Shown here piece after piece: positions 1 to 64,000 of a DNA stretch of 64,000 nucleotides (the first letter of the stretch is position 1; each line of letters starts with the position of its first letter). The notes beneath the pieces are model-generated. The model had not been told where the DNA came from and searched no databases. It saw only the letters and a list, made by a program, of their open reading frames with translations. The stretch is taken from positions 124,001-188,000 of IMG/VR virus record IMGVR_UViG_3300023184_000024. The stretch is one strand, 5' to 3'. The position numbers were made by a program, and so were the translations under genes.

Positions 1-15
1 TTTAAGGAGAAGTGT

Positions 16-210
16 ATGAAGCACAAGATGATCGTGCCACAACGTAACCCCTTCGTTGTGTTGGCACTAAAACGCAAAGCGGGTAGTCATCGCAAGAGCA
101 ACAAAGCTCTGCGTCGATGCGAAAAATCTAGGGATCGTGGTGAAGCGGTATCACAGCAGACTTTTAATCTGCCAATCCCGAGTTCGAATCTCGGCGGTCC
201 CACCATATAA
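16..210 (+). CDS. small basic protein whose reading frame runs through tRNA-Lys
   Basis: AAGGAG at 4-9, 6 nt before ATG; Lys/Arg-rich first 38 codons; no stop until 208-210, after the tRNA CCA. Confidence 0.55.
   Translation: MKHKMIVPQRNPFVVLALKRKAGSHRKSNKALRRCEKSRDRGEAVSQQTFNLPIPSSNLGGPTI
131..205 (+). tRNA. tRNA-Lys(TTT)
   Basis: cloverleaf, GCAGA-CT TTT AA-TCTGC, TTCGAAT loop, CCA. Confidence 0.95.
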
Positions 211-271
211 AAACACATTGGTGTTGGTTTAACAAATAAGTAAACCTAGTTATAGTGTGTTTCTATATGGT
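202..271 (+). repeat. inverted-repeat stem, copy 1 of AAACACAYT/AGTGTGTTT element
   Basis: ACCATATA-A-AAACACATT pairs with AGTGTGTTT-C-TATATGGT. Confidence 0.7.
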
Positions 272-277
272 AGAGTT

Positions 278-367
278 GGAACGGTCCCATAATGGTATTG
301 GAGCGGATTGCTAATCCGTCGAGTGGTGAAAGCCGCTTTCTGGGTTCAAGTCCCAGTCGTTCCGCCA
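278..367 (+). tRNA. tRNA-Ser(GCT)
   Basis: cloverleaf with long variable arm, anticodon GCT, G73, CCA. Confidence 0.95.
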
Positions 368-374
368 ACATTTT

Positions 375-450
<76 letters not shown>

Positions 451-457
451 AACATAT

Positions 458-533
<76 letters not shown>

Positions 534-541
534 ATTTCTTA

Positions 542-633
542 ACCTCGGTAGTTTAACGGTAAAACAGCGGATTTATATCCCGTGCGCAACAGATAATTGG
601 CCAATGTGGGTTCAACTCCCGCCCGAGGTACCA
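542..633 (+). tRNA. tRNA-Ile(TAT) with atypical 22-nt variable arm
   Basis: ACCTCGG/CCGAGGT acceptor, loop TT TAT AT, T arm GTGGG-TTCAACT-CCCGC, A73, CCA. Confidence 0.85.
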
Positions 634-641
634 TCAAGTTT

Positions 642-715
642 GTATCCATAGTGTAATGGCAGCATCGCGGTCTCCAAAACCGTCAGTCTAGGTTCGAGTC
701 CTAGTGGGTACGCCA
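642..715 (+). tRNA. tRNA-Trp(CCA)
   Basis: GCGGT-CT CCA AA-ACCGT, G73, CCA. Confidence 0.95.
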
Positions 716-731
716 AATAAAGGAGCATAGT

Positions 732-1337
732 ATGCCAGCAGTATTTTTAGTCAGTGATACACACTTCGGACACGCTGGTGTGTGTCGCTTCATGCACCCC
801 GATGATCCTGAAGTAAAATTACGGCCGTGGACTGATCCCGATGAGATGGATGAGGAAATGGTGCGACGATGGAACGACCGTGTGCGACCCAACGACAAGG
901 TCTACCATTTGGGCGATGTTGTCATCAACCGTAAGGCCATGAAAACCTTGCATCGCTTGAATGGTGACAAGGTGTTGATACGCGGCAACCATGACATCTT
1001 CCGTGACGAGGAGTACAGAGAACACTTTCGTGAGTTGCGAGCATACCATGTCATGAACGGAATGATCTTGAGTCATATTCCTGTGCACGAAGCCAGCTTG
1101 GGCAGGTTTGGTACAAACATTCACGGACACTTGCACGCCAGTCGTGTAAAGAAAGTGCGTGGCTACGATGTCGAAACAGGTACCATGTTGTACAGCAACG
1201 AGATTGATCCACGCTACCATTGTGTCTGCGTAGAACAAACCGACTACACGCCCATCTTGTTTGAAGATGTGATCAAACGCATTGAAGCAGAAGGCGGTAG
1301 TGTGGGATTTAAAAACGGCAACGGACCAACTATGTAA
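732..1337 (+). CDS. calcineurin-like metallophosphoesterase
   Basis: SDTHFGH, HLGD, RGNHD, HGHLH motifs; AAGGAG RBS. Confidence 0.9.
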   Translation: MPAVFLVSDTHFGHAGVCRFMHPDDPEVKLRPWTDPDEMDEEMVRRWNDRVRPNDKVYHLGDVVINRKAMKTLHRLNGDKVLIRGNHDIFRDEEYREHFRELRAYHVMNGMILSHIPVHEASLGRFGTNIHGHLHASRVKKVRGYDVETGTMLYSNEIDPRYHCVCVEQTDYTPILFEDVIKRIEAEGGSVGFKNGNGPTM

Positions 1338-1342
1338 TACAT

Positions 1343-1417
1343 CGCGGGGTGGAGAAGTGGTAACTCATCGGGCTCATAACCCGAAGATCGACGGTTCGAA
1401 TCCGTCCCCCGCAACCA
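1343..1417 (+). tRNA. initiator tRNA-fMet(CAT)
   Basis: C1:A72 mismatch, GGG/CCC anticodon stem, CAT, CCA. Confidence 0.95.
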
Positions 1418-1418
1418 A

Positions 1419-1883
1419 TTACTGAGTAATTTGCCCTGTTACAGCATCCACATGCACAGGTTGGCGATCAGCAAATGTAAAATCATAAAAAGGATTGCCT
1501 CGATAATCAACAGTTTGGCGTAATCTACAGAACAACCAAACATTTGTGATACCTGCTTTGGTCATAGCCTGTTGTGCTTGAGCACAACTCAGTGTAGGTG
1601 GATATACAAATGCCTGACACTCAGCCACACGAGAGTCATCAAAAGTGGGACCAGTGGCATTGCCCGTAATGTCAACAGTTATAGCATAAGGCTTGGTATC
1701 TTCGGATCCTTGCCAGCAGGTATACATAGTGCCATTATGGTCAGCCTCAGCAAGATAAAATTTAGATCCGTTTTGATGTAGATCCATAAGGCTTTTGGCT
1801 CCCCAGATCTGTTGATCAAAACTCAAGGGAGACAACAACCTTAGTCGTCGTAAATACTGTTTTATACGTGTTATTATTGACAT
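1419..1883 (-). CDS. hypothetical protein
   Basis: 154-aa ORF with upstream AAAGGA and TAAATA on minus strand; C-terminal VHVDAVTGQI is PepSY-like. Confidence 0.65.
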   Translation of the reverse strand: MSIITRIKQYLRRLRLLSPLSFDQQIWGAKSLMDLHQNGSKFYLAEADHNGTMYTCWQGSEDTKPYAITVDITGNATGPTFDDSRVAECQAFVYPPTLSCAQAQQAMTKAGITNVWLFCRLRQTVDYRGNPFYDFTFADRQPVHVDAVTGQITQ

Positions 1884-1936
1884 AATTACATTTCCTTTTG
1901 TTGATAATACTTATTTAATTAATGTTAAACATCAAT

Positions 1937-2011
1937 GCCTGGTTAGTTCAGCGGTAGAACTCCGTCTTTACACGGCGGCTGTCGGCGGTTCGATCCCGTC
2001 ACCAGGTACCA
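1937..2011 (+). tRNA. tRNA-Val(TAC)
   Basis: CCGTC-TT TAC AC-GGCGG, CCA. Confidence 0.95.
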
Positions 2012-2068
2012 ATTTGACATTTAGCCTAATAGGTTGAATATTTTCAGTACTCAACTGTATAATTGTAT

Positions 2069-2797
2069 ATGTTGAAATATGTGTTATTAACTCTAGCAAT
2101 GATTGCCCCGGCCACAACTGTGGCTGATTGGGAATGGTCAAACAATTTAACTGCCAAAAGTTGGTTGGTTGCAGACGGCAACGGAGTAATACTCCAAAGC
2201 AATAACATCAATGAATCTAGAAGCATTGCCAGCATTACCAAGTTGATGACAGCAATGACTGTGATCGACGCTGGGCAGAACCCAAAAGAAATCATAGGGA
2301 AGTTTACCAGAGCACAGCATATACAGTTGGCTCTTGTTAGATCCAGCAATGAATCTGCTATTGCATTATGCGACAAATATCCTGGCGGGAAACCCAGTTG
2401 TATTAGAGACATGAATCAAAAAGCAATAGCAATGGGCATGCACAACACTAAGTTTGTTGAAGCGTCTGGCCTGAGTCCAATGAACATCAGTACTGCAACT
2501 GATTTATTAGAATTAGTTCTTTCGGCTAGTTATTACCCCGAAATTGTCAAAGCAAGTAAAACTCCACAAATAAAAATTCAAATCAGAAAGCAGTGGCTTT
2601 TCTTTGACAATACCAATCCAATCATCGGCAAACGCCATAATTTCATTGTGAGTAAAACTGGCATAACAAATGCCGCAGGCGGGTGTATTGTAATGATGCT
2701 AGACACCGAAGTCGGAAGGCGTGTTGTTGTTGTGCTCGGAAGCAAGAACGGCCAGACTAGGATACCCGAAGCTGAGTTTATTGCAACTCAGCACTGA
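2069..2797 (+). CDS. D-alanyl-D-alanine carboxypeptidase/endopeptidase (peptidase S11)
   Basis: signal peptide, SITK (SxxK), SSN (SxN), KTG motifs. Confidence 0.9.
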   Translation: MLKYVLLTLAMIAPATTVADWEWSNNLTAKSWLVADGNGVILQSNNINESRSIASITKLMTAMTVIDAGQNPKEIIGKFTRAQHIQLALVRSSNESAIALCDKYPGGKPSCIRDMNQKAIAMGMHNTKFVEASGLSPMNISTATDLLELVLSASYYPEIVKASKTPQIKIQIRKQWLFFDNTNPIIGKRHNFIVSKTGITNAAGGCIVMMLDTEVGRRVVVVLGSKNGQTRIPEAEFIATQH

Positions 2798-2827
2798 TTG
2801 TGTTGTATTTAAACAACACCTATGTGG

Positions 2828-2856
2828 TTGACCAGAAATGCTCATTTTGCTATAAT
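2828..2856 (+). promoter_or_regulatory. sigma70-type promoter P1 of RNA operon
   Basis: TTGACC-17-TATAAT with extended -10 TG. Confidence 0.85.
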
Positions 2857-2925
2857 AGAAACAAGTTAAGAAATTAACTGATGTTGCAAAAGACCCAGGA
2901 AGTTGTAGGGTTTTTGCAAAATGAA

Positions 2926-2954
2926 TTGACCGGTATATGCCATTGTGTTATACT
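2926..2954 (+). promoter_or_regulatory. sigma70-type promoter P2 of RNA operon
   Basis: TTGACC-17-TATACT with extended -10 TG. Confidence 0.8.
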
Positions 2955-2979
2955 AGAGACTAGTTAGAAATTAACTAGA

Positions 2980-2991
2980 TGTTCTTTAAAA
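2980..2991 (+). promoter_or_regulatory. boxA-like antitermination site
   Basis: TGTTCTTTAAAA, right after a hairpin downstream of P2; resembles rrn boxA TGCTCTTTAACA. Confidence 0.7.
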
Positions 2992-3029
2992 AATTATTTT
3001 TCGTATAGTAGTCTCGGACTAGTTCCGGG

Positions 3030-3274
3030 CACTATATGTAAACGCATCGGGTTACCAACCCAGTAGGCAACTTGGCAAGAGACTAATCTGTGGCCGCACA
3101 GACTCTTCCAAGTTACATGAAAGATGGAAACGAAGCCGCAAGGTGGATACTGTACAATCGCGCTGGAACTAGTTGGTCTGTAATGTGTTTGGCAAACAAG
3201 TCCGTGGACGGCACGGTAGGGCAGGTTTAAAACTGCGATCGTTGTCAAACATCCCTATGTGTTTTCATATAGTG
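3030..3274 (+). ncRNA. unidentified structured RNA, about 245 nt (contains copy 2 of the stem element)
   Basis: closing stem CACTATATG-T-AAACGCAT / ATGTGTTT-T-CATATAGTG, with several internal hairpins and GNRA loops. Confidence 0.7.
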
Positions 3275-3280
3275 AATTTT

Positions 3281-3416
3281 TAATGTTGTTAGTTCTGCCT
3301 TCTGTAAGCCCTGGGGGAAACGTCAACCCTGAGTAACTATGTGTATAAACGGTACGTCCGGCCGGCAATTCCGTTGAGCATAGCAAATAGTATAGTTGGC
3401 AGAACTAACAATATTA
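3281..3416 (+). ncRNA. unidentified structured RNA, about 136 nt
   Basis: 19-bp terminal stem 3281-3299/3398-3416, inner CTATG/CATAG and AACGG/CCGTT helices. Confidence 0.6.
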
Positions 3417-3492
3417 GGTCTTAAAGTGTTCATGGACGCACGACGGCTTGTCACGCCGTAAGAGTGGGGATCGTTACCCCCTAAGACCGCCA
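3417..3492 (+). tRNA. tRNA-Asp(GTC)
   Basis: ACGGC-TT GTC AC-GCCGT, G73, CCA; atypical T loop ATCGTTA. Confidence 0.9.
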
Positions 3493-3497
3493 AGTTT

Positions 3498-3569
3498 TGT
3501 GGTAAGGAAAGTAAAAGGAGAATGGGCAAGTTGTTGGCTAGTCAACAACCAGATACCTCACCTGCCACA
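3498..3569 (+). ncRNA. small hairpin RNA candidate
   Basis: TGTGGTA/TGCCACA closing stem, GTTGTTGGC/GTCAACAAC apical stem. Confidence 0.4.
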
Positions 3570-3580
3570 TTTTAATTTTT

Positions 3581-3644
3581 GAGAGCCACATCGCCTGGAT
3601 ACCTCCTCCTCTTAGGAGCACTGGGTCCTGCAACCGTGGCTCTC
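3581..3644 (+). ncRNA. small hairpin RNA candidate with anti-SD-like motif
   Basis: GAGAGCCAC/GTGGCTCTC stem, CTCCT/AGGAG apical stem. Confidence 0.5.
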
Positions 3645-3652
3645 CCTTATTT

Positions 3653-3727
3653 GCTCGATTCGTCTATCGGTTAGGACATGCGGTTTTCATCCGCATAAGA
3701 GCGGTTCGACTCCGCTATCGAGTACCA
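3653..3727 (+). tRNA. tRNA-Glu(TTC)
   Basis: TGCGG-TT TTC AT-CCGCA, CCA. Confidence 0.95.
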
Positions 3728-3732
3728 TACAT

Positions 3733-3817
3733 GGAGATGCCGCCGCAATGGTGTGGCAGGGGACTGTAAATCCTCCGACTTCGGTCACGATAGGTTCGAT
3801 CCCTATCATCTCCACCA
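3733..3817 (+). tRNA. tRNA-Tyr(GTA)
   Basis: GGGGA-CT GTA AA-TCCTC, long variable arm, CCA. Confidence 0.95.
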
Positions 3818-4010
3818 GAACGTTCCGAGTGTCTTCGGATACTGTGACCCGCAGGATGAGAAGTAGTGTGACAACTACGGGTGGTAGTCTTCGAACCTAA
3901 AGGCCGCTGGCAATGCGAGAACTGTCCCTGTCGGGAAGCGGGTGGAAGGTACGTGTGAGGGGTATGATAGCGTCATATCTTTCTGTACTATAATTACCGC
4001 CGGGGGATGC
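3818..4010 (+). ncRNA. unidentified structured, probably pseudoknotted RNA, about 190 nt
   Basis: UUCG-capped hairpin, GTAGT/ACTAC hairpin, 3880-3888/3993-4001 stem, crossing ACCCGC/GCGGGT pairing. Confidence 0.65.
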
Positions 4011-4011
4011 A

Positions 4012-4084
4012 GAGCATATTGAAGCACATTGTGTGTCGGCTTGCTGATAAACTTTAAGTAGAGATAGTGTGTTTCAATATGCTT
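4012..4084 (+). repeat. inverted-repeat stem, copy 3 of AAACACAYT/AGTGTGTTT element
   Basis: GAGCATATTGAAGCACATT pairs with AGTGTGTTTCAATATGCTT. Confidence 0.7.
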
Positions 4085-4089
4085 TTTAT

Positions 4090-4167
4090 GCACAGGTGGC
4101 AGAGTGGTCCAATGCAACGGATTGCAAATCCGTAAAACCGTGAGTTCAAATCTCACCCTGTGTTCCA
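4090..4167 (+). tRNA. tRNA-Cys(GCA)
   Basis: ACGGA-TT GCA AA-TCCGT, U73, CCA. Confidence 0.95.
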
Positions 4168-4175
4168 ATAAGGTT

Positions 4176-4251
4176 GCCTCCATAGCTCAGTTGGTAGAGC
4201 ACTGTGTTGATAACGCAGTGGTCCCTGGTTCGAGTCCAGGTGGCGGCACCA
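4176..4251 (+). tRNA. tRNA-Ile(GAT)
   Basis: CTGTG-TT GAT AA-CGCAG, CCA. Confidence 0.95.
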
Positions 4252-4266
4252 TGTAAGATATAAATT

Positions 4267-4340
4267 GCGGGGTTCGTATAGTGGTAATACCTCAGCCTTC
4301 CAAGCTGATGCGGAGAGTTCGATTCTCTTACCCCGCTCCA
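4267..4340 (+). tRNA. tRNA-Gly(TCC)
   Basis: TCAGC-CT TCC AA-GCTGA, U73, CCA. Confidence 0.95.
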
Positions 4341-4345
4341 TACAC

Positions 4346-4541
4346 CCGGTTACACTTTGACGTCTAAAGTGGGTGGGGCAGTCACCATAGAAAGTGCTGG
4401 GTTTGTAGTGCAACGACCATCCGTACTCTGTCGTGGAGTGGCGGGAACGCATTAGGGGGAGAACACAACTTAAACCCAAAGCGAAAAATGTGTGGACAGA
4501 GTAACAGCTCGGTCCGGGGCCTATGTGGTGTAGGTAGCCGG
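4346..4541 (+). ncRNA. unidentified multi-branched RNA, about 196 nt
   Basis: CCGGTTAC/GTAGCCGG closing stem; CACTTT/AAAGTG, GGTG/CACC, TGGGTTT/AAACCCA, TAGTGC/GCATTA, GGAC/GTCC helices. Confidence 0.7.
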
Positions 4542-4554
4542 ACACTTATAAAAT

Positions 4555-4630
4555 GCGGGATTAGCTCAGTTGGTAGAGCGATACCTTGCCAAGGTATAGG
4601 TCGAGAGTTCGAGCCTCTTATCCCGCTCCA
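4555..4630 (+). tRNA. tRNA-Gly(GCC)
   Basis: ATACC-TT GCC AA-GGTAT, CCA. Confidence 0.95.
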
Positions 4631-5424
4631 TCAAATTCTAAATACTCAAATTCCAATGTTGGTTGTTGTACTGCAATCAGTAGATCGTCAGTGTTGACGA
4701 CTCGCCCCACAACCGGGTGTCCGGTGAATTGTTTTATTTTTTCAATTCCGTGTGTGGCAACAAACTCTGGTGCATGAGTATTGAACCAGTTGATGTAACT
4801 GTTCCAATCAAAATAATTGTCAGTGCCTGTGTTAGTATTGATTACTAGATTAATGCCGGGCTTGACTTGATCATGGAAGCGGCAAGTTTGCATGACGTTG
4901 GTGTCGTCTTGTTGTTCATACAGATACAACGGATGATGCCCTACATGCGGATTTTGCAAACGTATATCACCAAATTCAAGATTGATCTTGGCAGGGTATT
5001 CCAGTGGATCTATTGCAAACATTGTATCGTTGAACCATTCAATCTGCAACCAACTATTACGAAGGCTTCCGCTTTCAAGTGCGTGTAGTGCAAAATGTAG
5101 TTCGTGTAATATGTCATCATGTTCTGCAGGTATGTTTTCAAATCCATTGGCAAGATAAGCTTCAATGTCCTTGTGTAATTTTGTGGTCACTGCAACATTG
5201 TAAGAGTCACGTTGCCAATCCCAACCCAATTCTTGTTTGGCACGATGCACAAGTTTTTCAAAATATTGTATGGTGTATTTTTGAGGATCACGAAAAATAG
5301 CGTGTGGGTCAACGGTCCATTGTTGTTTAATCAAAGATAGATATTTCTTTGCCAAATTTGTATCGTTTAACTTGCAATACAAGGGCGGAATGTTATAAAA
5401 TTTTACAACAAAATCATGAGTCAT
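4618..5424 (-). CDS. hypothetical protein
   Basis: 268-aa ORF, TAAATA just upstream; stop lies within tRNA-Gly 3' end. Confidence 0.75.
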   Translation of the reverse strand: MTHDFVVKFYNIPPLYCKLNDTNLAKKYLSLIKQQWTVDPHAIFRDPQKYTIQYFEKLVHRAKQELGWDWQRDSYNVAVTTKLHKDIEAYLANGFENIPAEHDDILHELHFALHALESGSLRNSWLQIEWFNDTMFAIDPLEYPAKINLEFGDIRLQNPHVGHHPLYLYEQQDDTNVMQTCRFHDQVKPGINLVINTNTGTDNYFDWNSYINWFNTHAPEFVATHGIEKIKQFTGHPVVGRVVNTDDLLIAVQQPTLEFEYLEFDGAG

Positions 5425-5460
5425 TGATTATTTACAAGTTATTTTTGAACCGTTAGTTTT

Positions 5461-5535
5461 CTGGCCATAGTATAATGGATAATACAGCGGCCTTCTAAGC
5501 CGTCAATCTAGGTTCGATTCCTAGTGGCCGGACCA
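5461..5535 (+). tRNA. tRNA-Arg(TCT)
   Basis: GCGGC-CT TCT AA-GCCGT, CCA. Confidence 0.95.
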
Positions 5536-5545
5536 ATTAACCCGT

Positions 5546-5621
5546 GGGGGTGTAGCTCAGTTGGGAGAGCGTTTGCTTTGCAAGCAAAATGTCGCAGGTT
5601 CGATCCCTGTCACCTCCACCA
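5546..5621 (+). tRNA. tRNA-Ala(TGC)
   Basis: G3:U70, TTTGC-TT TGC AA-GCAAA, CCA. Confidence 0.95.
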
Positions 5622-5668
5622 TTTAATAATATTGTCACATTTAAAATGATATATACAGGTATACAACC

Positions 5669-6103
5669 ATGCTACATTTAATCAAAAGCGTCACTGACTC
5701 CTTAATGGACTTTCTCAGTCAAGATCCTGTGCGTCCGCACATTCCCAGATCTGTTAGAGTTGGCAATAATCGAGACATTTTTGTGGCTCGCAAAGACGAT
5801 CAAAGCGTCAAAGCAATAACCTGTGTTAGTTATCAAAACATAATCCCCACTTCCGAAGGTGAATTGTTTGAACTCACCGAGTCTCCAGATGTTGTGGTAT
5901 TTTACACTATCTGGAGTTACGAGCCAGGTGCAGGTCGCGAGTTAATTTTTGAAGCCCGGGATTGGATTCAAAAAAATCGACCCGAAATTAAAAGATTTGT
6001 TACTCTAAGCCCTCCCACAGAAATGGCTCGTCGGTTTCACATCAAGAATGGTGCATTAGTACATCGCATCAATCCCGAAACTGTTAACTACGAGTATCAG
6101 TGA
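5669..6103 (+). CDS. hypothetical protein, GNAT-like fold
   Basis: VFYTIWS..GAGRELI, FVTLSP, ARRFHIKNGA motifs. Confidence 0.6.
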   Translation: MLHLIKSVTDSLMDFLSQDPVRPHIPRSVRVGNNRDIFVARKDDQSVKAITCVSYQNIIPTSEGELFELTESPDVVVFYTIWSYEPGAGRELIFEARDWIQKNRPEIKRFVTLSPPTEMARRFHIKNGALVHRINPETVNYEYQ

Positions 6104-6111
6104 TCCTATAT

Positions 6112-6189
6112 TGGGGTTTCGCCAAGTTGGTCTAAGGCACCGGATTTTGATTCCGGCATCCCTAGGTTCGAATCCTAGAACCCCAGCCA
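6112..6189 (+). tRNA. tRNA-Gln(TTG)
   Basis: U1-A72, CCGGA-TT TTG AT-TCCGG, CCA. Confidence 0.95.
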
Positions 6190-6264
6190 GGTAATGTAGC
6201 ATAATGGTAGTGCACCTCCTTCATACGGAGCAAAGTGCTAGTTCGACTCTAGTCATTACCACCA
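6190..6264 (+). tRNA. tRNA with CAT anticodon (elongator Met, or Ile2)
   Basis: GGTAATG/CATTACC acceptor, loop TT CAT AC, CCA; directly abuts tRNA-Gln. Confidence 0.85.
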
Positions 6265-6269
6265 AAATT

Positions 6270-6346
6270 CGGAGTGTAGCACAGCCCGGTAGTGCGCCTG
6301 CTTTGGGAGCAGGAGGTCCAAGGTTCGAATCCTTGTATTCCGACCA
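6270..6346 (+). tRNA. tRNA-Pro(TGG)
   Basis: C1-G72, CCTGC-TT TGG GA-GCAGG, CCA. Confidence 0.95.
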
Positions 6347-6353
6347 TTTTTAC

Positions 6354-6429
6354 GGAGTTGTTAGTGTAACGGTTAACACCACGGATTGTGATTCCGTTAA
6401 TACGGGTTCGATTCCCGTACGACTCCCCA
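6354..6429 (+). tRNA. tRNA-His(GTG)
   Basis: encoded G-1:C73, ACGGA-TT GTG AT-TCCGT, CCA. Confidence 0.95.
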
Positions 6430-6451
6430 AAGCTCAAGATAAATAATTTAT

Positions 6452-8011
6452 ATGTTTGATAATACTAAACCCAATATTGTAATCTTAACCGACCATACCG
6501 ACCCTTTACTGATGCTCAAGCTGTTTGGTGCCAGTAAAGTTGCCGCAGAATTGCGCATGGCCGGTTTTCAAGTGGCAGTGATTAATCACCTACATCTATT
6601 TACAGTAGAAGAAATTAAAAACATACTAGTACAACTAGTCAGTGATCAAACTGTGTTTGTTGGCACTAGTCCGTTTTTCTATAAAAATATCGAGAATGTG
6701 TTGACTGATCATGAATTTGATCACGAGCAAGGCGGTAAAAAATATGGAACCAAAGAATTAGGCAGTTTTTTGCCACACGGAATCAAGTACAATCAAGAAA
6801 TCAAGCACTTGATCAAAGGAATTAACCCCAACTGTAAGTTTGTCATTGGCGGCCCCGACGCACAAGATCGACAGTACAACAAAGACTACGATTATGTCAT
6901 TGTTGGCTACGGAGACAACAGTGGTCCCAATTTGGCCAGACATTTGGCCTACGGCGAACCTTTGGAAAAATCGCATCGTAGTTTGTACGGACCAGTCATT
7001 GTCGACGATAGATTGGCATCTAATTATAACTTTAATTCGTCGCTGATGAGCTACGAAGATCATGATGCTCTGCTGCCTGGAGAGACCATGCTGACCGAAA
7101 TTGCACGTGGTTGTATTTTCCGCTGTGGCTTTTGCAGTTACCCTCTGAATGGTAAGAAGAAATTAGATCATATTAAATTAGATGACATTCTCTATCAAGA
7201 ATTCATGGACAACTACGAAAAGTACGGTATAACAAGATACATGTTCAGTGATGATACCTACAACGACAGTGTAGATAAAATTAAGATGATGCATGCAGTC
7301 AGTAAACGTTTGCCATTTCAACTTGAATACTGGGCTTGCTTGCGTTTAGATTTACTAGGAGCACACCCCGAAACAATCGATTTGCTGTATGAAAGCGGTC
7401 TTCGTGCCATGATGTTTGGCATCGAAACACTGCATGAAAAAGCCAGTAAGATTATTGGCAAGGGCGGCAGTCGAGCCAAGCAAATTGCCACCATCAATTA
7501 CATCAAAGAAAAGTACGGCAACAATGTAATGATGCACGGGTCCTTTATATTTGGACTTCCTGAAGAGCCAATAGAGTCTATGTTGGACACAGCTGATCGA
7601 TTGGTGTCAGGAGAAATCAAACTTGACTCCTGGGCCATTCATGCATTTAGATTACAACACAAAGGTATGAGTTATACCAGCGAGTTTGATTTGAATCCTG
7701 AAAAGTATGGATACGAACCATACGATAATACATTAGGCGGCAATCGCCTAATTTGGAAAAACAAGTTTACCAACTTTTACGAGTGCGAGAAACTGGCACA
7801 AGAAACACTCAAGCGCGGCGCCATTAAACTAAAACTTAACAAAATTGCCGGTGTAACCAGTATGTTTATTGCAGGGCTGGGTTTTGATTTACAGTACTCG
7901 GCTAATAAAAACGTTGTAGACTTTGACTGGCATCAAATTGATTTGGCCAAACAACGACGCAGTGCAGAATACAAAGAATTGTTGTACAAACAACTCAACA
8001 TTCAACCATAA
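6452..8011 (+). CDS. B12-binding-type radical SAM protein
   Basis: ARGCIFRCGFC (CxxxCxxC), VIGGP, FSDDT, FGIET, FIFGLP motifs. Confidence 0.85.
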   Translation: MFDNTKPNIVILTDHTDPLLMLKLFGASKVAAELRMAGFQVAVINHLHLFTVEEIKNILVQLVSDQTVFVGTSPFFYKNIENVLTDHEFDHEQGGKKYGTKELGSFLPHGIKYNQEIKHLIKGINPNCKFVIGGPDAQDRQYNKDYDYVIVGYGDNSGPNLARHLAYGEPLEKSHRSLYGPVIVDDRLASNYNFNSSLMSYEDHDALLPGETMLTEIARGCIFRCGFCSYPLNGKKKLDHIKLDDILYQEFMDNYEKYGITRYMFSDDTYNDSVDKIKMMHAVSKRLPFQLEYWACLRLDLLGAHPETIDLLYESGLRAMMFGIETLHEKASKIIGKGGSRAKQIATINYIKEKYGNNVMMHGSFIFGLPEEPIESMLDTADRLVSGEIKLDSWAIHAFRLQHKGMSYTSEFDLNPEKYGYEPYDNTLGGNRLIWKNKFTNFYECEKLAQETLKRGAIKLKLNKIAGVTSMFIAGLGFDLQYSANKNVVDFDWHQIDLAKQRRSAEYKELLYKQLNIQP

Positions 8012-8014
8012 TCG

Positions 8015-8043
8015 TTGACTGCTGACTCAACATCTGTTATAAT
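8015..8043 (+). promoter_or_regulatory. sigma70-type promoter
   Basis: TTGACT-17-TATAAT with TG extension, upstream of tRNA-Leu. Confidence 0.85.
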
Positions 8044-8054
8044 ACAATAATTAA

Positions 8055-8131
8055 GCCCAGGTGATGGAATTGGTATACGTGTTGGTCTTAGAAGCCAAAT
8101 TTTGCGAGTTCGAGTCTCGCCCTGGGCACCA
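8055..8131 (+). tRNA. tRNA-Leu(TAG), short variable loop
   Basis: TTGGT-CT TAG AA-GCCAA, only 5-nt variable region, A73, CCA. Confidence 0.9.
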
Positions 8132-8139
8132 ATAAATGT

Positions 8140-8225
8140 GCGACTGTGGTGAAATAGGTAGACACAAAAGACTTAAAATCTTTCGCTGTAATGGCATGCC
8201 GGTTCGATTCCGGCCAGTCGCACCA
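8140..8225 (+). tRNA. tRNA-Leu(TAA)
   Basis: AAAGA-CT TAA AA-TCTTT, long variable arm, CCA. Confidence 0.95.
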
Positions 8226-8229
8226 ATAT

Positions 8230-8303
8230 GCTCCTGTAGTATAATGGTAATACACGCCCTTGGTAAGGGCGAGCCACAAGTTCAATTCTTGTCTGGAGCA
8301 CCA
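8230..8303 (+). tRNA. tRNA-Thr(GGT)
   Basis: CGCCC-TT GGT AA-GGGCG, CCA. Confidence 0.95.
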
Positions 8304-8307
8304 TATT

Positions 8308-8457
8308 ATGAAACTGTTCGAAGCAACAATAAAAATTAACGGTCGAGAATTCAAAGATCGTGTGGGCGCAAATAATGCCGAAGAAGCACGATTGCTTTTA
8401 CAACAACGTCATGGGCCTAGGGCAGTGCCTTATTTGCCCAAAATGATACCAAGTTAA
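8308..8457 (+). CDS. small hypothetical protein (49 aa)
   Basis: MKLFEATIKING... exactly fills the gap between two tRNAs. Confidence 0.6.
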   Translation: MKLFEATIKINGREFKDRVGANNAEEARLLLQQRHGPRAVPYLPKMIPS

Positions 8458-8459
8458 CA

Positions 8460-8549
8460 GGAAGCGTGGTCGAGTCTGGTTTATGGCAACAGTCTTGAAA
8501 ACTGTCGACTCGCAAGGGTCCGTGAGTTCGAATCTCACCGCTTCCACCA
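8460..8549 (+). tRNA. tRNA-Ser(TGA)
   Basis: ACAGT-CT TGA AA-ACTGT, long variable arm, CCA. Confidence 0.95.
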
Positions 8550-8564
8550 ATATGGAGTATTACT

Positions 8565-8864
8565 ATGTCAAACGAAAACGATAAATTCAACCATAGCAAG
8601 CGTTTGCTCAAAGATGACAATGCAGTCAACAAGCAGGTTAAAATTGCTAAATCACATGGGTTGACCAACAAGGACAAGGCAGTAAAAGAGCCACATCGTT
8701 TGGCCAAACATCATGCCATGGACTGTGGCCGTCCTGGGTGTATGCTATGTGGTAACCCACGCAAAACGTTTAAAGAACTCACTGCTCAGGAAAAACGACT
8801 GTATCAAGATGTTGACAATCCACCATCTAAGCATACAAACGGTACTTTGCCTCCTGAAGAATAA
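8565..8864 (+). CDS. basic hypothetical protein with Cys cluster
   Basis: GGAG RBS; CGRPGCMLCGNPR putative zinc-binding motif. Confidence 0.75.
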   Translation: MSNENDKFNHSKRLLKDDNAVNKQVKIAKSHGLTNKDKAVKEPHRLAKHHAMDCGRPGCMLCGNPRKTFKELTAQEKRLYQDVDNPPSKHTNGTLPPEE

Positions 8865-8867
8865 TAT

Positions 8868-8943
8868 GCCGCGGTAGCTCATCAGGTAGAGCAGCAGACT
8901 GAAAATCTGTGTGTGGCTGGTTCGAGTCCAGCTCGTGGCACCA
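8868..8943 (+). tRNA. tRNA-Phe(GAA)
   Basis: GCAGA-CT GAA AA-TCTGT, CCA. Confidence 0.95.
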
Positions 8944-8947
8944 ACAA

Positions 8948-9022
8948 CGGTCCTTAGTTCAATGGATAGAATGCTTGGCTTCGAACCAAGCGGTGTGGGT
9001 TCGATTCCTGCAGGACCGGCCA
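8948..9022 (+). tRNA. tRNA-Arg(TCG)
   Basis: CTTGG-CT TCG AA-CCAAG, CCA. Confidence 0.92.
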
Positions 9023-9032
9023 GGCCATATAT

Positions 9033-9764
9033 ATGTACATGCATTATGTACAGGAAATTAACCCTTGCCCCAGTGACTGGGCAACACAGTTTAAGTTAAC
9101 TGATTTCTATCAGCACATAGCCAAAGATTATAATCACGTAATCAGTAGTCACAAAGAAATGACTGTGTTAAAGGCAGCATTGCACCACACAGTGTACGAA
9201 ACTGGTCGCAGGTTTTGTGACCAATACGGCATACTCGATGCCACTCCGTACTATTACATTTTATCTTTGCTAGATATCAATCCAGAAAAAATTGTTGACC
9301 TAGGCTGTGGAGACAATGTTTTTTCCAAAACAATTCCTGGACTTGTTGGCATTGATGCTGATCCAAAAAGCAAGTGCGACATTCATGATTTTTTTGATCA
9401 AGATTTTGTCACGGGCCATAAAGAATTCTGTGATGCATTGATCACTATCAACACCATACATTTTTCATCGCTGGATACTATCACCCAAAGACTAAACTGG
9501 TGCCAACAGTTATTAAAACCCGGTGGGCGTGCTTTTGTTTCATTTAACATAGAAACTTGGTTAATGCACACAACAACACAACGATGTCAAGAATTATTTG
9601 GGCCTTGGCCCAGAGTTGAAGATGTAATTGCTTTTGTTGATCGGGCCGTCACCGATGCTGATTTAAAATTGTTGATCTATGATTTTCCTATATCACGGGT
9701 GTCTGCGGTGTCGAGCATACGTGACGACTACAATGGGAACATAAGATTGGTATTCCAAAAATGA
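9033..9764 (+). CDS. class I SAM-dependent methyltransferase
   Basis: IVDLGCG, GID, LLKPGG motifs. Confidence 0.8.
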   Translation: MYMHYVQEINPCPSDWATQFKLTDFYQHIAKDYNHVISSHKEMTVLKAALHHTVYETGRRFCDQYGILDATPYYYILSLLDINPEKIVDLGCGDNVFSKTIPGLVGIDADPKSKCDIHDFFDQDFVTGHKEFCDALITINTIHFSSLDTITQRLNWCQQLLKPGGRAFVSFNIETWLMHTTTQRCQELFGPWPRVEDVIAFVDRAVTDADLKLLIYDFPISRVSAVSSIRDDYNGNIRLVFQK

Positions 9765-10435
9765 TCAAACACGTATTTTTATTTTTTATTCCTGGGAGTG
9801 CCGGGAATTTTGTTTCAAGGTGTTTGAACTTGGTTGATGAGAATTGCCATTGTTGGGCAACCGAAGAACAAGCAGTTAGGTCACTGCCGATGACTCAAAG
9901 ACAAGACTTGCTGTGTTATACAGAACAAAAACAATATAAAAAATGGACGGACTTTGAACATCGACTTGAATTACACACTCGTCGATTTTTGCTAACAGAC
10001 CTGCCAGATAACTCAGTCAGTATTTGGCCAACCCACCCTGACTATGCTGTGCTCGATCGTGGCATTGCCGGCGGTGATGATCAATCATTTGTGTTTTACA
10101 TCGACCCCAGTGATAACATGGATTGGGTTGTGTTAAATGCGCTGTACAAAGACAGTTTTATCAATCGACGATGGTTAGAAATTGGAGAAAAGATGAGATT
10201 AGATTCAGAAATCAATAAAATTAACTTGACTAGCATCATCAATGGTGCTACAATATGTTGTAATGAGATTCAACGTATCTGCGACTTAATTGGCCAACCT
10301 TTTTCTGACCAAGCTAGATCAAGGATAATTGACCTTTGGCAACAGTGGCATAACACTACTTTGGCAAAAGATCGATTTGCTGAATTTCAAAAACAAATCG
10401 GGTTTAACCTAAGGAGTAATCATGTCCAAACTTAA
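9761..10435 (+). CDS. hypothetical protein
   Basis: 224-aa ORF coupled by ATGA overlap; N-terminal PGSAGN loop. Confidence 0.7.
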   Translation: MIKHVFLFFIPGSAGNFVSRCLNLVDENCHCWATEEQAVRSLPMTQRQDLLCYTEQKQYKKWTDFEHRLELHTRRFLLTDLPDNSVSIWPTHPDYAVLDRGIAGGDDQSFVFYIDPSDNMDWVVLNALYKDSFINRRWLEIGEKMRLDSEINKINLTSIINGATICCNEIQRICDLIGQPFSDQARSRIIDLWQQWHNTTLAKDRFAEFQKQIGFNLRSNHVQT

Positions 10436-10892
10436 CTTAGAAGAAGTTAAACGTTTCATTCAGGCCCAAGGTCCAGATACTAAAATTTATCTAGGTGCTG
10501 ACAGCGAGCGTTTTAAACTTGATAAAGTATGGTGGGCAGAATACACTGTGGCCATTGTGGTACACATCAACGGCAAGAATGGTTGTAAGATTTTTGGTGA
10601 GATATCCAAGGAACGTGACTATGATCAACGTGCAGACCGACCAAGCATGCGTTTAATGAACGAAGTTTATCGTGTCAGTGAAATGTTTCAACGCTTACAA
10701 GAAGCATTGGTTGACCGCAGTGTGGAAGTACATTTGGACATTAACCCCAATGAAATGCATGGATCGAGTTGTGTAATTCAACAGGCCATTGGATATATTC
10801 GCGGAACTTGCAATGTGATTCCAATGGTCAAACCCGATGCATTTGCCGCAAGCTACGCCGCAGATCGGTTGCGTAGTTTAAAAGTTGCTTAA
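10422..10892 (+). CDS. RNase H-like protein, YkuK/DUF458 family
   Basis: IYLGADS, EVHLDIN, KPDAFAASYAAD motifs; AAGGAG RBS. Confidence 0.8.
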   Translation: MSKLNLEEVKRFIQAQGPDTKIYLGADSERFKLDKVWWAEYTVAIVVHINGKNGCKIFGEISKERDYDQRADRPSMRLMNEVYRVSEMFQRLQEALVDRSVEVHLDINPNEMHGSSCVIQQAIGYIRGTCNVIPMVKPDAFAASYAADRLRSLKVA

Positions 10893-10905
10893 CTTGGAGA
10901 AAAAA

Positions 10906-11142
10906 ATGGCAAGAATTGTCAGTGAAGATGCTGTAAAAGCAGTGGAGAATCGATTCGATTTAGTTTTAATTGCGTCAAGACGAGTTCGAGAACTTCGTAA
11001 TGGATGGCAAAGGAAAGTAGACAGCGACAACGGTGATTTAGTCACTGCATTGCGTGAAATAGAGCAAGGATTGGTTGGTAGAGATTACTTACTTAAGCCC
11101 ACTGACATTGATCGGCGCAGGAAAAAAACTTCAGAGAAGTAA
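10906..11142 (+). CDS. rpoZ: RNA polymerase omega subunit homologue
   Basis: MARI..EDA...VENRFDLVLIASRR.REL, VTALREI signature. Confidence 0.9.
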   Translation: MARIVSEDAVKAVENRFDLVLIASRRVRELRNGWQRKVDSDNGDLVTALREIEQGLVGRDYLLKPTDIDRRRKKTSEK

Positions 11143-11215
11143 TTCAATAATAACTATATGATGAGTCAAATATAGGTCAAGTACATTGACCTATTACAAT
11201 TTTAAAGGAAAACAA

Positions 11216-12115
11216 ATGACAACAACAATCACAATCAAAGATAAAGCAGTAAACACCACATACCAAAATGTTACAGGATTAACAGGTGGTTCTGGAGATG
11301 GTGCCGTATTTGACGTTACAAAGACCAACGGGGTTTACTCTGTAGTTCTTGACAGTCTTGCCGCCAGCGCAGGACATGGCTATGTTGCCGGAGACACGAT
11401 CACTCTTGCTGGTACAGCATTGGGTGGCACAGTTACTAACAACTTAATCGTTACAGTAGCCACAGTTGGCACATCGGGTAAAATTGCTACGTTTGGCGTA
11501 GTAGGTACAGGTCGTGTCGGCGACGGCTCGGTTGATGTCACTGTAGATGTCACAGGCACCACAGGTGTTGACACATACACCATGGGTGGTGCTAGTACTG
11601 AATATACAATTACTAAGACTGCTGACAATGTAAAGTTAGCCAGCGGATTGGTTAGTAATATGGAATTCAACCTTGCTGATCATGAGCGTGTTGTGTTCAC
11701 GGACAAAGCTATTGCTTATGATGCCGCAGGTCGTGCAGGCGATGTGTATGCATTGTTGGCAGCCGCACTAGGTGTCGCTGATGTTACCAAAGCCTACACA
11801 GGTATTGGCATCGATCTTGCTGATAAAGGCTGGACAAATAAACAATTAGCAACAGCATTGTTGTCTACAGATGTTTACAAAACTGATGCTGGTGGTGTTA
11901 GTGATGAGACATTTATCAAGCACGTTTACAAGAATGTGTTTGGCACCGATGCTACACTAGCACAGGTCACAGACTACACAGCATGGATGACCAACAGCAA
12001 GTTGTCGCAGGCTGATGTGCTAGTTGCTGCCAGTGAGTTGTCTGCGTTTGAAACCACAATTGGCCTGGTTGGATTGGCAACCACTGGTATTGAGTATACT
12101 CCAGTAACAGTGTAA
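11216..12115 (+). CDS. Thr/Gly-rich surface protein with C-terminal DUF4214-like (S-layer-associated) domain
   Basis: ERVVFTDKAIAYD and SDETFIKHVYKNVFG motifs; AAAGGA RBS. Confidence 0.7.
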   Translation: MTTTITIKDKAVNTTYQNVTGLTGGSGDGAVFDVTKTNGVYSVVLDSLAASAGHGYVAGDTITLAGTALGGTVTNNLIVTVATVGTSGKIATFGVVGTGRVGDGSVDVTVDVTGTTGVDTYTMGGASTEYTITKTADNVKLASGLVSNMEFNLADHERVVFTDKAIAYDAAGRAGDVYALLAAALGVADVTKAYTGIGIDLADKGWTNKQLATALLSTDVYKTDAGGVSDETFIKHVYKNVFGTDATLAQVTDYTAWMTNSKLSQADVLVAASELSAFETTIGLVGLATTGIEYTPVTV

Positions 12116-12117
12116 CC

Positions 12118-12756
12118 TTGCCGGTACATTTAATCAATCCACTGCCGATATATCAAGAAGAGTCTGGCTATACTTTGTCAGACTCTGAATTATCGATACT
12201 CAACAATATCAAATATAACTCAGTGAGCAAGCCGTTTATCTGGGAATATGCATCAGAGTATACAATATTAGATCACCCTGGACTGGCAGATCTAAAGGCT
12301 GTATTACAACAGCACTTGGATAGGTATCGCAAAGAAATATGTGGTGTGGTTGATCAAGAGTTTTATATTACCAACAGTTGGTTAAGTAAAATCGAAGCTA
12401 TCCAAGGTAACTTATCTGAACATTCGCACGACAACAGTTTAATCAGTGGTGTGTTTTACATTGATGTCCCGCCCGACACTCCTTTGTGTTTTCGTAATCA
12501 TAGTCAGATTTTTAAAAAACATGATTTTTATTTTTCAAACAGTGTTGATACACAATACCGACAAGAAACATATTGTGTACCAGTAAAATCTGGAGACATT
12601 GTGCTATTCCCAAGTTGGGTAGATCATTACGTTGAAAAAAATCAAACAAGTCATGTTCGAAGAAGTTTGGCATTTGATAGTTTTGTTCGAGGGCTGTTTG
12701 ATGGTAAAATGTTGCACAACGATAAAACTGGTTTTAGTACGCTAATGATTAAATAA
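12118..12756 (+). CDS. putative 2OG-Fe(II) oxygenase (TIGR02466-like)
   Basis: HSH.NS.ISGVFY, GDIVLFPSWVDHYV, RRSLAF motifs. Confidence 0.8.
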   Translation: MPVHLINPLPIYQEESGYTLSDSELSILNNIKYNSVSKPFIWEYASEYTILDHPGLADLKAVLQQHLDRYRKEICGVVDQEFYITNSWLSKIEAIQGNLSEHSHDNSLISGVFYIDVPPDTPLCFRNHSQIFKKHDFYFSNSVDTQYRQETYCVPVKSGDIVLFPSWVDHYVEKNQTSHVRRSLAFDSFVRGLFDGKMLHNDKTGFSTLMIK

Positions 12757-12760
12757 AAGT

Positions 12761-13083
12761 TAAGACTGTATGAAGTAGAGAGAAAAGGATTCAAGACGCG
12801 GGGGCAGTGCCCGCCAGGTCCACCAAAAACACACTGCCAGTCGCGCTGGTTGTATGGTACTATTCTAGAAATAAGGTTCGAATCCTTAGTGTGTTTTTGA
12901 TGGGCCTGACACAGGATCGATTGGGTCAAGAGTATTGAAATGGACAGTCCGGCAATGTAGAAGCCGTTAGGGTTGGGGGAACTCGGCCGAAGACACAAAA
13001 ACCGTAAATGCAAACGACGAACAGTTCGCTTTAGCCGCCTAAACTCGGCTTAGGGTAGGAAATACCTCGTAACAGAAACCACC
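12761..13083 (+). ncRNA. ssrA: two-piece (circularly permuted) tmRNA
   Basis: acceptor piece ends ...GCGGG-GGCAGTG-CCCGC-CAGGTCC-ACCA (12825) before the coding piece starting GGGCCTG (12902); G3:U70; tag ANDEQFALAA* at 13010-13042; 5' end approximate. Confidence 0.92.
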
Positions 13084-13107
13084 AGCCCGCTTCGGCGGGC
13101 TTTTTTT
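13084..13107 (+). terminator. intrinsic terminator
   Basis: AGCCCGC-TTCG-GCGGGCT followed by a T run. Confidence 0.9.
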
Positions 13108-13120
13108 CTTGGAGTAAACT

Positions 13121-13360
13121 ATGGGCAATCAAACCGATTATTTTGAACGCATTGGCTACAAACCCACCTGGTATCTAGGAGATAGGGTGTTTGGGCATTG
13201 GAATAAAATTCCTTTTGTTGGAACAGTGGGCAATGATACTGTGATTAATCATACTGAAGGGCCACGGATCACTATTCATTTAGACCTTCCCATCAAGTAC
13301 AAGAGTCAAATACACAATATTATTGTAGTTAATCATAAAGATATCAAGCTTTACAAGTAA
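13121..13360 (+). CDS. hypothetical protein
   Basis: GGAG RBS, 79-aa ORF. Confidence 0.7.
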   Translation: MGNQTDYFERIGYKPTWYLGDRVFGHWNKIPFVGTVGNDTVINHTEGPRITIHLDLPIKYKSQIHNIIVVNHKDIKLYK

Positions 13361-13443
13361 TAATCTAACAAAATAGTAGATTTTGCATCATTATGCGGGC
13401 AAACAAAAAGCATAAATATCCGTAACAACGGAGCGAATCTACA

Positions 13444-16218
13444 ATGGCTTACATAGTCAACAACAGCCGAGGCCAAATTATTGCGGTGGTGCAAGATGGT
13501 ACTGTAAACATCACTGCAACTAGCCAAACTTTAGTCGGCAAAAACGTAACACCTTACGGGGAGTATGAGGTTGAAAATCTTGTACACCAATTAGAAAATT
13601 TTGCTAATAGTACGCCGCCTGGAAATCCAATTGAAGGACAACTTTGGTGGGATTCTGACAATGACCTAATCAAAGCATACACAGGAACCGGTTGGAAAAA
13701 TGTTAATGGAATCACTGTAGCTACATCTGCGCCATTGATGGATCCTAGTCCTATGGTCGGGGATCTGTGGTTTAATTCATCAACCAAAGCTCTTAGTATA
13801 TATTCTAGTACCAGCACTGGATATGCCTGGATCCCGGTTAATATAGTAAATGTGGCTTCGAGTGCTCCTACAGCCAACGTTGCTGGTGAAGTATACTATA
13901 ATAGCACCAGCAGTCAATTGTTTATATGGAACGGCACACAATGGAATCTAGTAGGGCCAGAGAATGTACTAGGCTTTGCTACCACACGCTGGACCAGTAC
14001 CACTCTATTAGATACCAACAGCGCCGAGCATGCAGTCATTGAAGCTGTGGTTGAAGGTATTGTCATTGCTATTATTTCCTCTGACGAATTTACTATATAC
14101 GGATCCCAGGCTCCGGCTGGCTTTACAAAACTCTATCCCGGAATCAACATGAGCAGTAGTTATGTTCTAGCCGGTCGTGCAACCAATGCTGATCAGTTAA
14201 CCACAGCTAGAACAATTAACGGTGTTGCATTTGATGGTACAACTAATATTACCATAGCCAATAATGGAGAATTAACAGCCGGCACTTACCTGGTTGGCAC
14301 CCCATACTCAGGAGCGGCTAATCAAACCTGGACAGTTGATGCAACTTTTACCAATACTCCCAGCAAGGTAGTGGCTCGAAATAGCAGTGGTGATTTTTCT
14401 GCACGTACAATCACTGCCAATGTGACCGGTAATGTAACAGGATATTCAACCAACGTCACTGGTATAGTTGCCGCAGACCACGGCGGTACTGGCTACTCTA
14501 GTTTTATTGAAGGCCAAATTTTAGTTGGCAATTCACTGGGCGGGCTTAATCGAGCCAACATAACCGGCAGTGGTCCTATAGAGGTCAGCAGTGACGGCAA
14601 CGGTATATCTATTTCTTATGCTGGTGGAACTGGCAGTGGCAATGTCACCTATGTAGGCATTACTGCTGGCACAGGTATTGGAGTTTCTGGTAGCCCAATT
14701 ACGTCTGCAGGTAACATCACAATCACCAACTCGGGTGTTACAAAAATAACACCGGGTTCGGGTGTCTCAATCAACTCAGGCAGCGGCAATGTTGTTGTCA
14801 CCAACAGCGGTGTCATTCGAGCTGTCGCTGGCACTGGCATTGGCCTTAATCAAGAAACTGGCCAAGTTACAATCACCAACTCGGGTGTGACCAGCATTGT
14901 TGCTGGCACAAACATCAGTGTTAACCAAAGCAATGGTGCAGTCACCATTAGTTCAACTGGCGGTGGTGGCGGAACTTACAGTTTACCGGCTGCAACGGCC
15001 AGCACCCTAGGCGGTGTTAAAGTGGGTGCTGGGTTAAGTGTCACACCCGGTGGTACATTGTCTGCACTGGCAAGTAGCGCAGTGACACAAATTGTTGCAG
15101 GTAACGGTTTAACTGGTGGCACTATTACATCAACTGGCACCATTGGCATTGACAGCACAGTGATGACCACTACTGGAACACAGACAGTCACAGGAAAGAA
15201 AGCGTACACTGGTGGCATTGTTAGTCAAACATATAATTTTTCAGACACAGGGTATAGTATCTTTTATGCTGACCCAACTTTCCCCGGATACACAGAATCT
15301 GTGGTACAGATAGCCGTTGCTAATGCTTTTTCTCACCAATTTTATAGAAAACGTTTTGTAGTAGAAGGTAGTGCAGATGTGCCACCAGGAACTACTAGAC
15401 CAGCTGGTGCAGTCATCACCGGCATTGACAACGGTAATACTGGCGGAGCTGGCATACAAGGTTGGCATACAAGCAGTGTTCCCGGATTGGGGATTGGCAC
15501 TGGTGCTCTTACCACCAGCGGATTATTCACTGGCGCATTGTTTCAAAGTAATGCAAGCCGAACCAAAGGCCCACAATTTGTACAAATTAGATGTTATTCG
15601 AGTACAAGTTCAACTCCCGATCCAGTGTTTGTGGTCAACGGACAAGGCGATGTTTCCTATGATGGTAACATAACTACTCCTGCCAGCGACTATGCTGAAT
15701 ATTTTGAATGGTCTGACGGTAATCCCAATGCTGATGATCGTGTTGGCTACTCTGTGACGTTGTCAGGTAACCAAATTCAACTAGCACAATCCGGCGATAC
15801 TGTGCTTGGTGTGGTGTCAGCCATGCCTGCTATCATTGGCGATGGCGCTGAACTCAAATGGAAAGACATGTACTTGACCGACGACTGGGGTCGGCCAATC
15901 ACAGAACCATATTATGAAATGACCTGGACTGATGAAAAGGGCGATAAACAAAGTTGTGCCAGCTTTGAAGATCAATCCGGTGTTCCCGGTAATGCAGTGC
16001 GTGTAGATGTAGATCCTGCTGGTAACCCACTTGTTAGAATAGTGGTCAACCCCGAATACGATCCAAGTATCAAGTACACTCCACGTAGCAAACGCAAGGA
16101 GTGGTCTCCTGTTGGTCTACTAGGTAAATTGCGTGTGCGCAAAGGTCAGCCAGTTGGTACTAACTGGGTCAAGTTGCGAGACATCACTGCCAACATCGAA
16201 GAATGGTTGATTAGATAA
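13444..16218 (+). CDS. tail fibre / receptor-binding protein with C-terminal autocleaving chaperone (peptidase G2-like) domain
   Basis: GQLWWD/GDLWF repeats, RTINGVAFDGT motif, Gly/Thr-rich 24-aa repeats, DYAEYFEW...WSPVGLLGKL. Confidence 0.8.
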   Translation: MAYIVNNSRGQIIAVVQDGTVNITATSQTLVGKNVTPYGEYEVENLVHQLENFANSTPPGNPIEGQLWWDSDNDLIKAYTGTGWKNVNGITVATSAPLMDPSPMVGDLWFNSSTKALSIYSSTSTGYAWIPVNIVNVASSAPTANVAGEVYYNSTSSQLFIWNGTQWNLVGPENVLGFATTRWTSTTLLDTNSAEHAVIEAVVEGIVIAIISSDEFTIYGSQAPAGFTKLYPGINMSSSYVLAGRATNADQLTTARTINGVAFDGTTNITIANNGELTAGTYLVGTPYSGAANQTWTVDATFTNTPSKVVARNSSGDFSARTITANVTGNVTGYSTNVTGIVAADHGGTGYSSFIEGQILVGNSLGGLNRANITGSGPIEVSSDGNGISISYAGGTGSGNVTYVGITAGTGIGVSGSPITSAGNITITNSGVTKITPGSGVSINSGSGNVVVTNSGVIRAVAGTGIGLNQETGQVTITNSGVTSIVAGTNISVNQSNGAVTISSTGGGGGTYSLPAATASTLGGVKVGAGLSVTPGGTLSALASSAVTQIVAGNGLTGGTITSTGTIGIDSTVMTTTGTQTVTGKKAYTGGIVSQTYNFSDTGYSIFYADPTFPGYTESVVQIAVANAFSHQFYRKRFVVEGSADVPPGTTRPAGAVITGIDNGNTGGAGIQGWHTSSVPGLGIGTGALTTSGLFTGALFQSNASRTKGPQFVQIRCYSSTSSTPDPVFVVNGQGDVSYDGNITTPASDYAEYFEWSDGNPNADDRVGYSVTLSGNQIQLAQSGDTVLGVVSAMPAIIGDGAELKWKDMYLTDDWGRPITEPYYEMTWTDEKGDKQSCASFEDQSGVPGNAVRVDVDPAGNPLVRIVVNPEYDPSIKYTPRSKRKEWSPVGLLGKLRVRKGQPVGTNWVKLRDITANIEEWLIR

Positions 16219-16278
16219 CTTAGAGGTTGATTTAGTTGGGCAATAAGTATATAATTATTGCACTAACTAAACTTCCTT

Positions 16279-17427
16279 ATGCATCTCATAGACTATCCAG
16301 TCACTGATCGTTTCGGCTACTATCAAATTGGCCAACAAAAATTTTATTCCAAATATCTGGCCATTCAGGAACATACCCGAACAGGCATACATCCCGAGTG
16401 GCATTTTAATGACGAAGTTTTTTCTAGCTACAATTGGAAGGAAGAGCCTGCGGAATCGCTGGACAAACTGTATCAACAACGTGCTGAACAGCTAAGAAAC
16501 AAATATGATTATCTTGTGTTGTTGTACAGTGGAGGCTCAGATAGCCACAACATATTAGATGTTTTTATTAACAACAACATCAAGCTTGACGAAATTTGTA
16601 CCTATCACAATTTAAGTGCGCCCGGTCAACAAGATCTTGGCACCAATGCTGAAGTTCTACGTGCGGCATTTCCATACATGGAACATGTACGATCTACGCA
16701 CCCTGAAATACGTCAACGCATTGTGGACATAACCCCAAACCAGGTATCCTATTGGCTCAATGACCAATACGGTCAACTTTGGCTGGAAAACCTTTCCAAC
16801 AATTTTCATTTGGGAAGTATTCAAAGTCAAATAAAATACTCGCTGGATCCCGAGTACGCACAAATGCGAGATCGTGGCGTAAAAATTGGATTTATTGTGG
16901 GCACAGATAAGCCCAGAGTCTGGCAGATTGATGGTCGCTGGTGTGTAAGGTTCATTGATACATTTACAGATTTTATATTTCATTGCCAAGACGATGGTAC
17001 TGAGTTTTTTTATTGGTCACCGGACTTGCCCAAACTAATTATTAAACAGTCGCACATTGTCAAACGTTATCTTGAGCAGGCCACAGAATCAACACCGTTT
17101 GTTAGTACCACAAAAAAAATTGAGTTGGCCTGCAAGGAACACAATGGAAAAAAACTTTGGCTAAGTGACCATGGTGTACACAGTTTGCTTTACCCAACCT
17201 GGAACATCAATACATTTAGTCTAGGCAAAGATCCGCACAAGGCCTGGGGAATTAGAGATATCTGGTTTAGAGATACTCTACACAAAGAAAATCATCAAAG
17301 CTTTAAAAACTACAAACATCAATTTGATACTTGGTGGAATTCGGTTCCGGACTATTGGAAAAATGATCCAGTTGATCGTAATCGAGGACAAAAGCTTTGT
17401 TGGAGCAGACCGTATTATCTTAATTGA
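16279..17427 (+). CDS. PP-loop (adenine nucleotide alpha hydrolase-like) protein
   Basis: LLYSGGSDS motif. Confidence 0.65.
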   Translation: MHLIDYPVTDRFGYYQIGQQKFYSKYLAIQEHTRTGIHPEWHFNDEVFSSYNWKEEPAESLDKLYQQRAEQLRNKYDYLVLLYSGGSDSHNILDVFINNNIKLDEICTYHNLSAPGQQDLGTNAEVLRAAFPYMEHVRSTHPEIRQRIVDITPNQVSYWLNDQYGQLWLENLSNNFHLGSIQSQIKYSLDPEYAQMRDRGVKIGFIVGTDKPRVWQIDGRWCVRFIDTFTDFIFHCQDDGTEFFYWSPDLPKLIIKQSHIVKRYLEQATESTPFVSTTKKIELACKEHNGKKLWLSDHGVHSLLYPTWNINTFSLGKDPHKAWGIRDIWFRDTLHKENHQSFKNYKHQFDTWWNSVPDYWKNDPVDRNRGQKLCWSRPYYLN

Positions 17428-17434
17428 GGAAAAC

Positions 17435-18325
17435 ATGTTAAAAAAATTCGCAACATCAATGTTAATCGCAGTTAGTTCAACTGTGTGGGCACAGTCAGAA
17501 CCTTTGCGTTTTCTGTTGCCATATGCACCTGGTGGATCAATTGATAAAATTGCCAGGGCCATTGAAAAGCCCTTGGAAAAAGAACTAGGACGACCGGTTG
17601 TGGTTGACTACAAGGCAGGTGCTGGTGGTCTAGTTGGCGCACAGTGGCTTAAAAATCATCAAAGCAAGACACCAACAATCATGCTTATGCCTGCGCCAAG
17701 TTTGGCATTCACTGATGAAGTCGACGCGGTTGCGGACTTCCCCCCAGTTTATTATGTTGGATACATTCCTGAGATGCTGGTGGCCCGGCCAGAATTTAAA
17801 TACAATACCTTGTCCCAGCTCATGAACGACAAGAATCGAGGAAAACTCAACTTGGCCACAGTTGCCAAAGGAGACCCCACTTCCACATTGCATGCTCGAC
17901 TGAACGACAGTAATGCTGTGCTGGTACCATACAAAGGTTCTAGTCAAAGCATAGTTGATGTAATGGCCGGGCATGTGGACCTTGCTGGCACATCAACCAC
18001 TGCGGTCCTGGAAATGATAGCTGCCGGTAAATTAAAAGGCCTAGGCGTTGGTGGTCCACGGAGATCGTCGGCGTTGCCCAACATACCAACATTTGATGAG
18101 CAAGGCATTGGTTGGAAGGCCACTCTAAGGTATTTTATCTTTGTAAATCGCTCTGCCGATGCCGACGAAGTTAAAACCATTGTATCTGCCCTGAATCGTG
18201 CTGTACGTAGTCCGGAGTTTGTGCAATCTAAAAAACAAATGGATCTGCATGACGAACCGTACCAAGGTACTGTTGCCCAATTTTTCTCACTGGCACTAGA
18301 ACAAACACGGCAAAACCGCCCTTGA
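17435..18325 (+). CDS. Bug/TctC tripartite tricarboxylate transporter substrate-binding protein
   Basis: signal peptide, PYAPGGSID..AR, VDYKAGAGG, VPYKG, LPNIPTFDEQG; GAGGA RBS. Confidence 0.9.
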   Translation: MLKKFATSMLIAVSSTVWAQSEPLRFLLPYAPGGSIDKIARAIEKPLEKELGRPVVVDYKAGAGGLVGAQWLKNHQSKTPTIMLMPAPSLAFTDEVDAVADFPPVYYVGYIPEMLVARPEFKYNTLSQLMNDKNRGKLNLATVAKGDPTSTLHARLNDSNAVLVPYKGSSQSIVDVMAGHVDLAGTSTTAVLEMIAAGKLKGLGVGGPRRSSALPNIPTFDEQGIGWKATLRYFIFVNRSADADEVKTIVSALNRAVRSPEFVQSKKQMDLHDEPYQGTVAQFFSLALEQTRQNRP

Positions 18326-18392
18326 TTGCTTGATTTGCAAGTGTGGCATAAAACCCACACTTTTTTTGTGGCCAAAATATTGCATAAAACAG

Positions 18393-18421
18393 TTGACACA
18401 ATAATGTAGATTTTGTATAAT
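18393..18421 (+). promoter_or_regulatory. consensus sigma70 promoter
   Basis: TTGACA-17-TATAAT. Confidence 0.9.
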
Positions 18422-18455
18422 ACGTGTACATTAAAACTTTTAAAGAAAGAGCCCT

Positions 18456-19559
18456 ATGTCAAAAGCAAGTGTAAGCGATAGTCGTACAGTCACCGCAATT
18501 GGTGCCAAAAAAGCAATTAAAAAATGCTTTGATAAAAAACGTCCAATTTTCCTATGGGGTCCTCCCGGAATTGGCAAAAGTGAAGTTGTTGCAGGTATTA
18601 CGCAAGATCTCAGTGGATTAATGATTGACCTACGCCTAGGTCAGATGGATCCCACCGACATCCGAGGTATTCCGTTTTACAACAAAGAACTAGGGAAAAT
18701 GGATTGGGCGCCGCCCATCGACTTGCCCGACGAAGAAACTGCTAGCCAGTATCCCATTGTGGTGTTGTTTCTTGATGAAATGAACTCGGCGGCACCCGGC
18801 GTTCAGTCAGCCGCTTACCAACTTATTTTGAACCGACGGGTAGGCAAGTATAAACTGCCCGACAACGTTGTTATGGTGGCCGCAGGAAATCGTGAAAGTG
18901 ATAAAGGCGTTACCTATCGTATGCCTACTCCGTTGGCAAATCGTTTCATCCATGCTGAGATGCGAGTAGACTTCCAAAGTTGGTTAGAGTGGGCTACTAA
19001 TAACAGAATTCACAAAGATGTTGTGGGATATTTGAGTTTTGCAAAACAAGATTTGTACGACTTTGACGCTCGCTCTAGCTCACGTGCCTTTGCTACTCCA
19101 CGTAGCTGGACATTCGTCAGCGAACTGTTGGAAGAAGATGACACAGAAGATGTCACGCTCACAGACTTAATTGCCGGCAGTGTCGGTGAAGGCCTTGCTG
19201 TTAAGTTCATGGCTCACCGTAAAATTGCGGGTAAACTGCCCAAGCCCGAAGAGGTGTTGTCCGGCAAGGTCAAGGACTTAAAGGTCAAAGAGGTGAGTGC
19301 CATGTACAGTCTTGTTATCAGCCTGTGCTATGAACTCAAAGATGCTATAGAAGTAAGAAAAGTCTCTGACAAAGATTTCCACGCAATGAGTGACAATTTC
19401 TTCCGTTACATGATGGATAATTTTGAAACTGAGCTTGTTGTTATGGGTGCTCGTATTGCACTTACCACATACAACTTACCATTCCAACCTACCAAGTTAA
19501 AAAACTTTGACGAGTTCCATCAGCGTTATGGCAAGTACATCTTGCAAGCCAACTCTTAA
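18456..19559 (+). CDS. MoxR-like AAA+ ATPase
   Basis: GPPGIGKS Walker A, LFLDE Walker B, AAGN sensor, LANRF, TPRSW. Confidence 0.9.
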   Translation: MSKASVSDSRTVTAIGAKKAIKKCFDKKRPIFLWGPPGIGKSEVVAGITQDLSGLMIDLRLGQMDPTDIRGIPFYNKELGKMDWAPPIDLPDEETASQYPIVVLFLDEMNSAAPGVQSAAYQLILNRRVGKYKLPDNVVMVAAGNRESDKGVTYRMPTPLANRFIHAEMRVDFQSWLEWATNNRIHKDVVGYLSFAKQDLYDFDARSSSRAFATPRSWTFVSELLEEDDTEDVTLTDLIAGSVGEGLAVKFMAHRKIAGKLPKPEEVLSGKVKDLKVKEVSAMYSLVISLCYELKDAIEVRKVSDKDFHAMSDNFFRYMMDNFETELVVMGARIALTTYNLPFQPTKLKNFDEFHQRYGKYILQANS

Positions 19560-19602
19560 AGAGTTTTGGGGTTGGGTCGCTCCGTAACAGGGACATAGGG
19601 CT

Positions 19603-19839
19603 ATGTCGAACCCAACCCCTCTCTATACCACTGTAAGGATCAGCTTTGATCCTTACAGCCATGATCAAGTACAAGACTTGCTTCGTAAAGTTCAGCGCGA
19701 CTTTGGCCGAGACCGATCACGTTGGTATTACCAAAGTCCGTTACTTGGCATGGACACCCAGGTCAATACTTGGACTGTTGATTTTTGCTTTCGAGAGCCA
19801 CATGATGCCACGTTGTTCGGACTCAAGTACTTGAGGTGA
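19603..19839 (+). CDS. hypothetical protein
   Basis: 78-aa ORF ending in F.....DATLFGLKY, resembling the C-termini of 20838..21206 and 25362..25685. Confidence 0.6.
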   Translation: MSNPTPLYTTVRISFDPYSHDQVQDLLRKVQRDFGRDRSRWYYQSPLLGMDTQVNTWTVDFCFREPHDATLFGLKYLR

Positions 19840-20805
19840 TTGTATAATGGTTTCAAGTTGGCCATCGATGCTACAACTGTCAGAATTCTTAAACTCTGAG
19901 AGTGCCGGCACCAACCATTCGTAGTCTACTTTGTAGTTGTGTCTTATTCGATTCTCCAACCAAAATTGATTGGTCATATGAGTCCAAGGACTGATGCCTT
20001 GCAGTCCAGAAAAGGTAACTCCCATGTCTTTGCATAGATCACGATAACTTAGAATTTCTTTGTAGTTTCCGTATTGTACAACAAATTGAGTTATAACAGG
20101 AATTCCTAAATCAATCACTTGCTTCATTCCTTTAACCATAATACCAAAGTTACCGCCACGTATTTTTTGATATGTTTCAGGGGTGCTAGCATCCATAGAC
20201 ACTGTTATTCCAGAAATTCGATTTTTAATCTTGGCTATTAGATCAATGTTTTTTGATAGTAGATTACCGTTTGAATTTATACTCAATTTGAAACACGATG
20301 GCAATCTATCTGAACTTAGGAAATCCAAATATGCAGTACTCATCAGCATTTCTCCGCGGCCATCCCCTTGTATCAAAACGGTGTGATCAAAATTTTGATA
20401 TTCCTCAATCAGACTGTTCAGTACGTGTCTGGCACCTGGATTGATTTCTTTGGTATGATAAAAATCACTGCGACAACTTGGGCAAGCAAGATTACAACTT
20501 CGGTCCAGATCTTGCAAATAGATATTCGTAGGCAAAGAAGGTGTTGGTATATTCGATAAATCAGTTACCGAATCCATGGACCAGTATCGTCCACACACAT
20601 TCGAATCACAGAATTTAAAGCTTTGATTATAAATGCTGTTTCTGAATTCTTGGGTTTTAGGTGATGCAAAAATATCGTGGAGTGTTTGGCTATTCAAATT
20701 CCCAGCAGGACCTTGTGTTTGCCAGCCTGGACATAAACATAGCACTACATCACCGTTCTGACTAATATTAACAGTGTTCCAAGGGCTATCACAAAATTTT
20801 AACAT
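19741..20805 (-). CDS. radical SAM protein with N-terminal SPASM/twitch-like domain
   Basis: FCDSPW..CLC, CNLACPSC, SMDA..ETY..IRGG; paralogous to 43617..44693. Confidence 0.85.
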   Translation of the reverse strand: MLKFCDSPWNTVNISQNGDVVLCLCPGWQTQGPAGNLNSQTLHDIFASPKTQEFRNSIYNQSFKFCDSNVCGRYWSMDSVTDLSNIPTPSLPTNIYLQDLDRSCNLACPSCRSDFYHTKEINPGARHVLNSLIEEYQNFDHTVLIQGDGRGEMLMSTAYLDFLSSDRLPSCFKLSINSNGNLLSKNIDLIAKIKNRISGITVSMDASTPETYQKIRGGNFGIMVKGMKQVIDLGIPVITQFVVQYGNYKEILSYRDLCKDMGVTFSGLQGISPWTHMTNQFWLENRIRHNYKVDYEWLVPALSEFKNSDSCSIDGQLETIIQSPQVLESEQRGIMWLSKAKINSPSIDLGVHAK

Positions 20806-20837
20806 ATAACAATATTTAGTAACCTTAAATAACAGAT

Positions 20838-21206
20838 ATGAAATACACTATACAAAAACTAGATGGAAGATTTAGTTATAATAATGATTTTAATTATTGC
20901 ATCAAGTTTAGTAACCGAATGAGTGGCAATAATGGTCCTTTGGAGTTTACTAGGTCGCACCAGTGGTTTGTTAACACGTACGGCTGGAGTGCCGAAATAC
21001 GACAATGGAGTGAAATCCGTAATTGGTACACCAAATCGGTACCAATGATGTCTGCCAAGGGCGGATGGGGTAGACCCGTTTCACCAAATACACCTCCCGA
21101 GTGCAATCCGATTTGGAGTTGGTCCAATGGGTACGAGGATTTGAGGATTTATGTTGCCAGTGACAAAGAGCTTGCATTTTTTAAGCTTGCTCATCAGGTT
21201 GACTAA
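20838..21206 (+). CDS. hypothetical protein
   Basis: 122-aa ORF directly after TAAATA. Confidence 0.7.
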   Translation: MKYTIQKLDGRFSYNNDFNYCIKFSNRMSGNNGPLEFTRSHQWFVNTYGWSAEIRQWSEIRNWYTKSVPMMSAKGGWGRPVSPNTPPECNPIWSWSNGYEDLRIYVASDKELAFFKLAHQVD

Positions 21207-21227
21207 TAAATTGATTTTATATATAAT
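21199..21227 (+). promoter_or_regulatory. sigma70-type promoter
   Basis: TTGACT-17-TATAAT. Confidence 0.8.
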
Positions 21228-21260
21228 AACACTATACACATTAAGGAGCGTCACAAGATT

Positions 21261-22556
21261 ATGACTACTACTACAGAAAACAAAAAAGAATTGGCAAAGA
21301 AGTTTGCCAATTTAATCGGACCGACGGATTTCAAATTGGATCGTGAAGTTCGAGAGTTGTTAGTCACTGCCCGTGTGGGCATGTTGCTCAAGGCATCGTT
21401 TTTTGGCAATTTGGCAACTCGTTTAAAACTAGTGAATGCCGATGAGTGGTGCGCCACTGCCGCGACTGATGGCAGAAACTTTTACTACAATACCCGATTT
21501 ATTAAAATGCTCAAGCCCAAAGAACTCGAGTTCTTGTTTGGACATGAGGTACTGCACTGTGTCTATGACCACTTTGGGCGTAGAGGTGAGCGAGATCATC
21601 AGTTGTGGAACATTGCCAATGACTATTGTGTTAATGGTGATTTGAAAAAACACAAAGTAGGAGACTTTATTACATCTGTACCTTGCTTGTATGATGCCAA
21701 GTACGAAGGTATGAGCTCGGAAGAAGTCTATGATATCCTGTATGAAAATGCAGAAAAGCTTGACCTAAATGGATTGTTAGACAAAATAATCGATGAGCAC
21801 ATGGACGGTGATGAAGAAGGCGATGGCAATAGCGTCGGTAACCGTGACGGGGACAAAGAAGGCAAAGGCCGTCCAAAGTTGACCGAAGAAGAACGTGCCA
21901 AAATCCGTGACGAGATAAAAGAAGCTGTGTTATCTGCGGCACAGACATGCGATGCCGGTAACTTGCCAGCAGGTGTAAAACGGCTAATCCAAAATTTAAC
22001 TGAGCCTGTACTAAATTGGCGTGAGTTGTTGCGTATGCAATTGGAATCAACTATTAAAAGCGATTACAGTTGGATGAGAGCCAGTCGCAAGGGTTGGGAC
22101 ATGGATGCCATTATGCCCGGAATGAAAAAGACCGATGCCATTGATATTGCTGTGGCCATTGACACGTCCGGTTCGATATCTGAGGAACAGGCAAGAGATT
22201 TCTTAAGTGAGATCAAAGGTATCATGGAATCGTTTGACAGTTACAACATACATGTATTCACTTTTGATACCGAAACTTACAATCCTCAAGTTTACACATC
22301 GGACAATTTAGAAAACATCGAGGATTACGATGTCCAAGGTGGCGGTGGCACCGAATTTACAGCAATTTTTAGATATCTTAAAGATGCCGAGATTGAACCT
22401 AAAAAACTAGTGGTGTTCACAGATGGATTTCCGTTTGGATCATGGGGCGATCCCAACTACTGTGACACAGTTTGGATTATACATAGTAACCCAAATCCTG
22501 ATCCACCGTTTGGTGTCTGGGCCGAGTACGGCAACAGTGAGTATGATTGCGATTAA
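21261..22556 (+). CDS. DUF2201-type metallopeptidase + vWA domain protein (MoxR partner)
   Basis: TAATDG, HEVLH (HExxH), DTSGS MIDAS, GGGGT, FTDG. Confidence 0.9.
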   Translation: MTTTTENKKELAKKFANLIGPTDFKLDREVRELLVTARVGMLLKASFFGNLATRLKLVNADEWCATAATDGRNFYYNTRFIKMLKPKELEFLFGHEVLHCVYDHFGRRGERDHQLWNIANDYCVNGDLKKHKVGDFITSVPCLYDAKYEGMSSEEVYDILYENAEKLDLNGLLDKIIDEHMDGDEEGDGNSVGNRDGDKEGKGRPKLTEEERAKIRDEIKEAVLSAAQTCDAGNLPAGVKRLIQNLTEPVLNWRELLRMQLESTIKSDYSWMRASRKGWDMDAIMPGMKKTDAIDIAVAIDTSGSISEEQARDFLSEIKGIMESFDSYNIHVFTFDTETYNPQVYTSDNLENIEDYDVQGGGGTEFTAIFRYLKDAEIEPKKLVVFTDGFPFGSWGDPNYCDTVWIIHSNPNPDPPFGVWAEYGNSEYDCD

Positions 22557-22607
22557 CGGCATTGATAAAAAAATATCAAGTCAAGTATTGCGATTAAATA
22601 TCATACT

Positions 22608-22823
22608 ATGAGCACACCCACACAACTAACCATAAACGACTTAGCTGAATTAAGGGCTATGATCGAAGCCGCTGTAGAGCGCGGGGCCTTCAAGGCCAAC
22701 GAAGTCAAAGCTGTGGGCGAAGTTTATGATAGACTCAATTTATTTGTTGAGCATATTATTAAACAAGCCCAAGTGGCGGCTGAGACAGATACCAAACCCA
22801 ATAAGGAAAATCAAAATGATTAA
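22608..22823 (+). CDS. hypothetical protein
   Basis: 71-aa ORF after TAAATA; LTINDL...RGAFKANE. Confidence 0.7.
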   Translation: MSTPTQLTINDLAELRAMIEAAVERGAFKANEVKAVGEVYDRLNLFVEHIIKQAQVAAETDTKPNKENQND

Positions 22824-23514
22824 ACACGTAGGTAAACACGGTGACCGAAAGGTTGCCATTATATTTAGAGAAGTGCCAAGCGAAGAGCATATGGCTCTGG
22901 TAATTTACCCAGAGACTTTGCCTGTTTCCATGCATGACAGCATAATGCGTACAATTGAAAGCAAGGAAGGCCAATCGGCAGAAAATCTTGGAGATGCATT
23001 ATTTCGTAGTCTATTTCCAGATGGTCGGCCTATGTTACAAACTTTGCATGCCGAAGGTATGCTTAAAAAAGTACAGACTAAACAAGTGGTAGTCACGCCA
23101 AATCCAAGTAGCCACGTTAATCTTGAAGAAATGAATCGTATCATTAAAGAGATGAAAATGGGCGAAGAAGCAATCAAGAAGATGTCTGACATTGACAACA
23201 ATCGAGGCATGAGTAACTACAAACGCAAAGACGACTTTGGTAGAGAAATTGGCGGACCTGCTGGCGGCCGTGGCTCACAAGTTGCCGGCAGTGATGCCGC
23301 TCGTGCGCTAGATGATGCCGCGCTTGCTGACAACTTCCGTGATCAGGCTACAAGAATGGCTGCCGAGGCAAAAAGTCTGTTAGCCGAGAGCGCAAGATTA
23401 ATGAAAGAGGCTGCGTTGATGGGCGGTGCTACTCTAGAAACTAGTACTCCATCTGTTGAGCCAAAGAAACGAGGCCGACCTAGTAAAACTAAGGCGGCGG
23501 ATGCAACTCTCTGA
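22816..23514 (+). CDS. hypothetical protein with C-terminal KKRGRP AT-hook-like tail
   Basis: AAGGA RBS, start MIKHVGKHG. Confidence 0.75.
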   Translation: MIKHVGKHGDRKVAIIFREVPSEEHMALVIYPETLPVSMHDSIMRTIESKEGQSAENLGDALFRSLFPDGRPMLQTLHAEGMLKKVQTKQVVVTPNPSSHVNLEEMNRIIKEMKMGEEAIKKMSDIDNNRGMSNYKRKDDFGREIGGPAGGRGSQVAGSDAARALDDAALADNFRDQATRMAAEAKSLLAESARLMKEAALMGGATLETSTPSVEPKKRGRPSKTKAADATL

Positions 23515-23803
23515 TGATTGGCTGACGCAATGGGAAATCATTGTTAATGACGTAGAAAAAGAACACATTCCATTGGAGTGTGTTAAAAAAATAGTTTTTA
23601 AATTGGTTAATTCAAAACAAAAAACTATTAATCTACGTGTGTTAAAAAAACAAGGTCTTGATGTTGAAGACATACAAAATGTAGTTCAGAGGTACATTGA
23701 TGCCACTCAAGATCTAATCACTAACATGGAATTTGTGTTAGACATCGAAGCCGTGGCTCAACTTTTACAACCCGAAACAGACCATCTTTTAAAAAATCTA
23801 TGA
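23501..23803 (+). CDS. hypothetical protein
   Basis: MQLSDDW..., coupled to thyX by ATGA overlap. Confidence 0.65.
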   Translation: MQLSDDWLTQWEIIVNDVEKEHIPLECVKKIVFKLVNSKQKTINLRVLKKQGLDVEDIQNVVQRYIDATQDLITNMEFVLDIEAVAQLLQPETDHLLKNL

Positions 23804-24468
23804 ATGTTCGACTACTATCCTATTCACAGCCAACAGAGAAATTTGCAGATATGGGCGTTGCAGATGCGCAGGAACTCATTGCGTATTGCGCCCGTGTCAG
23901 CAATCCCTCCAATCAGCTCAACACAGAGACGTCAGACAAACTTATTAGATACTTGGTCAAGCACCAACACTGGAGCCCACTTGAAATGGTCTCAGCCTGT
24001 CTCGAAATTACCACAACCCGAGACATTGCTAGACAGATCCTTAGACACAGAAGCTTTAGTTTCCAAGAGTTCAGTCAACGCTATGCTGACCCAACGAAAG
24101 ATCTCAATTTTGTTACAAGAGAAGCTAGACTCCAAGACCCCAAGAACAGACAGAACAGCGTCGAAGTAGATGATCAACTGTTACAAAATGAATGGTACAG
24201 AGCTCAACAACGAGTCATCTATGCTGCCAAAAGAGAATACGAGTGGGCTATTAAGAATGGCATAGCCAAGGAACAAGCTCGTGCAGTATTACCCGAAGGC
24301 TTGATCGAAAGTCGTTTATATATGAATGGTACCTTGCGTTCGTGGATTCACTTCATCGAATTACGCAGTGCCAATGGTACACAAAAAGAACATCAAGAAG
24401 TTGCAATTGCATGCGCACAAGCTATTGCTAATATTTTCCCAATGACCACTGAGTTTATCGCTGGTTAA
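23800..24468 (+). CDS. thyX: FAD-dependent thymidylate synthase
   Basis: HWSPLE and RHRSFSFQEFSQRY ThyX motif. Confidence 0.95.
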   Translation: MNVRLLSYSQPTEKFADMGVADAQELIAYCARVSNPSNQLNTETSDKLIRYLVKHQHWSPLEMVSACLEITTTRDIARQILRHRSFSFQEFSQRYADPTKDLNFVTREARLQDPKNRQNSVEVDDQLLQNEWYRAQQRVIYAAKREYEWAIKNGIAKEQARAVLPEGLIESRLYMNGTLRSWIHFIELRSANGTQKEHQEVAIACAQAIANIFPMTTEFIAG

Positions 24469-24477
24469 TTTCATGGC

Positions 24478-25359
24478 ATGATAGAAACTCTTTGGCAACA
24501 GTTTTATAACAATGTTAAAGATACGTCCTGGCCCGACTGCCCAACAGAACAGGATTTTGATCAGTTGCCCGACCACATTAAACAAGAAATACTTGTACAA
24601 CACAACGGCGGCAAGTATCTAACTCGGTCAAATCAAAAATCCAACACCGACTTATTACACTATAATCCTATTTTAGAAACTGAAAACGATCAAAATCAGG
24701 ATTATCTGTATCAAGTCGATTTTGAACCCGAATGTGCAAAAACATTTGATGCCAATGGTATATGTGTGCACTACGATGCCTACATGGATTACGGTGGCAA
24801 GGATTTTGGGCAAAACTACTCTAGGGTAATACAACACATACACCCGGGCAGAAAATTTAACCATTGCCTTGAATGGTGCGCTGGTTCCGGTGCTGTGGGA
24901 TTTCGATTGTTGGCCGATGATGTTTGCACATATCTCGATTTAGCAGACATATATCAACCCAGTTTATCGGCTTGCAAAAAAACTATTGCCAACTTGGATA
25001 AAAAATATCAAGGTCGAGCAACTACTCATCATATTCAATACTTAGAATCTATACCACAAAATTGCACTTACGACTTAATTGTAGGAATCCCTCCTTGGTT
25101 TAGTCGTCGGGTATTCGGGTCAAGTGGTTACGAAACACGCCGAGGTATTGACACAAATTGGCAAATACACAACAACTTCTTTTCAAACGTTGGTAAGTAT
25201 TTAGATCCCAATGGATCTATATTATTATTGGAGAATCCTTGGGGCTCGGGCCCAGATGATTTTGCAGAAATCATTGACAAAAGTGGACTAAAGATAGTAC
25301 AATGTTTCATGGAACAACAAGAACGTAACTATTATTACCTTGAAGTAAAGCATCAATAA
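24478..25359 (+). CDS. SAM-dependent methyltransferase (HemK-like motifs)
   Basis: LEWCAGSGAVG, YDLIVGIPPWF. Confidence 0.75.
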   Translation: MIETLWQQFYNNVKDTSWPDCPTEQDFDQLPDHIKQEILVQHNGGKYLTRSNQKSNTDLLHYNPILETENDQNQDYLYQVDFEPECAKTFDANGICVHYDAYMDYGGKDFGQNYSRVIQHIHPGRKFNHCLEWCAGSGAVGFRLLADDVCTYLDLADIYQPSLSACKKTIANLDKKYQGRATTHHIQYLESIPQNCTYDLIVGIPPWFSRRVFGSSGYETRRGIDTNWQIHNNFFSNVGKYLDPNGSILLLENPWGSGPDDFAEIIDKSGLKIVQCFMEQQERNYYYLEVKHQ

Positions 25360-25361
25360 CA

Positions 25362-25685
25362 ATGGCACGAACTCAGGACGATGAGCTAACGCTCTACAAA
25401 AAAGAAGAGGTTAAGGTCATCGGTGATCGGGCTGTGCGTTTTCGTGACGTATGTGTGCACGAATTCAAAATGGGTGATGTTGATGACGTTGAAATTTATG
25501 CGGCTGAACCAATTTGGAAGTGGCAGCAAACAGAAGCAGGCAAATGGGTCATGGAAAATGCTTTTGAGCCGCCTTACTGGATACGTCAATCTGACTATGC
25601 CACGTGGGGACATGTATATCGTATCATGGCCAGACTAAGCGAACAACACGAAACCTTCTGGACATTAAAATGGGGCAACAAATGA
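25362..25685 (+). CDS. hypothetical protein
   Basis: 107-aa ORF in operon. Confidence 0.7.
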   Translation: MARTQDDELTLYKKEEVKVIGDRAVRFRDVCVHEFKMGDVDDVEIYAAEPIWKWQQTEAGKWVMENAFEPPYWIRQSDYATWGHVYRIMARLSEQHETFWTLKWGNK

Positions 25686-26650
25686 AAATATTAGTAACAG
25701 GCGGCCTAGGTCTCATCGGGCACAACGTTGTGCAACGATTAGAAGCTCTAGAGCACGAAGTAATCATCACCGACACTCGTACAACCTACGGCATCATCCC
25801 GCAGACAGAGATTGATTACTTGATGACGGAACGATTAAAGAAGATATCAGGCAACAACATTTATCACATTGATATCACTAATGCTGACAACGTTGATTGG
25901 CTAGTAAACAAGCACAAGCCAGAAGTCATCATCCATATGGCAAGCTTTCCCCGACAGAAAGTTGTCAACGCTAATCCTGCATGGGGAAGTCGTGTTATGA
26001 TGGAAGGCTTGATCAATGTTTGTGAGAGTGCCAAAAAGCACAATGTACAACGTGTAGTGTACATTTCTAGCTCAATGGTGTACGGCGACTTTGAAGATCA
26101 AGTCGAAGAAGACTACAACTGCCGGCCTATTGGGCAGTATGGCATTATGAAATTAACAGGAGAAGACATTGTCAAAGATTATCATCGTCGCGGCGCTTTT
26201 GATTATGCTATTATACGTCCCAGTGCAGTTTATGGACCGCTTGACGTCGAAGACCGAGTTGTTGCCAAATTCATGCTCACAGCCATGCGAGGTGGAACCC
26301 TCAAGGTCAATGGAGCAGGGGAGACGCTAGACTTTACCTATGTGGATGATGCCGCTGATGGTATTGTGGCAGCTGCCACCCTTGACCATGCTGGCAACAA
26401 TACCTACAATATTACTAAAAGTCATTCAGTGAGCTTGTTAGAAGCCGCTGAAATGATTGTGAAGATTGTGGGGCAGGGCGAGATTGAGTGCAGAGACAAA
26501 GATGCAGACTTTCCCAGTCGTGGTGCATTAAACATTGATCGTGCAAAAACTATCTTGGGCTACGATCCCCGAGTAGATGTAGAGGAAGGATTCCAAAATT
26601 ACTTCAACTGGCTTAACAATTCCGTTTACTGGTCTCCGAAAACAGTATAA
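25682..26650 (+). CDS. NAD-dependent nucleotide-sugar epimerase/dehydratase
   Basis: ILVTGGLGLIG, ISSSMVYG, YGIMK (YxxxK), DFTYVDD. Confidence 0.92.
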   Translation: MKILVTGGLGLIGHNVVQRLEALEHEVIITDTRTTYGIIPQTEIDYLMTERLKKISGNNIYHIDITNADNVDWLVNKHKPEVIIHMASFPRQKVVNANPAWGSRVMMEGLINVCESAKKHNVQRVVYISSSMVYGDFEDQVEEDYNCRPIGQYGIMKLTGEDIVKDYHRRGAFDYAIIRPSAVYGPLDVEDRVVAKFMLTAMRGGTLKVNGAGETLDFTYVDDAADGIVAAATLDHAGNNTYNITKSHSVSLLEAAEMIVKIVGQGEIECRDKDADFPSRGALNIDRAKTILGYDPRVDVEEGFQNYFNWLNNSVYWSPKTV

Positions 26651-27710
26651 CAATCTCCGTACAGAGATTTTAGATGCCACCGACGAGGTGCTTCGCAGTG
26701 GCCAACTCATGAACGGAAATAACACCGCAGAATTTGAAGATTGGCTTGCTAAAAAGAATCATGTGCGTTATGCAGTGACTTGTCATTCGGGCACACATGC
26801 GCTTGAGATTTTAGCCAGTTACTGGGCAACATGCGACCGGCTTGGGCCGCATCCTCCTACGGTGTTGATCCCCTCAATGACGTATGTGGCCACTGCCAAT
26901 GCATTTATACGTACAGGATGGGACGTACACATCATTGACACTGATGCACATGGGCTGATTGATATTAACAAAATACCACATGGTCTGAGTTATCAAGCTG
27001 TTGTGTTAGTTGGACTGTATGGTGCATCTGTCACACATCATGGCAACTATCGTGCATGGAACGAATGGTTGCGTCATGACACTGTTGTTATAGAAGATGC
27101 CGCACAACACTGGCTTTCTGCTGACTGCACAAGAACTGGACGTGGTGGCGGTGCTATTAGTTTTGACCCTATGAAAAATCTTGCCAGTTACGGCAATGGC
27201 GGTGCTGTGGTCACTGACAATATTGACTTGGCAGAATATGCCAGAGTTTGGAGAGACAACGGTAAACCTGCACATCGCAATACCGGAACCAATAGTCGTA
27301 TGAGTGAACTAGATTGCGCCCACATGTTAGTTAAATCTCGGCACATTGATCGTTGGCAGGCCCGTAGACAAAAAATTGCAGACCACTGGCGTGAACGATT
27401 CAAGGACACAGGTATACGTTGTTTAATTGATGATTCTAACGCACACAATCATGCTGTGCATAAGTTTGTAATAGATGTCAACGGGCGCGATACTTTAAAA
27501 GCAAACCTTGCATTGCGCAAAATTGATACACGAGTGCATTATGCAAATCCCTTGCACGAATTGCCGTTGTATAGATCCTATCCTGGTCCAGATATGTTGG
27601 CTGTGAGCTCTAGTTTTGCTCGTCGTGTACTGAGCTTGCCTATCTACCCTGAGCTGACAGACTTAGAAGTTGAATATATCAGCGATCAGGTGTTAGGCTG
27701 CGTCGCATAA
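26598..27710 (+). CDS. DegT/DnrJ/EryC1/StrS PLP-dependent sugar aminotransferase
   Basis: SGTHAL, IEDAAQ, SFDPMKNL, SLPIYP; conserved IPFTGLRKQY N-terminus lies upstream of GTG 26688; start inferred at ATT 26598. Confidence 0.88.
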   Translation: MTSTGLTIPFTGLRKQYNNLRTEILDATDEVLRSGQLMNGNNTAEFEDWLAKKNHVRYAVTCHSGTHALEILASYWATCDRLGPHPPTVLIPSMTYVATANAFIRTGWDVHIIDTDAHGLIDINKIPHGLSYQAVVLVGLYGASVTHHGNYRAWNEWLRHDTVVIEDAAQHWLSADCTRTGRGGGAISFDPMKNLASYGNGGAVVTDNIDLAEYARVWRDNGKPAHRNTGTNSRMSELDCAHMLVKSRHIDRWQARRQKIADHWRERFKDTGIRCLIDDSNAHNHAVHKFVIDVNGRDTLKANLALRKIDTRVHYANPLHELPLYRSYPGPDMLAVSSSFARRVLSLPIYPELTDLEVEYISDQVLGCVA

Positions 27711-29508
27711 ATGCATAGCTTGCAAGCCATTCCCACTCATAGCTCTTTTTAAGGGCTTCAAAATCCCCGCCCACTTCATTGTAGTATTCCACAGCGTCTT
27801 GTGCACCTTTGTGACTCCAGTGTCCATTTGCAATGGTACCCGAATCTTCTCTCAACCAAGCCTTTAATCTATATTCGTTCTCTATGTCTGGCAGACTATG
27901 TTGTAGTTTTAACACTTCACGGAATGCTGTGCGCCATGCCATCCAAGGTGATTCAGCATAGTTAGCTGTGCCTGATATGATGGGCACAACTTCATGTGGC
28001 TGTTCTAGTGTAAAGTCTAATCCATCCCCCACGGTTTCTAACACTAATTTCTTGTTGTAAGCAATCATGGCTTGATGACCATATACCAAGCCATTTACAG
28101 GATTGCCAGCATGGAAAATATAGTGCTTGGCTTGTTGCATACGATCAGGTTGCCAGTTCCAATCAAATCTGTGATCTACTTCTAGCTTGGCAAACACAGC
28201 AAAGAACCAAGGCGTTGTGCTTAATCTGGCAGCGGTTTGATATGCTGCCACACGACCGTTTACACCTGCACTGTGATGAATGTGATTGCAGTCCAACCCC
28301 TCCATTTGTACTGCCCACACCAAGTGTTGGTAATTAAACTCAGCATAAGGTTCGCCATTGCTGATAAACACAATGTCCAACGGCTGGTCCTTTAGTGCCC
28401 TGTGTGTTTTGTCAATGTAAGGATAATCATACAACTGTGTCTTAATGTACGGAACTGCTGTCTTGGGGACAACTGTGCTTGTGGCACCCATACTTAAGGG
28501 AACAATTGTTTTAGTTTTTTCTCTCCATAGCGGAACAATCACCGTGTTGTGTTGTACATAATCTGTGTTTGTAAATATTGCCAATGGTCCTTTAAACTCT
28601 AAACTACGCACGGCATCGGCCTGACTGTCATAGTTATGGTGTATAACCGGCATAGGTCTACGTGGAACCGGAGTACCAATGAAATTACAGTCATACCATT
28701 CTAACAATTCAAATTGATTGGCACGTTGAACAAACGTAGGTACATGCATGAAAAAAGTGTCGCCAAATTTTTCGGTGTTGCTGGCAAAAACATGCAACAT
28801 TGTCGCTTGCCATTGTTCAGGATGCCAACTGAAATCAAAATTTGAGTAATCACACACGCTTGAACATATCCAAATAAACTCATGTTGTTCTACGTCAGCA
28901 TTTTTTGCAATGCGTTTTAATGTGTCAAAATAATTGTCAAAATATCTAACACACTTTGTGGTATTGGCAATTTGCCCAACATTCCCATCCATGTGATCAA
29001 TTTCGTAAATTGCTGTGGCAACACGATTAGATTTTGCTTGTATCTGATCAACAAACTTAATATCAGTTGCACCCGGAATACAGTACTGTGGGCCGCCTGT
29101 GCGTTGATGTTGTGTGCCAAATTGATAAATGTAAGGAGGATCAGTTGGGTCTGGATGCCAGCTGAAATCAAAGTTTGTAACATCCACTCCCAAAGGTACT
29201 TTCCAATATTTGTCCGTGTCGACTCTTTTTAAAATTTGATCGTTATGATAATTAGTATCAGTGTAGCCCAATTTTGGTATTAAGTACGTACCTGAATCTT
29301 TTTGCCACTGGCTTGCCCAGGCATGCCGTTGACTTGACTGCCAGGGGGCTGGCTCCCAAAGCCAATTCCACCCAGTGTAGTCTACTAAGTAGTTTAAAAT
29401 CCAGAAATATCTTGTGCGTGATAATTGTTGAGCTTGTTCAATGCTTGTCACTGCCCGTTCGTGAGGGAACAAGTTTGGGGGGTTTCCGATATAAAAAACA
29501 TCAAACAT
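27679..29508 (-). CDS. glycosyltransferase-like multidomain protein
   Basis: internal repeats F.W.P..WQ; C-terminal domain paralogous to 44687..45613. Confidence 0.6.
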   Translation of the reverse strand: MFDVFYIGNPPNLFPHERAVTSIEQAQQLSRTRYFWILNYLVDYTGWNWLWEPAPWQSSQRHAWASQWQKDSGTYLIPKLGYTDTNYHNDQILKRVDTDKYWKVPLGVDVTNFDFSWHPDPTDPPYIYQFGTQHQRTGGPQYCIPGATDIKFVDQIQAKSNRVATAIYEIDHMDGNVGQIANTTKCVRYFDNYFDTLKRIAKNADVEQHEFIWICSSVCDYSNFDFSWHPEQWQATMLHVFASNTEKFGDTFFMHVPTFVQRANQFELLEWYDCNFIGTPVPRRPMPVIHHNYDSQADAVRSLEFKGPLAIFTNTDYVQHNTVIVPLWREKTKTIVPLSMGATSTVVPKTAVPYIKTQLYDYPYIDKTHRALKDQPLDIVFISNGEPYAEFNYQHLVWAVQMEGLDCNHIHHSAGVNGRVAAYQTAARLSTTPWFFAVFAKLEVDHRFDWNWQPDRMQQAKHYIFHAGNPVNGLVYGHQAMIAYNKKLVLETVGDGLDFTLEQPHEVVPIISGTANYAESPWMAWRTAFREVLKLQHSLPDIENEYRLKAWLREDSGTIANGHWSHKGAQDAVEYYNEVGGDFEALKKSYEWEWLASYAFMRRSLTPDR

Positions 29509-30628
29509 GATCAGAATCGACGAAATTTACAATAATACATTTTGGCCTTTTATCAAAAAAAATCTACCATTAACTCGTATGTGGTTTCACGACCCACCCG
29601 GGTCAACCGCAGTCGACACGCTGATGGTCAATGGCAACGGCAATTCTCGCACAGAGTTTAATTATATATTGTTTCACGACCAAGAGCCAATATATCCGGA
29701 CATACACAGAGAATTATTTGTTCAAATTGAGATGCTAAACTCTGATCTTTGTGACATGAACTTTGGGGCAATCAGAAAAGGCATTGTCACCAGTGAATAC
29801 AACAGCGATGCGCTAAAGCATATATGCAACCTCAATCAGTGGAACAGCTATTATTATTTTTTCCACGGTTGGGCAGCCTTAGATTGGTATCGTGGATATG
29901 ACAAAACTTACTTGATGTCTGCACCCGAAGATCGTGTGTGCAACAAGGCATTCATTAATCCCAACAGAATCATAGGTGGTAAACGAGATCATCGAGTTTT
30001 GTTAATGTATCATATTTTAAAAAGCCAAAGTTTAGATGCGTGGATTAGCTGTCCAAAAGTTTGTCCGGTTGAAGATATGTCTATAAATGACATTGCCATG
30101 AAATTTATTCCAAGGTACAATGACATTGTTGATGTGCTATCCAGCGCAACCTTGCCCATGCACATGCCCGATGAATATGATCATCCCATGCACAGTTGTT
30201 GGTTAAGCTTGTTTGACCAATGCAACGAAACCCTGGCATACGTGGTCACCGAAACTGCGTTTTTTGGGCGTAAGAATCATTTAACTGAAAAAACATTTAA
30301 ACCTATTTGTTTACGCATGCCTTTTGTACTGGCATCAACTGCTGGCAGTCTTGAATACTTAAAAATGTATGGATTTAAAACATTCGATAGTATCTGGGAT
30401 GAAAGCTATGATTCAGAAACAGATGATCTTTTGAGATTGGAAAAAATAGCCGCGTTGTTGAAATCGTTGAATGACTTGTCTGTGGACCAACGAACTAGTA
30501 TGCTCAAAGCTTGTATACCGATATTAGAACATAATTATCAACATTTCTATGGCGGTGGATTTGAAAAAATCCTCTGGGCCGAGTTACAAGGTATGTTAAA
30601 TCAAATGCAAATTGATTATAGTCTATGA
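29507..30628 (+). CDS. glycosyltransferase-like protein (GT10-like TEK motif)
   Basis: VVTET...LTEKTFKP...PF, GFKTF..IWDESYD. Confidence 0.55.
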   Translation: MIRIDEIYNNTFWPFIKKNLPLTRMWFHDPPGSTAVDTLMVNGNGNSRTEFNYILFHDQEPIYPDIHRELFVQIEMLNSDLCDMNFGAIRKGIVTSEYNSDALKHICNLNQWNSYYYFFHGWAALDWYRGYDKTYLMSAPEDRVCNKAFINPNRIIGGKRDHRVLLMYHILKSQSLDAWISCPKVCPVEDMSINDIAMKFIPRYNDIVDVLSSATLPMHMPDEYDHPMHSCWLSLFDQCNETLAYVVTETAFFGRKNHLTEKTFKPICLRMPFVLASTAGSLEYLKMYGFKTFDSIWDESYDSETDDLLRLEKIAALLKSLNDLSVDQRTSMLKACIPILEHNYQHFYGGGFEKILWAELQGMLNQMQIDYSL

Positions 30629-31809
30629 TAAGTTTTTGCTATGACAAGTTAGCACAACCCGACATTGGTTATCCAAATTTGGCACGGCACCAGGCGCAAC
30701 CCTATACAACAGGCTGGAGAGAATTTGACCATCATTGGCCAAGAACTACACCTCTTAGACTATTAATGTACTTGCGGCAAGCATCTATTCCATTTACGGT
30801 AGTTACTGTAAACTCTAATTCGGTTGCCGGCTCCTGGTATCCGATCGCACTGGCCTGGTTTGATTTTTCACTGGATTATTTTGAACTTTTAACACCAACT
30901 GTTCGCCAGTTGTTGTCTAATAAAGTTGTTAAAATTCTATTTTACTATCACGAAGGTGATAATCCAGTGCGCATCAAGCATCGGCTCGATGACCTTTGCC
31001 GGCAACATCAACTGCCCGATGACTGTTATTTTTTTGTTAGTGCAAATACTGCTGCCAGCAAATTAAAAAACTTTGCTTATTTTTCTGAACATGAATTCTT
31101 TTTTAGATATGTTAACCGCTATCAACAAGCAAAGTTTGTTGGCACTAGGTCTAAAATTTTTACTGCATTAAATAGAACTCATAAATGGTGGCGTGCCAGC
31201 TGTATGAGTGATTTATATTTTTCTGGGTTGCTCGAAAACAGCACATGGAGTTATAACACCGATTGTACCATCAACGACAACGAGGACGACAACCCGCTTG
31301 AACTGGATTCAGTAGATAGGTGGAGAGATAATGTACATAATTTTATAAATCAAGGTCCATATACCTGCGACAATTATACCAGCGCCAGTCACAACGATCA
31401 TCATGACGTCAACGTTGAGTTATATCAAAGTTACTGTCATATTGTGCTTGAAACACACTTTGATGCTGACCAAAGCCAAGGAACGTTTATAACAGAAAAA
31501 ACCTGGAAGGTAATTAAATATGGGCAACCATTTGTTATAATTGGTCCTGTTGGTAGTCTTCAATCCTTGCGTGATTCAGGCTATCGCGTGTTTGATCATG
31601 CAATTGACAACTCTTACGATGGCATAGTTGACAACACACAACGATGGTTTGCTGTTAAAAAAGCATTGACTGCTGTACAAAACTCCAACTTACCAAAATG
31701 GTTCGACACGTGTCAATCAGATATTCAACACAATCAACAATTATTTGATAGTCGTCTGTTTTTGCCATTAAATATCTTACTAGGACAAATAAATGAACAA
31801 CATAGTTAG
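30625..31809 (+). CDS. glycosyltransferase-like protein (GT10-like TEK motif)
   Basis: IVLET...ITEKTWK...QPF, GYRVF..IDNSYD. Confidence 0.55.
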   Translation: MISFCYDKLAQPDIGYPNLARHQAQPYTTGWREFDHHWPRTTPLRLLMYLRQASIPFTVVTVNSNSVAGSWYPIALAWFDFSLDYFELLTPTVRQLLSNKVVKILFYYHEGDNPVRIKHRLDDLCRQHQLPDDCYFFVSANTAASKLKNFAYFSEHEFFFRYVNRYQQAKFVGTRSKIFTALNRTHKWWRASCMSDLYFSGLLENSTWSYNTDCTINDNEDDNPLELDSVDRWRDNVHNFINQGPYTCDNYTSASHNDHHDVNVELYQSYCHIVLETHFDADQSQGTFITEKTWKVIKYGQPFVIIGPVGSLQSLRDSGYRVFDHAIDNSYDGIVDNTQRWFAVKKALTAVQNSNLPKWFDTCQSDIQHNQQLFDSRLFLPLNILLGQINEQHS

Positions 31810-32833
31810 CAGTTACACAAGTTGGCAACCATTAGAGGAAGTAATTGTTGGGCGGGTATACACTCCAGATTATTTTAGCTTTATTGATAATCCCAACGTT
31901 CGTTCACAATTGGGGCAAATACTTGAGGAATCAGCAGAGGACCTTGACAATTTGCAACGCACCATTGAGCAGTACGGTGCCAAGGTTCGTAGACCCGAAT
32001 TGCCTGATATTAACAAATTTCACAATAATCAAATTAGAGACCAAGGTGTTCCTATCCCGCCGTTGACTCCTAGAGACTGGCAAATTACCATGGGAGAAAA
32101 ATTACTGCGAGTATTAAACGTAGACGAAATGACTAACATTTGTCGGGAGTATGAAAATGCACAACCGGGGTGCGTAGTCTCGCCACATCAAAATAGATAT
32201 CAGCCTGATCATGTCATGGCCAATGCTGTGGCTAGTTGTATTGTGCGGGTCGGTACTGATGTGTTTTTTGACAACTCGGAATGGATGACAACTGATCAAA
32301 TGCATTGGATCAGGGACAATGTGCTGGATTCAAGATATCGTGTTCGCAGAGCAGTTACCAACGGTCACGGTGATGCTGTGTTTGCAATTTTAAAACCTGG
32401 TGTTATTATCAGCAGTATACACGATGCAGATATTAACTATAAACAAGATTTTCCTGGATGGGAAGTGTATAAAGTATGGGATCCAACTATCTGGGCTGCC
32501 ATGGAAATAGGCAAATTTAAATATGAAACCAGTCCTGGTGCATGGTACGTGCAAGGGCAAACTCCTTCGCCCGAGTTCACTGACTTTGTCAACACTTACT
32601 TGACCAAGTGGACTGGATTTGTTGCCGAAACAGTGTTTGATGTCAACTGTTTGGTGCTCGATGAGTCACATGTGATTTTCAGTAGCTACAATCAAGGTGT
32701 GTTTGATTTTTGCAGAAAACACAAAATTGAACCTATTATATCTGAACTTCGACACAAGTATTTTTGGGACGGTGGTATCAGTTGTTGTACCCAGGACGTT
32801 CGACGTCGTGGTGGATTAGAAACTTATCTCTAA
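31793..32833 (+). CDS. amidinotransferase family protein
   Basis: W.PLEEVIVGR, TPRD, GHGD, FDVN.L, WDGGISCCT catalytic Cys region. Confidence 0.85.
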   Translation: MNNIVSSYTSWQPLEEVIVGRVYTPDYFSFIDNPNVRSQLGQILEESAEDLDNLQRTIEQYGAKVRRPELPDINKFHNNQIRDQGVPIPPLTPRDWQITMGEKLLRVLNVDEMTNICREYENAQPGCVVSPHQNRYQPDHVMANAVASCIVRVGTDVFFDNSEWMTTDQMHWIRDNVLDSRYRVRRAVTNGHGDAVFAILKPGVIISSIHDADINYKQDFPGWEVYKVWDPTIWAAMEIGKFKYETSPGAWYVQGQTPSPEFTDFVNTYLTKWTGFVAETVFDVNCLVLDESHVIFSSYNQGVFDFCRKHKIEPIISELRHKYFWDGGISCCTQDVRRRGGLETYL

Positions 32834-32835
32834 TC

Positions 32836-34314
32836 TCATGAGCAAACCTTTACTCCATATAGTGCTTCAAAACGATCTGCGTCGTTGCGATCATTGACTA
32901 TGGGTTCGCCCCTAACATTCAAACTGGTGTTCAACAACATGGGACAACCGGTCTTTGCATACCAAGCTTCTAGTAGTTGTCTAATTCCACTTCCATCTCG
33001 CGGCACAGTCTGTACACGACTAGTGTTGTCAACATGACACACAGCAGGAAATAGGTCAGGATGCCGGCAACGAGCGATTGACTGCATGTACCTACTAGTA
33101 CCGAAGCCATGAGGCATATCAAAGTAATTGTCAACATGCTCTTCCAAAATGACTGGCGCAAATGGTCTGAATTTTTGTCTACGTTTGATTTCATTTACAC
33201 GATCCTTGATGTCTATGCCACGCGGGTCAGCGAGTAGACTGCGGTTACCCAACGCACGGGGTCCGAACTCGGCTCGACCACTAGCAACCCCAACAATCCC
33301 AGTATCCAATAGATGAGCCATTGCAGTGTGGACAGGATAAGGGCCAGTAATGTTGCGGCCCAAAAAAGCAGTGTGCCAATGTAAACGGCCACCGTGGGCA
33401 AGAGCGGCGGCGCCAAGACTAGAACCAGCATCGCCAGGACAAGGTAGTATCCAAATTTTTTCAAAATATTTTCCCAAATGTCTATTGGCCAGGCAATTTA
33501 GTGCAACCCCGCCCATGTATACAAGATTTGTGCTCCACCCAAAATTTCTTGCACGTTGCATGACGTTTTGAATTAGATCTTCAGTGATCAACTGTGCCGC
33601 ACATGCAATATCTTCGTTGGTGGCTGATTCTAAAAATGTCGAGTCAAACCCAACATGCAAATTGTTAGCAAATTCAATGTTTTCAAAATCCTTGATAACG
33701 TTTGTGGCCATACTGCGATACCATGTATCTTTGCCCCAGGCGGCCATGCCCATGGTGATGTATTCTTCGTCTAAGGGGTGTAACCCCACCCTGCTAGTAA
33801 TTGCACTGTAGAACAGTCCAATTGAATGCGGATAATTTTTTTGCCAAAGTTTACGATACTTTGCCATGCCTGTTTGATCATATTCTGCTCCCCAAATTGT
33901 TATAGTTTCCCATTCGCCAATGGCGTCAATTACAACCACCGTGGCTCGTTGATAGGGACTGGTTTGAAATCCAGCGGCTGCATGACTGAGATGATGATTG
34001 TAGTTGAGCACACGCTCAGGCTCAATTTGACCGCCCAGTTGTTTTTTTAATATTTGCTGTACAGTAAATTTGTCCCACTCAATGCCCTGTCCTGCATACC
34101 ATTGACGCAGTTGTTTCAGCCAAGGACGTTCGTAGTATGCAACCACATCTGGCCCATGTTCCAGCACATCATCCAACAGTCCTTGGCAAAAGTCAGGATC
34201 GTTTTTCTTTTTTGAGTAACGTTCTGAATGTCCAGCAAACAATATCTCCCCGTTGGGAGAAATCACAGTTGCGGCTGCATCATGGAATCCGGCACTGATA
34301 CCTAGTATATTCAT
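32836..34314 (-). CDS. carbamoyltransferase, NodU/CmcH/TobZ family
   Basis: HDAAA, HHLSHA, GGVALNC, GRAEFGPRALGNRS, RPFAP, LNTSLN. Confidence 0.95.
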   Translation of the reverse strand: MNILGISAGFHDAAATVISPNGEILFAGHSERYSKKKNDPDFCQGLLDDVLEHGPDVVAYYERPWLKQLRQWYAGQGIEWDKFTVQQILKKQLGGQIEPERVLNYNHHLSHAAAGFQTSPYQRATVVVIDAIGEWETITIWGAEYDQTGMAKYRKLWQKNYPHSIGLFYSAITSRVGLHPLDEEYITMGMAAWGKDTWYRSMATNVIKDFENIEFANNLHVGFDSTFLESATNEDIACAAQLITEDLIQNVMQRARNFGWSTNLVYMGGVALNCLANRHLGKYFEKIWILPCPGDAGSSLGAAALAHGGRLHWHTAFLGRNITGPYPVHTAMAHLLDTGIVGVASGRAEFGPRALGNRSLLADPRGIDIKDRVNEIKRRQKFRPFAPVILEEHVDNYFDMPHGFGTSRYMQSIARCRHPDLFPAVCHVDNTSRVQTVPRDGSGIRQLLEAWYAKTGCPMLLNTSLNVRGEPIVNDRNDADRFEALYGVKVCS

Positions 34315-34412
34315 TTGTAGATAAATGGGTCTCGTTTGCGTAGTTCTTTGATTTTTCGACGATATTTAATTTCTAAAACTATTCTATTGTAAATTCTTAA
34401 AATCCATTTCAT
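34311..34412 (-). CDS. 33-aa peptide MKWILRIYNRIVLEIKYRRKIKELRKRDPFIYK
   Basis: ATGA-coupled on both sides; below the ORF track cutoff. Confidence 0.7.
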   Translation of the reverse strand: MKWILRIYNRIVLEIKYRRKIKELRKRDPFIYK

Positions 34413-35497
34413 GTTGCATTCCTTGATTGGTAGTCATAGCCTGGCCGCATTTGATCAATTTGTTGTTGTTCGTAATCAGCATCACTCCAACAGTAGTTGT
34501 AAACTGCCTTGGTATCTTTTATTTCTACAGAGTATATATCTAAATGAGTACCGAGTATGTTCCAAATATCTTGATAATTTTCGGTGCCAAAGCTCTGTTT
34601 AAGATTTACTTGTCCCACTGGCAAATGCCCTAGGCTCAATTTGGGATCTTGAGGGTCTAACCCATTATTGCTCAACCATTCCCGAAATGAACCAATTGTT
34701 TTGTCGTGCCAAGGATGCTTGCCGCCCAGAGTAATATCATTGCCCCACTCTATATCAAACTCGCCCGAGTAATATTCTAAATGCGTGATAGCTTCGCACA
34801 CTGTGGCTGTAAGTTCTGGAGCGCCTTCGTCTCTAAACACCTCCATCAGAGTTTTACCAATCTGTGCCCAGTGCATGTACACGCCGCCAAACACACGATC
34901 ATATCCGTTGGAGACAAAGCCTTGGCGATGTTCATCTTCTAGCTTGTATCGAGGAGCATTAATCCAAGTAGTAATCTGACTTGGACGCAACCAGTATGGA
35001 TTTGTTTCTGCTTTGCGTAAACCCAATATTAGATTTTCTGCTTCGTGACAAATTAAATTTAACTGTCGTATAGCATACTTGGTTGCATAGTCAGCTCGTT
35101 GATAATACACACTTAGATTTCCTACTGTGCCTTGCAGTACCTCAAAATGGTTGTGTAGTTTATTAAACAACTCGTGATTTACCCCATTGGGACTATGGTC
35201 TGTGGCAAGCACATTGGTTGTTGTAAATACTTCATCAATTTGATATCCCGATAGGTTGGTATTAATTGTGCTGATATGACGGTTAAGCTCGTTACACAAA
35301 TATTCAATGTCACGGGCAGTCTTAGGAAATCCCATAAAACAAAAGTTTTTTTCTAATAAGTTTCCTGAATTCAATAACTTCTTGAGTGCAACTACCCAGT
35401 CAACTGCCAATTGATGATCCTGCACATCAATGACATAATCTACTGTGTCATTTTTATGCAAAGGGTTGCGTAAAATAATTTTAACCTGGGATTTCAT
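34409..35497 (-). CDS. hypothetical protein
   Basis: 362-aa ORF in operon; some resemblance to 4618..5424 (KLH..FE, LN..CH..E). Confidence 0.75.
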   Translation of the reverse strand: MKSQVKIILRNPLHKNDTVDYVIDVQDHQLAVDWVVALKKLLNSGNLLEKNFCFMGFPKTARDIEYLCNELNRHISTINTNLSGYQIDEVFTTTNVLATDHSPNGVNHELFNKLHNHFEVLQGTVGNLSVYYQRADYATKYAIRQLNLICHEAENLILGLRKAETNPYWLRPSQITTWINAPRYKLEDEHRQGFVSNGYDRVFGGVYMHWAQIGKTLMEVFRDEGAPELTATVCEAITHLEYYSGEFDIEWGNDITLGGKHPWHDKTIGSFREWLSNNGLDPQDPKLSLGHLPVGQVNLKQSFGTENYQDIWNILGTHLDIYSVEIKDTKAVYNYCWSDADYEQQQIDQMRPGYDYQSRNAT

Positions 35498-36776
35498 TCC
35501 ACCACCTTGTTACTTCTTCACGGCCGGACAATATTTGTTGCATGCTGGTTGCACTTGTTCTTATGTTTTCTAATCTCAACACTCGCTGTTTTCCGCGAAC
35601 AAGTGCATCCTGATACCGGTCTGGCCATTGTTCTGCAAAGGTAGGACGATTTTTTAATTGTAGTAGAACATCACGCATGGCACCTGTAGAGCGTCCTGCT
35701 AATTCGTCAACCCAGGGATCTAATAACTCTCGAGGTAGAGCTAATGGGCTCATTACTACATCTGGAGTAAAACTAAAAATCACTTTGGCCAACAATTCTA
35801 CATTGTAGTCACGAGCCAACTCTTGAATAGCATCTACTTCAAACATGCCTGGCAATGTCAGTGTAAAGTCTAATCGCATTTGTCTACGATTCTTCTGGTA
35901 CTTTAATCCTTGCTCAAAGTTGTCACAGAACTGTTTGTAATCAAGTCCTGTTCGGATGTATTCTCCTGTGGTTCCTGTTCCGTCGAGGCTGGCGCAAATT
36001 TGCCAATCTCGAACATTAGATAAAATATCACGATATAGATTACTACCCCGAAAATCAACGCGACTAAGATTGGTGTTATACCTTGCATATACTTGTCCTC
36101 CATCCCCTAATTCAATTATACGTTTCATGTATCTCCAGTGTTGCTCGTACATCAAAGGCTCGCCGCCTACCCAATATACTTCTTCCACTCGATGTTGCTC
36201 TACAGCTAGAGCGAACTCTGCTTCAATTTGTTGGTCCTGAAATTGGCTTATTTCTGCTCGAACTTCAGGCCTCATCCATGTGTTTTTAGGGTTGCCCCAA
36301 TCAATCATGTCATGTTGTCGCTGTTCGCTTTCCCATGCACTACTTAACATATCGCCACATGTGCGACATTTAAAATTGCAAAGATTACTAAAACGATAAT
36401 CCCAACTCACCGGTTTCATTGTTGTGGTGCCATCTTCTGTGGTTGAATCGACTACCTCATCCCACTTGTGTTTAAACAAATGCCAGAAATATGTACGGTA
36501 AACATCAGTATTCAGCAACTTGTTGTTGCAGACGTCACACTCGGGCAATGTATCTCCGTTTAACATGCGTCGACGCACACTTCGCATATGGTCACTGTTC
36601 CAATGCTGATCTAGGGTGATGGGTATATACTTACCAGTGCCCGCTGTTGTGTCAATGTACTGTTGAAAATTCTGGGCGGGTTCTCTGCTGGCGCAACACA
36701 TCCTGCGCTCAGTTTGCGGGCTCAAGTATGTGTGCGTCCAAGGCGCCATGCAAAAATTATTCGGTGGCGAGATCAT
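35481..36776 (-). CDS. twitch-domain radical SAM protein
   Basis: FCMAPW..MCC, CNFKCRTC, GGEP, NTN, SLDG. Confidence 0.9.
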   Translation of the reverse strand: MISPPNNFCMAPWTHTYLSPQTERRMCCASREPAQNFQQYIDTTAGTGKYIPITLDQHWNSDHMRSVRRRMLNGDTLPECDVCNNKLLNTDVYRTYFWHLFKHKWDEVVDSTTEDGTTTMKPVSWDYRFSNLCNFKCRTCGDMLSSAWESEQRQHDMIDWGNPKNTWMRPEVRAEISQFQDQQIEAEFALAVEQHRVEEVYWVGGEPLMYEQHWRYMKRIIELGDGGQVYARYNTNLSRVDFRGSNLYRDILSNVRDWQICASLDGTGTTGEYIRTGLDYKQFCDNFEQGLKYQKNRRQMRLDFTLTLPGMFEVDAIQELARDYNVELLAKVIFSFTPDVVMSPLALPRELLDPWVDELAGRSTGAMRDVLLQLKNRPTFAEQWPDRYQDALVRGKQRVLRLENIRTSATSMQQILSGREEVTRWWNEIPG

Positions 36777-37980
36777 AGTCTAGCAGGGTTGCCAATTCGG
36801 GCGCCACAGTTTTTAAATTTTGAGATCTACGAACATCAAGATGTTTAATTTGGCTTTTGGTCATGAAGCCATCTGTGCTGGCTCCATTGTTCATGAAATC
36901 AATGATTCGATCAAATTCGGTTTGAAATTTTGCAGGAATTTCAGCGTTTTGTAAATGTTGAGTGATGACTTTCTTGGCAGTGTCGGGTAGATTGGCAATA
37001 CTAAAATACCAAGCATCGTGCATCATATTCCAATACACAAAATTAAACGGTTTATGTTCCAACCACTGTGCCACTTGATCAATGTAGCGTACATTAAACA
37101 CATTCACCGTGGTGCATACCTGCAGTTGTATCGTCATGGGCAGGTAACGTTTTAATTCAAAAAACTTTTTAATATTTTCTTGTACTTCTGTCCATACAGC
37201 ATTACTGCGTTGGTATTCAAATCTTTCCCCAATGTCGTCGATGCTGAATGCTATTTCTACTGTTTTAAAATGCTGCCAAATGTCTGGACCTCTTTCAGGG
37301 AATATTGTACCATTGGTGTTGTAGTGTATTTCTACATTGCCTGCAATGCCTCTTTCAACAATGCGTTCCAACATGTCAAAATGCTCTTGTATCATAAACG
37401 GTTCGCCGCCTGTGAATTCAATATACTGTATGTGGTCGAGTACTTGATCAATTTCTGACCAAAATGTTTGGTTTTTTCTGGGCCAGGCACCTTTTCTAAG
37501 CATGATATAATGTTCGCTGGATTTTTTATCTTCGTGTTCAGGAAGACTGTTGATTTCTTCTGAGGCAAACGTGCTTGAACTCCAGGAACCGCAAATGCGA
37601 CATTTTAGATTACAAATATTTCCCAGTTTGAGATCAAGAAATTGCAAAGGTTTTGATTCATCGGTCCATTCTTGATCAGGGATCACATGCTTTAATCGAT
37701 TGATAGTGTGCATTCGTTTACTAGTGCGACCGGCAGCTTCCTCTTTCCAGCACTTGCGACAAGTTTGCGGACGTTCGCCATCTAAGAACTGTTGTCTAAG
37801 TTTTTTCATAGACTGACTGTCTTGTATCTCTACAAAGCTTGCAGTGTTCAAATCAAACTTTTGTCCTTGATCATTGCGAATTTCGTCGTCGGCCAGGCAA
37901 CATGGTCTCACTGTGCCTATTGGACTAGTCTCTAAACTTATCCAGGGCAATACACAGAATTTATCGTGTGGGATATTCAT
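36757..37980 (-). CDS. twitch-domain radical SAM protein
   Basis: FCVLPW..PCC, CNLKCRIC, GGEP, NTNG. Confidence 0.9.
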   Translation of the reverse strand: MNIPHDKFCVLPWISLETSPIGTVRPCCLADDEIRNDQGQKFDLNTASFVEIQDSQSMKKLRQQFLDGERPQTCRKCWKEEAAGRTSKRMHTINRLKHVIPDQEWTDESKPLQFLDLKLGNICNLKCRICGSWSSSTFASEEINSLPEHEDKKSSEHYIMLRKGAWPRKNQTFWSEIDQVLDHIQYIEFTGGEPFMIQEHFDMLERIVERGIAGNVEIHYNTNGTIFPERGPDIWQHFKTVEIAFSIDDIGERFEYQRSNAVWTEVQENIKKFFELKRYLPMTIQLQVCTTVNVFNVRYIDQVAQWLEHKPFNFVYWNMMHDAWYFSIANLPDTAKKVITQHLQNAEIPAKFQTEFDRIIDFMNNGASTDGFMTKSQIKHLDVRRSQNLKTVAPELATLLDYDLATE

Positions 37981-39239
37981 AACAGTGCCTTTAACTCGGG
38001 TATTACATTACTCCAAGACTCATTTCTAATGCTATCTAACTCATGCGTTTTGCGCCAGAACGTGTCGATTAAATGAGTGTTGTCTGTGGTGTTCATGAAA
38101 GTAATAGCACTTTCAAATCCTGTGGTAGCACGGTGCAACGGATCTTGATCACGCAACCATTCCAAATGTTGCTCATATTTTTCTTGTATACGAGCTTTGT
38201 ATTCTGCTGGTGCAATGTCTATTCTATAGTGTGCAGGATCTTGCAAGATGTTTACATTTAAATCCTGTGCTCGAATAAGACCTTGATCAACCCAGGCACG
38301 ATGGAAGTCGGGCAAATGCAACGCATTCATTATGCTTAATGTAGGACTGATATAAAAGTCCACGTTGGGGCAAATGGCCATCATATCTCGACGATTTTGT
38401 TGTACCACAGCCCAGTCTGTACCTTTGCGTATGTACTCTCCACGAACACCCATATCATCTAAACTGGCGCCAACTGCAACAGACTGGAACTGTTTCCAAT
38501 ACTCAAATACACTACGTCCTTTTAAGTCTGTGTGAGTGAAGTTTGTGTTGTATATTAAGCGCACATCAAATCGTCGGCGGCGAACCAATTCATCTAGGAT
38601 ACGATAATGCTCTTCCATTAACAATGGCTCACCACCGGCAAAATAGATTTGTTCTACGTAGTCTAAATGCGGTTCTAGTTGTTGCCACATGTCCGTTTCT
38701 GTGCGGCCGGCATAGTTTAGCACAGTGTTGCGTTCTTTCCAATCGCCACCGGCCAGCTTGGCTTGGTCCTGGTACCATTGACTGCTAAAGATATGACCAC
38801 AGCTACGGCATTTTAAATTACACAAATTGCTGAAACGAATATCCCAATAAGTCATTTCAAAAGGATTGGTCTCTAGCTTTTTAATATGATGTCCGTGGTG
38901 CTTGTTGGCACTACGTCGACCACTAAAGAATCCCGACTCTTCTTGTTCATAACAACGTGTGCAGGCTGCATTGGGTGTTTCACTCAGCATGTCTGTGCGT
39001 AGTCGTTGCATGGGTTTGTCACGCCAGATTTCTTCAAGTGTGTTTGTTCTACAATTGCCCACTACACCGGGTTTCATTTCGGCATGGCAGCAAGGGTATG
39101 CCTCGCCCGTGGGGTAAGCATGTAAATGAATCCAGGGATAGATACAAAATGTTTTTGAGTCTTGTAACAAGAACTGTTCACGCTGTGTTAGTTCTACTGG
39201 TTTCACTAAGTCAGTTGAATTATAGTTATAATCTGCCAT
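37977..39239 (-). CDS. twitch-domain radical SAM protein
   Basis: FCIYPW..PCC, CNLKCRSC, GGEP. Confidence 0.9.
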   Translation of the reverse strand: MADYNYNSTDLVKPVELTQREQFLLQDSKTFCIYPWIHLHAYPTGEAYPCCHAEMKPGVVGNCRTNTLEEIWRDKPMQRLRTDMLSETPNAACTRCYEQEESGFFSGRRSANKHHGHHIKKLETNPFEMTYWDIRFSNLCNLKCRSCGHIFSSQWYQDQAKLAGGDWKERNTVLNYAGRTETDMWQQLEPHLDYVEQIYFAGGEPLLMEEHYRILDELVRRRRFDVRLIYNTNFTHTDLKGRSVFEYWKQFQSVAVGASLDDMGVRGEYIRKGTDWAVVQQNRRDMMAICPNVDFYISPTLSIMNALHLPDFHRAWVDQGLIRAQDLNVNILQDPAHYRIDIAPAEYKARIQEKYEQHLEWLRDQDPLHRATTGFESAITFMNTTDNTHLIDTFWRKTHELDSIRNESWSNVIPELKALL

Positions 39240-40548
39240 ACCACTCTTTTAAATTAGGGAACGTTTCATTAAAATTTTTATATCGTCGAGCATCGTACTG
39301 CAAATGGAACTCTTTAAAATCATGCAACAATGTTGGCATGTCAAATGTTTCACTGTGCGGAGTTTTTACAACGTCCAAGTAATCAATTAATCTTTGTGTG
39401 TGATTTATTTCGTGCTCGTGCAAGTAACTGTGGTCTTTGTGTCGCATTAACCACTCAGTCAGATTCTGTTTGTAATGTTCTCGCAAATCCTCACTCAGTA
39501 CTAAAGCACTCTGAAAGCTGGGAAAACGCAAGATGTTTAATGTAAAATTAAGGTACTCACGACCGTATTGTTTTTTCCAAGCAACTAATTGATCTAAATG
39601 GTCAGACAAGCTGTCCAAGCACAAGGCATTAATGGTGCACATACAATGAACTACTATACCTGCATCCAATAGTTTTAACACATTGTTGCACCAAGCACGG
39701 TAATCCAACCCGTCACGGATGTATTCGGCTTGGCTTCCTGTGGCTTCCATGGAAGTGTAGATTTCAACTTGTAAGCCCTTGGTGCTGGCCAACAGTCGAT
39801 CTACATCTACGTCTGCTCCTAGATTTGAATTAATAGCCAGGCGTGTATTAGTTCGCCCAGGGTTGTTTTTAAACCAATCAATCAGTTTCCAGGTGTAGCC
39901 ACTCATTAGCGGCTCTCCGCCGGTGATTCTTAGTTCTTGTAGTGTTCTGTGGAGGTCTGATTCCCACCATTCAAAGAACGCTTCCACGTACGGATTAGTT
40001 TCACCGAATTTATACAATTGAGCACTATTATGCTCGTGAGTAAAATGGTTACGACCGTCTGACTCCAGTTTAAGGTAAGGTCCGTTCTTTTTAATGTCGT
40101 TGACCCATGTACTACTAAAAGCAGGATTGCAATAACTGCAAGCAAACTGGCAAGTTCTATCAAACGCAATTTCCAAGGTGCGGAGATCAACGTCTTGGTC
40201 AACAGGAGTGTTATATGCTTCATTCAAGGCCTTTATAGGATAAATTTTACTTTTGTACACACGGTCACTGACAGCATTGGTGTCCATGTCTTCAATTTTC
40301 CAGCAGTATTCGCAACCAGGTGGACGTTCGCCAGCTAGCATCTGGCGCCGGTCTTCTTTCTTTTGTGCTGTATTATGTATTGCTTTGGGATTGGTTTTGA
40401 ACTCAGCACCAATGGTGTGTGCAGGAGGATGATGGCAACTGGTTGTTTGTCCTGAACCTAACCATATAGTAGCATTATACCATTTGGCCGCACAAAAGCT
40501 TGAACTTTTAGTGTCTAATATTTGCGTTTTAAAGTCGCGATCGTTCAC
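39226..40548 (-). CDS. twitch-domain radical SAM protein
   Basis: FCAAKW..SCHHP, CEYCW, CQFACSYC, GGEP. Confidence 0.9.
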   Translation of the reverse strand: MNDRDFKTQILDTKSSSFCAAKWYNATIWLGSGQTTSCHHPPAHTIGAEFKTNPKAIHNTAQKKEDRRQMLAGERPPGCEYCWKIEDMDTNAVSDRVYKSKIYPIKALNEAYNTPVDQDVDLRTLEIAFDRTCQFACSYCNPAFSSTWVNDIKKNGPYLKLESDGRNHFTHEHNSAQLYKFGETNPYVEAFFEWWESDLHRTLQELRITGGEPLMSGYTWKLIDWFKNNPGRTNTRLAINSNLGADVDVDRLLASTKGLQVEIYTSMEATGSQAEYIRDGLDYRAWCNNVLKLLDAGIVVHCMCTINALCLDSLSDHLDQLVAWKKQYGREYLNFTLNILRFPSFQSALVLSEDLREHYKQNLTEWLMRHKDHSYLHEHEINHTQRLIDYLDVVKTPHSETFDMPTLLHDFKEFHLQYDARRYKNFNETFPNLKEWYGRL

Positions 40549-41687
40549 TGTGTATTTTCTCTGATGAAATTTAAAAATCGGTTTGGAAAGTTGTCAACCA
40601 AATCTCTGCGATATTCTGCTAGTCGTTGTTGATTATATTTACAAATATCTTGCGAGGCTGCTAGGAAATCAACTAAATCTCCGCGACATAAATCTTCAAC
40701 CACTTCGGCAATTCTTTCGATGCGATCTAAATCATGTTCTATACTGTCAAAACTTTCATCAATTAAATTGCCAAAAGTTTTAAATCCAATTCTATGCATG
40801 TCTCGATAAAACCCTGCATTGGCCACAGCAATCCAGGGATGGGCCATGGCAATAGGTTTCCATATCTTCTCGGTGCGGAAGCTGTAGGGATTATGAAAAA
40901 TAGTTTCAGTTACTAGGCTAAAGTATGTGTCAATGTACGGCTCGGCCTTGAGGTATGCTTCGCCCCATTCGTTGTTGAACAAGCTGTGTTTGACCAAACT
41001 TGTATTGGTGGTATCTAAATTATCAAGCTGATCGCTGTATCTATCAACTTCGTAGTGTTTGGGCAATAGGCGCAGTGGTGATTCTTTAGCCATTAAGTTT
41101 TCCCCGTTGTGCCATAATGGTAGACGAGTTGCACCTGCTGTGCCCAATGTACTAAGACAAGTATACAGACTGTGTTCTAGTAGTCCAGTTGTTCTAAATT
41201 TTTCCAACAACCATTTACGATGCTGACGATGCCGTCCATTTAAAAATAAAAACTTATAGGGCTTATGTGTTTTTTTGTAGATGTCAGTCCATCTCTGAGC
41301 AACAACATCATTGTCATCAAGTTTGAGCAAATTATCAACAAATCCATCGTAGTTGTAATAACAGAATTCTGGGCTCATGTCGCCGCCGGCCAGCAACATT
41401 ATTTTTCTTTCACGTGCCAACTCTGTTATATTATATCGACGCAACTGCCCTATCATTGTGTCGGCACCTTCCCAGGGATTGCTAAAAATAATGTTGGCTT
41501 GGCCAGATTGTGCAACTTCTTCTATTAGTTTGTGGTAATGCTCAAATTGCCAAGGCCCCAACAGATATGTAGCGCCAGGCTCGATATTAATCTTATCAAA
41601 GAACTGGAACTCGCCGTCTAATGCCGAGCCGATAATATCGTAAATTCCGCAGTGGTATCCACTGTACAACTTAACGTTTTTTTGCAT
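40545..41687 (-). CDS. glycosyltransferase-like protein (GT10-like TEK motif)
   Basis: FLFLNGR.R.HR, SLVTET, TEKIWKP, GFKTF..LIDESFD. Confidence 0.55.
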   Translation of the reverse strand: MQKNVKLYSGYHCGIYDIIGSALDGEFQFFDKINIEPGATYLLGPWQFEHYHKLIEEVAQSGQANIIFSNPWEGADTMIGQLRRYNITELARERKIMLLAGGDMSPEFCYYNYDGFVDNLLKLDDNDVVAQRWTDIYKKTHKPYKFLFLNGRHRQHRKWLLEKFRTTGLLEHSLYTCLSTLGTAGATRLPLWHNGENLMAKESPLRLLPKHYEVDRYSDQLDNLDTTNTSLVKHSLFNNEWGEAYLKAEPYIDTYFSLVTETIFHNPYSFRTEKIWKPIAMAHPWIAVANAGFYRDMHRIGFKTFGNLIDESFDSIEHDLDRIERIAEVVEDLCRGDLVDFLAASQDICKYNQQRLAEYRRDLVDNFPNRFLNFIRENTQ

Positions 41688-43620
41688 GGTACTCGCACTC
41701 AGCCCACCAAGACTGCATTTCAGGAAATGCTGTTAAGAAACTAGTCCCTCGTCGACGGTCGTGCTCTGAGAAGAATTGATAAAAGTCTCCTTTGGCTGTG
41801 CTATGATCATCCAATTGCTTTTGCCGCATCCACGAGATGTCTCTTTCTAGTCGTTGCACTTCGTAGTCCTTGAATCCTTGAAATGGCGATAGATTGGATT
41901 CTAGATTGTTGGACATAAAAGTCTTGGAAGATTCTAACACACAGGCATAGCTTTCGGGAAGTATTTGTAAGCTTTGCCAACTGGGTTGTCGTAGTACCGG
42001 TGTATCAAACCACACACGCTGATATGTCTTACTGTGTTTTTTTCTTAGTTCTAAAATTCCGTTAAGCAGTTTCTGGAAACTAGTAACCGATAAATTATTC
42101 ATGGTCACAATGAAAGTCAAACTATTATAACTAGGAACTTGTGTTAGATATTGATCGACCCTGCTCCAAACAAGATCAAAATCCATGCCGTGTCTAATGT
42201 ATTCGGCTTGACTTCCCCAGGCATCCAAACTTACATACTGCATGAAATGTTCAATCTGCCCATTGCAAATTTTCTTAACATAATCTAGGTATCGATCAAA
42301 TAGCCGTTGTTCCACTGAAAAATTAGAAGTCACATTGAGGTGTAATTTAGGATTGGGATTCTCTAACACGTAATCAAACACCTTGTAGGTATTCTTATCC
42401 ATTAGGGGTTCTCCACCAGTCATGCGAAAGTGTTCAAGCTCAGGATATAACTCGGGCCACCATTTCCAGAACGCATCAACATAGGGGTTGTCTTCGCGTA
42501 CCGGTATTGGTTTGTTATGTCCAACAAAATGCTCAGGTGCATTGTGTGGAGTTGACGTCGGATATGCACCGAATCGATCTATTTCGTCTTGCCAACTTGA
42601 GCTAAACTGAGGGCTACAATAACTACATTTAAGATTGCAGGCATGATTAAAATTAACTTCAACATAGCTGGGATTGATATTATCAGTCCACTCTGCACTA
42701 ACAATTTTACCAAAGTCTTTGGCTGCCCAAGGTTCTCCACTACGATAAAATCTATCGCTGAGATTGCCAAGGTCCTCCATGTTCCAGCAATAGCTACACT
42801 CACTGGGACGTTTGCCGTTGAGCATGAGCCTTCGCTGTTCTTTTTTGTGCGTTGTATTGTGCAGGGCACTGGGGCTACGAGTTATATCCTCAATGGGAAT
42901 ACGGTGTAACGGTGGGTGGTAACAACTGTTGTTTAATCCGGTGGGCAGGTGCAGGCTGACCTGTTTCCATTTGGCCAAACACAGGCTGGGACTATACTCA
43001 TCCAATCTCATGCGCATTTTTTCTGCATCATCTAGAAACTTTGATTTGAATCCATCTTCGACTTTTTCTGTTGGCAATTCTGCTAGGCTTTTTGCTTTTA
43101 ATCGATTGAGGTATGTGAGTGTGCGATCAAATATATCACTGCTGGATAATTCTAATTCTTGTTTCATCATTTGCGCAAACTCACCGAGATCTGTGTCAAT
43201 GTCAATTACCAAATCTGCACCTGTGGTATCCAGAGGATATTGTGCATAATAATTTAAATGATAGGAAATGGTGCTTTGAGCATTTTCCATCGGGTCGTCT
43301 AACTGTCTTTTATTTGCTCGTTGTTGACCGGCCAGCACCCATTCGCGTCTAATGCACTTGTCAAGATTCCCATGTATGATTACCACTGGCCGGTCCGGCC
43401 AATGTTGCTTGAGCAATGGTACATTCACACAGTGGGTTAGTATTATTGGTTCTGATTCAAGCCCAATTGTGTCATTGGATAGATATCGAAATTTTGTTTG
43501 ATCGCCTTTATTTTCATAGAATTGTTGATCATAAACAAAATTAGATTTAAAGTCTCGCTGACCTTGTGAATACAAGTAGTAACGGTTGCCTCCTGCACCT
43601 GGATAGTAGCCAATAATCAT
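41671..43620 (-). CDS. twitch-domain radical SAM protein with extra N-terminal domain
   Basis: N-terminal YPGAGGN domain; LCLAKW..SCYHP, CNLKCSYC, GGEP. Confidence 0.88.
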   Translation of the reverse strand: MIIGYYPGAGGNRYYLYSQGQRDFKSNFVYDQQFYENKGDQTKFRYLSNDTIGLESEPIILTHCVNVPLLKQHWPDRPVVIIHGNLDKCIRREWVLAGQQRANKRQLDDPMENAQSTISYHLNYYAQYPLDTTGADLVIDIDTDLGEFAQMMKQELELSSSDIFDRTLTYLNRLKAKSLAELPTEKVEDGFKSKFLDDAEKMRMRLDEYSPSLCLAKWKQVSLHLPTGLNNSCYHPPLHRIPIEDITRSPSALHNTTHKKEQRRLMLNGKRPSECSYCWNMEDLGNLSDRFYRSGEPWAAKDFGKIVSAEWTDNINPSYVEVNFNHACNLKCSYCSPQFSSSWQDEIDRFGAYPTSTPHNAPEHFVGHNKPIPVREDNPYVDAFWKWWPELYPELEHFRMTGGEPLMDKNTYKVFDYVLENPNPKLHLNVTSNFSVEQRLFDRYLDYVKKICNGQIEHFMQYVSLDAWGSQAEYIRHGMDFDLVWSRVDQYLTQVPSYNSLTFIVTMNNLSVTSFQKLLNGILELRKKHSKTYQRVWFDTPVLRQPSWQSLQILPESYACVLESSKTFMSNNLESNLSPFQGFKDYEVQRLERDISWMRQKQLDDHSTAKGDFYQFFSEHDRRRGTSFLTAFPEMQSWWAECEYHAKKR

Positions 43621-44693
43621 AGTTCTAACAGTTGTAATAATCTATGTGAAAAAAATATGTTTTTGTTATTTTGATTTTTAATTTTAGAAACAAGTTCTTT
43701 ACATTGCAAATAATCAACATGCGTTTTTGACAGCACATCGTGATCAATGTATGTACCGTTGTTAATCTCCCACGAGTCCGGAGTTGGTGTTGGTGTTCTG
43801 CTCCAAGTTCCCCAGTCGTCTAGTTGATGTAGTACTCCTTTGAACCCATAGTCGCAACAAATGCGAACAAAATTTTCCATGTCTAAAAAGTTATTTTTTT
43901 GCACAGCAAAATTTAATGTTGTGATATGTTGCTTATTGATTGTTTTTACATAATCAAAGTTCTCTAAAAGTATTTTCCAACTTCCGCCTAATCTAACATT
44001 TTCATAGACCTCAGACGACCCTGCATCAACACTGATTCCTAAATCTACAATATTGTTTAAAATTGGACTGTCAGACAGTTGTTTTTTAATCAGTAGCCCG
44101 TTGGTAAGCAATTTAAAAATCTGTGTGCTTTTTGGTTTCCAAGACTTAATAAGAGGTCGGGTAATCTGACTGGCCAGCGGGTCGCCGTTGCCTGACATGG
44201 TAATTCTGATAGGTCTTTCAAAATTGTCAAGCCATTGGATGATGCGTTCAACGTCTTTCTTTTTACTTTCAACAACATCACCGTCTAAATGCATGATTGG
44301 GGCTCGTCGGCAACTGGGGCAATGTAAATTGCAACTATCATCAATGTTGATGCTTATGGTGTTTATCTGATTGATGATATTTTGTTTTTTAATTCCGCAA
44401 TGATCTACTGCGCACCAGGTAAACTTTTTATTTTCAACGTCATCTTGCAAAGTTTTTGCAATTGGACTATTCCATAGTTCGTCAAGACTATTAAAATCTT
44501 TTACTTTACCAACCGGGATTGGCAACCAACCGTCACAGGTGCATACAAAACAATCAGAATTGGAATCAACAATCAACGACATGTAAGGAACATTGCAACT
44601 ATTTGTAATAGTTTCTGTTGCGCCTTTGCCTCTAGGCATGGATTTAAGCTTGTGTGCCAGTCCCGGAGTTAGATCAAAATATGACATTACCAA
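43617..44693 (-). CDS. radical SAM protein with N-terminal Cys-rich domain
   Basis: CFVCTC.GWLP, CNLHCPSC, SVDA..VYENVR.GG. Confidence 0.85.
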   Translation of the reverse strand: MVMSYFDLTPGLAHKLKSMPRGKGATETITNSCNVPYMSLIVDSNSDCFVCTCDGWLPIPVGKVKDFNSLDELWNSPIAKTLQDDVENKKFTWCAVDHCGIKKQNIINQINTISINIDDSCNLHCPSCRRAPIMHLDGDVVESKKKDVERIIQWLDNFERPIRITMSGNGDPLASQITRPLIKSWKPKSTQIFKLLTNGLLIKKQLSDSPILNNIVDLGISVDAGSSEVYENVRLGGSWKILLENFDYVKTINKQHITTLNFAVQKNNFLDMENFVRICCDYGFKGVLHQLDDWGTWSRTPTPTPDSWEINNGTYIDHDVLSKTHVDYLQCKELVSKIKNQNNKNIFFSHRLLQLLEL

Positions 44694-45613
44694 CCTTCTT
44701 GCTGACGTATTACATCAATTTCGCGGACCATGACTCCTTGATTGTGCCAGTTACTTCGATAGTGATGTTTAAAAAACCCACTACCGCGGTCATCTAACAA
44801 TACAATGGGAAGATCGAGTTGTGTTGATAAATCTTCGGCCACTCTTCCTGCTACTACTTCTGGATCATGGTCTTTGACAGTATCCCAAAGCTCGGCCAGC
44901 ACATCAAAATTTTGCACTAGTTTATAGTCCCAGTTACTCAACATTGTCATGTAGGTTCCCTGCCTTGCTCCTGCAATTGACCAAGCGCCATTTTCTACAT
45001 CTCTTCCAACGTTGTGCCAAATCGTTAAATTCTCAAGATTCTTTTTATGAACCATGGTTCGAAAATCATTGACACTGGGCTTTGCGCCTTTGTTAAGACA
45101 CATTTTAACACCTTCACGGAATCCTGCTCGCCATGCCTGGAATGGAGACCCATTTGGGTAGGTTGTTGAGTAGCAGTCGTGCATTGCCCAATACAAGGGG
45201 TCGAAACAAAATTCAACCAATGTTTCATCACGTCCATCAGAGTTTTCGTGTGTGCGCATATTCCAAATATGTTCACGTGTCCACGAACTAATTCCTCCGT
45301 TGCCGTACATGAGGCCGTTGACATGATTTCGAGCTCTCCATCTATAAACTGCTTTGGCCCAATCATCATTGGTGTATTCTAAGGTAAGATTAAAAAACTT
45401 TTCGTCGGGCAAATTATCTCCGTCGATTAAAATAAACCGTTCAGTTGTGCTGGCATCTGCGGCTGCTTTATGGGCCGCATCACTGCCGTTGACTCCGTCA
45501 ACTCTGATTGCCCAAGGAATTGCATTTTTAATCTTTACCCAAAATTCTTCTTTTTGTGGCTCGTCATAGCTTAGATAAACACAATCAAGATCAGCAATAT
45601 CAATTTGTTCCAT
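44687..45613 (-). CDS. glycosyltransferase-like (GT-A, DxD) protein
   Basis: YLSYDEP, FILIDGDN. Confidence 0.6.
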   Translation of the reverse strand: MEQIDIADLDCVYLSYDEPQKEEFWVKIKNAIPWAIRVDGVNGSDAAHKAAADASTTERFILIDGDNLPDEKFFNLTLEYTNDDWAKAVYRWRARNHVNGLMYGNGGISSWTREHIWNMRTHENSDGRDETLVEFCFDPLYWAMHDCYSTTYPNGSPFQAWRAGFREGVKMCLNKGAKPSVNDFRTMVHKKNLENLTIWHNVGRDVENGAWSIAGARQGTYMTMLSNWDYKLVQNFDVLAELWDTVKDHDPEVVAGRVAEDLSTQLDLPIVLLDDRGSGFFKHHYRSNWHNQGVMVREIDVIRQQEGW

Positions 45614-45938
45614 TATTTTTTAAACTCCATTTGGTGTGTAACTGGTCACAGTTTACTATCACGGCCACATCACAGGGATCACAGCATGCCCCTTGAGTCT
45701 GATGTGGTTTTAATTTTTGTACAAAATTGTTGACATTTAACACAATTTTGTTATCTTTAACATGTATATTGCGCAGTGATTGGGCAAACTGTTCTTTGGT
45801 TATTTCAATGTAATTACCTGGTAGGTCTTCCATTGCGTAAAATGTCGGCTGTCCGTTGCCGTCATAGTAAAGTCTATAAAATATAGGGCCAGGCAAAGGA
45901 ATATCATGTAGTATTGTCCAAAACTCATCGGGCGTCAT
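45600..45938 (-). CDS. hypothetical protein
   Basis: 112-aa ORF in operon. Confidence 0.7.
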   Translation of the reverse strand: MTPDEFWTILHDIPLPGPIFYRLYYDGNGQPTFYAMEDLPGNYIEITKEQFAQSLRNIHVKDNKIVLNVNNFVQKLKPHQTQGACCDPCDVAVIVNCDQLHTKWSLKNNGTN

Positions 45939-46713
45939 TGAGCCATTCCTTTACATTATAGTGAAATGCGCCCCACTGAGCAATGGTGTTTATGCGAAGA
46001 TTGTCGTTCCATTCCCACACAAGCTCGTCTGTCCAATTTTCAGTGGCTGTGCCTGCGATATGTTTTTTCATATGTACAATTTTTGGATATTCACTGAACG
46101 GCAATGTGCATTTTTCCGGGCCAATTATTTGAGCGGCCATTGCATATACAAGATCTGTTGTGGGCACTTTGTCAGGAAATTTTAATATCTTTTGAAATTT
46201 GTCCCAATTTTCAAATATGCTTTTAACAAGATTAAAAAACTCTTGCGCATCCTTGCTAAGCCGCCAATATGTTATTGCATTGTAAACATCGGGTAAGTTG
46301 TTTTCATCAAATGTGCGTCGGTAATGCCGTGCATCACTGACTTCATCTTTCCAGTTTCTACACCCGGTACTGACAACAATATCTCTATGTCTAAACATAT
46401 TCCACCAGTGTTCAATTGAACTAGTAATCAACATGTCTGCTTCAAGTTTAATTGTTTCTCTAAATGGGGTCGCATGAAATACTTGCCAATCATTGCACTG
46501 ATGGTTGCCGCCGTTGCTTTGATCTCCGTTGGGCAAAGGCACGACATGATCAAACACAGGATCACTGCAACGATTTAATGTCATGACAGCAATTCTAGCA
46601 TCGGGGTGAAACTTTCTTATACTCTGAGCCAGTATTGACGCACACGCAACATAATCAACACTGTCTGTGTTCAGTGCCGGTATAAGGTAGCCTTGTTCTT
46701 CAATGGGCTTCAA
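45925..46713 (-). CDS. GT8-like glycosyltransferase
   Basis: DYVACA..LA.SI, TPF.ETIKLEADM, VHMK. Confidence 0.65.
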   Translation of the reverse strand: MKPIEEQGYLIPALNTDSVDYVACASILAQSIRKFHPDARIAVMTLNRCSDPVFDHVVPLPNGDQSNGGNHQCNDWQVFHATPFRETIKLEADMLITSSIEHWWNMFRHRDIVVSTGCRNWKDEVSDARHYRRTFDENNLPDVYNAITYWRLSKDAQEFFNLVKSIFENWDKFQKILKFPDKVPTTDLVYAMAAQIIGPEKCTLPFSEYPKIVHMKKHIAGTATENWTDELVWEWNDNLRINTIAQWGAFHYNVKEWLNDAR

Positions 46714-47503
46714 TTATTTTCCCCAAATGCTTTTTACCCATGACATGTAGGTCGGTGCCAAAAAATCCAATATTTCTACGAGCCCCTTTAACATCAACCC
46801 AATGTATATCAAACGAATCTTGTGCCAGCTGTGTAATTGCGTGGTCTGGCATGATTGTTGCAAGGTCCCATGGAATACTATCCACAGCCAGTGTGTGCCC
46901 GTTAACAATGCCCAATGCAATGCTCAATGCATAATCGTTGCGATAGGTTGATCGTTGTATGCCATACAAGTTTCTATAGTGCTGCCAATTATTTTTAATC
47001 ATCTGCATTGAATCAAAAATATATTGTGCGGTATTTGATTTACGAAACAGCATCACTGTTGCCCACCACATGGGCAACTTGTAATTGCCAAACCAATTAG
47101 ACTCATCAAAGTATCCAGGGCCTGTAATGTCCCAAGCGGTACGATGACACACAAAATCTAGATTAGAATTAAACAATACTTTCAATTTTGAACTGGCCAC
47201 AATATAATCAGCATCCAATACCAACGTTTGATCGTAGGGAGTTAACCTATATGCATCAACCCGGTTGGCATTGTACCAAGGAACAGTATGACCAATGTCG
47301 GAAAAATGCCGTTGGCCTCCCAATTCTTTGTCTACGACTATTACCTGTTCAAAATTAAAATTATCTGGAACCCGAGTGTTATCTGTTACCACTGTGGTAC
47401 CAATGCCAAGGTGTCTGCGAATATTTGCTGCACTCCAGTTGGCCATAGACAAATAATCTATGTCATCGTTGTTAAATGCAAAAATTAATGCGCCTGTGCT
47501 CAT
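46700..47503 (-). CDS. GT8-like glycosyltransferase
   Basis: TPYDQTLVLDADY (DxD), RNDYA, LHVMGK. Confidence 0.7.
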   Translation of the reverse strand: MSTGALIFAFNNDDIDYLSMANWSAANIRRHLGIGTTVVTDNTRVPDNFNFEQVIVVDKELGGQRHFSDIGHTVPWYNANRVDAYRLTPYDQTLVLDADYIVASSKLKVLFNSNLDFVCHRTAWDITGPGYFDESNWFGNYKLPMWWATVMLFRKSNTAQYIFDSMQMIKNNWQHYRNLYGIQRSTYRNDYALSIALGIVNGHTLAVDSIPWDLATIMPDHAITQLAQDSFDIHWVDVKGARRNIGFFGTDLHVMGKKHLGKIIEAH

Positions 47504-47808
47504 CTTTTTTGACTTACTTCAGCATAGTCAAGCAACCAGGCATTCATCTGTTCTTGCCAACGTTGTTGTGCTGCCAATTCTAGTTCATCGACGTCGATAC
47601 GCACAGGATTTTCATACAAGTCAAGAATCACTGCTGATTCTCTGTCAGGGCATGCACTTAGTACAGTCAATAGTTCAGGACCTGCTCGCCACATGCCACC
47701 GGCATACGCAAAAATCATTTTTGCCTGGTATTTTTCTTTGAGCACTCGTTTGGCTGCTTGATGATCAAAACGTGCTTTTGAATGTGAAATTAATTGATTG
47801 GTATCCAT
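47500..47808 (-). CDS. hypothetical protein
   Basis: 102-aa ORF heading the minus-strand modification operon. Confidence 0.7.
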   Translation of the reverse strand: MDTNQLISHSKARFDHQAAKRVLKEKYQAKMIFAYAGGMWRAGPELLTVLSACPDRESAVILDLYENPVRIDVDELELAAQQRWQEQMNAWLLDYAEVSQKR

Positions 47809-47835
47809 AATGTTTTAATTATACAGGAATAATTG

Positions 47836-47863
47836 AAAAAAGTAAAGGGCCCGCAGGCCCTTT
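47836..47863 (-). terminator. intrinsic terminator after structural genes
   Basis: AAAGGGCC-TGCG-GGCCCTTT then ACTTTTTT on minus strand. Confidence 0.75.
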
Positions 47864-47882
47864 GAATAGGTTGGTTGTCCAA

Positions 47883-48878
47883 TTACGCCACTGATGCGGC
47901 TATAGTTGGTGTTCCCCAGCTAGCTGTCAAATATGTAGTCGATGGGGGGAAATAGGTAACAACTGTTGCCGGTGCTGTTCCAAACGAACCAAGTGGTGAT
48001 GCTGTGTCAGTTCCGCCAGTAATTTCATCACTGGATCCTGCTCCTGAACCACCAGGATCAACCCAAGTAGTTGTAAGAACTAATTGTGTTCCTGAACTGG
48101 CTGTTTTTGCATTAAGAGCAATGTATTGACCGGTGTAAGGTGCGGTGTCAGCATACTGTCTGTACAGCAACGTATCAGTGGTGCTCAAATTGTACCACCC
48201 AGTAGTGGTAGCCAACGTGTTGGGTGTACCAGTTCCGCCTGATTTAGTTGTTCCAGTATAGCTTGTGCCAGCAATGGTTTGAGCGGCTCCATTAACTCGT
48301 CCGGTGATAAAGATATCTCCGCACAAGGTTGTTGCCAAGTCGTTCCATTCAGCATCGGCTAATAAGCCGGTTGAAGATTTATTGGTTTCCCATTTAATAC
48401 GTCCACCAGCATTGAAAAAATAACGAGCAGCATCGGCACTGGCAAATTGTATGGTGTGTGTAAATGTTATTGTCCATGCATTAGTGCCCGAGCCAGTATT
48501 TGTTGTTTTTGCTGAGCTACCTGACCATGATGTGATCTGTGCGCCGGTTCCGGCAGCATTGCCACGATTGGTGGTAAGATTTGTTAAATCTGTGTTCATT
48601 GCTGCCAACACAGTAATTGTGTTTCCGGCAACTGGAGCACTTCTTGAGGTAATAGTGGTACCTTGCTGGTTTGCCACAGCGGTAATGCTGTTAACTAGAC
48701 TGGCCCATTGAGTGGCAGTAATAGTGCTAGATGCCGAGACAGTGGACAAGGGAGTTTGCCCGTAACCTTTGTCAGTTGCACCTGTACCATAAATGTCATT
48801 AAGATTTGCTCCGCTTGTTGTACTAACAAATCCGTTATAGTCTGTAGCTTGTATTAATCCACCCGATGAGTAAGTCAT
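47883..48878 (-). CDS. virion structural protein (tail/baseplate)
   Basis: Thr/Ser/Gly-rich; F...AARYFFNAGG motif; within structural operon. Confidence 0.7.
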   Translation of the reverse strand: MTYSSGGLIQATDYNGFVSTTSGANLNDIYGTGATDKGYGQTPLSTVSASSTITATQWASLVNSITAVANQQGTTITSRSAPVAGNTITVLAAMNTDLTNLTTNRGNAAGTGAQITSWSGSSAKTTNTGSGTNAWTITFTHTIQFASADAARYFFNAGGRIKWETNKSSTGLLADAEWNDLATTLCGDIFITGRVNGAAQTIAGTSYTGTTKSGGTGTPNTLATTTGWYNLSTTDTLLYRQYADTAPYTGQYIALNAKTASSGTQLVLTTTWVDPGGSGAGSSDEITGGTDTASPLGSFGTAPATVVTYFPPSTTYLTASWGTPTIAASVA

Positions 48879-48887
48879 TTTTTTTCC

Positions 48888-50264
48888 TTATTTTGTTGCC
48901 ACAATAGCTTCGACTAACCCAGCTTCTCTGGTTAGTTTATCTTCTAATGCGCGACCAATTACATTAAACGCAGTAGCTTCTCCGGGCATGGCTGCTCTTG
49001 CATAGCCATCACCAGCAGATACTAACCGATCCCCTTTTCGAATTGTTCCAACAGCTTTTACCGGAACTCGTCCAGTCATTGCCACAGGCGGGTGTGTGTC
49101 GTCTGATCCGGCACCACCGTTCATTAAATATGCGGCTCTGGTGCTGATAACACCAAACACGGTATCACTTAATTCAAATCGTGATAATGTAATTTCCTTG
49201 TCGCCGCCCAATTCAACCACTGTTCCTGGTTCTAATAATGTGTCTGCTTCAAATCGTTCTGCAACGTCAGCATACAAAGCAGTGCTAGCGGTGGCAAAAA
49301 TAGTGTTGAAGTAACCAGTTGAATTACCGATGTTTCCAACACCATTGGCATTGTTGTTTGTTAGGGTAGAAATATTCAACACAGTGGGTATTGTGACCAC
49401 TGCTGTGGCGCCGTTGACTGCTATAACAGTTTTTACAACTCCGCCATCATTTACTTTGATACTAATGTTAGCATCCTGTGTTTGGTTTTGTAAAGTCACT
49501 TCTGACGTGGCTGTTGCAACACTGATTTTGGCATCTTGGTCAGCGCCAATAGTTAAACCTGTGTCGTTTAAAACGCCAAGTGTGCCCGATGTGGTATCAT
49601 TGGCATCACTGCGTAAGAATTGTGAACTATCGAGTCCATCAACTGTTTGTGCATCAGTTGCTGTGCCACGGAATAATGCGGCTGATACATTGGTGCTTAA
49701 TTGAATACCTGGACCAATTGTGGTAAATCCAGCCACAGCCACTTGAGGAGTAAACGTTGCATCTTTGGAGATTATGCCTACTATAGTATTTTGTACATAT
49801 AACTGAACTACAACGTGATCAATGCTGAGGTTATCAGTGATTGAAGTAACAATTGCACCTGACGTGCCTTGCCCAGATGTAGATGCTGGTCCAACCAGAA
49901 CCCAGGTTGATCCATTGTATACTTTTAACTGTTGGTTTGTGGTGTCGAACCACAAATCGCCAGCAACGTTGCTAGTTGGTGCACTGGCACTGGCAGTAGA
50001 TGCACTAATAACTTTAAAAGTAGTACCGTTGTACACTTTCATTGTATTAGTGGTTTTATCCCACCAAAGTTGACCAGTTAAAGGTGCTCCGGGTGCTGTA
50101 GTATTTGCGCCATTTTCTAATAAATGCACAAAGTTTTCGTCCAAAAATTCACCGTAACCGGCGTAGTTTTTGCCTACTAGAACCATGCTAGAACTGGTGT
50201 TGATGGTACCATCTGCAATTGTTGCAAAAATGCTACCATCAGTTAAATTAATTGTATATGCCAT
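48888..50264 (-). CDS. tail fibre/baseplate protein
   Basis: N-terminus paralogous to 13444..16218; C-terminal YADVAE...GRVPVK..G.I.KGD.LVS chaperone-like domain. Confidence 0.75.
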   Translation of the reverse strand: MAYTINLTDGSIFATIADGTINTSSSMVLVGKNYAGYGEFLDENFVHLLENGANTTAPGAPLTGQLWWDKTTNTMKVYNGTTFKVISASTASASAPTSNVAGDLWFDTTNQQLKVYNGSTWVLVGPASTSGQGTSGAIVTSITDNLSIDHVVVQLYVQNTIVGIISKDATFTPQVAVAGFTTIGPGIQLSTNVSAALFRGTATDAQTVDGLDSSQFLRSDANDTTSGTLGVLNDTGLTIGADQDAKISVATATSEVTLQNQTQDANISIKVNDGGVVKTVIAVNGATAVVTIPTVLNISTLTNNNANGVGNIGNSTGYFNTIFATASTALYADVAERFEADTLLEPGTVVELGGDKEITLSRFELSDTVFGVISTRAAYLMNGGAGSDDTHPPVAMTGRVPVKAVGTIRKGDRLVSAGDGYARAAMPGEATAFNVIGRALEDKLTREAGLVEAIVATK

Positions 50265-50318
50265 TTGTTTTTCACTCCGTCATCTGTGAGTATTTACCTT
50301 ATAATTTTCTATACATAT

Positions 50319-50924
50319 TTATGCGGCGCTTAAATTGGTCAGCGTTTGTATACGAATAGTATAGTCAATTTGAATTTGTCTGTTCAAGCTTTTTTGTACT
50401 GGGTGGAAAATAACATGTGTCAACAGTATTAAATCGTTGGATTCGCCTTCCCAGGCTTTGAGTCCCAACTCGTCAAACACAAATTCACCATTGAAATTAG
50501 TTGAATTGTCAAATGCTTGCTGGCCTGGTGGCTCGCCATAATCTAACAAACAAGTAACCAGGATATCAGTGTACACTTTACCCGGGGTATGCAATACTGC
50601 TAGTTTATTTCGAGTTGGGTCTGTGTTGGCAGCAGAATTGTTATCCACAACTTTGACATAAGTTTGGTTATACAGATCGGCATTTTGCCCTGTTGTGTTA
50701 GGCGGCAAGTATGTAATAACCCCTGTGGGGTCCACGGCTGATCCGCCATTGCCAAATGCCATGGCATAAATGTAACCAAGGTTTTTGTTGGCCAAACTCT
50801 GTGCCAGTGCAATACTCATGTTTTCATAATGAATTGCATTGTGCTTGTCTACAAAAACTTCGCCGTTGTTTGGATCGTAGATTTTTAAAAATCCTTCAAT
50901 TTTAGCCGGAGATAGATTTATCAT
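50319..50924 (-). CDS. virion structural protein
   Basis: MAFGNGG, FDELGL, HVIFHPVQKSLNR motifs; structural context. Confidence 0.7.
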   Translation of the reverse strand: MINLSPAKIEGFLKIYDPNNGEVFVDKHNAIHYENMSIALAQSLANKNLGYIYAMAFGNGGSAVDPTGVITYLPPNTTGQNADLYNQTYVKVVDNNSAANTDPTRNKLAVLHTPGKVYTDILVTCLLDYGEPPGQQAFDNSTNFNGEFVFDELGLKAWEGESNDLILLTHVIFHPVQKSLNRQIQIDYTIRIQTLTNLSAA

Positions 50925-51055
50925 GCTCGTTTCTCCACAAAAACTTCTCCGTTATTCGGATCGTGTATTTTTACATGTGCTTCCACATTCAACGATCCAA
51001 TTTCATTTGGGCGTTGCGGTTGCACCGGCTGTGGTGTGTGTTGTTGATCGATCAT
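50921..51055 (-). CDS. 44-aa protein MIDQQHTPQPVQPQRPNEIGSLNVEAHVKIHDPNNGEVFVEKRA
   Basis: TAAATA just upstream, ATGA-coupled to next gene; below the ORF track cutoff. Confidence 0.7.
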   Translation of the reverse strand: MIDQQHTPQPVQPQRPNEIGSLNVEAHVKIHDPNNGEVFVEKRA

Positions 51056-51067
51056 GACTTATTTACC

Positions 51068-54000
51068 TTAACTATTACTCCGTATAAACCTTGCTGCCTC
51101 TGTTTCGGTTACTTGTAAAGCTACCCCTGATCCCGGACTGTACCATGACCGACCGCGCTCTACTTCTATTACAATTTCATATCCAGCCGGAGGGGCAATG
51201 CCAAATTCTATAGTGACTGGTTCTCCATCTGTTATGATATACTCATTGTAAGCAGTCAGTTTAATTCCGCCCACAAATACTCCAATTGCACTGGCATTAA
51301 TTTCAGTAGAACCAACGTCAGCAATAGAAATATTATCAGCTACAAACGTTGTAGTAGAGCCATCTCCCATGAACGTGTTTGATACTATATAATTCTGATA
51401 CTGTACTGGCAAGATATTGCCTGGTCCAATATTATAAACATAGGAGCCGACATGATGACTGGCCACACCGGTTCCGGCTGTGCCTCTTCTTAGCCCGCTG
51501 ACTGTATTAGTAATTGTGTCTCTGTTACGATATGTTATGCGTTCACCGTTGATGGTTATTAACCCAAATAATCCATATTCTAAATCAGGCTCGTCGAGAT
51601 GTGTAACATCGTCAACGTAGATAATATTATCATATTCAGTCAGCGGCTGTGTTAATACTGTAGTTGTTTGAGCATTGATACGGTAAGAGGTTTGCAAGCC
51701 CCGCATATCTTGGAAGATTCGGAAAGCAATTGCGCCCGGTGCCACACTTTGCGTAAACAATGTAATTGCAATAACATCGGCCGCACCAACTGTTGGTCCA
51801 GTGATGTCGACAATCGATCCATCAATTGAGTAATCTAGGCCGGAGAACAAGAATGCACCGTTGCGGGTCACAATCACTCTGGTTGGGTCTAAAATAATTC
51901 TGCCAGTGTCAAATCGGTTGGTCTGAATCAGCAGGCCTTCACTGTAATCAAAAGATCCGGGGTCGTCGTTTATTGTGCCCACATCATACAATGTGTCATC
52001 GTATGCTTCAGTGATCTGAATACCGCTTGATGTCGGGCCAACAAACACTTCTGTTAAAATATCTTGTTGTGATGTGTCGTTGAAAGTGGTAATTCCAATG
52101 ACATCGCCAACAACTGGTGTTACTCCACCAGTTGGTTTAAAAATTAATGTGTCGCCACTGACATAGTACGGTGATGCTGTTCTAACCGAGATTAAAATTG
52201 CAGCGCCAACAGGAGGGTAATAGGCCATTGTAATGGTGCGTGTGTTAACTCCGTCCCACGGGTCTAACATAAATCCAACGCCAAGAGTCAATGGTTGACC
52301 ATTGACGTAAACAGATACGTCGTTGTCTGCAATCAATCCTTGACTAAATGCCCCTTTATCTGGCAGATAATAACTTAGACTGGATCCATCGTCGATGTAC
52401 TCAACTGCCTCAGCAGGTCGGGCTCTTATTCCGTTTTTAGTGACAATCAAGTTTGCAGGATTTGTACCTTGTAAACTATTTGTCAATATAATACTTTGAG
52501 AACCATCAGAAGTTACAGATTGTATCAATGGCACACTCCAGGAATATGATGGGTTTACTGTGTCAGTTCCCAGTGCAGTGTATGTTATTCTATCTGTTTG
52601 GCCGTATGTTATTCCAAAACCTAATAGAGTATATCCAATTCCAAATTCCCCAAAAGTGTAATTTGTTGTTACTTCTCCGTTGACAAAAATAACAAAACTA
52701 TCAATCAGCGAATAATTCATGGGAATTATCACAGATTGTCCAATGATATCTGAACCTACAATAGTATCTGTGTACAATTTGTTGCCACCACCAATTGAGT
52801 ACACATTTACGTTAACTAAATCTCCATCTAATGCTTGTGCAATTACTGTGACTGTTTTGTTAACCCAGTCAACTGTATAATCCATTCCTAGGTGTAGTTC
52901 TATGCCTTGCGTTTGATTAAAGACAATAATGTTTACAGGATAAGGCTCAGCAGATGCGTATGACACTGTAGGCATTGCTTCTGACCATGCAAAGTTAACT
53001 TCATCGGACGGGAATCCGTGACCGTTACGATCCCAATCTGCCCCAGGAGTTGTAAATACCCTCATGTCTAATGTGTCAAATATTGCGCCAGGTACCAGTT
53101 CTTCTGGCGCATGACTTGAGTAAGTATCAATGAATTCTGCACCGTCAACTATGATCGGATTTGGTCCAGTTGTTGGTGGAGCACCGTCGTATGCGGGTGC
53201 AGGCAATACACCTAAGTACGGGTCTGTAAATTCACTGCTGTAGATAGCGTCGAGAATTGCTGGATCGTAACTTGGTAACCCATCAGGTCCGTAATTAATG
53301 TTATCGTACGGAGTGTTGTCAAAATTACCAACATCAAACCCGGTATCTTCGTCAAAGTCAGGTGCATCAACTTGAACCCCTGGGTAAGCAATGCCTGAGA
53401 TTAATAAAGCAAGATCTAACCCAGGTTCGTTTACTCTAGGTTGGTAATATCCCATGGTACGATCAACCCCGCTTAGGTCGCCGGCCGGTATCAACGTCCA
53501 TTGACTAGGATCAAACGATTCTCCGACTACCTCAGAGTCTGCTTGCCATACCCGATCATCATACCGTACCAGATCGCCATAGTTGTAAGTAACGTTTGGC
53601 TCCCAGGTCAGGATGTCAGTCTGATATTGATACCTGTCATACTTGATGGTGGTGTTGATATCTCTTACTAACGAATTGCCCATGACTGCAACTGCTTGAG
53701 CACCGCCACCTTGTCCGCTTACAAGATTAATAATTGCTGTAGTTGAGTACCCAACGCCGGGATTAACAACGTCAACTGCAATTACGGCCCCGGCACTGTT
53801 GATTCGTGCAACCATTTCTGCTGGTGTAATGCAATCTCCAGTTACCACTACCTCAGGTGGTGCAATATAATTTGCTCCGCCAGCAACAATGGTGACACTT
53901 TCGATGTTTAGTAGATAATTTTGATACCACTGATCGTAAGGGAATGTTTGCCAAATACCATTGGTAGAAGGAACACTACTGGTTGTGCTTAGTCGACCAG

Positions 54001-57000
54001 TGTTGTCAAGCACCGGACTAATAAACAAGTCTTGAGCAGGATCCCAGTAAGCCGGCAAATCAAAGTCAGTTGCACTGCCATTGTATTGATCATAACCTTG
54101 ATATTTTAAATTAAATTCACGTATTTGTACGTGGTAAGGTTTGACTTCGTTGATGTAATCAAGTACAAAGTCTTGATTATCCTTGCGATAAATTTGGAAC
54201 GGCAACAACTCTCGTATCGTGTGCTCAACATCAATTAAACTGGTCTTGGTAAGCCAATCTGGTGCTTCTTCTTCGGACATGATGTAATTAAAGACTAAGA
54301 TGAGTAATTTATTACGTTCAATTGCCAAATCGTCAATCAGTATTTCTTGATTCAGTGCTTTTAAAATTTGTCGTGTTTCGATAATCGGTGCTTGATCATA
54401 ATACTGTGCATCAAACACTTCGATATCAAAACCAAACCTACCAATGTTATAATCCCAAATAGCGGCCGATATTTCAACTGTGCCGTCTTCTAGGCCTACT
54501 CTGCGCCAGGTGCCAGTTTCTAATAGATAGATTTCATATTTTCCTTGGGCATTCGACGCTACTTTCACACTGCTGCCGTTGGGCACAGTTAAAGTGGTCA
54601 ATGCAGAATAAGTTGGTACTTCGACTAATACTCTGGTTAATGGGTTGTACCCAGGAGCAAACCAGTTGATGTAGTTCCAATATTTTTTAGTATCGTAATT
54701 TTGAACACGAACCAACGACAGATATTTAGAGATTGATAATGGGTCAAGTAGTACTTCGTAGATTGCCCAAAGCCCACCGTTTGTGCTATCACTGTTTACT
54801 AGGTATAGATACCCAGCTGGGACTTCTTCCAAGTCCTGGAATGTTAATTCTTCATAATTTGCTACTTCGTAGTTCCATTGTCCAGACCCAGCAGTCGGCC
54901 TAGGCTCCTCGCTGTTCAATAAACTAAACTTTTTAGTCTCAGAAATTGGCAATTGAGCCATCACGGTATTGGCACTTTGAAGATAATTCTCAAGTGCTAA
55001 AAATCTATTAATGACCATGCTTTGCCGAGGACGGAACTGTACACCGTACTTTTCACTTGGGCTTAAAAACGGATCCGGCACAGGGTTCCCGGCAGTGTCT
55101 GAGCCGGTTAAACTATCTAGGAATTTTCTATATAATGTGTCATTTAAAAATCCATCAGCACGATTTTGCGGAATTAATTGGTACTCAACGTGTACAGCAT
55201 CTTCGTTCAGCTGTTGGTCAAACTCAACGTGAATAACAGTATCTTGTGCAGAAATATACTCTAGGCCATTGTAGATTGCAAGTGTGCTAGAATTTATTGG
55301 TGCAACATACGGAATGCCACTGCTACGTGGGTTTTCAATGTACTGAGTCAACGCAGTAATACTCAATGTTTTGCCTGCATCTCTATCAACGTTGCGTATT
55401 CCGCCTACCCAGAAGAAATAGTTTACACCAAATATGCCTTGCTCGTTGATATACGGAGTTGCAACATAACTTTCAGTGTTGTATGGTGTTCCTGGTCCGG
55501 CATAATTCATTGGCGGAACACTGCTAGAAATCCATTGGTATATGTCAACAGTACTACCCGGGAACAACTGTCCCCACCGTCGGCTGGCATAAACTATATC
55601 GTCTTGTTTTGGGTCAATGAATCTAGCACGGCTAGTATTCCACCAAATATTGCCAACTTTGGTTGCTCCCCACGAATTGCCATAGTTGTTAACTGGACCG
55701 TAATTATAGGCTGCGGGATCTACCGCTCCAATGTAATCTAAATTCTGACGTACTGGTCCTAGTAAGCGACCTTGAGTTGGATCAAAAAAGTCAAAGTAGT
55801 TTTTGTTTTTATTTGTAACTCGATCATACATGTATATTGTATTCATCAACTCAGTGTTGACTGCTGGCACCTGAACTCTGGTTGGTAACCAGGCTGGTAA
55901 CAAACTTAGATTAATTTGTTGTGCTACTTGTCCATAATTGAGTTGGCTGTCTTCAAGGTCAGATCCTGGTATACCAATCAATAGAGTACCGGTGGTATAA
56001 TCTATGGCTGCACCATATTGATCCAATGCTTGTAGTCCAGGATATATCACTTGTTGTCCAAATACAAACTGGCCAGGATTTGTGACCGATGCGTTGGTGG
56101 CTGGTAAGAAATCGTAGGTATAAACAGAACCGCTCTGTGTTAACGGGTCGGCAAAATTTGTGCTACGATCATCAAATAATGTGGTACCGTTATCAAAGGT
56201 AGTTGGAGCAATTGTGGTTCCATTTGGTGCACTCACAATCAAAGTTGCTGTGTTGTCTGAGATAAACAAACGCTCGCCAAAGTGTGCATAATCTTGGGGG
56301 ACTGGGCTTACAATTGTTTGTTGCATAACATAAACGGTTAGGCTTAAGTCATTGAACAGTGTTCCTGTTCCCGGAAGGACTTGTATTTTATCTGTGGACA
56401 ACACAGATTTTGCATTGGTCACTGTGAAAATAATTCTGCCCGAGACAACCACAATTCTTGATGGTTCAGTTGGTGCTGATTTAAATGTAATTTCCTGAGT
56501 TGTGTTATCATAGGTATAATTAACACCCTCGGTCTGCAATACATCATCAACATAAACTTTGGTTGTGTATGATTCGGCACCAGAATAAATTGATCCAATG
56601 TTATAAACTGTTGTTGCTCCGTCACTGACAAACACCACATCGGGTGATAACCTAACAGTGACATTGGGGAGTTTTGCCGCAACAATGTCTGCATATAAAT
56701 CTTCAATCTTGGTACCAGTACATTCAACAAAAACATCATTTATTCTAATATAGTTGCCGGCTGTCAGTACAGGATTTGCAATATTAGATTCAATTTTTCC
56801 ATATGTTCTAGCTTGATTTCTATAGTATTCAACCATGCCAGCTTCAACTCTGGTGGAATTAGTGTAAGGTGCTCCCACAAATAGGCTACAATTGTTTACA
56901 CATTGGTCAATAGCATAACCAAACTGATATCCTGCTCCTGCATCTGCGGATTCAATGACTTGTATCAAGTCAAATTGGTTGGTGCCAACTCTGATATTGT

Positions 57001-60000
57001 CACCGTATGCCAACGTGGTATTGAGAGTAAACTGATTACTATTATCAATGGTAAATGTTCCGCCATTGTTTAACTCAGTGTTGAGCAAATACTCGCCGTT
57101 GAGGCTAATCCATGTTGGTGCCACCATTGGTTGAACTGTGGTATACGCAGTCTGTGTGGCGTCAGTGACTGTAAGGCTTTGTATGCTACGGTCAAACACA
57201 TACACTTTTCCTTGACTGCCATTGGTCCTTGGTGTTCCTACTAACAGTGTTCGGCCATCAGTTGTTGTACTGATACTATGTCCAAATCGTGCATTGCTTT
57301 CGATACCGTCTACTGTTAATACAGTAACATACTCCCAGTGAGATTGGCTATCAACTAAAATTGTTGCGCCAATTGGAGGTACTGTATTAAACACAAGGTC
57401 TAGCGCCAACAATGCGCTATCGCTGTTGAATTCATAATCAATGAATGGACGGTACAACTTATCGTTGACTGTGACTGAGAACGAGAATATGTCAACTGCT
57501 GTGGCAAGATAAGGATCTAACGGAAATATACTGGTATTGCTTACGCCATAGCCCGACTGTGTAAATGCAGTAATACCCCCTAGCCCCGATGTGGTGGTCA
57601 CAGTTATAGTCAAGTCATTGCCTGGGCTTGTGCCGCCACCAATGGTGGCTGCATTTATAGTCAATACATTTCCGGGTGCATATCCCAAGCCTGGTGAGAT
57701 TAACGTAACAAAATAAACACCTCGTACACGATTAATAGTAAAAGTTGCACCAGTTCCTGACCCAGTGGCGCTATCTTGTGTAACATTGTTGTAGGTTTGT
57801 TGATCCAGTTGAAGGCCTTGCCTACGACTAATTATCAATGATTTTCCTGCTTCTGGCGACGGTGCAATTAGCACGTCGGTCGAATTTACAGTGTAATCAA
57901 CTCCGTACGTTAATAAAACGTTGTCTAGCACCACGTTCATTTGTTCAGGGTAGTTTGTAAGTTTCAAATGGTCGGACCAATTGTAGGAAAAAGTACCTGT
58001 GGTGATATATTCGATTTCCTGTTGTTGCACGTCAACTCGAGAATACGCATACACCTTATTGAGACCTGGACTGCCGATGTACATCCAGCGTTCATCCATG
58101 CTCATGGTAACCGCGTAGCCAAATTCATCTTGGTTAGGAACCTGATCGGGGATAAGCAACTGTCGTTGATCAAAGAAGTTACTGCCCGGTCTCACATAAA
58201 TCGCACAAGCATATCCTTGATTTGAATTACTTTTGCTTGCCCCGGCCACAGCCCATGATTTATTCCCAATGTCAACTGCGTTGCCGTACCCTTCTGTGTT
58301 GGCGGCACCCAGTGTTAGTATTGTATTTTGTTCGTAGACATTAAAATCAGATTTAACATAACTGTAAAAAGCGCCAGGTACGGGCGTGACATTATCAGGG
58401 TTGTATCCCGGAGCACCAATTAGTGCGCTTAAGTTACTAAGCCCTTGGCTGATACTAGACCCAAACTTGCTATTTTCAAGATTAAATCTCGGAGTCAGCG
58501 CCGAGTCTGCCACAAAAGGACTGGTTTTTTCTAATACTTCCCATCGTCCAAGACTGTTGTTATCAACCCAGGCGCGGGCACCTGGCGTCAGCAAGTCGGC
58601 ATACGGCAACGAGTTGACATCGGCTGCTTGTGCAACTCTTGCGGTGTGTAAAGTAAAGCCGATGCCAGAACCAGTTGCAGTTGTTTGAAATCCAGTAAAA
58701 GAATAATTGATCAAAACCTGTGTTGGGTTAGGCACATTTATTACTTTATAAACGCCATTAATAGCGGTATCAAAATATTTGATTATCAAGAATTCCCCAA
58801 CTGCTAAGCCGTGATCAGTTGTAAAACTCACCAAACTTAATCCATCTAAGTTATCGGTTACTTCAATTACGTTGCCCGGAACACGCTCGCAACGATAAAC
58901 ATCCCAGTTGTATTCATTTGTTTTGGCAATCCATACAGTGGTACCTTCACCGATGATGTTTAAATTTGCTGACAGGCTGGCTGTGTCATCAAGACTAAAT
59001 GCAGTGATGTCAACATCATTGAGATTGACATATCCAGCAGTGGGCAGTGCTACATCAGTGAAACTTTCTAGTGTAGTTGGTAAAATCTTTGGGCTTGTAA
59101 GCTTGTAGCTGGATTTCCAAACATTGTCAAGTAACACTGTTTGGTCTGCTCTAGATTCTTCGCCAGGTTGAATAACTTGAATTAGTGCGGGGTCACTCTG
59201 AAGCAACGCTTCGTTCATCAGTAACTCAAAATAACTCCTGTTAGCGTTGGCGCCATATGTTCCACGTAGCATGGCCCAATACTCGTAAATGTTGTATTCA
59301 GCAGTTTCTTTGCCAAGGTCGGCCAGACTAAACAGTTCAGCACTTTGTATTGTGCCTTTGATTCCTAAAAATTCTTGATACAAATTGACCTGGCTTATAT
59401 CATCCAAGTTGAGTGCTTGCATATACTGTCGTGGACGGAACCCAATTAACCCGTAACTAAACAAATCTGTTTCTTGTTCTAGGTTGGCATCGTATATACT
59501 ATATGCTTGTGCAAGCTGGTCGCTGTCGTTGGCAGCATTGGGCAACAACCCTTTTTGTACTTGGGCATAGTCACTTTTAATCCAAAGATTATAATTAAAA
59601 TCTTGACCCGGTTGGATAATTGTGCTGGCGCTGTAATATTGATCCTTGAACAGAACAATTTCACCTTTTGCATATTTCTGATTTGGTACCCAATTCACTA
59701 TATTGTCTTGATTTAAAACAAATCCAGGTGCGTTTACTGTACCATCCCAATCAGCACTCAATGTTCCTGCTACCCGAACACGACTTTGTCTTGCCCCGGT
59801 CACTGGTTGATAAATCAAGTCAGAAAAAATACTGACATTGTCAATGACTACAAGATGTTCGTATGAAGTAAATTGAAGATTCAAATAATTTATTGTTGAC
59901 TCTCCCAGCGTGGTAACTCTAAAGGTATTACCAAAACGATCAATTACCATGTCTCTGGCCGGCAACGGTTGTTTATTTTGATTTAATATAATATTTTCTG

Positions 60001-63000
60001 GTCTAGTAGGTACTAGGCTGTCAACAATTGATCCTGGCTGAGTCACTGATATACGATTGGCTCCGGGATTGAGATTGACCACAGATCCTGGTCCCCATCC
60101 TTGATTGCTCCAATATAGAAATTCCTGCGCCATTTGACGCCAGTTTACAATGTATCCATTTTCTTGTAAATCAAAAACAAAACCACGTTGTTCCAACAGT
60201 TTACCATAGCTGTACACAAAGTCACAGACTGCATTGCGATTAGTGAACACAAATCCATACGGAACTTTTACTATATTATTACTGTATTCCACAGGCACAC
60301 GAGCCGTTACGCCGCCGGTATTGATTGTTTCTGTGATTCCGCCTGGACGACTGGCCAATATTTCAAAATATGGTTGCAATGCGCTGTATCCGTACACTGC
60401 CCATCCATCATCGGTATTTTGAATAATGACCGAGCTGTATGTTGTTTCAGCAAATGGTTGATTTTTATACAGTAATAACTGATAACTTTCGTCAGGCAGC
60501 AATAAACTGGTATTCAATCCGTTGGGTGTTGATCGTTCTGCAAATATCTTCAAGTATTTTTTATCGCTGAATGCGCCCATTCTCCAACACAGGCGAACAT
60601 CAATGTTGCCCAACACTTCTGTTAGTCCTTGGGTACTGTTTATTCCAAGTTGTCTATTGTAGTCAATGATCCAGTTAAGATAACTGGCTTTGCTTGTTCC
60701 GTCGCCGTACAATGGAGTCAACTGGTTGGCATTTAATCGATAACGTTCATCCCATAGGTATTGGTTTAAAATATCATTGTAAACATAACGATCTCTGTCT
60801 GCGAACAAACTAAAAAACTTAGCCGGTTTAGTTAGTGCAAGCAATCGCATAACTGCAAACGGATACGCAGAACTAGTCCGCCAAGCGTTTTCAACTGGTC
60901 CATCATCACCGAATACCCAACTCCGACTAAAGCTTGTGGCATCGTAGTTGCCAACAGTGGCCTTCAATGGGTTTTGTAATTGCCCTGCGTCGTCAGATGG
61001 TATTACTCTTGTCAATCCAGGTCTTACATACCGAGGATCAATTCTGGGATTCAACGGGTCAGCGATAAATCCTTTTTCTAAATCGTTCCATAACACCATA
61101 TTTCCTGAGGTATACGGCGCTGGGCCGTACACTGTTTGCCACCAGGTAGGTTCTTTGCTGAACCCCAACATTTCCCAAGGTTGAGAGTTGGGATTAATTG
61201 TATCATAAAAATAATTATAAATTCCGCGCCAGGCACCCAACAAAGGTTTGCCAGTTAACCTGTCAGAGCTTTGACTATAGTTGTAGGTAAATGGGTCGTT
61301 GGCCAGATATGTTTGCGTCGTATAATCAAGGTTGTTCCAACTAACCCACGACAAGAAATCAGGTGACAATATACCATTGATCTCACTGAGTGAGTATTCA
61401 GTTTTACGGAATTGCCCTGGCACAACATCTTCAACTACTATTGGTACCGGCGTATCAATTTTTAAGTTATTAAATATACGTTTTTCAAATTCCAATAGCA
61501 CTTGATCTCGTATATCGCCAAATGCCACTGTGATACTGCCATCATGCCCTGATATAACTTCTGTGGGATTCACATAAGTTGTGTCAATGTAAATTTCTGG
61601 CTTAAACGATGGATATAATCCCATCTTAGATGGCGTGTTTGGCACATAACTACCATAGGTGGTCGGGTATTCTCGAATGACAATTTGATCACCAATCGCC
61701 AATGTTGCAGTGACGGCTATTGTTGCACTGTCGGTGCTAACAATATAGTCGTAATCTTTGACCAGCAATGTTCCGTTAAGGAATACTAACAGTCCTTGGA
61801 AATTTGAACTTGTAAAATTATATACTTGAGTTGTGTCAAATACTGCTGTGCTAATTGTTGTGTAGGTATAAGAAATTTCAGTGTAAGTTTCTCCCGACGG
61901 TATCATATCACTCCAGTAGAATGGAGAAATTGCACTGCGTCCTAGAGACAATTCTTGCAACACAGAATCAAGTATTTGTGTTGCAGTGAAATTAATAAAG
62001 TCGCCTTTGCTGGCCAAGTTTAGTAATCGATTTTTAAACTTGGTATACTCTTGACTGTTAAACTGTATAGAATTAAACAATTCGTACTGCTGTCGACGTA
62101 AAAACGTACCAGTCAATGCCAATGGTGCAGAATGTTGTACAATATTATCACCGTAAGGAATAATATTGCCCAGATCTCGAGTATTATTGGCACCATTGAT
62201 TGGACCGACTATGCTTTTTAAATTTTGTACCATGCTTTCGTAATGTGTACGAATGGTACCAAGTGTGTAGTTTGAACTATTTTCGTTTAACGGATTATTT
62301 TCTAAGTTTAACGGAACCTGGTAGTAACCAATATTGCTGGCCACTGCACTGAGTGCCTGCACTTCAACGACTGTGCCAACAGGCACAGTTGATGTAAAAG
62401 TAATCTTAGTTCCAGTATTGCTGATTTCAGTTGTGTAATTTTTTGGGTCAATGAAAACTGACTCAACAAAAATCTGCAACGATGGATACACAGTGTTGGT
62501 ATTCACTGGTACATCCAATACCAATGGCTCTCCGTTGTATGTAAATCTAAAAATTTGTCTGCTTTGATTTGGTGCGGCAGCTGTTTGCCATCCTATTAAA
62601 TCAGAAAATTCAATCCTGTTTTCGTACTGTCTTGCAAACCCAGTGCTGACATATTGTTCAGTGCTGACATTGTCGCGAACAAAAATAAATTTATCAGTAT
62701 AGAGATAGTTTTCAAATACAATATCTCCTACATTATTAAGATTTGCATATTTTAATGCAAATCCTAGTATTTCATCAACAGTCTGTGTCCCGCCGAATGC
62801 ATATCCAAATAACTTAGATCCAGTGAATGTACTACTTGGGTACACAGCACGATTGCTAAAACTTACACCATTGTTATCATATATTTCAAACAAAGGTGGC
62901 TGATTAACGTCAATTTTAGCTTGCGCCTCTAACCAATCTACTCCATCAAACCAGAAACTTTTACCCTGTTGTTTAACTCCGCTTAATGCCACCACTGCCT

Positions 63001-64000
63001 GATTGATTTGTATTTCGCCAGCCGAGTCTGGGATTAAATCTATTATCTCTGTGCCAGACAATGTGGGATCAATGAATCGAACTTCATAGACTCGATTTCT
63101 GACCTGGGGGTCTTTGTCTGATGCAAATATAACGCGGCTACCGTCGATAAAATTATAGCCATCGGTGCTAAAACCCAATTGCCCATTGATGTTTGACAAT
63201 GCATCTGTTGTTGTATAATCAATGATGTCTACCGGGCTTATGCCCTGGGTGCCGTAATTAAACAATTTGACGTTTGCTCTAAATTCAACAATTGGTCGTT
63301 TTGCTCTAAATTCATTGTTAAGCAACGGTGTTTGATTGTTGTAAGTTGCGGCAGCACGTATTACATCAATGTGGAACCATCGATTACTACGGCTCCATGC
63401 ATTTCGATCCTGTGCAGATCTGTTGATTGTAATATAATCAGGCACTAGAGGTGCATCAAGTGCAGTATCGTAAGCGCCATCGTCGAACCCTGTACTATCA
63501 TATGGCAAGGTCAGATTTTTTGTGTATGTTTCAGGAGTAACCAACGATTGTGTTGGTATTAATACAATTCCGTTTCCTATTGATGTGTTAACCGTGGGTT
63601 CTGTAGAAAGCGGTGCTCCTAGTGGAGTCCCAAAGCCATAGAACTCTAAGCTTTCTTCAACTGTTTCGTAGATATACTGCTGGAAATAACCTGTTGCTGT
63701 TGCGCCGGTAATTTTTCTCCCATTCATAATATGGAATGGACCAAAGTATGCGCGGCCGTCGATGAAACCAACACGCTTGTTAATACCAAGTCCCGTGCCC
63801 ACTCCCTCAACATAGAATGTTAAATTTTGGTATGTTGACGGTTCAGTTGTGCCACGAAACACCACTTTTAAACCGTTGGTAAATTCTACGCCATTTGGGC
63901 TTGTATATGTTTTTGCCCCGATGATGTCATTGATGTCAACTGGCTCGGCAATTTCAGAGTCAATTAATTTAATAACACCAAACAGTTCTGGGTTGGTACT
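51068..64000 (-). CDS. giant virion structural protein (>4300 aa, baseplate/tail-associated), 5' end outside window
   Basis: frame stays open from 63865 to the window edge; FG-GAP-like repeats, V..NG..L..G.DY repeats, GGANY/PGVGY repeats. Confidence 0.85.
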   Translation of the reverse strand, partial: STNPELFGVIKLIDSEIAEPVDINDIIGAKTYTSPNGVEFTNGLKVVFRGTTEPSTYQNLTFYVEGVGTGLGINKRVGFIDGRAYFGPFHIMNGRKITGATATGYFQQYIYETVEESLEFYGFGTPLGAPLSTEPTVNTSIGNGIVLIPTQSLVTPETYTKNLTLPYDSTGFDDGAYDTALDAPLVPDYITINRSAQDRNAWSRSNRWFHIDVIRAAATYNNQTPLLNNEFRAKRPIVEFRANVKLFNYGTQGISPVDIIDYTTTDALSNINGQLGFSTDGYNFIDGSRVIFASDKDPQVRNRVYEVRFIDPTLSGTEIIDLIPDSAGEIQINQAVVALSGVKQQGKSFWFDGVDWLEAQAKIDVNQPPLFEIYDNNGVSFSNRAVYPSSTFTGSKLFGYAFGGTQTVDEILGFALKYANLNNVGDIVFENYLYTDKFIFVRDNVSTEQYVSTGFARQYENRIEFSDLIGWQTAAAPNQSRQIFRFTYNGEPLVLDVPVNTNTVYPSLQIFVESVFIDPKNYTTEISNTGTKITFTSTVPVGTVVEVQALSAVASNIGYYQVPLNLENNPLNENSSNYTLGTIRTHYESMVQNLKSIVGPINGANNTRDLGNIIPYGDNIVQHSAPLALTGTFLRRQQYELFNSIQFNSQEYTKFKNRLLNLASKGDFINFTATQILDSVLQELSLGRSAISPFYWSDMIPSGETYTEISYTYTTISTAVFDTTQVYNFTSSNFQGLLVFLNGTLLVKDYDYIVSTDSATIAVTATLAIGDQIVIREYPTTYGSYVPNTPSKMGLYPSFKPEIYIDTTYVNPTEVISGHDGSITVAFGDIRDQVLLEFEKRIFNNLKIDTPVPIVVEDVVPGQFRKTEYSLSEINGILSPDFLSWVSWNNLDYTTQTYLANDPFTYNYSQSSDRLTGKPLLGAWRGIYNYFYDTINPNSQPWEMLGFSKEPTWWQTVYGPAPYTSGNMVLWNDLEKGFIADPLNPRIDPRYVRPGLTRVIPSDDAGQLQNPLKATVGNYDATSFSRSWVFGDDGPVENAWRTSSAYPFAVMRLLALTKPAKFFSLFADRDRYVYNDILNQYLWDERYRLNANQLTPLYGDGTSKASYLNWIIDYNRQLGINSTQGLTEVLGNIDVRLCWRMGAFSDKKYLKIFAERSTPNGLNTSLLLPDESYQLLLYKNQPFAETTYSSVIIQNTDDGWAVYGYSALQPYFEILASRPGGITETINTGGVTARVPVEYSNNIVKVPYGFVFTNRNAVCDFVYSYGKLLEQRGFVFDLQENGYIVNWRQMAQEFLYWSNQGWGPGSVVNLNPGANRISVTQPGSIVDSLVPTRPENIILNQNKQPLPARDMVIDRFGNTFRVTTLGESTINYLNLQFTSYEHLVVIDNVSIFSDLIYQPVTGARQSRVRVAGTLSADWDGTVNAPGFVLNQDNIVNWVPNQKYAKGEIVLFKDQYYSASTIIQPGQDFNYNLWIKSDYAQVQKGLLPNAANDSDQLAQAYSIYDANLEQETDLFSYGLIGFRPRQYMQALNLDDISQVNLYQEFLGIKGTIQSAELFSLADLGKETAEYNIYEYWAMLRGTYGANANRSYFELLMNEALLQSDPALIQVIQPGEESRADQTVLLDNVWKSSYKLTSPKILPTTLESFTDVALPTAGYVNLNDVDITAFSLDDTASLSANLNIIGEGTTVWIAKTNEYNWDVYRCERVPGNVIEVTDNLDGLSLVSFTTDHGLAVGEFLIIKYFDTAINGVYKVINVPNPTQVLINYSFTGFQTTATGSGIGFTLHTARVAQAADVNSLPYADLLTPGARAWVDNNSLGRWEVLEKTSPFVADSALTPRFNLENSKFGSSISQGLSNLSALIGAPGYNPDNVTPVPGAFYSYVKSDFNVYEQNTILTLGAANTEGYGNAVDIGNKSWAVAGASKSNSNQGYACAIYVRPGSNFFDQRQLLIPDQVPNQDEFGYAVTMSMDERWMYIGSPGLNKVYAYSRVDVQQQEIEYITTGTFSYNWSDHLKLTNYPEQMNVVLDNVLLTYGVDYTVNSTDVLIAPSPEAGKSLIISRRQGLQLDQQTYNNVTQDSATGSGTGATFTINRVRGVYFVTLISPGLGYAPGNVLTINAATIGGGTSPGNDLTITVTTTSGLGGITAFTQSGYGVSNTSIFPLDPYLATAVDIFSFSVTVNDKLYRPFIDYEFNSDSALLALDLVFNTVPPIGATILVDSQSHWEYVTVLTVDGIESNARFGHSISTTTDGRTLLVGTPRTNGSQGKVYVFDRSIQSLTVTDATQTAYTTVQPMVAPTWISLNGEYLLNTELNNGGTFTIDNSNQFTLNTTLAYGDNIRVGTNQFDLIQVIESADAGAGYQFGYAIDQCVNNCSLFVGAPYTNSTRVEAGMVEYYRNQARTYGKIESNIANPVLTAGNYIRINDVFVECTGTKIEDLYADIVAAKLPNVTVRLSPDVVFVSDGATTVYNIGSIYSGAESYTTKVYVDDVLQTEGVNYTYDNTTQEITFKSAPTEPSRIVVVSGRIIFTVTNAKSVLSTDKIQVLPGTGTLFNDLSLTVYVMQQTIVSPVPQDYAHFGERLFISDNTATLIVSAPNGTTIAPTTFDNGTTLFDDRSTNFADPLTQSGSVYTYDFLPATNASVTNPGQFVFGQQVIYPGLQALDQYGAAIDYTTGTLLIGIPGSDLEDSQLNYGQVAQQINLSLLPAWLPTRVQVPAVNTELMNTIYMYDRVTNKNKNYFDFFDPTQGRLLGPVRQNLDYIGAVDPAAYNYGPVNNYGNSWGATKVGNIWWNTSRARFIDPKQDDIVYASRRWGQLFPGSTVDIYQWISSSVPPMNYAGPGTPYNTESYVATPYINEQGIFGVNYFFWVGGIRNVDRDAGKTLSITALTQYIENPRSSGIPYVAPINSSTLAIYNGLEYISAQDTVIHVEFDQQLNEDAVHVEYQLIPQNRADGFLNDTLYRKFLDSLTGSDTAGNPVPDPFLSPSEKYGVQFRPRQSMVINRFLALENYLQSANTVMAQLPISETKKFSLLNSEEPRPTAGSGQWNYEVANYEELTFQDLEEVPAGYLYLVNSDSTNGGLWAIYEVLLDPLSISKYLSLVRVQNYDTKKYWNYINWFAPGYNPLTRVLVEVPTYSALTTLTVPNGSSVKVASNAQGKYEIYLLETGTWRRVGLEDGTVEISAAIWDYNIGRFGFDIEVFDAQYYDQAPIIETRQILKALNQEILIDDLAIERNKLLILVFNYIMSEEEAPDWLTKTSLIDVEHTIRELLPFQIYRKDNQDFVLDYINEVKPYHVQIREFNLKYQGYDQYNGSATDFDLPAYWDPAQDLFISPVLDNTGRLSTTSSVPSTNGIWQTFPYDQWYQNYLLNIESVTIVAGGANYIAPPEVVVTGDCITPAEMVARINSAGAVIAVDVVNPGVGYSTTAIINLVSGQGGGAQAVAVMGNSLVRDINTTIKYDRYQYQTDILTWEPNVTYNYGDLVRYDDRVWQADSEVVGESFDPSQWTLIPAGDLSGVDRTMGYYQPRVNEPGLDLALLISGIAYPGVQVDAPDFDEDTGFDVGNFDNTPYDNINYGPDGLPSYDPAILDAIYSSEFTDPYLGVLPAPAYDGAPPTTGPNPIIVDGAEFIDTYSSHAPEELVPGAIFDTLDMRVFTTPGADWDRNGHGFPSDEVNFAWSEAMPTVSYASAEPYPVNIIVFNQTQGIELHLGMDYTVDWVNKTVTVIAQALDGDLVNVNVYSIGGGNKLYTDTIVGSDIIGQSVIIPMNYSLIDSFVIFVNGEVTTNYTFGEFGIGYTLLGFGITYGQTDRITYTALGTDTVNPSYSWSVPLIQSVTSDGSQSIILTNSLQGTNPANLIVTKNGIRARPAEAVEYIDDGSSLSYYLPDKGAFSQGLIADNDVSVYVNGQPLTLGVGFMLDPWDGVNTRTITMAYYPPVGAAILISVRTASPYYVSGDTLIFKPTGGVTPVVGDVIGITTFNDTSQQDILTEVFVGPTSSGIQITEAYDDTLYDVGTINDDPGSFDYSEGLLIQTNRFDTGRIILDPTRVIVTRNGAFLFSGLDYSIDGSIVDITGPTVGAADVIAITLFTQSVAPGAIAFRIFQDMRGLQTSYRINAQTTTVLTQPLTEYDNIIYVDDVTHLDEPDLEYGLFGLITINGERITYRNRDTITNTVSGLRRGTAGTGVASHHVGSYVYNIGPGNILPVQYQNYIVSNTFMGDGSTTTFVADNISIADVGSTEINASAIGVFVGGIKLTAYNEYIITDGEPVTIEFGIAPPAGYEIVIEVERGRSWYSPGSGVALQVTETEAARFIRSNS

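What the first reader, a model, noticed from the sequence alone, without database searches (positions are those of the whole stretch)
3030..4541. Array of unannotated structured RNAs co-transcribed with phage tRNAs
Directly after the rrn-like leader, the gaps between tRNAs are not AT-rich spacers. They are self-contained folded modules with complementary ends: 3030-3274, 3281-3416, 3498-3569, 3581-3644, 3818-4010 and 4346-4541. None has a credible ORF. The pairings are seen directly. That they are processed, abundant phage ncRNAs forming an undescribed RNA system is inference. Large phage ncRNAs lying beside tRNAs have precedent (GOLLD, manA), but I cannot match these to any family.
Basis: partly seen in the sequence, partly recalled or inferred. 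Interest (0 to 1): 0.85.

Follow-up and report, generated by a model that had tools for sequence, protein, structure and literature searches.

The report
New structured RNAs among phage tRNAs
A lake-water jumbo phage carries, inside one tRNA operon, at least five folded RNA genes that match no Rfam family; related phages keep them through compensating base changes and two are abundant in lake RNA samples, but their job is unknown.

Summary
The window lies in a 352,754-bp IMG/VR phage genome with terminal repeats. Window 2828-4735 is one operon. It starts with two tandem sigma-70 promoters and a boxA-like element, holds seven tRNAs, and ends at a terminator-like hairpin.

The six tRNA-free segments (M1-M6) are all non-coding and single-copy. 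All are conserved in related uncultivated phages:
- M1: 43 loci
- M2: 15
- M3: 5
- M4: 33
- M5: 122 (its invariant 21-mer hits at least 119 contigs)
- M6: 56

Five families (M1, M2, M4, M5, M6) show strong compensatory covariation. M3 rests on four sequences. Every copy lies on the tRNA strand, usually 2-13 nt from a tRNA, and the neighbouring tRNAs differ between phages.

In four metatranscriptomes M5 reaches depth 204-3187 and M1 about 600 in one run, while neighbouring protein genes read 0.

No Rfam family matches. RNase P, permuted tmRNA, Y RNA and reverse-transcriptase-linked RNAs were tested and not met; T4 rnaC/rnaD share no sequence similarity.

Best reading: new classes of stable phage small RNAs, transcribed with tRNAs and probably released by tRNA-processing nucleases. 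Their function is unknown.

The parts
2828..2856 (+). Promoter P1: TTGACC, 17-nt spacer, (TG)TATAAT
   Evidence: 11 of 12 consensus matches with an extended -10. Conserved in 12 related leaders.
2926..2954 (+). Promoter P2: TTGACC, 17-nt spacer, (TG)TATACT
   Evidence: 10 of 12 matches. The -35 and -10 elements are near-invariant in 12 leaders.
2980..2992 (+). boxA-like element TGTTCTTTAAAAA in the leader
   Evidence: Invariant in 10 of 12 aligned leaders. It matches 11 of 13 bases of E. coli rrn boxA TGCTCTTTAACAA; that sequence is from my own knowledge, not from a tool.
3030..3274 (+). M1, an RNA of about 245 nt: closing stem of about 17 bp plus long-range helices (CCAAC/GUUGG, CCAG/CUGG)
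   Evidence: z -4.5. 43 loci. 21 of 33 pairs show double-sided changes and 95.6% of cells pair, against 34-45% when the partner is slid. Metatranscriptome depth about 600 in X17.
3281..3416 (+). M2, a 136-nt RNA: 19-bp perfect closing stem and a three-way junction
   Evidence: z -5.9. 15 loci. 10 of 37 pairs show double-sided changes and 98% of cells pair, against 32-50% slid.
3417..3492 (+). tRNA-Asp(GTC), atypical
   Evidence: ARAGORN calls it. The Rfam tRNA model gives no hit.
3498..3569 (+). M3, a conserved segment of about 72 nt: purine-rich 5' half plus a hairpin. This is the weakest module.
   Evidence: z -0.4. 5 loci at 86-96% identity. 3-4 covarying pairs from 4 distinct sequences.
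3581..3644 (+). M4, a 64-nt rod-like hairpin with invariant internal loops (AUCGCCUGGAUAC / CUAGGUCCUGCAACC)
   Evidence: z -3.3. 33 loci. 13 of 21 pairs show double-sided changes and 96.9% of cells pair, against 33-45% slid.
3653..3817 (+). tRNA-Glu and tRNA-Tyr
3818..4016 (+). M5, an RNA of about 199 nt.
- Hairpins: H1 3824-3839, H2 3842-3854, H3 3864-3877, H4 3887-3904, H5 3905-3917.
- Long arm H6: 3924-3953 pairs with 3984-4008.
- Proposed pseudoknots: 3847-3850 with 3879-3882, and 3883-3885 with 3895-3897.
   Evidence: 122 loci. The invariant 21-mer occurs in at least 119 viral contigs. 98.8% of cells pair, 27 of 48 pairs show double-sided changes, and 0 of 500 shuffles reach this. Highest metatranscriptome depth of the 6-kb stretch.
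4012..4088 (+). Long hairpin (21-bp stem) followed by a U-run. It could be an RNase III site or a leaky terminator.
   Evidence: z -6.1. The stem arms are conserved in 9 loci.
4090..4340 (+). tRNA-Cys, tRNA-Ile and tRNA-Gly(TCC)
4347..4545 (+). M6, an RNA of about 200 nt. It has a 5' hairpin and pseudoknot domain, a variable centre, a conserved AUGGACAGAGUAAC.GCUCAG segment, and a 3' hairpin with a GG/UAG internal loop.
   Evidence: 56 matches in 52 loci, in three subtypes. 18, 14 and 10 pairs show double-sided changes within the subtypes, and 95-99% of cells pair, against 36-50% slid.
4555..4630 (+). tRNA-Gly(GCC), the last gene of the operon
4712..4735 (+). Terminator-like hairpin plus T-run at the end of the operon

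Best explanation
Window 2828-4735 is one transcription unit. It is built like a ribosomal RNA operon leader (two strong tandem promoters, then a boxA-like element) and encodes seven tRNAs interleaved with six non-tRNA RNA genes from unrelated families.

Each family behaves like a tRNA gene. It is a single-copy cassette on the tRNA strand, a few bases from its neighbours, and it sits beside different tRNAs in different phages.

The proposed mechanism is as follows.
1. The RNAs are made as part of the tRNA precursor.
2. The nucleases that trim the flanking tRNAs set them free. RNase P cutting at the 5' end of the downstream tRNA would define their 3' side. RNase E, RNase Z or exonucleases working behind the upstream tRNA would define their 5' side. 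RNase III would act on the long perfect stems of M2 and of the 4012-4084 hairpin.
3. Their compact, pseudoknotted folds let them persist as abundant stable RNAs that act in trans during infection. The most plausible target is the translation or tRNA machinery that this phage re-equips with 29 tRNAs and a tmRNA.

Shown: conservation, covariation, strand and spacing, the conserved leader, RNA-library abundance of M5 and M1, and absence from Rfam.
Inferred: co-transcription, which nucleases cut, discrete mature ends, trans action, and the target.
For: - Genome context: a 352,754-bp phage with terminal repeats. All 29 tRNAs and the tmRNA lie in one 17-kb region.
- Leader: promoters and a boxA-like element conserved in 12 loci. 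The scan finds no + strand terminator-like site between 2954 and 4712.
- Families: 43, 15, 5, 33, 122 and 56 loci. Each is single-copy in the genome.
- Strand: 100% on the same strand as flanking tRNAs, for example M5 102/102 upstream and 104/104 downstream.
- Spacing: the median gap to the downstream tRNA is 8-13 nt for M1, M2, M4, M5 and M6. The median gap to the upstream tRNA is 2.5-10 nt for M2-M5.
- Neighbours vary. For M5: Tyr, Arg, Ser, Asp, Asn upstream and Leu, Ile, Cys, Ala, Thr downstream.
- Covariation: M5 has 27 of 48 pairs with double-sided change, 98.8% of cells paired against 37-49% slid, and 0 of 500 shuffles reaching this. For M1, M2, M4 and M6.
- Expression: in four RNA libraries M5 bins read 204/317/3187/1216 and M1 bins read 604/529 in X17. 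Coding bins 2401-2800 and 4801-5200 read 0 in all four runs, and the flanking bins at most 2.6. A 225-nt RNA contig spans tRNA-Glu, tRNA-Tyr and the start of M5.
- Precedent: T4 RNAC and RNAD lie in the T4 tRNA cluster and are still of unknown function (PMC9697503). GOLLD and ROOL are phage RNAs often found near tRNA islands (PMC12286853).
Against: - No 5' or 3' ends were mapped. The RNA evidence comes from assembled contigs without strand information, mostly from relatives at 88-99% identity, so depth is only a rough measure.
- M2, M3 and M4 have little RNA support (depths 2-83).
- A hairpin plus U-run at 4012-4088 sits in the middle of the proposed operon.
- No partner protein or target was identified.
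- A purely cis role in precursor folding or processing is not excluded.
- M3 rests on four distinct sequences.
Confidence: 0.62

Rival explanations
1. The modules are cis-acting parts of the tRNA precursor. They would be structured spacers that insulate neighbouring tRNAs from misfolding, provide RNase III or RNase E entry sites, or modulate termination and antitermination. They would have no function once cut out.
For: - They sit tightly between tRNAs.
- The M2 closing stem and the 4012-4084 hairpin are long perfect duplexes, which suit RNase III.
- The operon has an rrn-like leader, and in rRNA operons the flanking stems are processing sites (the rRNA comparison is from my own knowledge).
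- In relatives a leader hairpin overlaps the 5' strand of M1's closing stem.
Against: - Most tRNA pairs in the same genome need only 0-15 nt of spacer.
- The families keep invariant loops and pseudoknots, for example a 21-mer in at least 119 contigs, while their neighbouring tRNAs change.
- M5 and M1 accumulate to or above tRNA level in RNA libraries, which is unusual for discarded spacers.
Confidence: 0.15
2. M5 (possibly also M4 or M6) is a tRNA-directed RNA: a ribozyme or tRNA-binding scaffold that docks tRNA the way RNase P or T-box leaders do.
For: - M5 has an invariant internal loop GUGGAA / AUAAUUA. Its UGGAA fits the UG..A half of the double T-loop module that binds the tRNA elbow (PMC3664808).
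- The strand GGGUGGU pairs with two loops that carry ACC.
- Conservation is at a level typical of catalytic or ligand-binding cores.
- M5 is always embedded among tRNAs.
- Theta ribozymes set a precedent for catalytic RNAs attached to phage tRNAs (PMC10879173).
Against: - The second half of the module (AG..A) is absent; the opposite strand reads AAUUA.
- No RNase P, T-box or HDV model scores, even at E<=10.
- The 5'-terminal GAACGUU has no downstream partner for an HDV-like P1 (read from the sequence).
- No biochemical test was possible.
Confidence: 0.1
3. The RNAs are decoys or sponges against host defence or host RNA metabolism. They could be dsRNA or tRNA-like baits for host nucleases, or aptamers that sequester a signalling molecule.
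For: They are highly expressed, compact and phage-only. They sit in tRNA arrays, and I recall (own knowledge, not a tool result) that phage tRNA arrays are thought to counter tRNA-targeting defences. They contain long perfect duplexes.
Against: No similarity to any known decoy. No repeats like ToxI or CRISPR repeats; the only CRISPR-repeat hit is E 5.4 in the leader. No linked anti-defence gene was identified.
Confidence: 0.08
4. They are highly diverged or fragmented copies of housekeeping RNAs: RNase P RNA split into pieces, tmRNA pieces, SRP RNA, 6S RNA or 5S RNA.
For: - From memory, M5 resembles the RNase P segments GGGUGAAAGG and UAAACUCCACC.
- M6 subtype A reads AUAGAAAGUGCUGGG, which resembles the 5' strand of P4.
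- There is a recurrent weak RF04321 hit over M5.
- The phage does carry a permuted tmRNA.
Against: - RF00010 finds nothing in the whole phage genome at E<=10, although it rings in 11 control genomes (over its cut-off in 8) and finds rnpB in 4 of 4 bacterial genomes.
- The P4-like string is not conserved in M6 subtypes B and C.
- The tmRNA hit is the T-arm and acceptor strand of upstream tRNA-Tyr plus GGGGAUG of M5. That GGGGAUG instead covaries with GUCCCU inside M5.
- nhmmer profiles of M1-M6 give no significant hit to four real RNase P genes (best E 0.64).
Confidence: 0.03
5. The segments encode small proteins, or they are chance structure in spacers.
For: Short ORFs exist on both strands. 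19 of 52 M5 members are stop-free in some frame.
Against: One- and two-base indels occur inside the conserved M5 core. Substitutions are compensatory in helices. The minus-strand ORFs overlap tRNA genes. The mini-ORF in M3 varies from 8 to 17 codons with an AGGAG-AUG spacing of 1 nt (read from the sequence).
Confidence: 0.02

Closest known systems
Phage T4 stable RNAs species 1 and 2 (rnaC, rnaD)
   Same: They are non-tRNA small RNAs of 139 and 119 nt. They are encoded inside the phage tRNA cluster, on the tRNA strand, 1-6 nt from their neighbours. They were detected by Northern blot and their function is still unknown (PMC9697503).
   Different: There is no sequence similarity (nhmmer). By my reading of the sequence, T4 rnaC ends in a tRNA-like T-arm, which M1-M6 lack. 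Here there are six RNAs from unrelated families, two of them pseudoknotted, behind an rrn-like leader.
GOLLD and ROOL RNAs
   Same: They are phage or prophage structured RNAs of unknown function, often found next to tRNA islands, with complex pseudoknotted folds and high abundance (PMC12286853).
   Different: GOLLD and ROOL are single RNAs of roughly 500-800 nt or more (800+ for GOLLD per PMC12286853; the ROOL size is from my own knowledge) that form homo-oligomeric cages. Here the RNAs are 64-245 nt, separated by tRNAs, and have no Rfam hit to either family at E<=10.
Theta (minimal HDV-like) ribozymes attached to phage tRNAs
   Same: They are structured RNAs immediately adjacent to phage tRNAs, proposed to process the tRNA 3' trailer (PMC10879173). 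M3, M5 and M6 start 0-6 nt after a tRNA.
   Different: No HDV-family model scores. M5 lacks a downstream partner for its 5' end. The HDV-like P2 I tried on M6 is contradicted by covariation of the 3' hairpin. The theta ribozymes are reported from gut phages of Bacteroidota and Bacillota.
tRNA-elbow-binding double T-loop module (RNase P J11/12-J12/11, T-box Stem I apex, L1 stalk)
   Same: The invariant internal loop of M5 contains UGGAA (UG..A) next to a variable hairpin, as in the RNase P S-domain.
   Different: The partner T-loop AG..A is missing. No covariance model supports homology. This is a lead recalled from memory plus PMC3664808, not a match.
Bacterial rRNA operon leaders (tandem P1/P2 promoters plus boxA antitermination)
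   Same: There are two tandem near-consensus promoters followed by TGTTCTTTAAAAA, an 11-of-13 match to E. coli rrn boxA (sequence from my own knowledge). The arrangement is conserved across 12 phage loci.
   Different: It drives tRNAs and small RNAs, not rRNA. Nus-factor dependence is untested.
UG27 reverse-transcriptase ncRNA arrays in phages
   Same: They are arrays of structured ncRNA units in phage genomes with modular gain and loss (10.64898/2026.09.22.753630).
   Different: UG27 units are paralogous repeats next to a reverse transcriptase. This genome has no RVT_1 match and its units belong to unrelated families.

Membership tests
Any Rfam 15 family | A covariance-model match at the gathering score, or at least E<=10 | tested here: not met
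   Only tRNA and tmRNA pass in the window. At E<=10 on 2780-4700 nothing covers M1-M6 except a 23-bit tmRNA_permuted artefact. The result is the same in six related loci.
Bacterial RNase P RNA (type A) | Match to RF00010, which models the sequence and nested helices of the RNase P core | tested here: not met
   0 matches at E<=10 in the whole 352,754-bp genome, while the same search rings in 11 control genomes, over the cut-off in 8. It finds rnpB in 4 of 4 bacterial genomes.
Bacterial RNase P RNA (type A) | Conserved GAGGAAAGUCC-type 5' strand of P4, present across the family | tested here: not met
   An AUAGAAAGUGCUGGG look-alike exists only in M6 subtype A. Subtypes B and C read AGAACAGGGGG and AGAGAUCCGG.
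Bacterial RNase P RNA (type A) | Double T-loop module (AG..A plus UG..A) in the specificity domain | tested here: inconclusive
   M5 has UGGAA, but the opposite strand is AUAAUUA with no AG..A (PMC3664808).
Permuted (two-piece) tmRNA | The acceptor 3' strand pairs with the 5' end of the coding piece; a tag reading frame and pseudoknots are present | tested here: not met
   The 20-23-bit hit uses the T-arm and acceptor strand of tRNA-Tyr plus GGGGAUG of M5, with a 145-nt unaligned insert. GGGGAU covaries with GUCCCU inside M5. The upstream tRNA varies or is absent. The true tmRNA is at 12708-13133.
T4 rnaC / rnaD | Sequence or profile similarity | tested here: not met
   nhmmer profiles of M1-M6 run with --max against the T4 tRNA region give nothing better than E 0.68.
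T4 rnaC / rnaD | Non-tRNA stable RNA encoded within the phage tRNA cluster, on the same strand, abutting tRNAs | tested here: met
   This is a shared genomic habit, not homology.
Bacterial Y RNA (YrlA type) | Linked Ro60 (TROVE) gene; tRNA-like domain | tested here: not met
   No TROVE and no RtcB match in the genome. No Rfam match of any kind over the modules at E<=10. A tRNA-like domain was not examined separately.
Retron msr-msd / UG27 ncRNA arrays | Adjacent reverse transcriptase | tested here: not met
   No RVT_1 match in the whole genome.
HDV-like / theta ribozymes | Nested double pseudoknot whose 5'-terminal P1 strand pairs downstream; a catalytic C in J4/2 | tested here: inconclusive
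   No HDV-family model hit. By inspection M5 and M3 have no P1 partner. An HDV-like threading of M6 fails on covariation. No descriptor search and no cleavage assay were run.
T-box leader | Match to RF00230; located upstream of an aminoacyl-tRNA-related gene; terminator/antiterminator switch | tested here: not met
   No hit at E<=10. M5 is flanked by tRNAs, not ORFs.
GOLLD / ROOL | Match to the Rfam models; a single large RNA (ROOL several hundred nt, GOLLD often over 800 nt) | tested here: not met
   No hit at E<=10. The units are 64-245 nt and separated by tRNAs.

The most novel reading that the evidence does not exclude
M5 is a new class of large functional RNA that works directly on tRNAs. 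It would be either a phage-made ribozyme or a tRNA-docking scaffold. Its invariant internal loop would contact the tRNA elbow, and the GGGUGGU strand with its two ACC-bearing loops would contact the acceptor end. The other modules would be further components or independent effectors of a phage-encoded RNA toolkit for taking over translation.
Probability: 0.1. Interest if true: 0.92.

Novelty: new variant of a known kind. Interest (0 to 1): 0.7.

Why it matters
Phage RNAs that sit in tRNA clusters have been known since T4 species 1 and 2. GOLLD and ROOL showed that they can be spectacular. None of them yet has a function.

This locus adds five well-supported new RNA classes at once, in one operon. 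One of them, M5, has two proposed pseudoknots, is present in well over a hundred uncultivated freshwater phage contigs, and is among the most abundant signals from this region in lake metatranscriptomes.

The families give defined sequences, covariation-supported folds and boundaries. These can go straight into biochemical tests: self-cleavage, tRNA or ribosome binding, nuclease processing, and cryo-EM. The rrn-like leader also suggests that these phages drive a small translation-related RNA operon through host rRNA-type transcription control.

Tried and rejected
- **RNase P, whole or split between M5 and M6.** The lead came from remembered sequence resemblances. RF00010 finds nothing in the genome. 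The P4-like string is subtype-specific. nhmmer finds no link to four real rnpB genes.
- **Permuted tmRNA-like reading of M5.** The recurrent weak RF04321 hit turns out to be upstream tRNA-Tyr plus a 7-nt coincidence.
- **Y RNA.** No Ro60 or RtcB gene.
- **Retron or UG27-type templates.** No reverse transcriptase.
- **HDV-like or theta ribozyme threading.** Tried on M3, M5 and M6 by hand; no supported P1 or P2.
- **Double T-loop and T-box resemblance of M5.** Only half of the motif is present (PMC3664808), and no covariance-model support.
- **Homology to T4 rnaC/rnaD.** A shared GAACGUUC is just an 8-nt palindrome.
- **Bacterial origin.** A 17-mer scan of 185,579 species genomes returned 120 rows, about the number I estimate by chance. 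None is M5 by nhmmer.
- **Cultured phages.** No blastn match for M5 or for M1+M2 in 50,697 GenBank phage records.
- **Pairing of the M5 5' end with the J5/6 GAACG.** No covariation, and the pairing is broken in L140, L147, L151 and L106.
- **Gap 8304-8459 as a seventh RNA.** It is a conserved ORF of about 49 codons.
- **Catalogue of candidate structured RNAs from IMG/VR (PMC10690425).** Its supplements are not held, so an anonymous prior listing cannot be excluded. The M5 core sequence occurs in no held paper.
Full report
**What the window is**

The window is bases 124001-188000 of a 352,754-bp IMG/VR virus record with direct terminal repeats, so it is a complete jumbo phage genome. ARAGORN finds 27 tRNAs and a tmRNA in the first 13 kb of the window. 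The genome holds 29 tRNAs and one tmRNA in all, on one strand, within 17 kb. Most neighbouring tRNAs are 0-15 nt apart. The finding concerns the exceptions: about 390 nt ahead of tRNA-Asp, 160 nt between tRNA-Asp and tRNA-Glu, 272 nt between tRNA-Tyr and tRNA-Cys, and 214 nt between the two tRNA-Gly genes.

**Checking the observation**

I call the six segments M1 to M6. Their single-sequence folding energies against dinucleotide shuffles are:
- M1 (3030-3274): z -4.5.
- M2 (3281-3416): z -5.9, with a 19-bp perfect closing stem.
- M3 (3498-3569): z -0.4, not significant.
- M4 (3581-3644): z -3.3.
- 3818-4089, which holds M5 (3818-4016) and the following hairpin: z -3.2.
- 4341-4554, which holds M6 (4347-4545): z -0.5, not significant.
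- A separate hairpin at 4012-4084 followed by UUUUUAU: z -6.1.

The ORFs in the region are short, or they lie on the minus strand across tRNA genes. Family alignments show one- and two-base indels inside the conserved M5 core and stops in most members of M1 and M6. M2 and M4 are short enough to be stop-free in some frame in several or all members, so for them the case against coding rests on covariation.

**Related sequences**

GenBank phages share only the tRNAs with this region. Using the neighbouring DD-carboxypeptidase gene (2063-2797) I fetched 80 related IMG/VR loci. Only a few of them carried recognisable modules. The best conserved was M5, present in L086, L084 and L025 between different tRNAs.

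Within all fetched viral loci, iterative nhmmer finds M1 in 43 loci, M2 in 15, M3 in 5, M4 in 33, M5 in 122 and M6 in 52. A 17-mer scan of one genome per prokaryote species gave 120 rows, roughly the number I estimate by chance, and none is M5. On present evidence the families are phage-specific.

**Covariation**

For M5 I used 52 non-redundant sequences (alignment A2). RNAalifold predicts 42 pairs, and 25 of them show changes on both sides.

I then tested a hand-refined structure that adds two pseudoknots. The loop ACCC of hairpin H2 pairs with GGGU, and the adjacent GGU pairs with ACC in the loop of H4. On this structure 98.8% of cells form standard pairs, against 37-49% when the partner is slid by 1-3 columns. 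27 of 48 pairs show double-sided changes, and no shuffle in 500 reaches the observed values. The two pseudoknots and the central part of the long arm H6 are almost invariant, so they are compatible with the data but barely tested.

The other families give the following:

| Family | Sequences | Pairs with double-sided change | Cells paired | Cells paired, slid control |
|---|---|---|---|---|
| M1 | 23 | 21 of 33 | 95.6% | 34-45% |
| M2 | 8 | 10 of 37 | 98% | 32-50% |
| M4 | 17 | 13 of 21 | 96.9% | 33-45% |
| M6 subtype A | 9 | 18 of 54 | 95.0% | 37-50% |
| M6 subtype B | 6 | 14 of 48 | 97.9% | 36-44% |
| M6 subtype C | 8 | 10 of 45 | 98.9% | 36-45% |
| M3 | 4 | 3-4 of 22 | 100% | 27-60% |

These structures were derived from the same alignments, which favours the unslid register. 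The margin is large all the same.

M5 has no closing stem. The apparent end complementarity of M6 (CCGGUUAC / GUAGCCGG) is not used, because the 3' CCGG belongs to a local hairpin whose outer stem covaries.

**Genomic behaviour**

In every locus each module lies on the same strand as the flanking tRNAs; for M5 this is 102 of 102 upstream and 104 of 104 downstream. Median gaps are 2.5-10 nt after the upstream tRNA (M2-M5) and 8-13 nt before the downstream one (M1, M2, M4-M6).

The neighbouring tRNAs differ between phages. M5 follows Tyr, Arg, Ser, Asp, Asn, Glu or Cys, and precedes Leu, Ile, Cys, Ala, Thr, Asp or Tyr. Each family is single-copy in this genome. The modules therefore behave like independent genes that are shuffled along with the tRNA genes.

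**The operon**

Upstream of M1 lie two near-consensus promoters with extended -10 elements (2828-2856 and 2926-2954). Each is followed by a related AGAAACAAGTTAAGAAATTAAC-type element. After the second comes TGTTCTTTAAAAA (2980-2992).

All of these are conserved in 12 related leaders, several of which are preceded by a terminator hairpin. The last element matches E. coli rrn boxA (TGCTCTTTAACAA, from my own knowledge) at 11 of 13 positions.

The simple scan finds no + strand terminator-like site until 4712-4725, just after the last tRNA-Gly. The 4012-4088 hairpin plus U-run is a possible internal attenuator or RNase III site. Nus-dependent antitermination is inference.

**Expression**

Lake and freshwater DNA runs hold the region, and six RNA runs hold 10-18% of its sampled words. 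I laid the contigs of four metatranscriptomes on window 1-6000. They give word depths of 204, 317, 3187 and 1216 in the M5 bin (3801-4000) and 604/529 in the M1 bins in run X17. The bins that hold mostly tRNA genes read between about 3 and 1100.

Coding bins 2401-2800 and 4801-5200 read 0 in all four runs, and the neighbouring bins 2201-2400 and 5201-5400 read at most 2.6. The silent protein genes argue against DNA carry-over. One 225-nt RNA contig spans tRNA-Glu, tRNA-Tyr and the first 67 nt of M5.

There are several limits on this evidence:
- The data are assembled contigs, so they carry no strand and no true ends.
- Most contigs come from relatives at 88-99% identity.
- Depth is only a rough proxy for abundance.
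- M2, M3 and M4 have little support.

**Comparison with known families**

- **Rfam 15.** It finds nothing in M1-M6 at gathering score or at E<=10, in the window or in six related loci.
- **RNase P.** I pursued this seriously because parts of M5 and M6 recalled RNase P strings. RF00010 finds nothing in the phage genome, although it rings in 11 control genomes (over its cut-off in 8) and finds rnpB in four of four bacterial genomes. The P4-like string is confined to one M6 subtype. Profiles of M1-M6 do not hit real rnpB genes.
- **Permuted tmRNA.** The recurrent 20-23-bit hit is an artefact of tRNA-Tyr lying upstream.
- **Y RNAs, retron RNAs and UG27 arrays.** Their partner genes are absent: no TROVE, RtcB or RVT_1 match.
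- **T4 rnaC/rnaD.** They share the genomic habit but no sequence.
- **Double T-loop module.** The invariant internal loop of M5 carries one half (UG..A) of the tRNA-elbow-binding module of RNase P, T-box leaders and the L1 stalk, but not the other half (AG..A) (PMC3664808). This remains a lead only.

**Most likely mechanism**

The RNAs are transcribed with the tRNAs from the rrn-like leader. The nucleases that mature the neighbouring tRNAs release them, and they persist as stable trans-acting RNAs. A role connected with translation or tRNA metabolism is the most economical guess, given the operon they share and the phage's investment in tRNAs and a tmRNA. The evidence does not show it.

The main rival is a cis role as processing or insulating spacers. 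The conservation of loops and pseudoknots across changing tRNA neighbours argues against it, as does the accumulation of M5 and M1. It is not excluded for M2, M3 or the 4012-4084 hairpin.

**Novelty**

The kind of thing is known: non-tRNA RNAs of unknown function embedded in phage tRNA clusters, such as T4 RNAC/RNAD (PMC9697503) and GOLLD/ROOL (PMC12286853). The families themselves match nothing in Rfam 15. The conserved M5 core sequence appears in no held paper, and no GenBank phage record matches M5 or M1+M2.

A 2023 catalogue of more than 8,000 anonymous candidate structured RNAs from IMG/VR (PMC10690425) could contain some of them. Its supplements were not available.

Noticed in passing
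window 3417-3492: ARAGORN calls tRNA-Asp(GTC) here, but the Rfam tRNA model gives no hit even at E<=10. By eye the T-loop reads AUCGUUA (positions 54 and 58 swapped) and there is a U49-C65 mismatch. It is 97.8% identical in L086. It is the commonest tRNA directly downstream of M1 (22/43) and M6 (22/55) and upstream of M4 (12/30).
   Followed up: partly
window 542-633: tRNA-Ile(TAT) is 92 nt long, the size of a long-arm tRNA. Related loci L086, L084 and L081 hold 82-95% identical sequence; ARAGORN was run on L086 and L084 and also calls a 92-nt tRNA-Ile(tat) there.
   Followed up: no
window 12708-13133: The phage encodes a permuted (two-piece) tmRNA of the betaproteobacterial type with tag ANDEQFALAA. 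This hints at a betaproteobacterial lake host.
   Followed up: no
window 8308-8457: The 156-nt gap between tRNA-Thr and tRNA-Ser is not an RNA module. It is an ORF of about 49 codons, conserved at 72-75% nucleotide identity in 10 related loci.
   Followed up: partly
window 4012-4088: A 21-bp hairpin plus U-run lies directly after M5, and its 5' arm overlaps the M5 3' tail. The stem arms are conserved in 9 loci while the apex varies. It could be an RNase III site or a leaky terminator inside the operon.
   Followed up: partly
window 3001-3040; L103, L089, L111, L146 leaders: In several relatives a GCAA-tetraloop hairpin at the end of the leader overlaps the 5' strand of M1's closing stem. This suggests alternative pairings during transcription or processing.
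   Followed up: no
L106, L107, L108, L175, L093 (M5 copies): Five M5 members carry an insertion of 37-70 nt between the GGGUGGU strand and hairpin H4, so that site appears tolerant to insertions.
   Followed up: no
window 8015-8043: A second near-consensus promoter (TTGACT, 17-nt spacer, TATAAT) lies just ahead of tRNA-Leu 8055, so the tRNA region holds several strong transcription units.
   Followed up: no
window 732-1337, 6452-8011, 9033-9764, 12118-12756: Genes interspersed with the tRNAs encode a metallophosphoesterase, a radical-SAM protein with a weak, sub-threshold B12-binding-domain match, a weak methyltransferase-like match and a 2OG-Fe(II) oxygenase. They are possible RNA- or tRNA-modifying enzymes.
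   Followed up: no

What the first reader, a model, noticed from the sequence alone, without database searches (positions are those of the whole stretch)
3818..4010. Pseudoknotted ~190-nt RNA starting at the tRNA-Tyr 3' end
It has hairpins AGTGTC-TTCG-GATACT and GTAGT-GTGACA-ACTAC, and a multibranch domain closed by GGTGGTAGT/ATTACCGCC. ACCCGC (3847-3852) is complementary to GCGGGT (3938-3943) inside that domain, which makes a pseudoknot. Purine-rich junctions suggest a compact tertiary fold or ribozyme-like complexity. It is bounded by a tRNA CCA and by the conserved stem at 4012.
Basis: partly seen in the sequence, partly recalled or inferred. Interest (0 to 1): 0.7.

Follow-up and report, generated by a model that had tools for sequence, protein, structure and literature searches.

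The report
New structured RNA among phage tRNAs
Between two tRNA genes of a 353-kb freshwater phage lies a gene for a ~200-nt RNA with a conserved double-pseudoknot fold, which matches no known RNA family, is shared by at least 160 uncultivated phage contigs, and has an unknown function.

Summary

- **Family size:** homologues occur in at least 160 IMG/VR contigs, giving about 135 distinct sequences. There is one copy per near-complete 320-350 kb phage genome.
- **Context:** it nearly always lies inside a tRNA array on the tRNA strand. It often abuts the upstream tRNA's CCA and the next tRNA's first base.
- **Fold supported by covariation:** hairpins P1-P5, a long-range helix P6 (3924-3929/4003-4008), and a variable arm P7 that has a k-turn consensus in about two thirds of members.
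- **Pseudoknots:** PK1 pairs the P2 loop ACCC with GGGU 3879-3882. PK2 pairs GGU 3883-3885 with the P4 loop ACC. On the model-fitted alignment, 93.6% of cells pair and 45 of 58 pairs show compensatory change.
one of the two hairpins (GTAGT/ACTAC) holds. The first hairpin, the closing helix and the ACCCGC/GCGGGT pseudoknot show almost no compensation (none in the last two) and break in homologues.
- **Core:** the junction (consensus AGCGGGUGG ... AAUUACCGCC) is almost invariant.
- **Known families:** there is no Rfam 15 match, no match in GenBank phages, and no description found in two full-text searches.
- **Expression:** one lake metatranscriptome holds the core at depth about 12,000, against 6-27 on the flanking tRNAs.

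Its function is unknown. My best guess is a trans-acting RNA released by tRNA processing.

The parts
3733..3817 (+). tRNA-Tyr (GTA). Its CCA end abuts the element.
   Evidence: ARAGORN and Rfam tRNA at 35 bits. In 39 of 82 homologues an upstream tRNA ends 0-2 nt before the element, and the tRNA identity varies.
3818..3823 (+). 5' linker GAACGU. It is unpaired, and C3821 is invariant.
   Evidence: Alignment A1. No covarying partner was found in the mutual-information scan.
3824..3839 (+). P1 hairpin, UCCGAG / UUCGGA, with a variable 4-6 nt loop.
Evidence: 6 of 6 pairs show changes on both sides, and 94% of cells pair.
3842..3854 (+). P2 hairpin, CUGU / GCAG, with the conserved loop GACCC (3846-3850).
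   Evidence: 99.7% paired. 3 of 4 pairs are compensatory, for example CG:49 against GC:38.
3855..3862 (+). J2/3, a purine-rich linker (GAUGAGAA).
   Evidence: Conserved and unpaired in A1 and A2.
3863..3878 (+). P3 hairpin, GUAGU / ACUAC, loop GUGACA.
   Evidence: 5 of 5 pairs are compensatory.
3879..3882 (+). PK1 3' strand, GGGU. It pairs with the P2 loop ACCC (3847-3850), giving an H-type pseudoknot that encloses P3.
   Evidence: 98-99.7% paired. Independent compensatory switches are seen: ACAC/GUGU in the L029 clade, GUCC/GGAC in L084 and L323, and G(U)CCC/GGGC in L170, L075, L293 and L327.
3883..3885 (+). PK2 5' strand, GGU. It pairs with ACC 3895-3897 in the P4 loop.
   Evidence: 99% paired. 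L084 has CU where the others have GG, matched by AG in its loop. This pairing rests on few independent events.
3887..3904 (+). P4 hairpin, GUCUU / AAGGC, with an 8-nt loop NNAACCNA.
   Evidence: 99-100% paired, and 4 of 5 pairs are compensatory.
3905..3917 (+). P5 hairpin, CGC / GCG, with a conserved 7-nt loop UGGCAAU. It is directly stacked on P4. The loop has a U...A spacing like a T-loop, which is an inference.
   Evidence: 100% paired, with the inner pair CG:67 / UA:22.
3924..3929 (+). P6 5' strand, GUCCCU. This is the long-range helix that closes the 3' domain.
   Evidence: It pairs with 4003-4008. On A2 100% of cells pair and 6 of 6 pairs are compensatory. Examples are GAAUC/GAUUC, GUUCC/GGAAU and UUCUUUUUG/CAGAAAGAA.
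3930..3948 (+). Core 5' strand, GUCGGGAAGCGGGUGGAAG. AGCGGGUGG is nearly invariant. GGUGG 3941-3945 can pair with CCGCC 3997-4001.
   Evidence: Invariant columns in A1. With independent ascertainment only positions 3934, 3936, 3945 and 3947 vary. The GGUGG/CCGCC helix never varies, so it is neither supported nor refuted.
3949..3988 (+). P7 arm. Its base is GUACG/UGUAC, followed by a 3-nt bulge UGU and then a variable hairpin. In about 2/3 of members the first three positions after the bulge are G.A, A.G and U.U, which is the k-turn consensus. In this window they are Watson-Crick or G-U pairs.
   Evidence: 4 of 5 base pairs are compensatory, and pair 3949-3988 occurs as GC, CG, UA and AU. Columns 338-340/418-420 are unpaired in 59-64 of 91 sequences.
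3989..4001 (+). Core 3' strand, UAUAAUUACCGCC. AAUUACCGCC is invariant.
4003..4008 (+). P6 3' strand, GGGGAU.
   Evidence: See the P6 5' strand entry.
4009..4020 (+). Conserved 3' tail, GCAGAGCAU(A/U)U. No partner was found. In this window 4012-4020 is also part of the 5' arm of the next hairpin.
   Evidence: In 30 of 82 homologues the next tRNA starts within -3 to +5 nt of this end.
4012..4085 (+). Long AT-rich hairpin followed by UUUUUAU. It is a neighbour, not part of the family.
   Evidence: Adding it takes the fold z-score to -3.2. It is kept only in close relatives. The same type of stem occurs at 205-270 and 3030-3274.
4090..4167 (+). tRNA-Cys (GCA), the next gene.
2828..2856 (+). Candidate sigma70-type promoter for this sub-cluster (TTGACC-17-TATAAT with an upstream TG).
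   Evidence: Consensus scan, 11 of 12 matches. This is an inference only.

Best explanation
Window 3818-~4020 (+) is the gene of a previously undescribed family of ~200-nt structured non-coding RNAs. The family is carried by large (320-525 kb) uncultivated freshwater phages.

**Shown:**
- The sequence is under RNA-level selection for one specific fold.
- The 5' domain has P1, P2 and P3, with the P2 loop pairing to GGGU just 3' of P3 (PK1). It is followed by a second small pseudoknot (GGU with the P4 loop ACC) and the stacked hairpins P4 and P5.
- The 3' domain is closed by the long-range helix P6. It contains a nearly invariant junction (AGCGGGUGG ... AAUUACCGCC) and a variable arm, P7, which is a k-turn in most members.
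- The gene lies on the tRNA strand inside tRNA arrays and is often flush with a tRNA on both sides.
- Its core is strongly over-represented in one lake metatranscriptome.

**Inferred:**
- It is transcribed as part of the polycistronic tRNA precursor.
- It is released by the tRNA-processing enzymes. RNase P cutting at the next tRNA's 5' end would make its 3' end. In this phage, the 3' end may instead form by an event at the 4012-4085 hairpin.
- Maturation of the upstream tRNA's 3' end would make its 5' end.

**Guessed:** the released, compact RNA acts in trans. Its invariant junction would be the binding or active site for a protein, a tRNA or a small ligand connected with translation or tRNA metabolism during infection.
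For: **Family and distribution**
- Homologues were reached by three independent anchors: the tRNA-Tyr 3' end, the 17-nt core motif and the 3' motif.
- Covariance model R1 scores them at 137-235 bits.
- There is one copy in the window's own genome. Four near-complete relatives have one copy each, and the 525-kb genome has two.

**Covariation**
- On the MAFFT alignment A1, 96.3% of cells pair and 34 of 46 pairs are compensatory. The covariation score is 0.368, against 0.146 for shuffles and about 0.05 for slid controls.
- On the model-fitted alignment A2, 93.6% of cells pair and 45 of 58 pairs are compensatory, with a score of 0.386 against 0.138.
- An unsupervised mutual-information scan recovers the same helices.
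- Many G-U pairs mark the + strand as the RNA strand.

**Context**
- 77 of 82 loci have tRNAs within 3 kb, all on the same strand.
- 39 of 82 are flush with an upstream tRNA.
- 30 of 82 are flush with a downstream tRNA.

**Expression**
- In metatranscriptome X17 the depth is 7,500-12,200 over 3870-3950. It is 6-27 on tRNA-Glu and tRNA-Tyr, and 97-169 on tRNA-Cys.
- In four DNA metagenomes the same core/flank ratio is only about 5-14.

**No known family**
- Rfam has no match at the gathering score or at E<=10, in the window or in 12 divergent loci.
- There is no match in 50,697 GenBank phage records.
Against: - No RNA ends were mapped. Only assembled contigs were available, and their ends reflect sequence variants, not molecule ends.
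- Only one of four RNA runs shows enrichment. X15 and X16 show ratios like DNA.
- In about 14 loci the element follows an ORF stop codon by 1-7 nt instead of a tRNA. tRNA processing therefore cannot be the universal way to make its 5' end.
- No conserved neighbouring protein gene was found.
- The phage encodes no L7Ae, Ro/TROVE or SmpB partner.
- The trans-acting role and any link to translation rest on context only.
- The GGUGG/CCGCC helix and the T-loop reading of P5 have no covariation support.
Confidence: 0.6

Rival explanations
1. It is a self-cleaving ribozyme that cuts at its own 5' edge, just after the upstream tRNA's CCA or the upstream ORF's stop codon. That would make it a portable processing module that works behind any upstream sequence.
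For: - The 5' boundary is flush with unrelated upstream features: various tRNAs at 0-2 nt and ORF stop codons at 1-7 nt.
- It has a compact double-pseudoknot fold with a nearly invariant junction, as in the glmS and HDV-like ribozymes, which cut at their 5' ends. That comparison comes from my own knowledge.
- A metallophosphoesterase gene lies in the same array at 732-1337. It could in principle heal a cyclic-phosphate end, but this is speculation.
Against: - There is no match to any Rfam self-cleaver.
- The first two nucleotides after the junction are variable, and the 5' linker has no detected pairing partner.
- No read-level evidence of a cut was available.
- A 2',3'-cyclic phosphate on A76 would block aminoacylation unless it were repaired.
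Confidence: 0.12
2. It is a cis-acting sensor, of the riboswitch, attenuator or T-box type, that controls transcription or processing of the downstream tRNAs. The hairpin plus U-run at 4012-4089 would be its expression platform. The two GGGUGG copies would be alternative partners of UACCGCC.
For: - The core is as invariant as a riboswitch aptamer.
- The hairpin with UUUUUAU follows directly, and its 5' arm overlaps the conserved tail.
- GGGUGGUA ... UACCGCC resembles the T-box sequence GGGUGGNACCGCG. This comparison is from memory and was not tested.
Against: - The hairpin is present only in close relatives.
- In 30 of 82 loci a tRNA starts right at the element's end, leaving no room for an expression platform.
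- The alternative helix cannot form in L084 and L323, while PK1 and PK2 are kept there by compensation.
- Rfam T-box gives no hit.
- High steady-state abundance of the core fits a stable RNA better.
Confidence: 0.1
3. The RNA folds: hairpin AGUGUC/GAUACU, a multibranch domain closed by GGUGGUAGU/AUUACCGCC, and the pseudoknot ACCCGC/GCGGGU.
For: All of these strings are complementary in this window. 88% of cells pair across homologues, because the strands are conserved.
Against: - Neither the closing helix nor the crossing helix shows compensatory change. In the closing helix 7 of 9 pairs depart only by unpaired cells, and in the crossing helix 36 of 76 sequences are unpaired at one position.
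- Their nucleotides are used by P1, P2, PK1 and PK2, all of which do covary.
- C3849 to A is compensated at G3880 (to U), not at G3941.
Confidence: 0.03
4. It is not an RNA gene. It could be a degenerate tRNA or tmRNA piece, a DNA-level site (recombination or mobile-element end), or a chance structure in a spacer.
For: - There is a weak Rfam tmRNA_permuted hit at 3790-4011, 23 bits against a threshold of 47.
- The minus strand of 3879-3899 resembles a T-arm (repeat I9).
- The element sits in varied contexts, as a mobile cassette would.
- The fold energy is no better than for shuffles.
Against: - The tmRNA hit covers only 60 of 213 model positions and starts inside tRNA-Tyr's 3' part; I did not inspect its alignment.
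- ARAGORN calls nothing in the element.
- Covariation is strand-specific, with many G-U pairs, and far exceeds the shuffled and slid controls.
- RNA-level enrichment was seen.
Confidence: 0.03

Closest known systems
Stable RNAs 'species 1 and 2' (rnaC, rnaD) of the T4 tRNA gene cluster (from my own knowledge of the T4 literature)
   Same: They are non-tRNA stable RNAs encoded inside a phage tRNA cluster, co-transcribed and processed with the tRNAs. Their function is still unknown.
   Different: There is no homology. Model R1, run with filters off, scores at most 3 bits anywhere in the T2 tRNA cluster. The T4 RNAs are smaller, and I know of no report that they carry this double-pseudoknot fold.
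GOLLD and ROOL large ornate RNAs (Rfam families; cryo-EM preprint 10.1101/2024.12.08.627333, listed)
   Same: They are orphan, highly structured RNAs of phages and prophages. They are often next to tRNA genes, and GOLLD was first seen in lake metagenomes. No protein partner is known.
   Different: They are 3-4 times larger. There is no Rfam match here, even at E<=10. Whether this RNA multimerises was not tested.
T-box leader (antiterminator T-box sequence) and RNase P L15 loop
   Same: This RNA has GGGUGG motifs and GGU:ACC pairings that look like the way those RNAs hold a tRNA's NCCA end. It also has a k-turn, a T-loop-like hairpin and a pseudoknot, and it lies in a tRNA-related context.
   Different: The order of elements differs. 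There is no specifier loop, and no amino-acid-related gene or terminator lies downstream in most loci. Here the GGU pairs with the RNA's own loop. Neither family gives an Rfam hit.
Permuted (two-piece) tmRNA
   Same: It gave the only weak Rfam hit, at 23 bits. The same phage carries a real permuted tmRNA at 12733-13133.
   Different: The hit is far below the 47-bit threshold and covers 60 of 213 model positions, beginning inside tRNA-Tyr's 3' part. ARAGORN calls no tmRNA or tag reading frame in the element.

Membership tests
Any Rfam 15 family (4227 models) | A score at or above the family's gathering threshold. | tested here: not met
   No family other than tRNA and tmRNA matches in the window. 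Within 3818-4020 the only hit at E<=10 is tmRNA_permuted at 23.4 bits against a threshold of 47. Nothing overlaps the element in 12 divergent homologous loci.
tRNA / tmRNA | A cloverleaf or tRNA-like domain with an acceptor stem and T arm. | tested here: not met
   ARAGORN finds 27 tRNAs and 1 tmRNA in the window but none in 3818-4089. Rfam tRNA has no hit there.
RNase P RNA (bacterial A/B, archaeal, type T) | Conserved regions CR-I and CR-V forming the P4 pseudoknot, and a match to an RNase P covariance model. | tested here: not met
   No RNase P model appears, even at E<=10, in the 1.1-kb or 13.5-kb searches. Here the core helix is nested inside P6 and does not cross it.
T-box leader | Stem I with a specifier loop, a T-box antiterminator competing with a terminator, and an amino-acid-related gene downstream. 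| tested here: not met
   There is no Rfam T-box hit. The downstream features are tRNAs, often at 0 nt. Only the GGGUGG...ACCGCC resemblance remains, and that is from memory.
Known self-cleaving ribozymes (hammerhead, HDV-like, glmS, twister, twister-sister, pistol, hatchet, hairpin, VS) | A match to the class consensus, and site-specific self-cleavage. | tested here: not met
   Consensus: there are no Rfam hits. Cleavage activity itself cannot be tested with these tools.
GOLLD / ROOL | A match to the 500-800 nt consensus. | tested here: not met
   There are no hits at E<=10. The non-coding gap here is only 272 nt.
T-even phage stable RNAs rnaC/rnaD | Sequence and structure homology to the RNAs of the T4/T2 tRNA cluster. 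| tested here: not met
   R1 with filters off scores at most 3 bits in the T2 tRNA cluster locus L337.
H-type RNA pseudoknot (structural class) | A hairpin loop pairs with sequence outside the hairpin, and the pairing is kept by compensatory change. | tested here: met
   PK1 (3847-3850 with 3879-3882) is 98-99.7% paired and shows three independent kinds of compensatory switch. PK2 (3883-3885 with 3895-3897) is 99% paired, with compensation in one lineage.
Kink-turn (structural motif) | A canonical stem, a 3-nt bulge, and then tandem sheared G.A / A.G pairs. | tested here: inconclusive
   About 2/3 of homologues have GUACG-UGU-GAU... / ...UGA-UGUAC (columns 338-340/418-420 are non-Watson-Crick in 59-64 of 91 sequences). 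The window's own copy has Watson-Crick or G-U pairs instead. The actual 3D kink was not tested.

The most novel reading that the evidence does not exclude
The RNA is a new class of catalytic or sensing RNA that phages use to manage their own tRNA supply. One possibility is a ribozyme that cuts at its 5' edge and so frees the upstream tRNA or mRNA. Another is a tRNA-binding RNA whose GGU/GGGUGG motifs engage tRNA 3' ends the way RNase P and T-box RNAs do. It would be one of several unknown structured RNAs (window ~3030-3274, ~3582-3646 and 4341-4554) that make these tRNA arrays into operons of non-coding RNAs.
Probability: 0.15. Interest if true: 0.92.

Novelty: categorically new. Interest (0 to 1): 0.78.

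Why it matters
Natural RNA folds with two pseudoknots, a k-turn arm and a junction of about 30 nearly invariant nucleotides have usually turned out to be ribozymes, riboswitches or cores of RNA-protein machines.

This RNA is common in large freshwater phages, with at least 160 contigs and one copy per genome. It is strongly over-represented in one lake metatranscriptome and matches nothing catalogued.

It also shows that phage tRNA arrays carry other structured RNA genes alongside the tRNAs. Three further conserved modules lie in the same array. This gives a concrete handle on an old open question, unanswered since the T4 'species 1 and 2' RNAs: what non-tRNA RNAs in phage tRNA clusters do.

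The alignment, the covariance model and the tested pairings make it ready for probing, structure determination and cleavage or binding assays.

Tried and rejected
- **Relatives through neighbouring proteins.** The 268-aa ORF (4618-5424, minus strand) gave 7 IMG/VR loci with no tRNAs and no element. The radical-SAM ORF (6452-8011) gave none.
- **GenBank phages.** blastn with the window copy and two divergent copies found nothing. The nearest cultured relative by protein is Ralstonia phage RsoM2USA, at 38% amino-acid identity. It lacks the element by blastn and by R1.
- **Bacterial and archaeal genomes.** The 17-nt core motif gave 120 or more hits, but none of the 120 fetched carries the rest of the element. 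A chance count of about 70 is expected from genome size, by my own arithmetic.
- **Partner proteins.** The phage genome has no L7Ae, TROVE or SmpB. The ORFs just upstream of the element in loci without a flanking tRNA are unrelated between clades.
- **Promoter motif.** The motif ACTGTATTTAT seen upstream in some relatives is absent from the window.
- **A 5'/3' terminal helix.** The pairing CGUUCC/GGGAUG predicted by minimum free energy is not kept. The 3' strand covaries with 3924-3929 instead.
- **A hairpin UCCC[UGUC]GGGA.** I rejected it for the same reason.
- **RNA ends.** They could not be read from Logan contigs.
- **Literature.** Two full-text searches and two papers found no description.
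Full report
**Setting**

The window is bases 124001-188000 of a 352,754-bp IMG/VR phage record with direct terminal repeats. Its first 9 kb hold 27 tRNA genes, all on the + strand, and a permuted tmRNA lies at 12733-13133. The finding sits in the 272-nt gap between tRNA-Tyr (3733-3817) and tRNA-Cys (4090-4167). The nearest cultured phage, judged by one protein, is Ralstonia phage RsoM2USA at 38% identity.

**Checking the observation**

As a single sequence the region is unremarkable. The minimum free energy of 3818-4010 is -63 kcal/mol against -60.6 +/- 4.2 for dinucleotide shuffles, z = -0.58. Only the downstream hairpin at 4012-4085 makes the longer stretch stand out, with z = -3.2. The question therefore had to be settled with homologues.

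**Finding homologues**

- Searches through neighbouring proteins failed.
- An exact search for the 25-nt 3' end of tRNA-Tyr in IMG/VR gave 53 loci. In 28 of them blastn found the element at 71-97% identity. In several it was not next to that tRNA, so it is a unit of its own.
- The invariant 17-mer GGGAAGCGGGTGGAAGG then gave at least 119 loci.
- An independent 3' motif gave 44 further loci.
- Covariance model R1 recovers them all at 137-235 bits. This includes six variants with a 50-60 nt insertion after GGGUGGU.
- In total there are about 135 distinct sequences.
- Near-complete genomes of 320-347 kb carry one copy, and a 525-kb genome carries two.
- Many records come from contigs of 260-525 kb. 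The DNA runs that hold the window are lake or freshwater metagenomes.

**The structure**

- GUAGU/ACUAC is confirmed, with 5 of 5 pairs compensatory.
- The first hairpin is only 79% paired.
- The closing helix has no compensatory change, and 7 of 9 pairs depart only by unpaired cells.
- The crossing helix has no compensatory change and is unpaired in 36 of 76 sequences at one position.

My model:
- 96.3% of cells pair, and 34 of 46 pairs have changes on both sides.
- The covariation score is 0.368, against 0.146 for shuffles (0 of 500 reach it) and 0.04-0.09 when partners are slid by 1-3 columns.

On the model-fitted alignment A2 (95 distinct sequences), 93.6% of cells pair, 45 of 58 pairs are compensatory, and the score is 0.386 against 0.138. 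That alignment leans towards the model, so A1 is the fairer test. An unsupervised mutual-information scan ranks the same pairs at the top.

The helices are:

| Helix | Window coordinates | Note |
|---|---|---|
| P1 | 3824-3829 / 3834-3839 | |
| P2 | 3842-3845 / 3851-3854 | loop GACCC |
| P3 | 3863-3867 / 3874-3878 | |
| PK1 | 3847-3850 with 3879-3882 | P2 loop with GGGU |
| PK2 | 3883-3885 with 3895-3897 | GGU with P4 loop ACC |
| P4 | 3887-3891 / 3900-3904 | |
| P5 | 3905-3907 / 3915-3917 | loop UGGCAAU |
| P6 | 3924-3929 / 4003-4008 | long-range |
| Core helix | GGUGG 3941-3945 / CCGCC 3997-4001 | invariant, so untested |
| P7 | 3949-3953 / 3984-3988 | plus a variable hairpin |

- **PK1** rests on three independent kinds of switch: ACAC/GUGU, GUCC/GGAC and G(U)CCC/GGGC.
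- **P6** is the best-supported helix. All six pairs are compensatory and 100% of cells pair on A2. Whole-strand replacements occur, such as GAAUC/GAUUC and UUCUUUUUG/CAGAAAGAA.
  - G3880-U3885 is occupied by PK1 and PK2.
  - GC 3851-3852 belongs to P2.
  - When C3849 becomes A, the compensating change is at G3880, not at G3941.
  - In L084 and L323 the strand GGUGGUA is replaced by GGACCUUA while AUUACCGCC stays unchanged.
- **P7:** about two thirds of members have the k-turn consensus, that is stem, UGU bulge, G.A, A.G, U.U. The window's copy has ordinary pairs there.
- **Core:** it is close to invariant even when ascertained through the other motif. AGCGGGUGG has one exception, and AAUUACCGCC has none.

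**Context**

- In 77 of 82 distinct loci there are tRNAs within 3 kb, all on the element's strand.
- In 39 loci a tRNA ends 0-2 nt before the element. In 30 a tRNA starts within -3 to +5 nt of its end. Many different tRNA identities are involved.
- In about 14 loci the element instead follows an ORF stop codon by 1-7 nt. Those ORFs are unrelated between clades.
- In the window, strong sigma70-like promoters lie upstream at 2828-2856 and 2926-2954.

**Expression**

Six RNA runs hold part of the stretch.
- In lake metatranscriptome X17 the summed contig depth is 7,500-12,200 over 3870-3950. It is 6-27 on tRNA-Glu and tRNA-Tyr, and 97-169 on tRNA-Cys.
- Conserved sequence collects contigs from many relatives, so I laid the same stretch on four DNA metagenomes. 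There the core/flank ratio is only about 5-14. X17 therefore shows roughly a 100-fold RNA-level excess.
- Runs X15 and X16 show ratios like DNA.
- tRNAs are poorly captured by ordinary RNA-seq, and contigs do not show molecule ends. This supports transcription and accumulation, but says nothing about the termini.

**Comparison with what is known**

- No Rfam 15 family matches at the gathering score. Within the element the only hit at E<=10 is tmRNA_permuted at 23 bits (threshold 47), covering 60 of 213 model positions and beginning inside tRNA-Tyr's 3' part.
- Twelve divergent homologous loci give only tRNAs and one unrelated group I intron.
- GenBank phages have no match. RsoM2USA has no match. 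The T2 tRNA cluster, home of the T-even stable RNAs, scores at most 3 bits.
- The 120 bacterial and archaeal hits to the 17-mer that were fetched lack the rest of the element.
- Literature searches found no description.
- The closest analogues are therefore conceptual: the T4 species 1 and 2 RNAs, and GOLLD and ROOL.

**Mechanism**

- **Shown:** an RNA-level, strand-specific, conserved fold; a position inside tRNA transcription units; and accumulation in one metatranscriptome.
- **Inferred:** release by RNase P at the next tRNA and by 3' maturation of the upstream tRNA.
- **Guessed:** a trans-acting role through the invariant junction, probably connected with tRNAs or translation.

I keep two live rivals. 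The first is a 5'-edge self-cleaving ribozyme, which would explain why the element sits flush behind unrelated tRNAs and stop codons. The second is a cis-acting sensor. The sensor is weakened by the lack of any room for an expression platform in 30 loci, and by the fact that the alternative helix cannot form in two lineages.

**Verdict**

This is a real RNA family with no match in Rfam 15, GenBank phages or the literature I searched. Its function is open.

Noticed in passing
window ~3582-3646 (+), between tRNA-Asp and tRNA-Glu: This is a second conserved structured RNA of about 65 nt. An 8-bp outer stem (GAGAGCCA/UGGCUCUC) encloses conserved internal loops and a covarying hairpin. There are 31 distinct homologues, and 13 of 20 RNAalifold pairs have compensatory change. 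It has no Rfam match.
   Followed up: partly
window 4341-4554 (+), between tRNA-Gly(UCC) and tRNA-Gly(GCC): This is a third conserved non-coding module of about 210 nt, 74-86% identical in relatives. In 10 sequences, 20 of 49 predicted pairs have compensatory change. It has no Rfam match at E<=10.
   Followed up: partly
window ~3030-3274 (+), within the ORF-free stretch 2798-3416: This is a multi-helix RNA of about 245 nt, closed by a 22-bp AT-rich stem (CACUAUAUGUAAACGCAUCGGG / CCCUAUGUGUUUUCAUAUAGUG). It is conserved in relatives, and several inner helices covary. The same kind of closing stem recurs at 205-270 and 4012-4085. The 'conserved stem at 4012' therefore belongs to a family of stems.
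   Followed up: partly
window 3417-3492 (+): ARAGORN calls a tRNA-Asp (GTC) here, but the Rfam tRNA model does not report it in any of the searches that covered it. It may be an unusual or degenerate tRNA.
   Followed up: no
window 12733-13133 (+): This is a phage-encoded permuted (two-piece) tmRNA with the tag ANDEQFALAA. It also matches the betaproteobacterial tmRNA model, which hints at a betaproteobacterial host. No SmpB gene was found in the phage genome.
   Followed up: partly
window 732-1337 (+) and 6452-8011 (+): Protein genes are interspersed in the tRNA array. One is a metallophosphoesterase (PHROG 547). The other is a 519-aa ORF that I took from its sequence for a radical-SAM protein; it has no PHROG match and no close relative in IMG/VR.
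   Followed up: no
window 51068-63865 (-): A single ORF of 4265 aa.
   Followed up: no
L093 6439-6638: A group I intron (Rfam, 57.5 bits) lies in the tRNA array of a relative, about 450 nt upstream of its copy of the element.
   Followed up: no
L156, L159, L093, L094, L096, L130 (relatives): Six members carry an extra domain of about 50-60 nt inserted between GGGUGGU and P4. R1 still matches them full-length at 146-174 bits.
   Followed up: partly

What the first reader, a model, noticed from the sequence alone, without database searches (positions are those of the whole stretch)
4346..4541. Multi-branched ~196-nt RNA between the two tRNA-Gly genes
Closing stem CCGGTTAC/GTAGCCGG encloses at least five helices. 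One hairpin has a GGCAGT loop like the tmRNA T-loop at about 12803. A GTAACA loop motif recurs at 13069 and 19584. Extra pairings ACGAC/GTCGT and ACACA/TGTGT are possible. Processing of the flanking tRNAs would release it as a discrete RNA.
Basis: partly seen in the sequence, partly recalled or inferred. Interest (0 to 1): 0.68.

Follow-up and report, generated by a model that had tools for sequence, protein, structure and literature searches.

The report
New pseudoknot-chain RNA in phage tRNA arrays
The 200-base gap between the two tRNA-Gly genes is a real gene for a small, very tightly knotted RNA that occurs in well over a hundred uncultured freshwater giant phages, always inside their tRNA gene clusters; it matches no described RNA family and its job is unknown.

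Summary
The spacer at window 4342-4545 (+) is a conserved non-coding RNA gene, not junk and not a known family. It has no Rfam match even at E<=10, and its single-sequence folding energy is ordinary (z = -0.47). A 26-nt motif from its 3' part finds at least 119 viral contigs and at least 120 metagenome contigs. It finds only 2 chance hits in 185,579 prokaryote genomes and none in GenBank phages. In almost all loci the element lies in a tRNA array, on the tRNA strand. It usually sits flush: about 150 nt from the upstream tRNA to the motif, and about 58 nt from the motif to the next tRNA. The supported fold is four consecutive H-type pseudoknots followed by an invariant 3' module. The hairpin loop of that module pairs with the RNA's own 5' end, which closes the chain. 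Family-wide, 93.5% of modelled helix cells pair, against 32-50% in slid controls. Pseudoknot stems left out of the model pair at 70-79%, against 23-55%. Function is inferred only: a processed, nuclease-resistant trans-acting scaffold or decoy, analogous to GOLLD, ROOL or the tmRNA pseudoknot ring.

The parts
4342..4545 (+). Whole RNA gene (about 204 nt), lying between tRNA-Gly(tcc) 4267-4340 and tRNA-Gly(gcc) 4555-4630.
   Evidence: CM R1 scores it at 208.7 bits, full length. tRNAs are. Family lengths are 187-218 nt, median 201.
4343..4346 (+). 5'-terminal CACC. It pairs with GGUG 4527-4530 in the H8 loop, a long-range pseudoknot that closes the chain.
   Evidence: The 5' end and the loop covary across the family (ACC/GGU, UCC/GGA, CCUCG/CGAGG, CACUA/UAGUG, CACUAC/GUGGUG and others). 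Mean helix score is 10.1 against 8.85 +/- 0.19 for 500 partner permutations, maximum 9.47.
4347..4371 (+). Pseudoknot 1. S1 is 4347-4350 (CGGU) with 4359-4362 (GACG; one G-A mismatch in this copy). S2 is 4353-4358 (CACUUU) with 4366-4371 (AAAGUG).
   Evidence: S2 pairs in 94.7% of cells and all 6 pairs show double changes. S1 was not in the model: 71% paired against 34-55% when slid. Examples are CGCAG/CUGCG, CAGAG/CUCUG and CAGU/ACUG.
4372..4398 (+). Pseudoknot 2. Hairpin H2 is 4372-4376 with 4382-4386. Its loop GGCA 4377-4380 pairs with UGCU 4395-4398. The linker is AUAGAAAG 4387-4394.
   Evidence: H2 pairs in 87% of cells with double changes. The loop pairing was not in the model: 79% against 27-47% when slid. 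Examples are UGGC/GCCA, UAGC/GCUA, GAC/GUC and GAA/UUC.
4400..4454 (+). Pseudoknot 3 with an inserted hairpin. H3 is 4400-4402 with 4416-4418. Loop UAGUGC 4406-4411 pairs with GCAUUA 4449-4454. Hairpin H4 is 4421-4429 with 4435-4444.
   Evidence: H3 pairs in 98% of cells and H4 in 82-93%. The loop pairing was not in the model: 70% against 29-44% when slid, with 110 double-change cells. Within the window's own cluster it is 100% paired with 4 double-change pairs.
4455..4493 (+). Pseudoknot 4. Hairpin H5 is 4455-4461 with 4469-4476. The linker is A-rich.
   Evidence: H5 pairs in 90-93% of cells. The loop pairing was not in the model: 70% against 23-51% when slid, with 92 double-change cells. Variants are UAACA/UGUUA, AUCAC/GUGAU, CUGGC/GUCAG and UCCCU/AGGGA.
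4494..4511 (+). Invariant core GGACAG followed by a hairpin with loop GUAACA 4501-4506. Positions 4500 and 4507 are always unlike purines.
   Evidence: The core is present in every family member, including second copies found by the model alone. For 4500/4507 the counts are A..G 50 and G..A 54 of 104, mutual information 1.0 bit. This favours a purine-purine pair closing a GUAACN hexaloop.
4512..4543 (+). 3' stem P7 is 4512-4517 with 4538-4543. It encloses the internal loop GG 4518-4519 / UAG 4535-4537 and hairpin H8, which is 4520-4523 with 4531-4534 and has loop 4524-4530.
   Evidence: P7 pairs in 96% of cells and 5 of its 6 pairs show double changes. H8 pairs in 93.5% and all 4 pairs show double changes.
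2828..2856 (+). Promoter-like site (TTGACC-17-TATAAT with TG) that could drive the tRNA-Asp to tRNA-Gly(gcc) unit containing the RNA.
   Evidence: Consensus scan, 11 of 12 matches. It is a pattern match only.
4712..4735 (+). Terminator-like hairpin plus T-run just after tRNA-Gly(gcc).
   Evidence: Consensus scan. It is a pattern match only.

Best explanation
Window 4342-4545 (+) encodes a stable non-coding RNA of about 200 nt. It belongs to a phage-specific family that no library describes, carried in the tRNA gene arrays of uncultured freshwater jumbo phages. Their large terminase is 55-74% identical to this phage's, and this phage's is about 54% identical to that of Pseudomonas phage PA5oct.

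Shown: the family exists, and it sits on the tRNA strand, mostly flush between two tRNA genes. Its fold is conserved by covariation. The fold is four consecutive H-type pseudoknots, then an invariant module: GGACAG, a GUAACN loop closed by a purine-purine pair, and a stem with a GG/UAG internal loop. The terminal hairpin loop of that module pairs with the RNA's own 5' end.

Inferred: the RNA is co-transcribed with the tRNAs. RNase P cutting at the next tRNA frees its 3' side, and endonuclease or exonuclease trimming after the previous tRNA's encoded CCA frees its 5' side. With both ends buried it resists nucleases. It then acts in trans as a rigid scaffold or decoy that presents the invariant 3' module to a conserved partner, most plausibly part of the translation or tRNA machinery, or it assembles with itself. 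The partner and the function are not shown. The confidence given is for the statement as a whole: about 0.9 for the gene, family and fold, about 0.3 for the trans-acting scaffold or decoy function.
For: Context:
- The genome is a 352,754-bp phage with direct terminal repeats.
- The window holds 27 tRNAs and a permuted tmRNA.

Family:
- nhmmer found weak homologues.
- A 26-nt motif finds at least 119 viral contigs and at least 120 metagenome contigs.
- The covariance model finds 105 matches in 98 sources.

Placement:
- The upstream tRNA lies mostly 135-172 nt before the motif and the next tRNA 53-66 nt after it. Both are on the same strand, and the flanking tRNAs differ between phages.

Structure:
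- In the window's own cluster, aligned by sequence only, 93.6% of cells pair against 38-44% when slid, and 25 pairs show double changes.
- Family-wide, 93.5% pair against 32-50%, with 872 double-change cells against 254 +/- 14 in shuffles.
- Pseudoknot stems left out of the model pair at 70-79% against 23-55%.
- The 5' end and the H8 loop covary.
- G-U cells outnumber A-C cells 291 to 116, which supports the + strand.

Other:
- No frame is open; there are about 4 stops per + frame.
- In four metatranscriptome runs, contigs of relatives cover 4366-4456. Summed depth is up to about 695 in X18, while the neighbouring protein gene 4713-5419 has zero depth.
- No promoter-like site lies directly upstream. 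The nearest are a promoter-like site at 2828-2856 and a terminator-like site at 4712-4725.
Against: - No end mapping and no raw reads were available. The RNA-library evidence is Logan contigs from relatives at 85% likeness or more. It cannot show ends, strand or level, and DNA carry-over is not excluded.
- The window's copy has a G-A mismatch in stem S1 and two G-A mismatches in H5.
- A close relative with 24 tRNAs (G002, 95% complete) lacks the RNA, so it is dispensable.
- No protein gene is consistently linked to it.
- The trans-acting function is argued only from architecture and context.
Confidence: 0.6

Rival explanations
1. One reading: a multi-branched RNA of about 196 nt, closed by the stem CCGGTTAC/GTAGCCGG and enclosing five or more helices, with an extra ACGAC/GTCGT pairing.
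For: Both octamers are present and complementary in this one sequence. The inner part, UUAC with GUAG, is conserved in sequence in many members.
Against: The outer pairs pair in only 42% and 20% of homologues, and no pair shows compensatory change. The 3' strand covaries with 4512-4517 instead, at 96% paired. ACGAC/GTCGT pairs in 40% of cells. The MFE is not better than shuffles.
Confidence: 0.04
2. A cis-acting element of the tRNA operon: a structured spacer that guides or insulates processing, blocks exonucleases or RNase E, or protects the long untranslated transcript. On this view it has no role as a free RNA.
For: It always lies inside tRNA arrays on the same strand. Its compact fold with buried ends would stop exonucleases (inference). 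It is dispensable in a relative.
Against: - An invariant 20-nt module and a five-pseudoknot fold are far more than a spacer or barrier needs.
- There is one copy per array, at variable positions, between different tRNAs.
- A few members lie in contigs with no tRNA nearby (L187, L238, L245, L275).
- Contigs of relatives in RNA libraries cover the element.
Confidence: 0.15
3. An RNA-only assembly. The 5'-end/loop pairing would be intermolecular, so that molecules join head to tail into rings or cages.
For: The pairing of 3-7 bp between the 5' end and the H8 loop covaries, and covariation cannot tell cis from trans. ROOL and GOLLD are phage RNAs encoded near tRNA islands that form homo-oligomeric cages (PMC12286853). 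No partner protein was found.
Against: No direct evidence. An intramolecular closure is sterically simpler for a 200-nt chain. The RNA is far smaller than ROOL or GOLLD.
Confidence: 0.12
4. A ribozyme, either self-processing or acting on the tRNA precursors.
For: It has a dense pseudoknotted fold with a strictly invariant, partly single-stranded core, and it lies among RNAs that need processing.
Against: There is no match to any ribozyme family in Rfam at E<=10. The flanking tRNAs already supply processing sites. No conserved cleavage-site signature was identified.
Confidence: 0.08
5. An anti-defence decoy: an RNA mimic that soaks up a host RNA-targeting defence protein, like the pseudo-ToxI RNAs of phages that neutralise type III toxins or tRNA-directed nucleases.
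For: Type III antitoxins are pseudoknot RNAs and phages are known to mimic them (PMC5772629 and PMC5086642, listed). The arrays also carry phosphoesterase, phosphatase and kinase genes that look like RNA-repair functions.
Against: There are no tandem repeats. The four pseudoknots differ in sequence. No toxin-like gene is nearby. The invariant core is shared by phages whose terminases are only 55% identical, which argues for a very conserved target.
Confidence: 0.1
6. A non-functional spacer or a decayed remnant of tRNA genes.
For: The single-sequence folding energy is ordinary. The element is absent from one relative.
Against: There are more than 100 homologues with compensatory changes in every helix, an invariant core, no tRNA-like match, and presence in RNA libraries.
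Confidence: 0.01

Closest known systems
tmRNA (its pseudoknot string PK1-PK4)
   Same: Both have a chain of H-type pseudoknots closed into a loop by long-range pairing of the ends. Both are encoded beside tRNA genes and matured by tRNA-processing enzymes. This phage also carries a two-piece tmRNA 8 kb downstream.
   Different: It has no tRNA-like acceptor/T-arm domain, no CCA end, and no tag reading frame. It gives no hit to any tmRNA model at E<=10. It is about 200 nt rather than 300-400 nt.
GOLLD and ROOL RNAs (ornate phage RNAs near tRNA islands)
   Same: All are phage-encoded, lie in or beside tRNA arrays, are highly pseudoknotted and have no known function or protein partner (PMC12286853).
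   Different: No Rfam hit to either family. It is 200 nt, against about 580 nt and over 800 nt. The secondary structure is unrelated. Oligomerisation has not been tested.
Phage T4 stable RNAs C and D (species 1 and 2) in the T4 tRNA cluster (from my own knowledge)
   Same: These are small stable RNAs of unknown function, co-transcribed with phage tRNAs and released by tRNA processing.
   Different: No sequence similarity to any GenBank phage record outside the tRNAs. The T4 RNAs are shorter and are not known to be pseudoknot chains.
phi29 pRNA (from my own knowledge)
   Same: A phage RNA of similar size in which a short covarying loop pairing of about 4 bp joins parts that are far apart. In pRNA that pairing is between molecules.
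   Different: The phage type and genomic context are different, and there is no sequence or fold similarity. It has not been tested whether the pairing here is between molecules.
ToxI-type antitoxin RNAs of type III toxin-antitoxin systems
   Same: Both are built from pseudoknots, and phages are known to encode mimics.
   Different: ToxI is a tandem array of identical 34-36-nt repeats next to a toxin gene. Here there are no repeats and no toxin gene.

Membership tests
Any Rfam 15 family (4227 models, including tmRNA, RNase P, 6S, Y RNA/YrlA, GOLLD, ROOL, raiA, skipping-rope and ribozymes) | A covariance-model match at the gathering score. | tested here: not met
   Nothing in 4341-4554 at the gathering score. 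At E<=10 there are only the truncated flanking tRNAs and one chance lncRNA hit on the minus strand.
tmRNA | A tRNA-like domain: acceptor stem formed by the 5' and 3' ends, a T-arm and a CCA end. | tested here: not met
   ARAGORN and Rfam find the phage's tmRNA at 12733-13133 and none here. The 3' end after P7 is ACAC, with no acceptor stem.
tmRNA | A tag-peptide reading frame with a resume codon. | tested here: not met
   There are about 4 stops in each + frame across 97 members, and the median longest ATG-to-stop ORF is 20 aa.
tmRNA | A string of H-type pseudoknots. | tested here: met
   There are four consecutive pseudoknots with covariation.
GOLLD / ROOL | Homology to the curated models, and a size of 500-800 nt or more. 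| tested here: not met
   No hit. Length is 187-218 nt.
GOLLD / ROOL | Phage-encoded and located at tRNA islands. | tested here: met
   The description of the family is in PMC12286853.
GOLLD / ROOL | Forms a homo-oligomeric RNA-only cage. | not testable with these tools
   This needs biophysics or cryo-EM.
Y RNA (Ro/Rsr partner) | A long terminal stem formed by the 5' and 3' ends that carries the Ro-binding site. | tested here: not met
   The proposed terminal stem fails covariation. The ends are joined only by a 3-7-bp pairing between the 5' end and a loop.
Y RNA (Ro/Rsr partner) | A linked Ro/TROVE protein gene. | tested here: not met
   PF05731 is absent from the complete genome, while the control genomes did match. 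A DUF2828/DUF7788 protein lies in 12 of 119 arrays. It is absent from G000, and PF25043 (DUF7788) found nothing in the RNA-bearing genomes G006-G008.
Type III antitoxin (ToxI-like) or phage pseudo-ToxI | Tandem direct repeats of about 34-36 nt, each forming a pseudoknot. | tested here: not met
   Tandem Repeats Finder finds none in 4300-4600 at score 30 or more.
T4 RNA C / RNA D | Sequence homology to the T4-type genes. | tested here: not met
   blastn of 3900-5000 and of the 3' module against 50,697 phage records matches only the tRNAs, or nothing.
Hammerhead or other small self-cleaving ribozymes | A conserved catalytic core. | tested here: not met
   No hit at E<=10. A hammerhead core lies 3' of two relatives, outside the element.

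The most novel reading that the evidence does not exclude
The family is a new class of self-organising phage RNA. It would be a closed ring of five pseudoknots whose 5'-end/loop pairing can also form between molecules, giving head-to-tail rings or cages. Alternatively the ring would clamp a ribosomal or tRNA-processing component, as the tmRNA pseudoknot ring does. Either way it would be a small third member, alongside GOLLD and ROOL, of the RNA-only machines that giant phages encode in their tRNA islands.
Probability: 0.15. Interest if true: 0.88.

Novelty: new variant of a known kind. Interest (0 to 1): 0.72.

Why it matters
Phage tRNA islands already hide two of the most elaborate natural RNAs known, GOLLD and ROOL, and their function is still open. 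This would be a third, unrelated family in the same niche, and it is much smaller. At about 200 nt it is small enough for crystallography, cryo-EM with scaffolds, full mutate-and-rescue, and synthesis.

Five pseudoknots in 200 nt, with both ends buried and a 20-nt invariant core, is an unusual density of tertiary structure. The family is abundant in lake metagenomes and appears in metatranscriptomes. It therefore offers a tractable way to ask what structured RNAs in phage tRNA arrays actually do. It also shows that the 'spacers' in such arrays should be annotated as genes.

Tried and rejected
1. Single-sequence folding gave z = -0.47 on the + strand and -0.34 on the - strand, so it is uninformative.
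2. Relatives were sought through the neighbouring 268-aa gene. Its homologues are not near tRNAs and show no RNA homologue. That gene is an insert here.
3. The radical-SAM gene gave no relatives.
4. The exact pattern of tRNA-Gly end, a 199-229 nt gap, then tRNA-Gly start found no hits.
5. BLAST of the spacer against five large related contigs found nothing. G002's array lacks the element.
6. RNase P, 6S, SRP, Y RNA, T-box and ribozyme ideas were considered from motifs I remembered (GAAAG, ACAGA, UGG loops). None has Rfam support and the covariation-based fold does not fit any of them.
7. I noted a likeness of the GUAACN hairpin and what follows it to 23S rRNA helix 44 of the GTPase centre. This is from memory only and was not tested. 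It is a lead, not a finding.
8. Partner-protein search: ORFs in 119 loci were clustered.
   - The commonest neighbours are a Metallophos phosphoesterase (41 loci), an Rpb6-like protein (29), a DSP phosphatase (27), an RNaseH-like protein (24) and DUF2828/DUF7788 (12).
   - None is universal.
   - DUF2828/DUF7788 is absent from the complete G000.
   - PF25043 (DUF7788) also found nothing in RNA-bearing G006-G008; PF11443 (DUF2828) was not searched there.
   - It has no PDB relative by sequence, and TROVE is absent.
9. Only 9 loci include a tmRNA within the fetched stretch, so a link to tmRNA cannot be judged.
10. The hammerhead next to L249 and L214 is a type I ribozyme that cuts about 85 nt downstream. 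It serves the next element rather than trimming this RNA.
11. Five cultured jumbo phages (PA5oct, Atu_ph07, Phosso, Vibrio 2.275.O, fHe-Yen9-04) gave no model hit.
12. Literature: two full-text searches and four papers describe no such family. It may be one of the 8,495 unnamed IMG/VR candidates of PMC10690425, which I could not check.

Full report
WHAT IS THERE. The window is bases 124001-188000 of a 352,754-bp virus record with direct terminal repeats. Its large terminase is about 54% identical to that of Pseudomonas phage PA5oct and 51-53% identical to those of the Sinorhizobium and Agrobacterium jumbo phages. Bases 131-9022 hold 27 tRNA genes, all on the + strand, and a permuted tmRNA lies at 12733-13133. 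The finding is the 214-nt gap between tRNA-Gly(tcc) 4267-4340 and tRNA-Gly(gcc) 4555-4630.

IS THE FOLD MORE THAN CHANCE ON ITS OWN? No. The minimum free energy of the + strand is -64.9 kcal/mol, against -62.7 +/- 4.7 for dinucleotide shuffles (z = -0.47). The minus strand is similar. Rfam 15 has no match at the gathering score, and none at E<=10 apart from the cut-off flanking tRNAs. The case therefore rests on comparison with other sequences.

FINDING RELATIVES. Searches through the neighbouring protein genes, and BLAST of the spacer against related large contigs, failed at first. Loci fetched through the nearby D-Ala-D-Ala carboxypeptidase gene contained weak but full-length nhmmer matches (E 4e-6 to 0.05). 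All were inside tRNA arrays on the tRNA strand, but between different tRNAs.

Their shared 3' block gave the pattern GGACAGRGTAACNNCTCNNNNNGGGG.
- It has at least 120 in JGI metagenome contigs.
- It has only two in one genome each of 185,579 prokaryote species. Neither of those matches the covariance model or lies near a tRNA.
- GenBank phages give no blastn match to the 3' module.
- The model finds nothing in the five nearest cultured jumbo phages.
- Runs that hold the window's DNA are lake and freshwater metagenomes.
- Large contigs that carry the RNA have terminases 55-74% identical to this phage's.
- One close relative with 24 tRNAs (G002, 95% complete) lacks the RNA.

PLACEMENT. In 125 matches, the distance from the end of the upstream tRNA to the motif is mostly 135-172 nt. 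The distance from the motif to the next tRNA is mostly 53-66 nt. Both tRNAs are on the same strand. The unit is therefore about 200 nt (median 201, range 187-218) and fits between tRNA genes with spacers of a few bases. The flanking tRNAs differ from phage to phage, so the element moves as a module, as a tRNA gene does. Eight loci carry two diverged copies.

THE FOLD. The twelve distinct sequences of the window's own subgroup were aligned by MAFFT without any structural input (A1). On that alignment my model of 63 pairs is 93.6% paired, against 38-44% when the 3' partners are slid. Twenty-five pairs change on both sides, against 11 +/- 2 in shuffles.

I then built a covariance model from the nested helices only (R1). 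It aligned 105 matches from all subgroups (A2).
- The modelled helices are 93.5% paired, against 32-50% when slid.
- They hold 872 double-change cells, against 254 +/- 14 in shuffles.
- This alignment was fitted to the modelled helices, so it leans towards them.
- The four pseudoknot stems were deliberately left out of the model, so they are an independent test.
- Those stems pair in 71%, 79%, 70% and 70% of cells, against 23-55% at any slide from -4 to +4.
- They hold 31-110 double-change cells, against 7-59.

A fifth long-range pairing joins the first bases of the RNA to the loop of the last hairpin. In the window this is CACC 4343-4346 with GGUG 4527-4530. Elsewhere it appears as UCCC/GGGA, CCUCG/CGAGG, CACUA/UAGUG, CACUAC/GUGGUG and others. 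The best-helix score averages 10.1, against 8.85 +/- 0.19 when partners are permuted (maximum of 500 permutations 9.47).

The result is a chain:
- the 5' end;
- pseudoknot 1 (4347-4371);
- pseudoknot 2 (4372-4398);
- pseudoknot 3 with an inserted hairpin (4400-4454);
- pseudoknot 4 (4455-4493);
- the invariant GGACAG and a hairpin with loop GUAACA (4494-4510);
- stem 4512-4517/4538-4543, which encloses a GG/UAG internal loop and the hairpin whose loop returns to the 5' end.

Positions 4500 and 4507 are A..G in 50 members and G..A in 54 of 104, and never anything else. This points to a direct purine-purine pair closing a six-base loop. G-U cells outnumber A-C cells 291 to 116, as expected if the + strand is the RNA.

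- The closing stem CCGGTTAC/GTAGCCGG is not supported. Its two outer pairs are paired in 42% and 20% of members. Its 3' strand covaries with 4512-4517 instead. Its inner pairs are merely two conserved strings without compensatory change.
- ACGAC/GTCGT is at chance, 40%.
- ACACA/TGTGT is right; it is the second stem of pseudoknot 4.
- The GGCAG loop does look like the odd T-loop GGCAGTG of this phage's tmRNA. In other subgroups, however, the loop differs and covaries with 4395-4398, so it is a pseudoknot strand and not a T-loop.
- GTAACA occurs 34 times in the window, against 49 +/- 7 expected.

EXPRESSION AND PROCESSING. The nearest strong promoter-like site on the + strand is at 2828-2856. 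A terminator-like hairpin follows tRNA-Gly(gcc) at 4712-4725, and nothing promoter-like lies just upstream of the RNA (pattern matches only). Both flanking tRNAs encode CCA.

Contigs from four metatranscriptome runs were laid at 85% likeness or more.
- They cover part of the element. One 176-nt contig spans 4366-4456 with 11 differences.
- Summed depth at 4399 and 4414 is about 695 in run X18 and 47-82 in X15.
- The protein gene at 4713-5419 has zero depth in all four runs.
- These are assembled contigs of relatives. They show presence in RNA libraries, but not ends, strand or level, and DNA carry-over cannot be excluded.

Release by RNase P and 3'-end trimming is therefore an inference from the flush placement between tRNAs. 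It is not a result.

WHAT IT IS NOT.
- Not coding: there are about 4 stops per frame.
- Not a repeat array: no tandem repeats.
- Not a tmRNA: it has no tRNA-like domain and no tag frame.
- Not a Y RNA: it has no terminal stem, and no TROVE gene is in the complete genome although the control genomes matched.
- Not GOLLD or ROOL: there is no model match and it is a third or a quarter of their size.
- No neighbouring protein family is universal. The most suggestive was a DUF2828/DUF7788 protein that ends 7-12 nt before the RNA in two loci. It is missing from the complete G000, and a PF25043 (DUF7788) search found nothing in three RNA-bearing genomes, G006 and G007 nearly complete and G008 86%.

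HOW IT MOST LIKELY WORKS. The shown facts are these: a conserved chain of pseudoknots with both termini tied in, a strictly invariant 3' module, phage-only distribution, residence in tRNA arrays, and dispensability in some relatives.

The reading I commit to, with modest confidence, is as follows. The RNA is cut out of the tRNA precursor. Its buried ends make it long-lived. It acts in trans as a rigid scaffold that presents the invariant module to a highly conserved partner, most plausibly something in the translation or tRNA-handling machinery, given its company and the tmRNA-like ring of pseudoknots.

The rivals, in order, are:
- a cis-acting processing or stability element;
- an RNA-only oligomer built by trans 5'-end/loop pairing, as in pRNA or ROOL;
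- an anti-defence decoy;
- a ribozyme.

None can be separated with these tools.

NOVELTY. There is no Rfam family, no match in GenBank phages, and no description in the papers I could search. It may sit unnamed in a bulk catalogue of IMG/VR candidates (PMC10690425), which I could not check. The kind, an ornate RNA of unknown function in phage tRNA islands, is known. This family and its five-pseudoknot architecture are new to that kind.

Noticed in passing
window 3818-4025 (+), between tRNA-Tyr and tRNA-Cys: This looks like a second conserved spacer RNA of about 200 nt. It is 86% identical to G002 (L091:5848-6290). nhmmer finds it in 22 loci with E down to 2e-52. It has no Rfam match. Short metatranscriptome contigs cover it at the highest summed depth of the whole 3-kb stretch, up to about 12,000 in X18. 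Its single-sequence fold is not exceptional, z = -0.23.
   Followed up: partly
window 2826-3281 (+): A non-coding-looking stretch just downstream of the strongest promoter-like site (2828-2856) is 78.6% identical to G002's array (L091:5303-5768). It may be a leader or a further RNA.
   Followed up: no
L249:8330-8430 and L214:668-775: A type I hammerhead sits directly 3' of two divergent family members. It has the core CUGAUGAG...CGAAAC, a long stem III and a GUA cleavage triplet, followed by AGGAU pairing back to AUCCU. Rfam Hammerhead_3 scores it at only 23 bits. It would cut about 85 nt downstream and so free the 5' end of the next element.
   Followed up: partly
L251, L180, L285, L208, L220, L263, L172, L288; L306:1029-1302: Some phage contigs carry two diverged copies of the family, one of each main subtype. 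One metagenome contig has two motif matches only 248 nt apart.
   Followed up: partly
window 720-1337, 5669-6103, 10422-11097, and many related loci: The tRNA arrays repeatedly carry the same small accessory genes: a calcineurin-like phosphoesterase, a DSP-type phosphatase, an AAA_33 kinase, an RNaseH-like protein (PF04308) and an Rpb6/omega-like protein. The kinase and phosphatase set looks like RNA end-healing functions.
   Followed up: partly
L175:1361-2938 and L288 (original-strand coordinates not computed; ORF at 7552-8970 with the RNA read on the + strand): A DUF2828/DUF7788 protein, with a vWA domain in some relatives and automatically named 'RNA-binding protein' in the ESM Atlas, ends 7-12 nt before the RNA in two loci. 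It lies in 12 of 119 arrays. It is absent from this phage.
   Followed up: partly
window 12801-12826 and 12874-12890: The two-piece tmRNA has an unusual T-loop (GGCAGTG) before its GGTCCACCA end. A canonical T-arm-like AAGGTTCGAATCCTT lies about 60 nt further on, inside the region that ARAGORN calls tmRNA.
   Followed up: no
window 542-633: tRNA-Ile(tat) is 92 nt long, as long as a class II tRNA. A 92-nt tRNA-Ile(tat) also occurs in L164:7766-7857.
   Followed up: no
window 32836-44693 (-) and 51068-63865 (-): There is a run of paralogous radical-SAM-like genes with a Nol-type carbamoyltransferase, and a single open reading frame of 4,265 aa.
   Followed up: no
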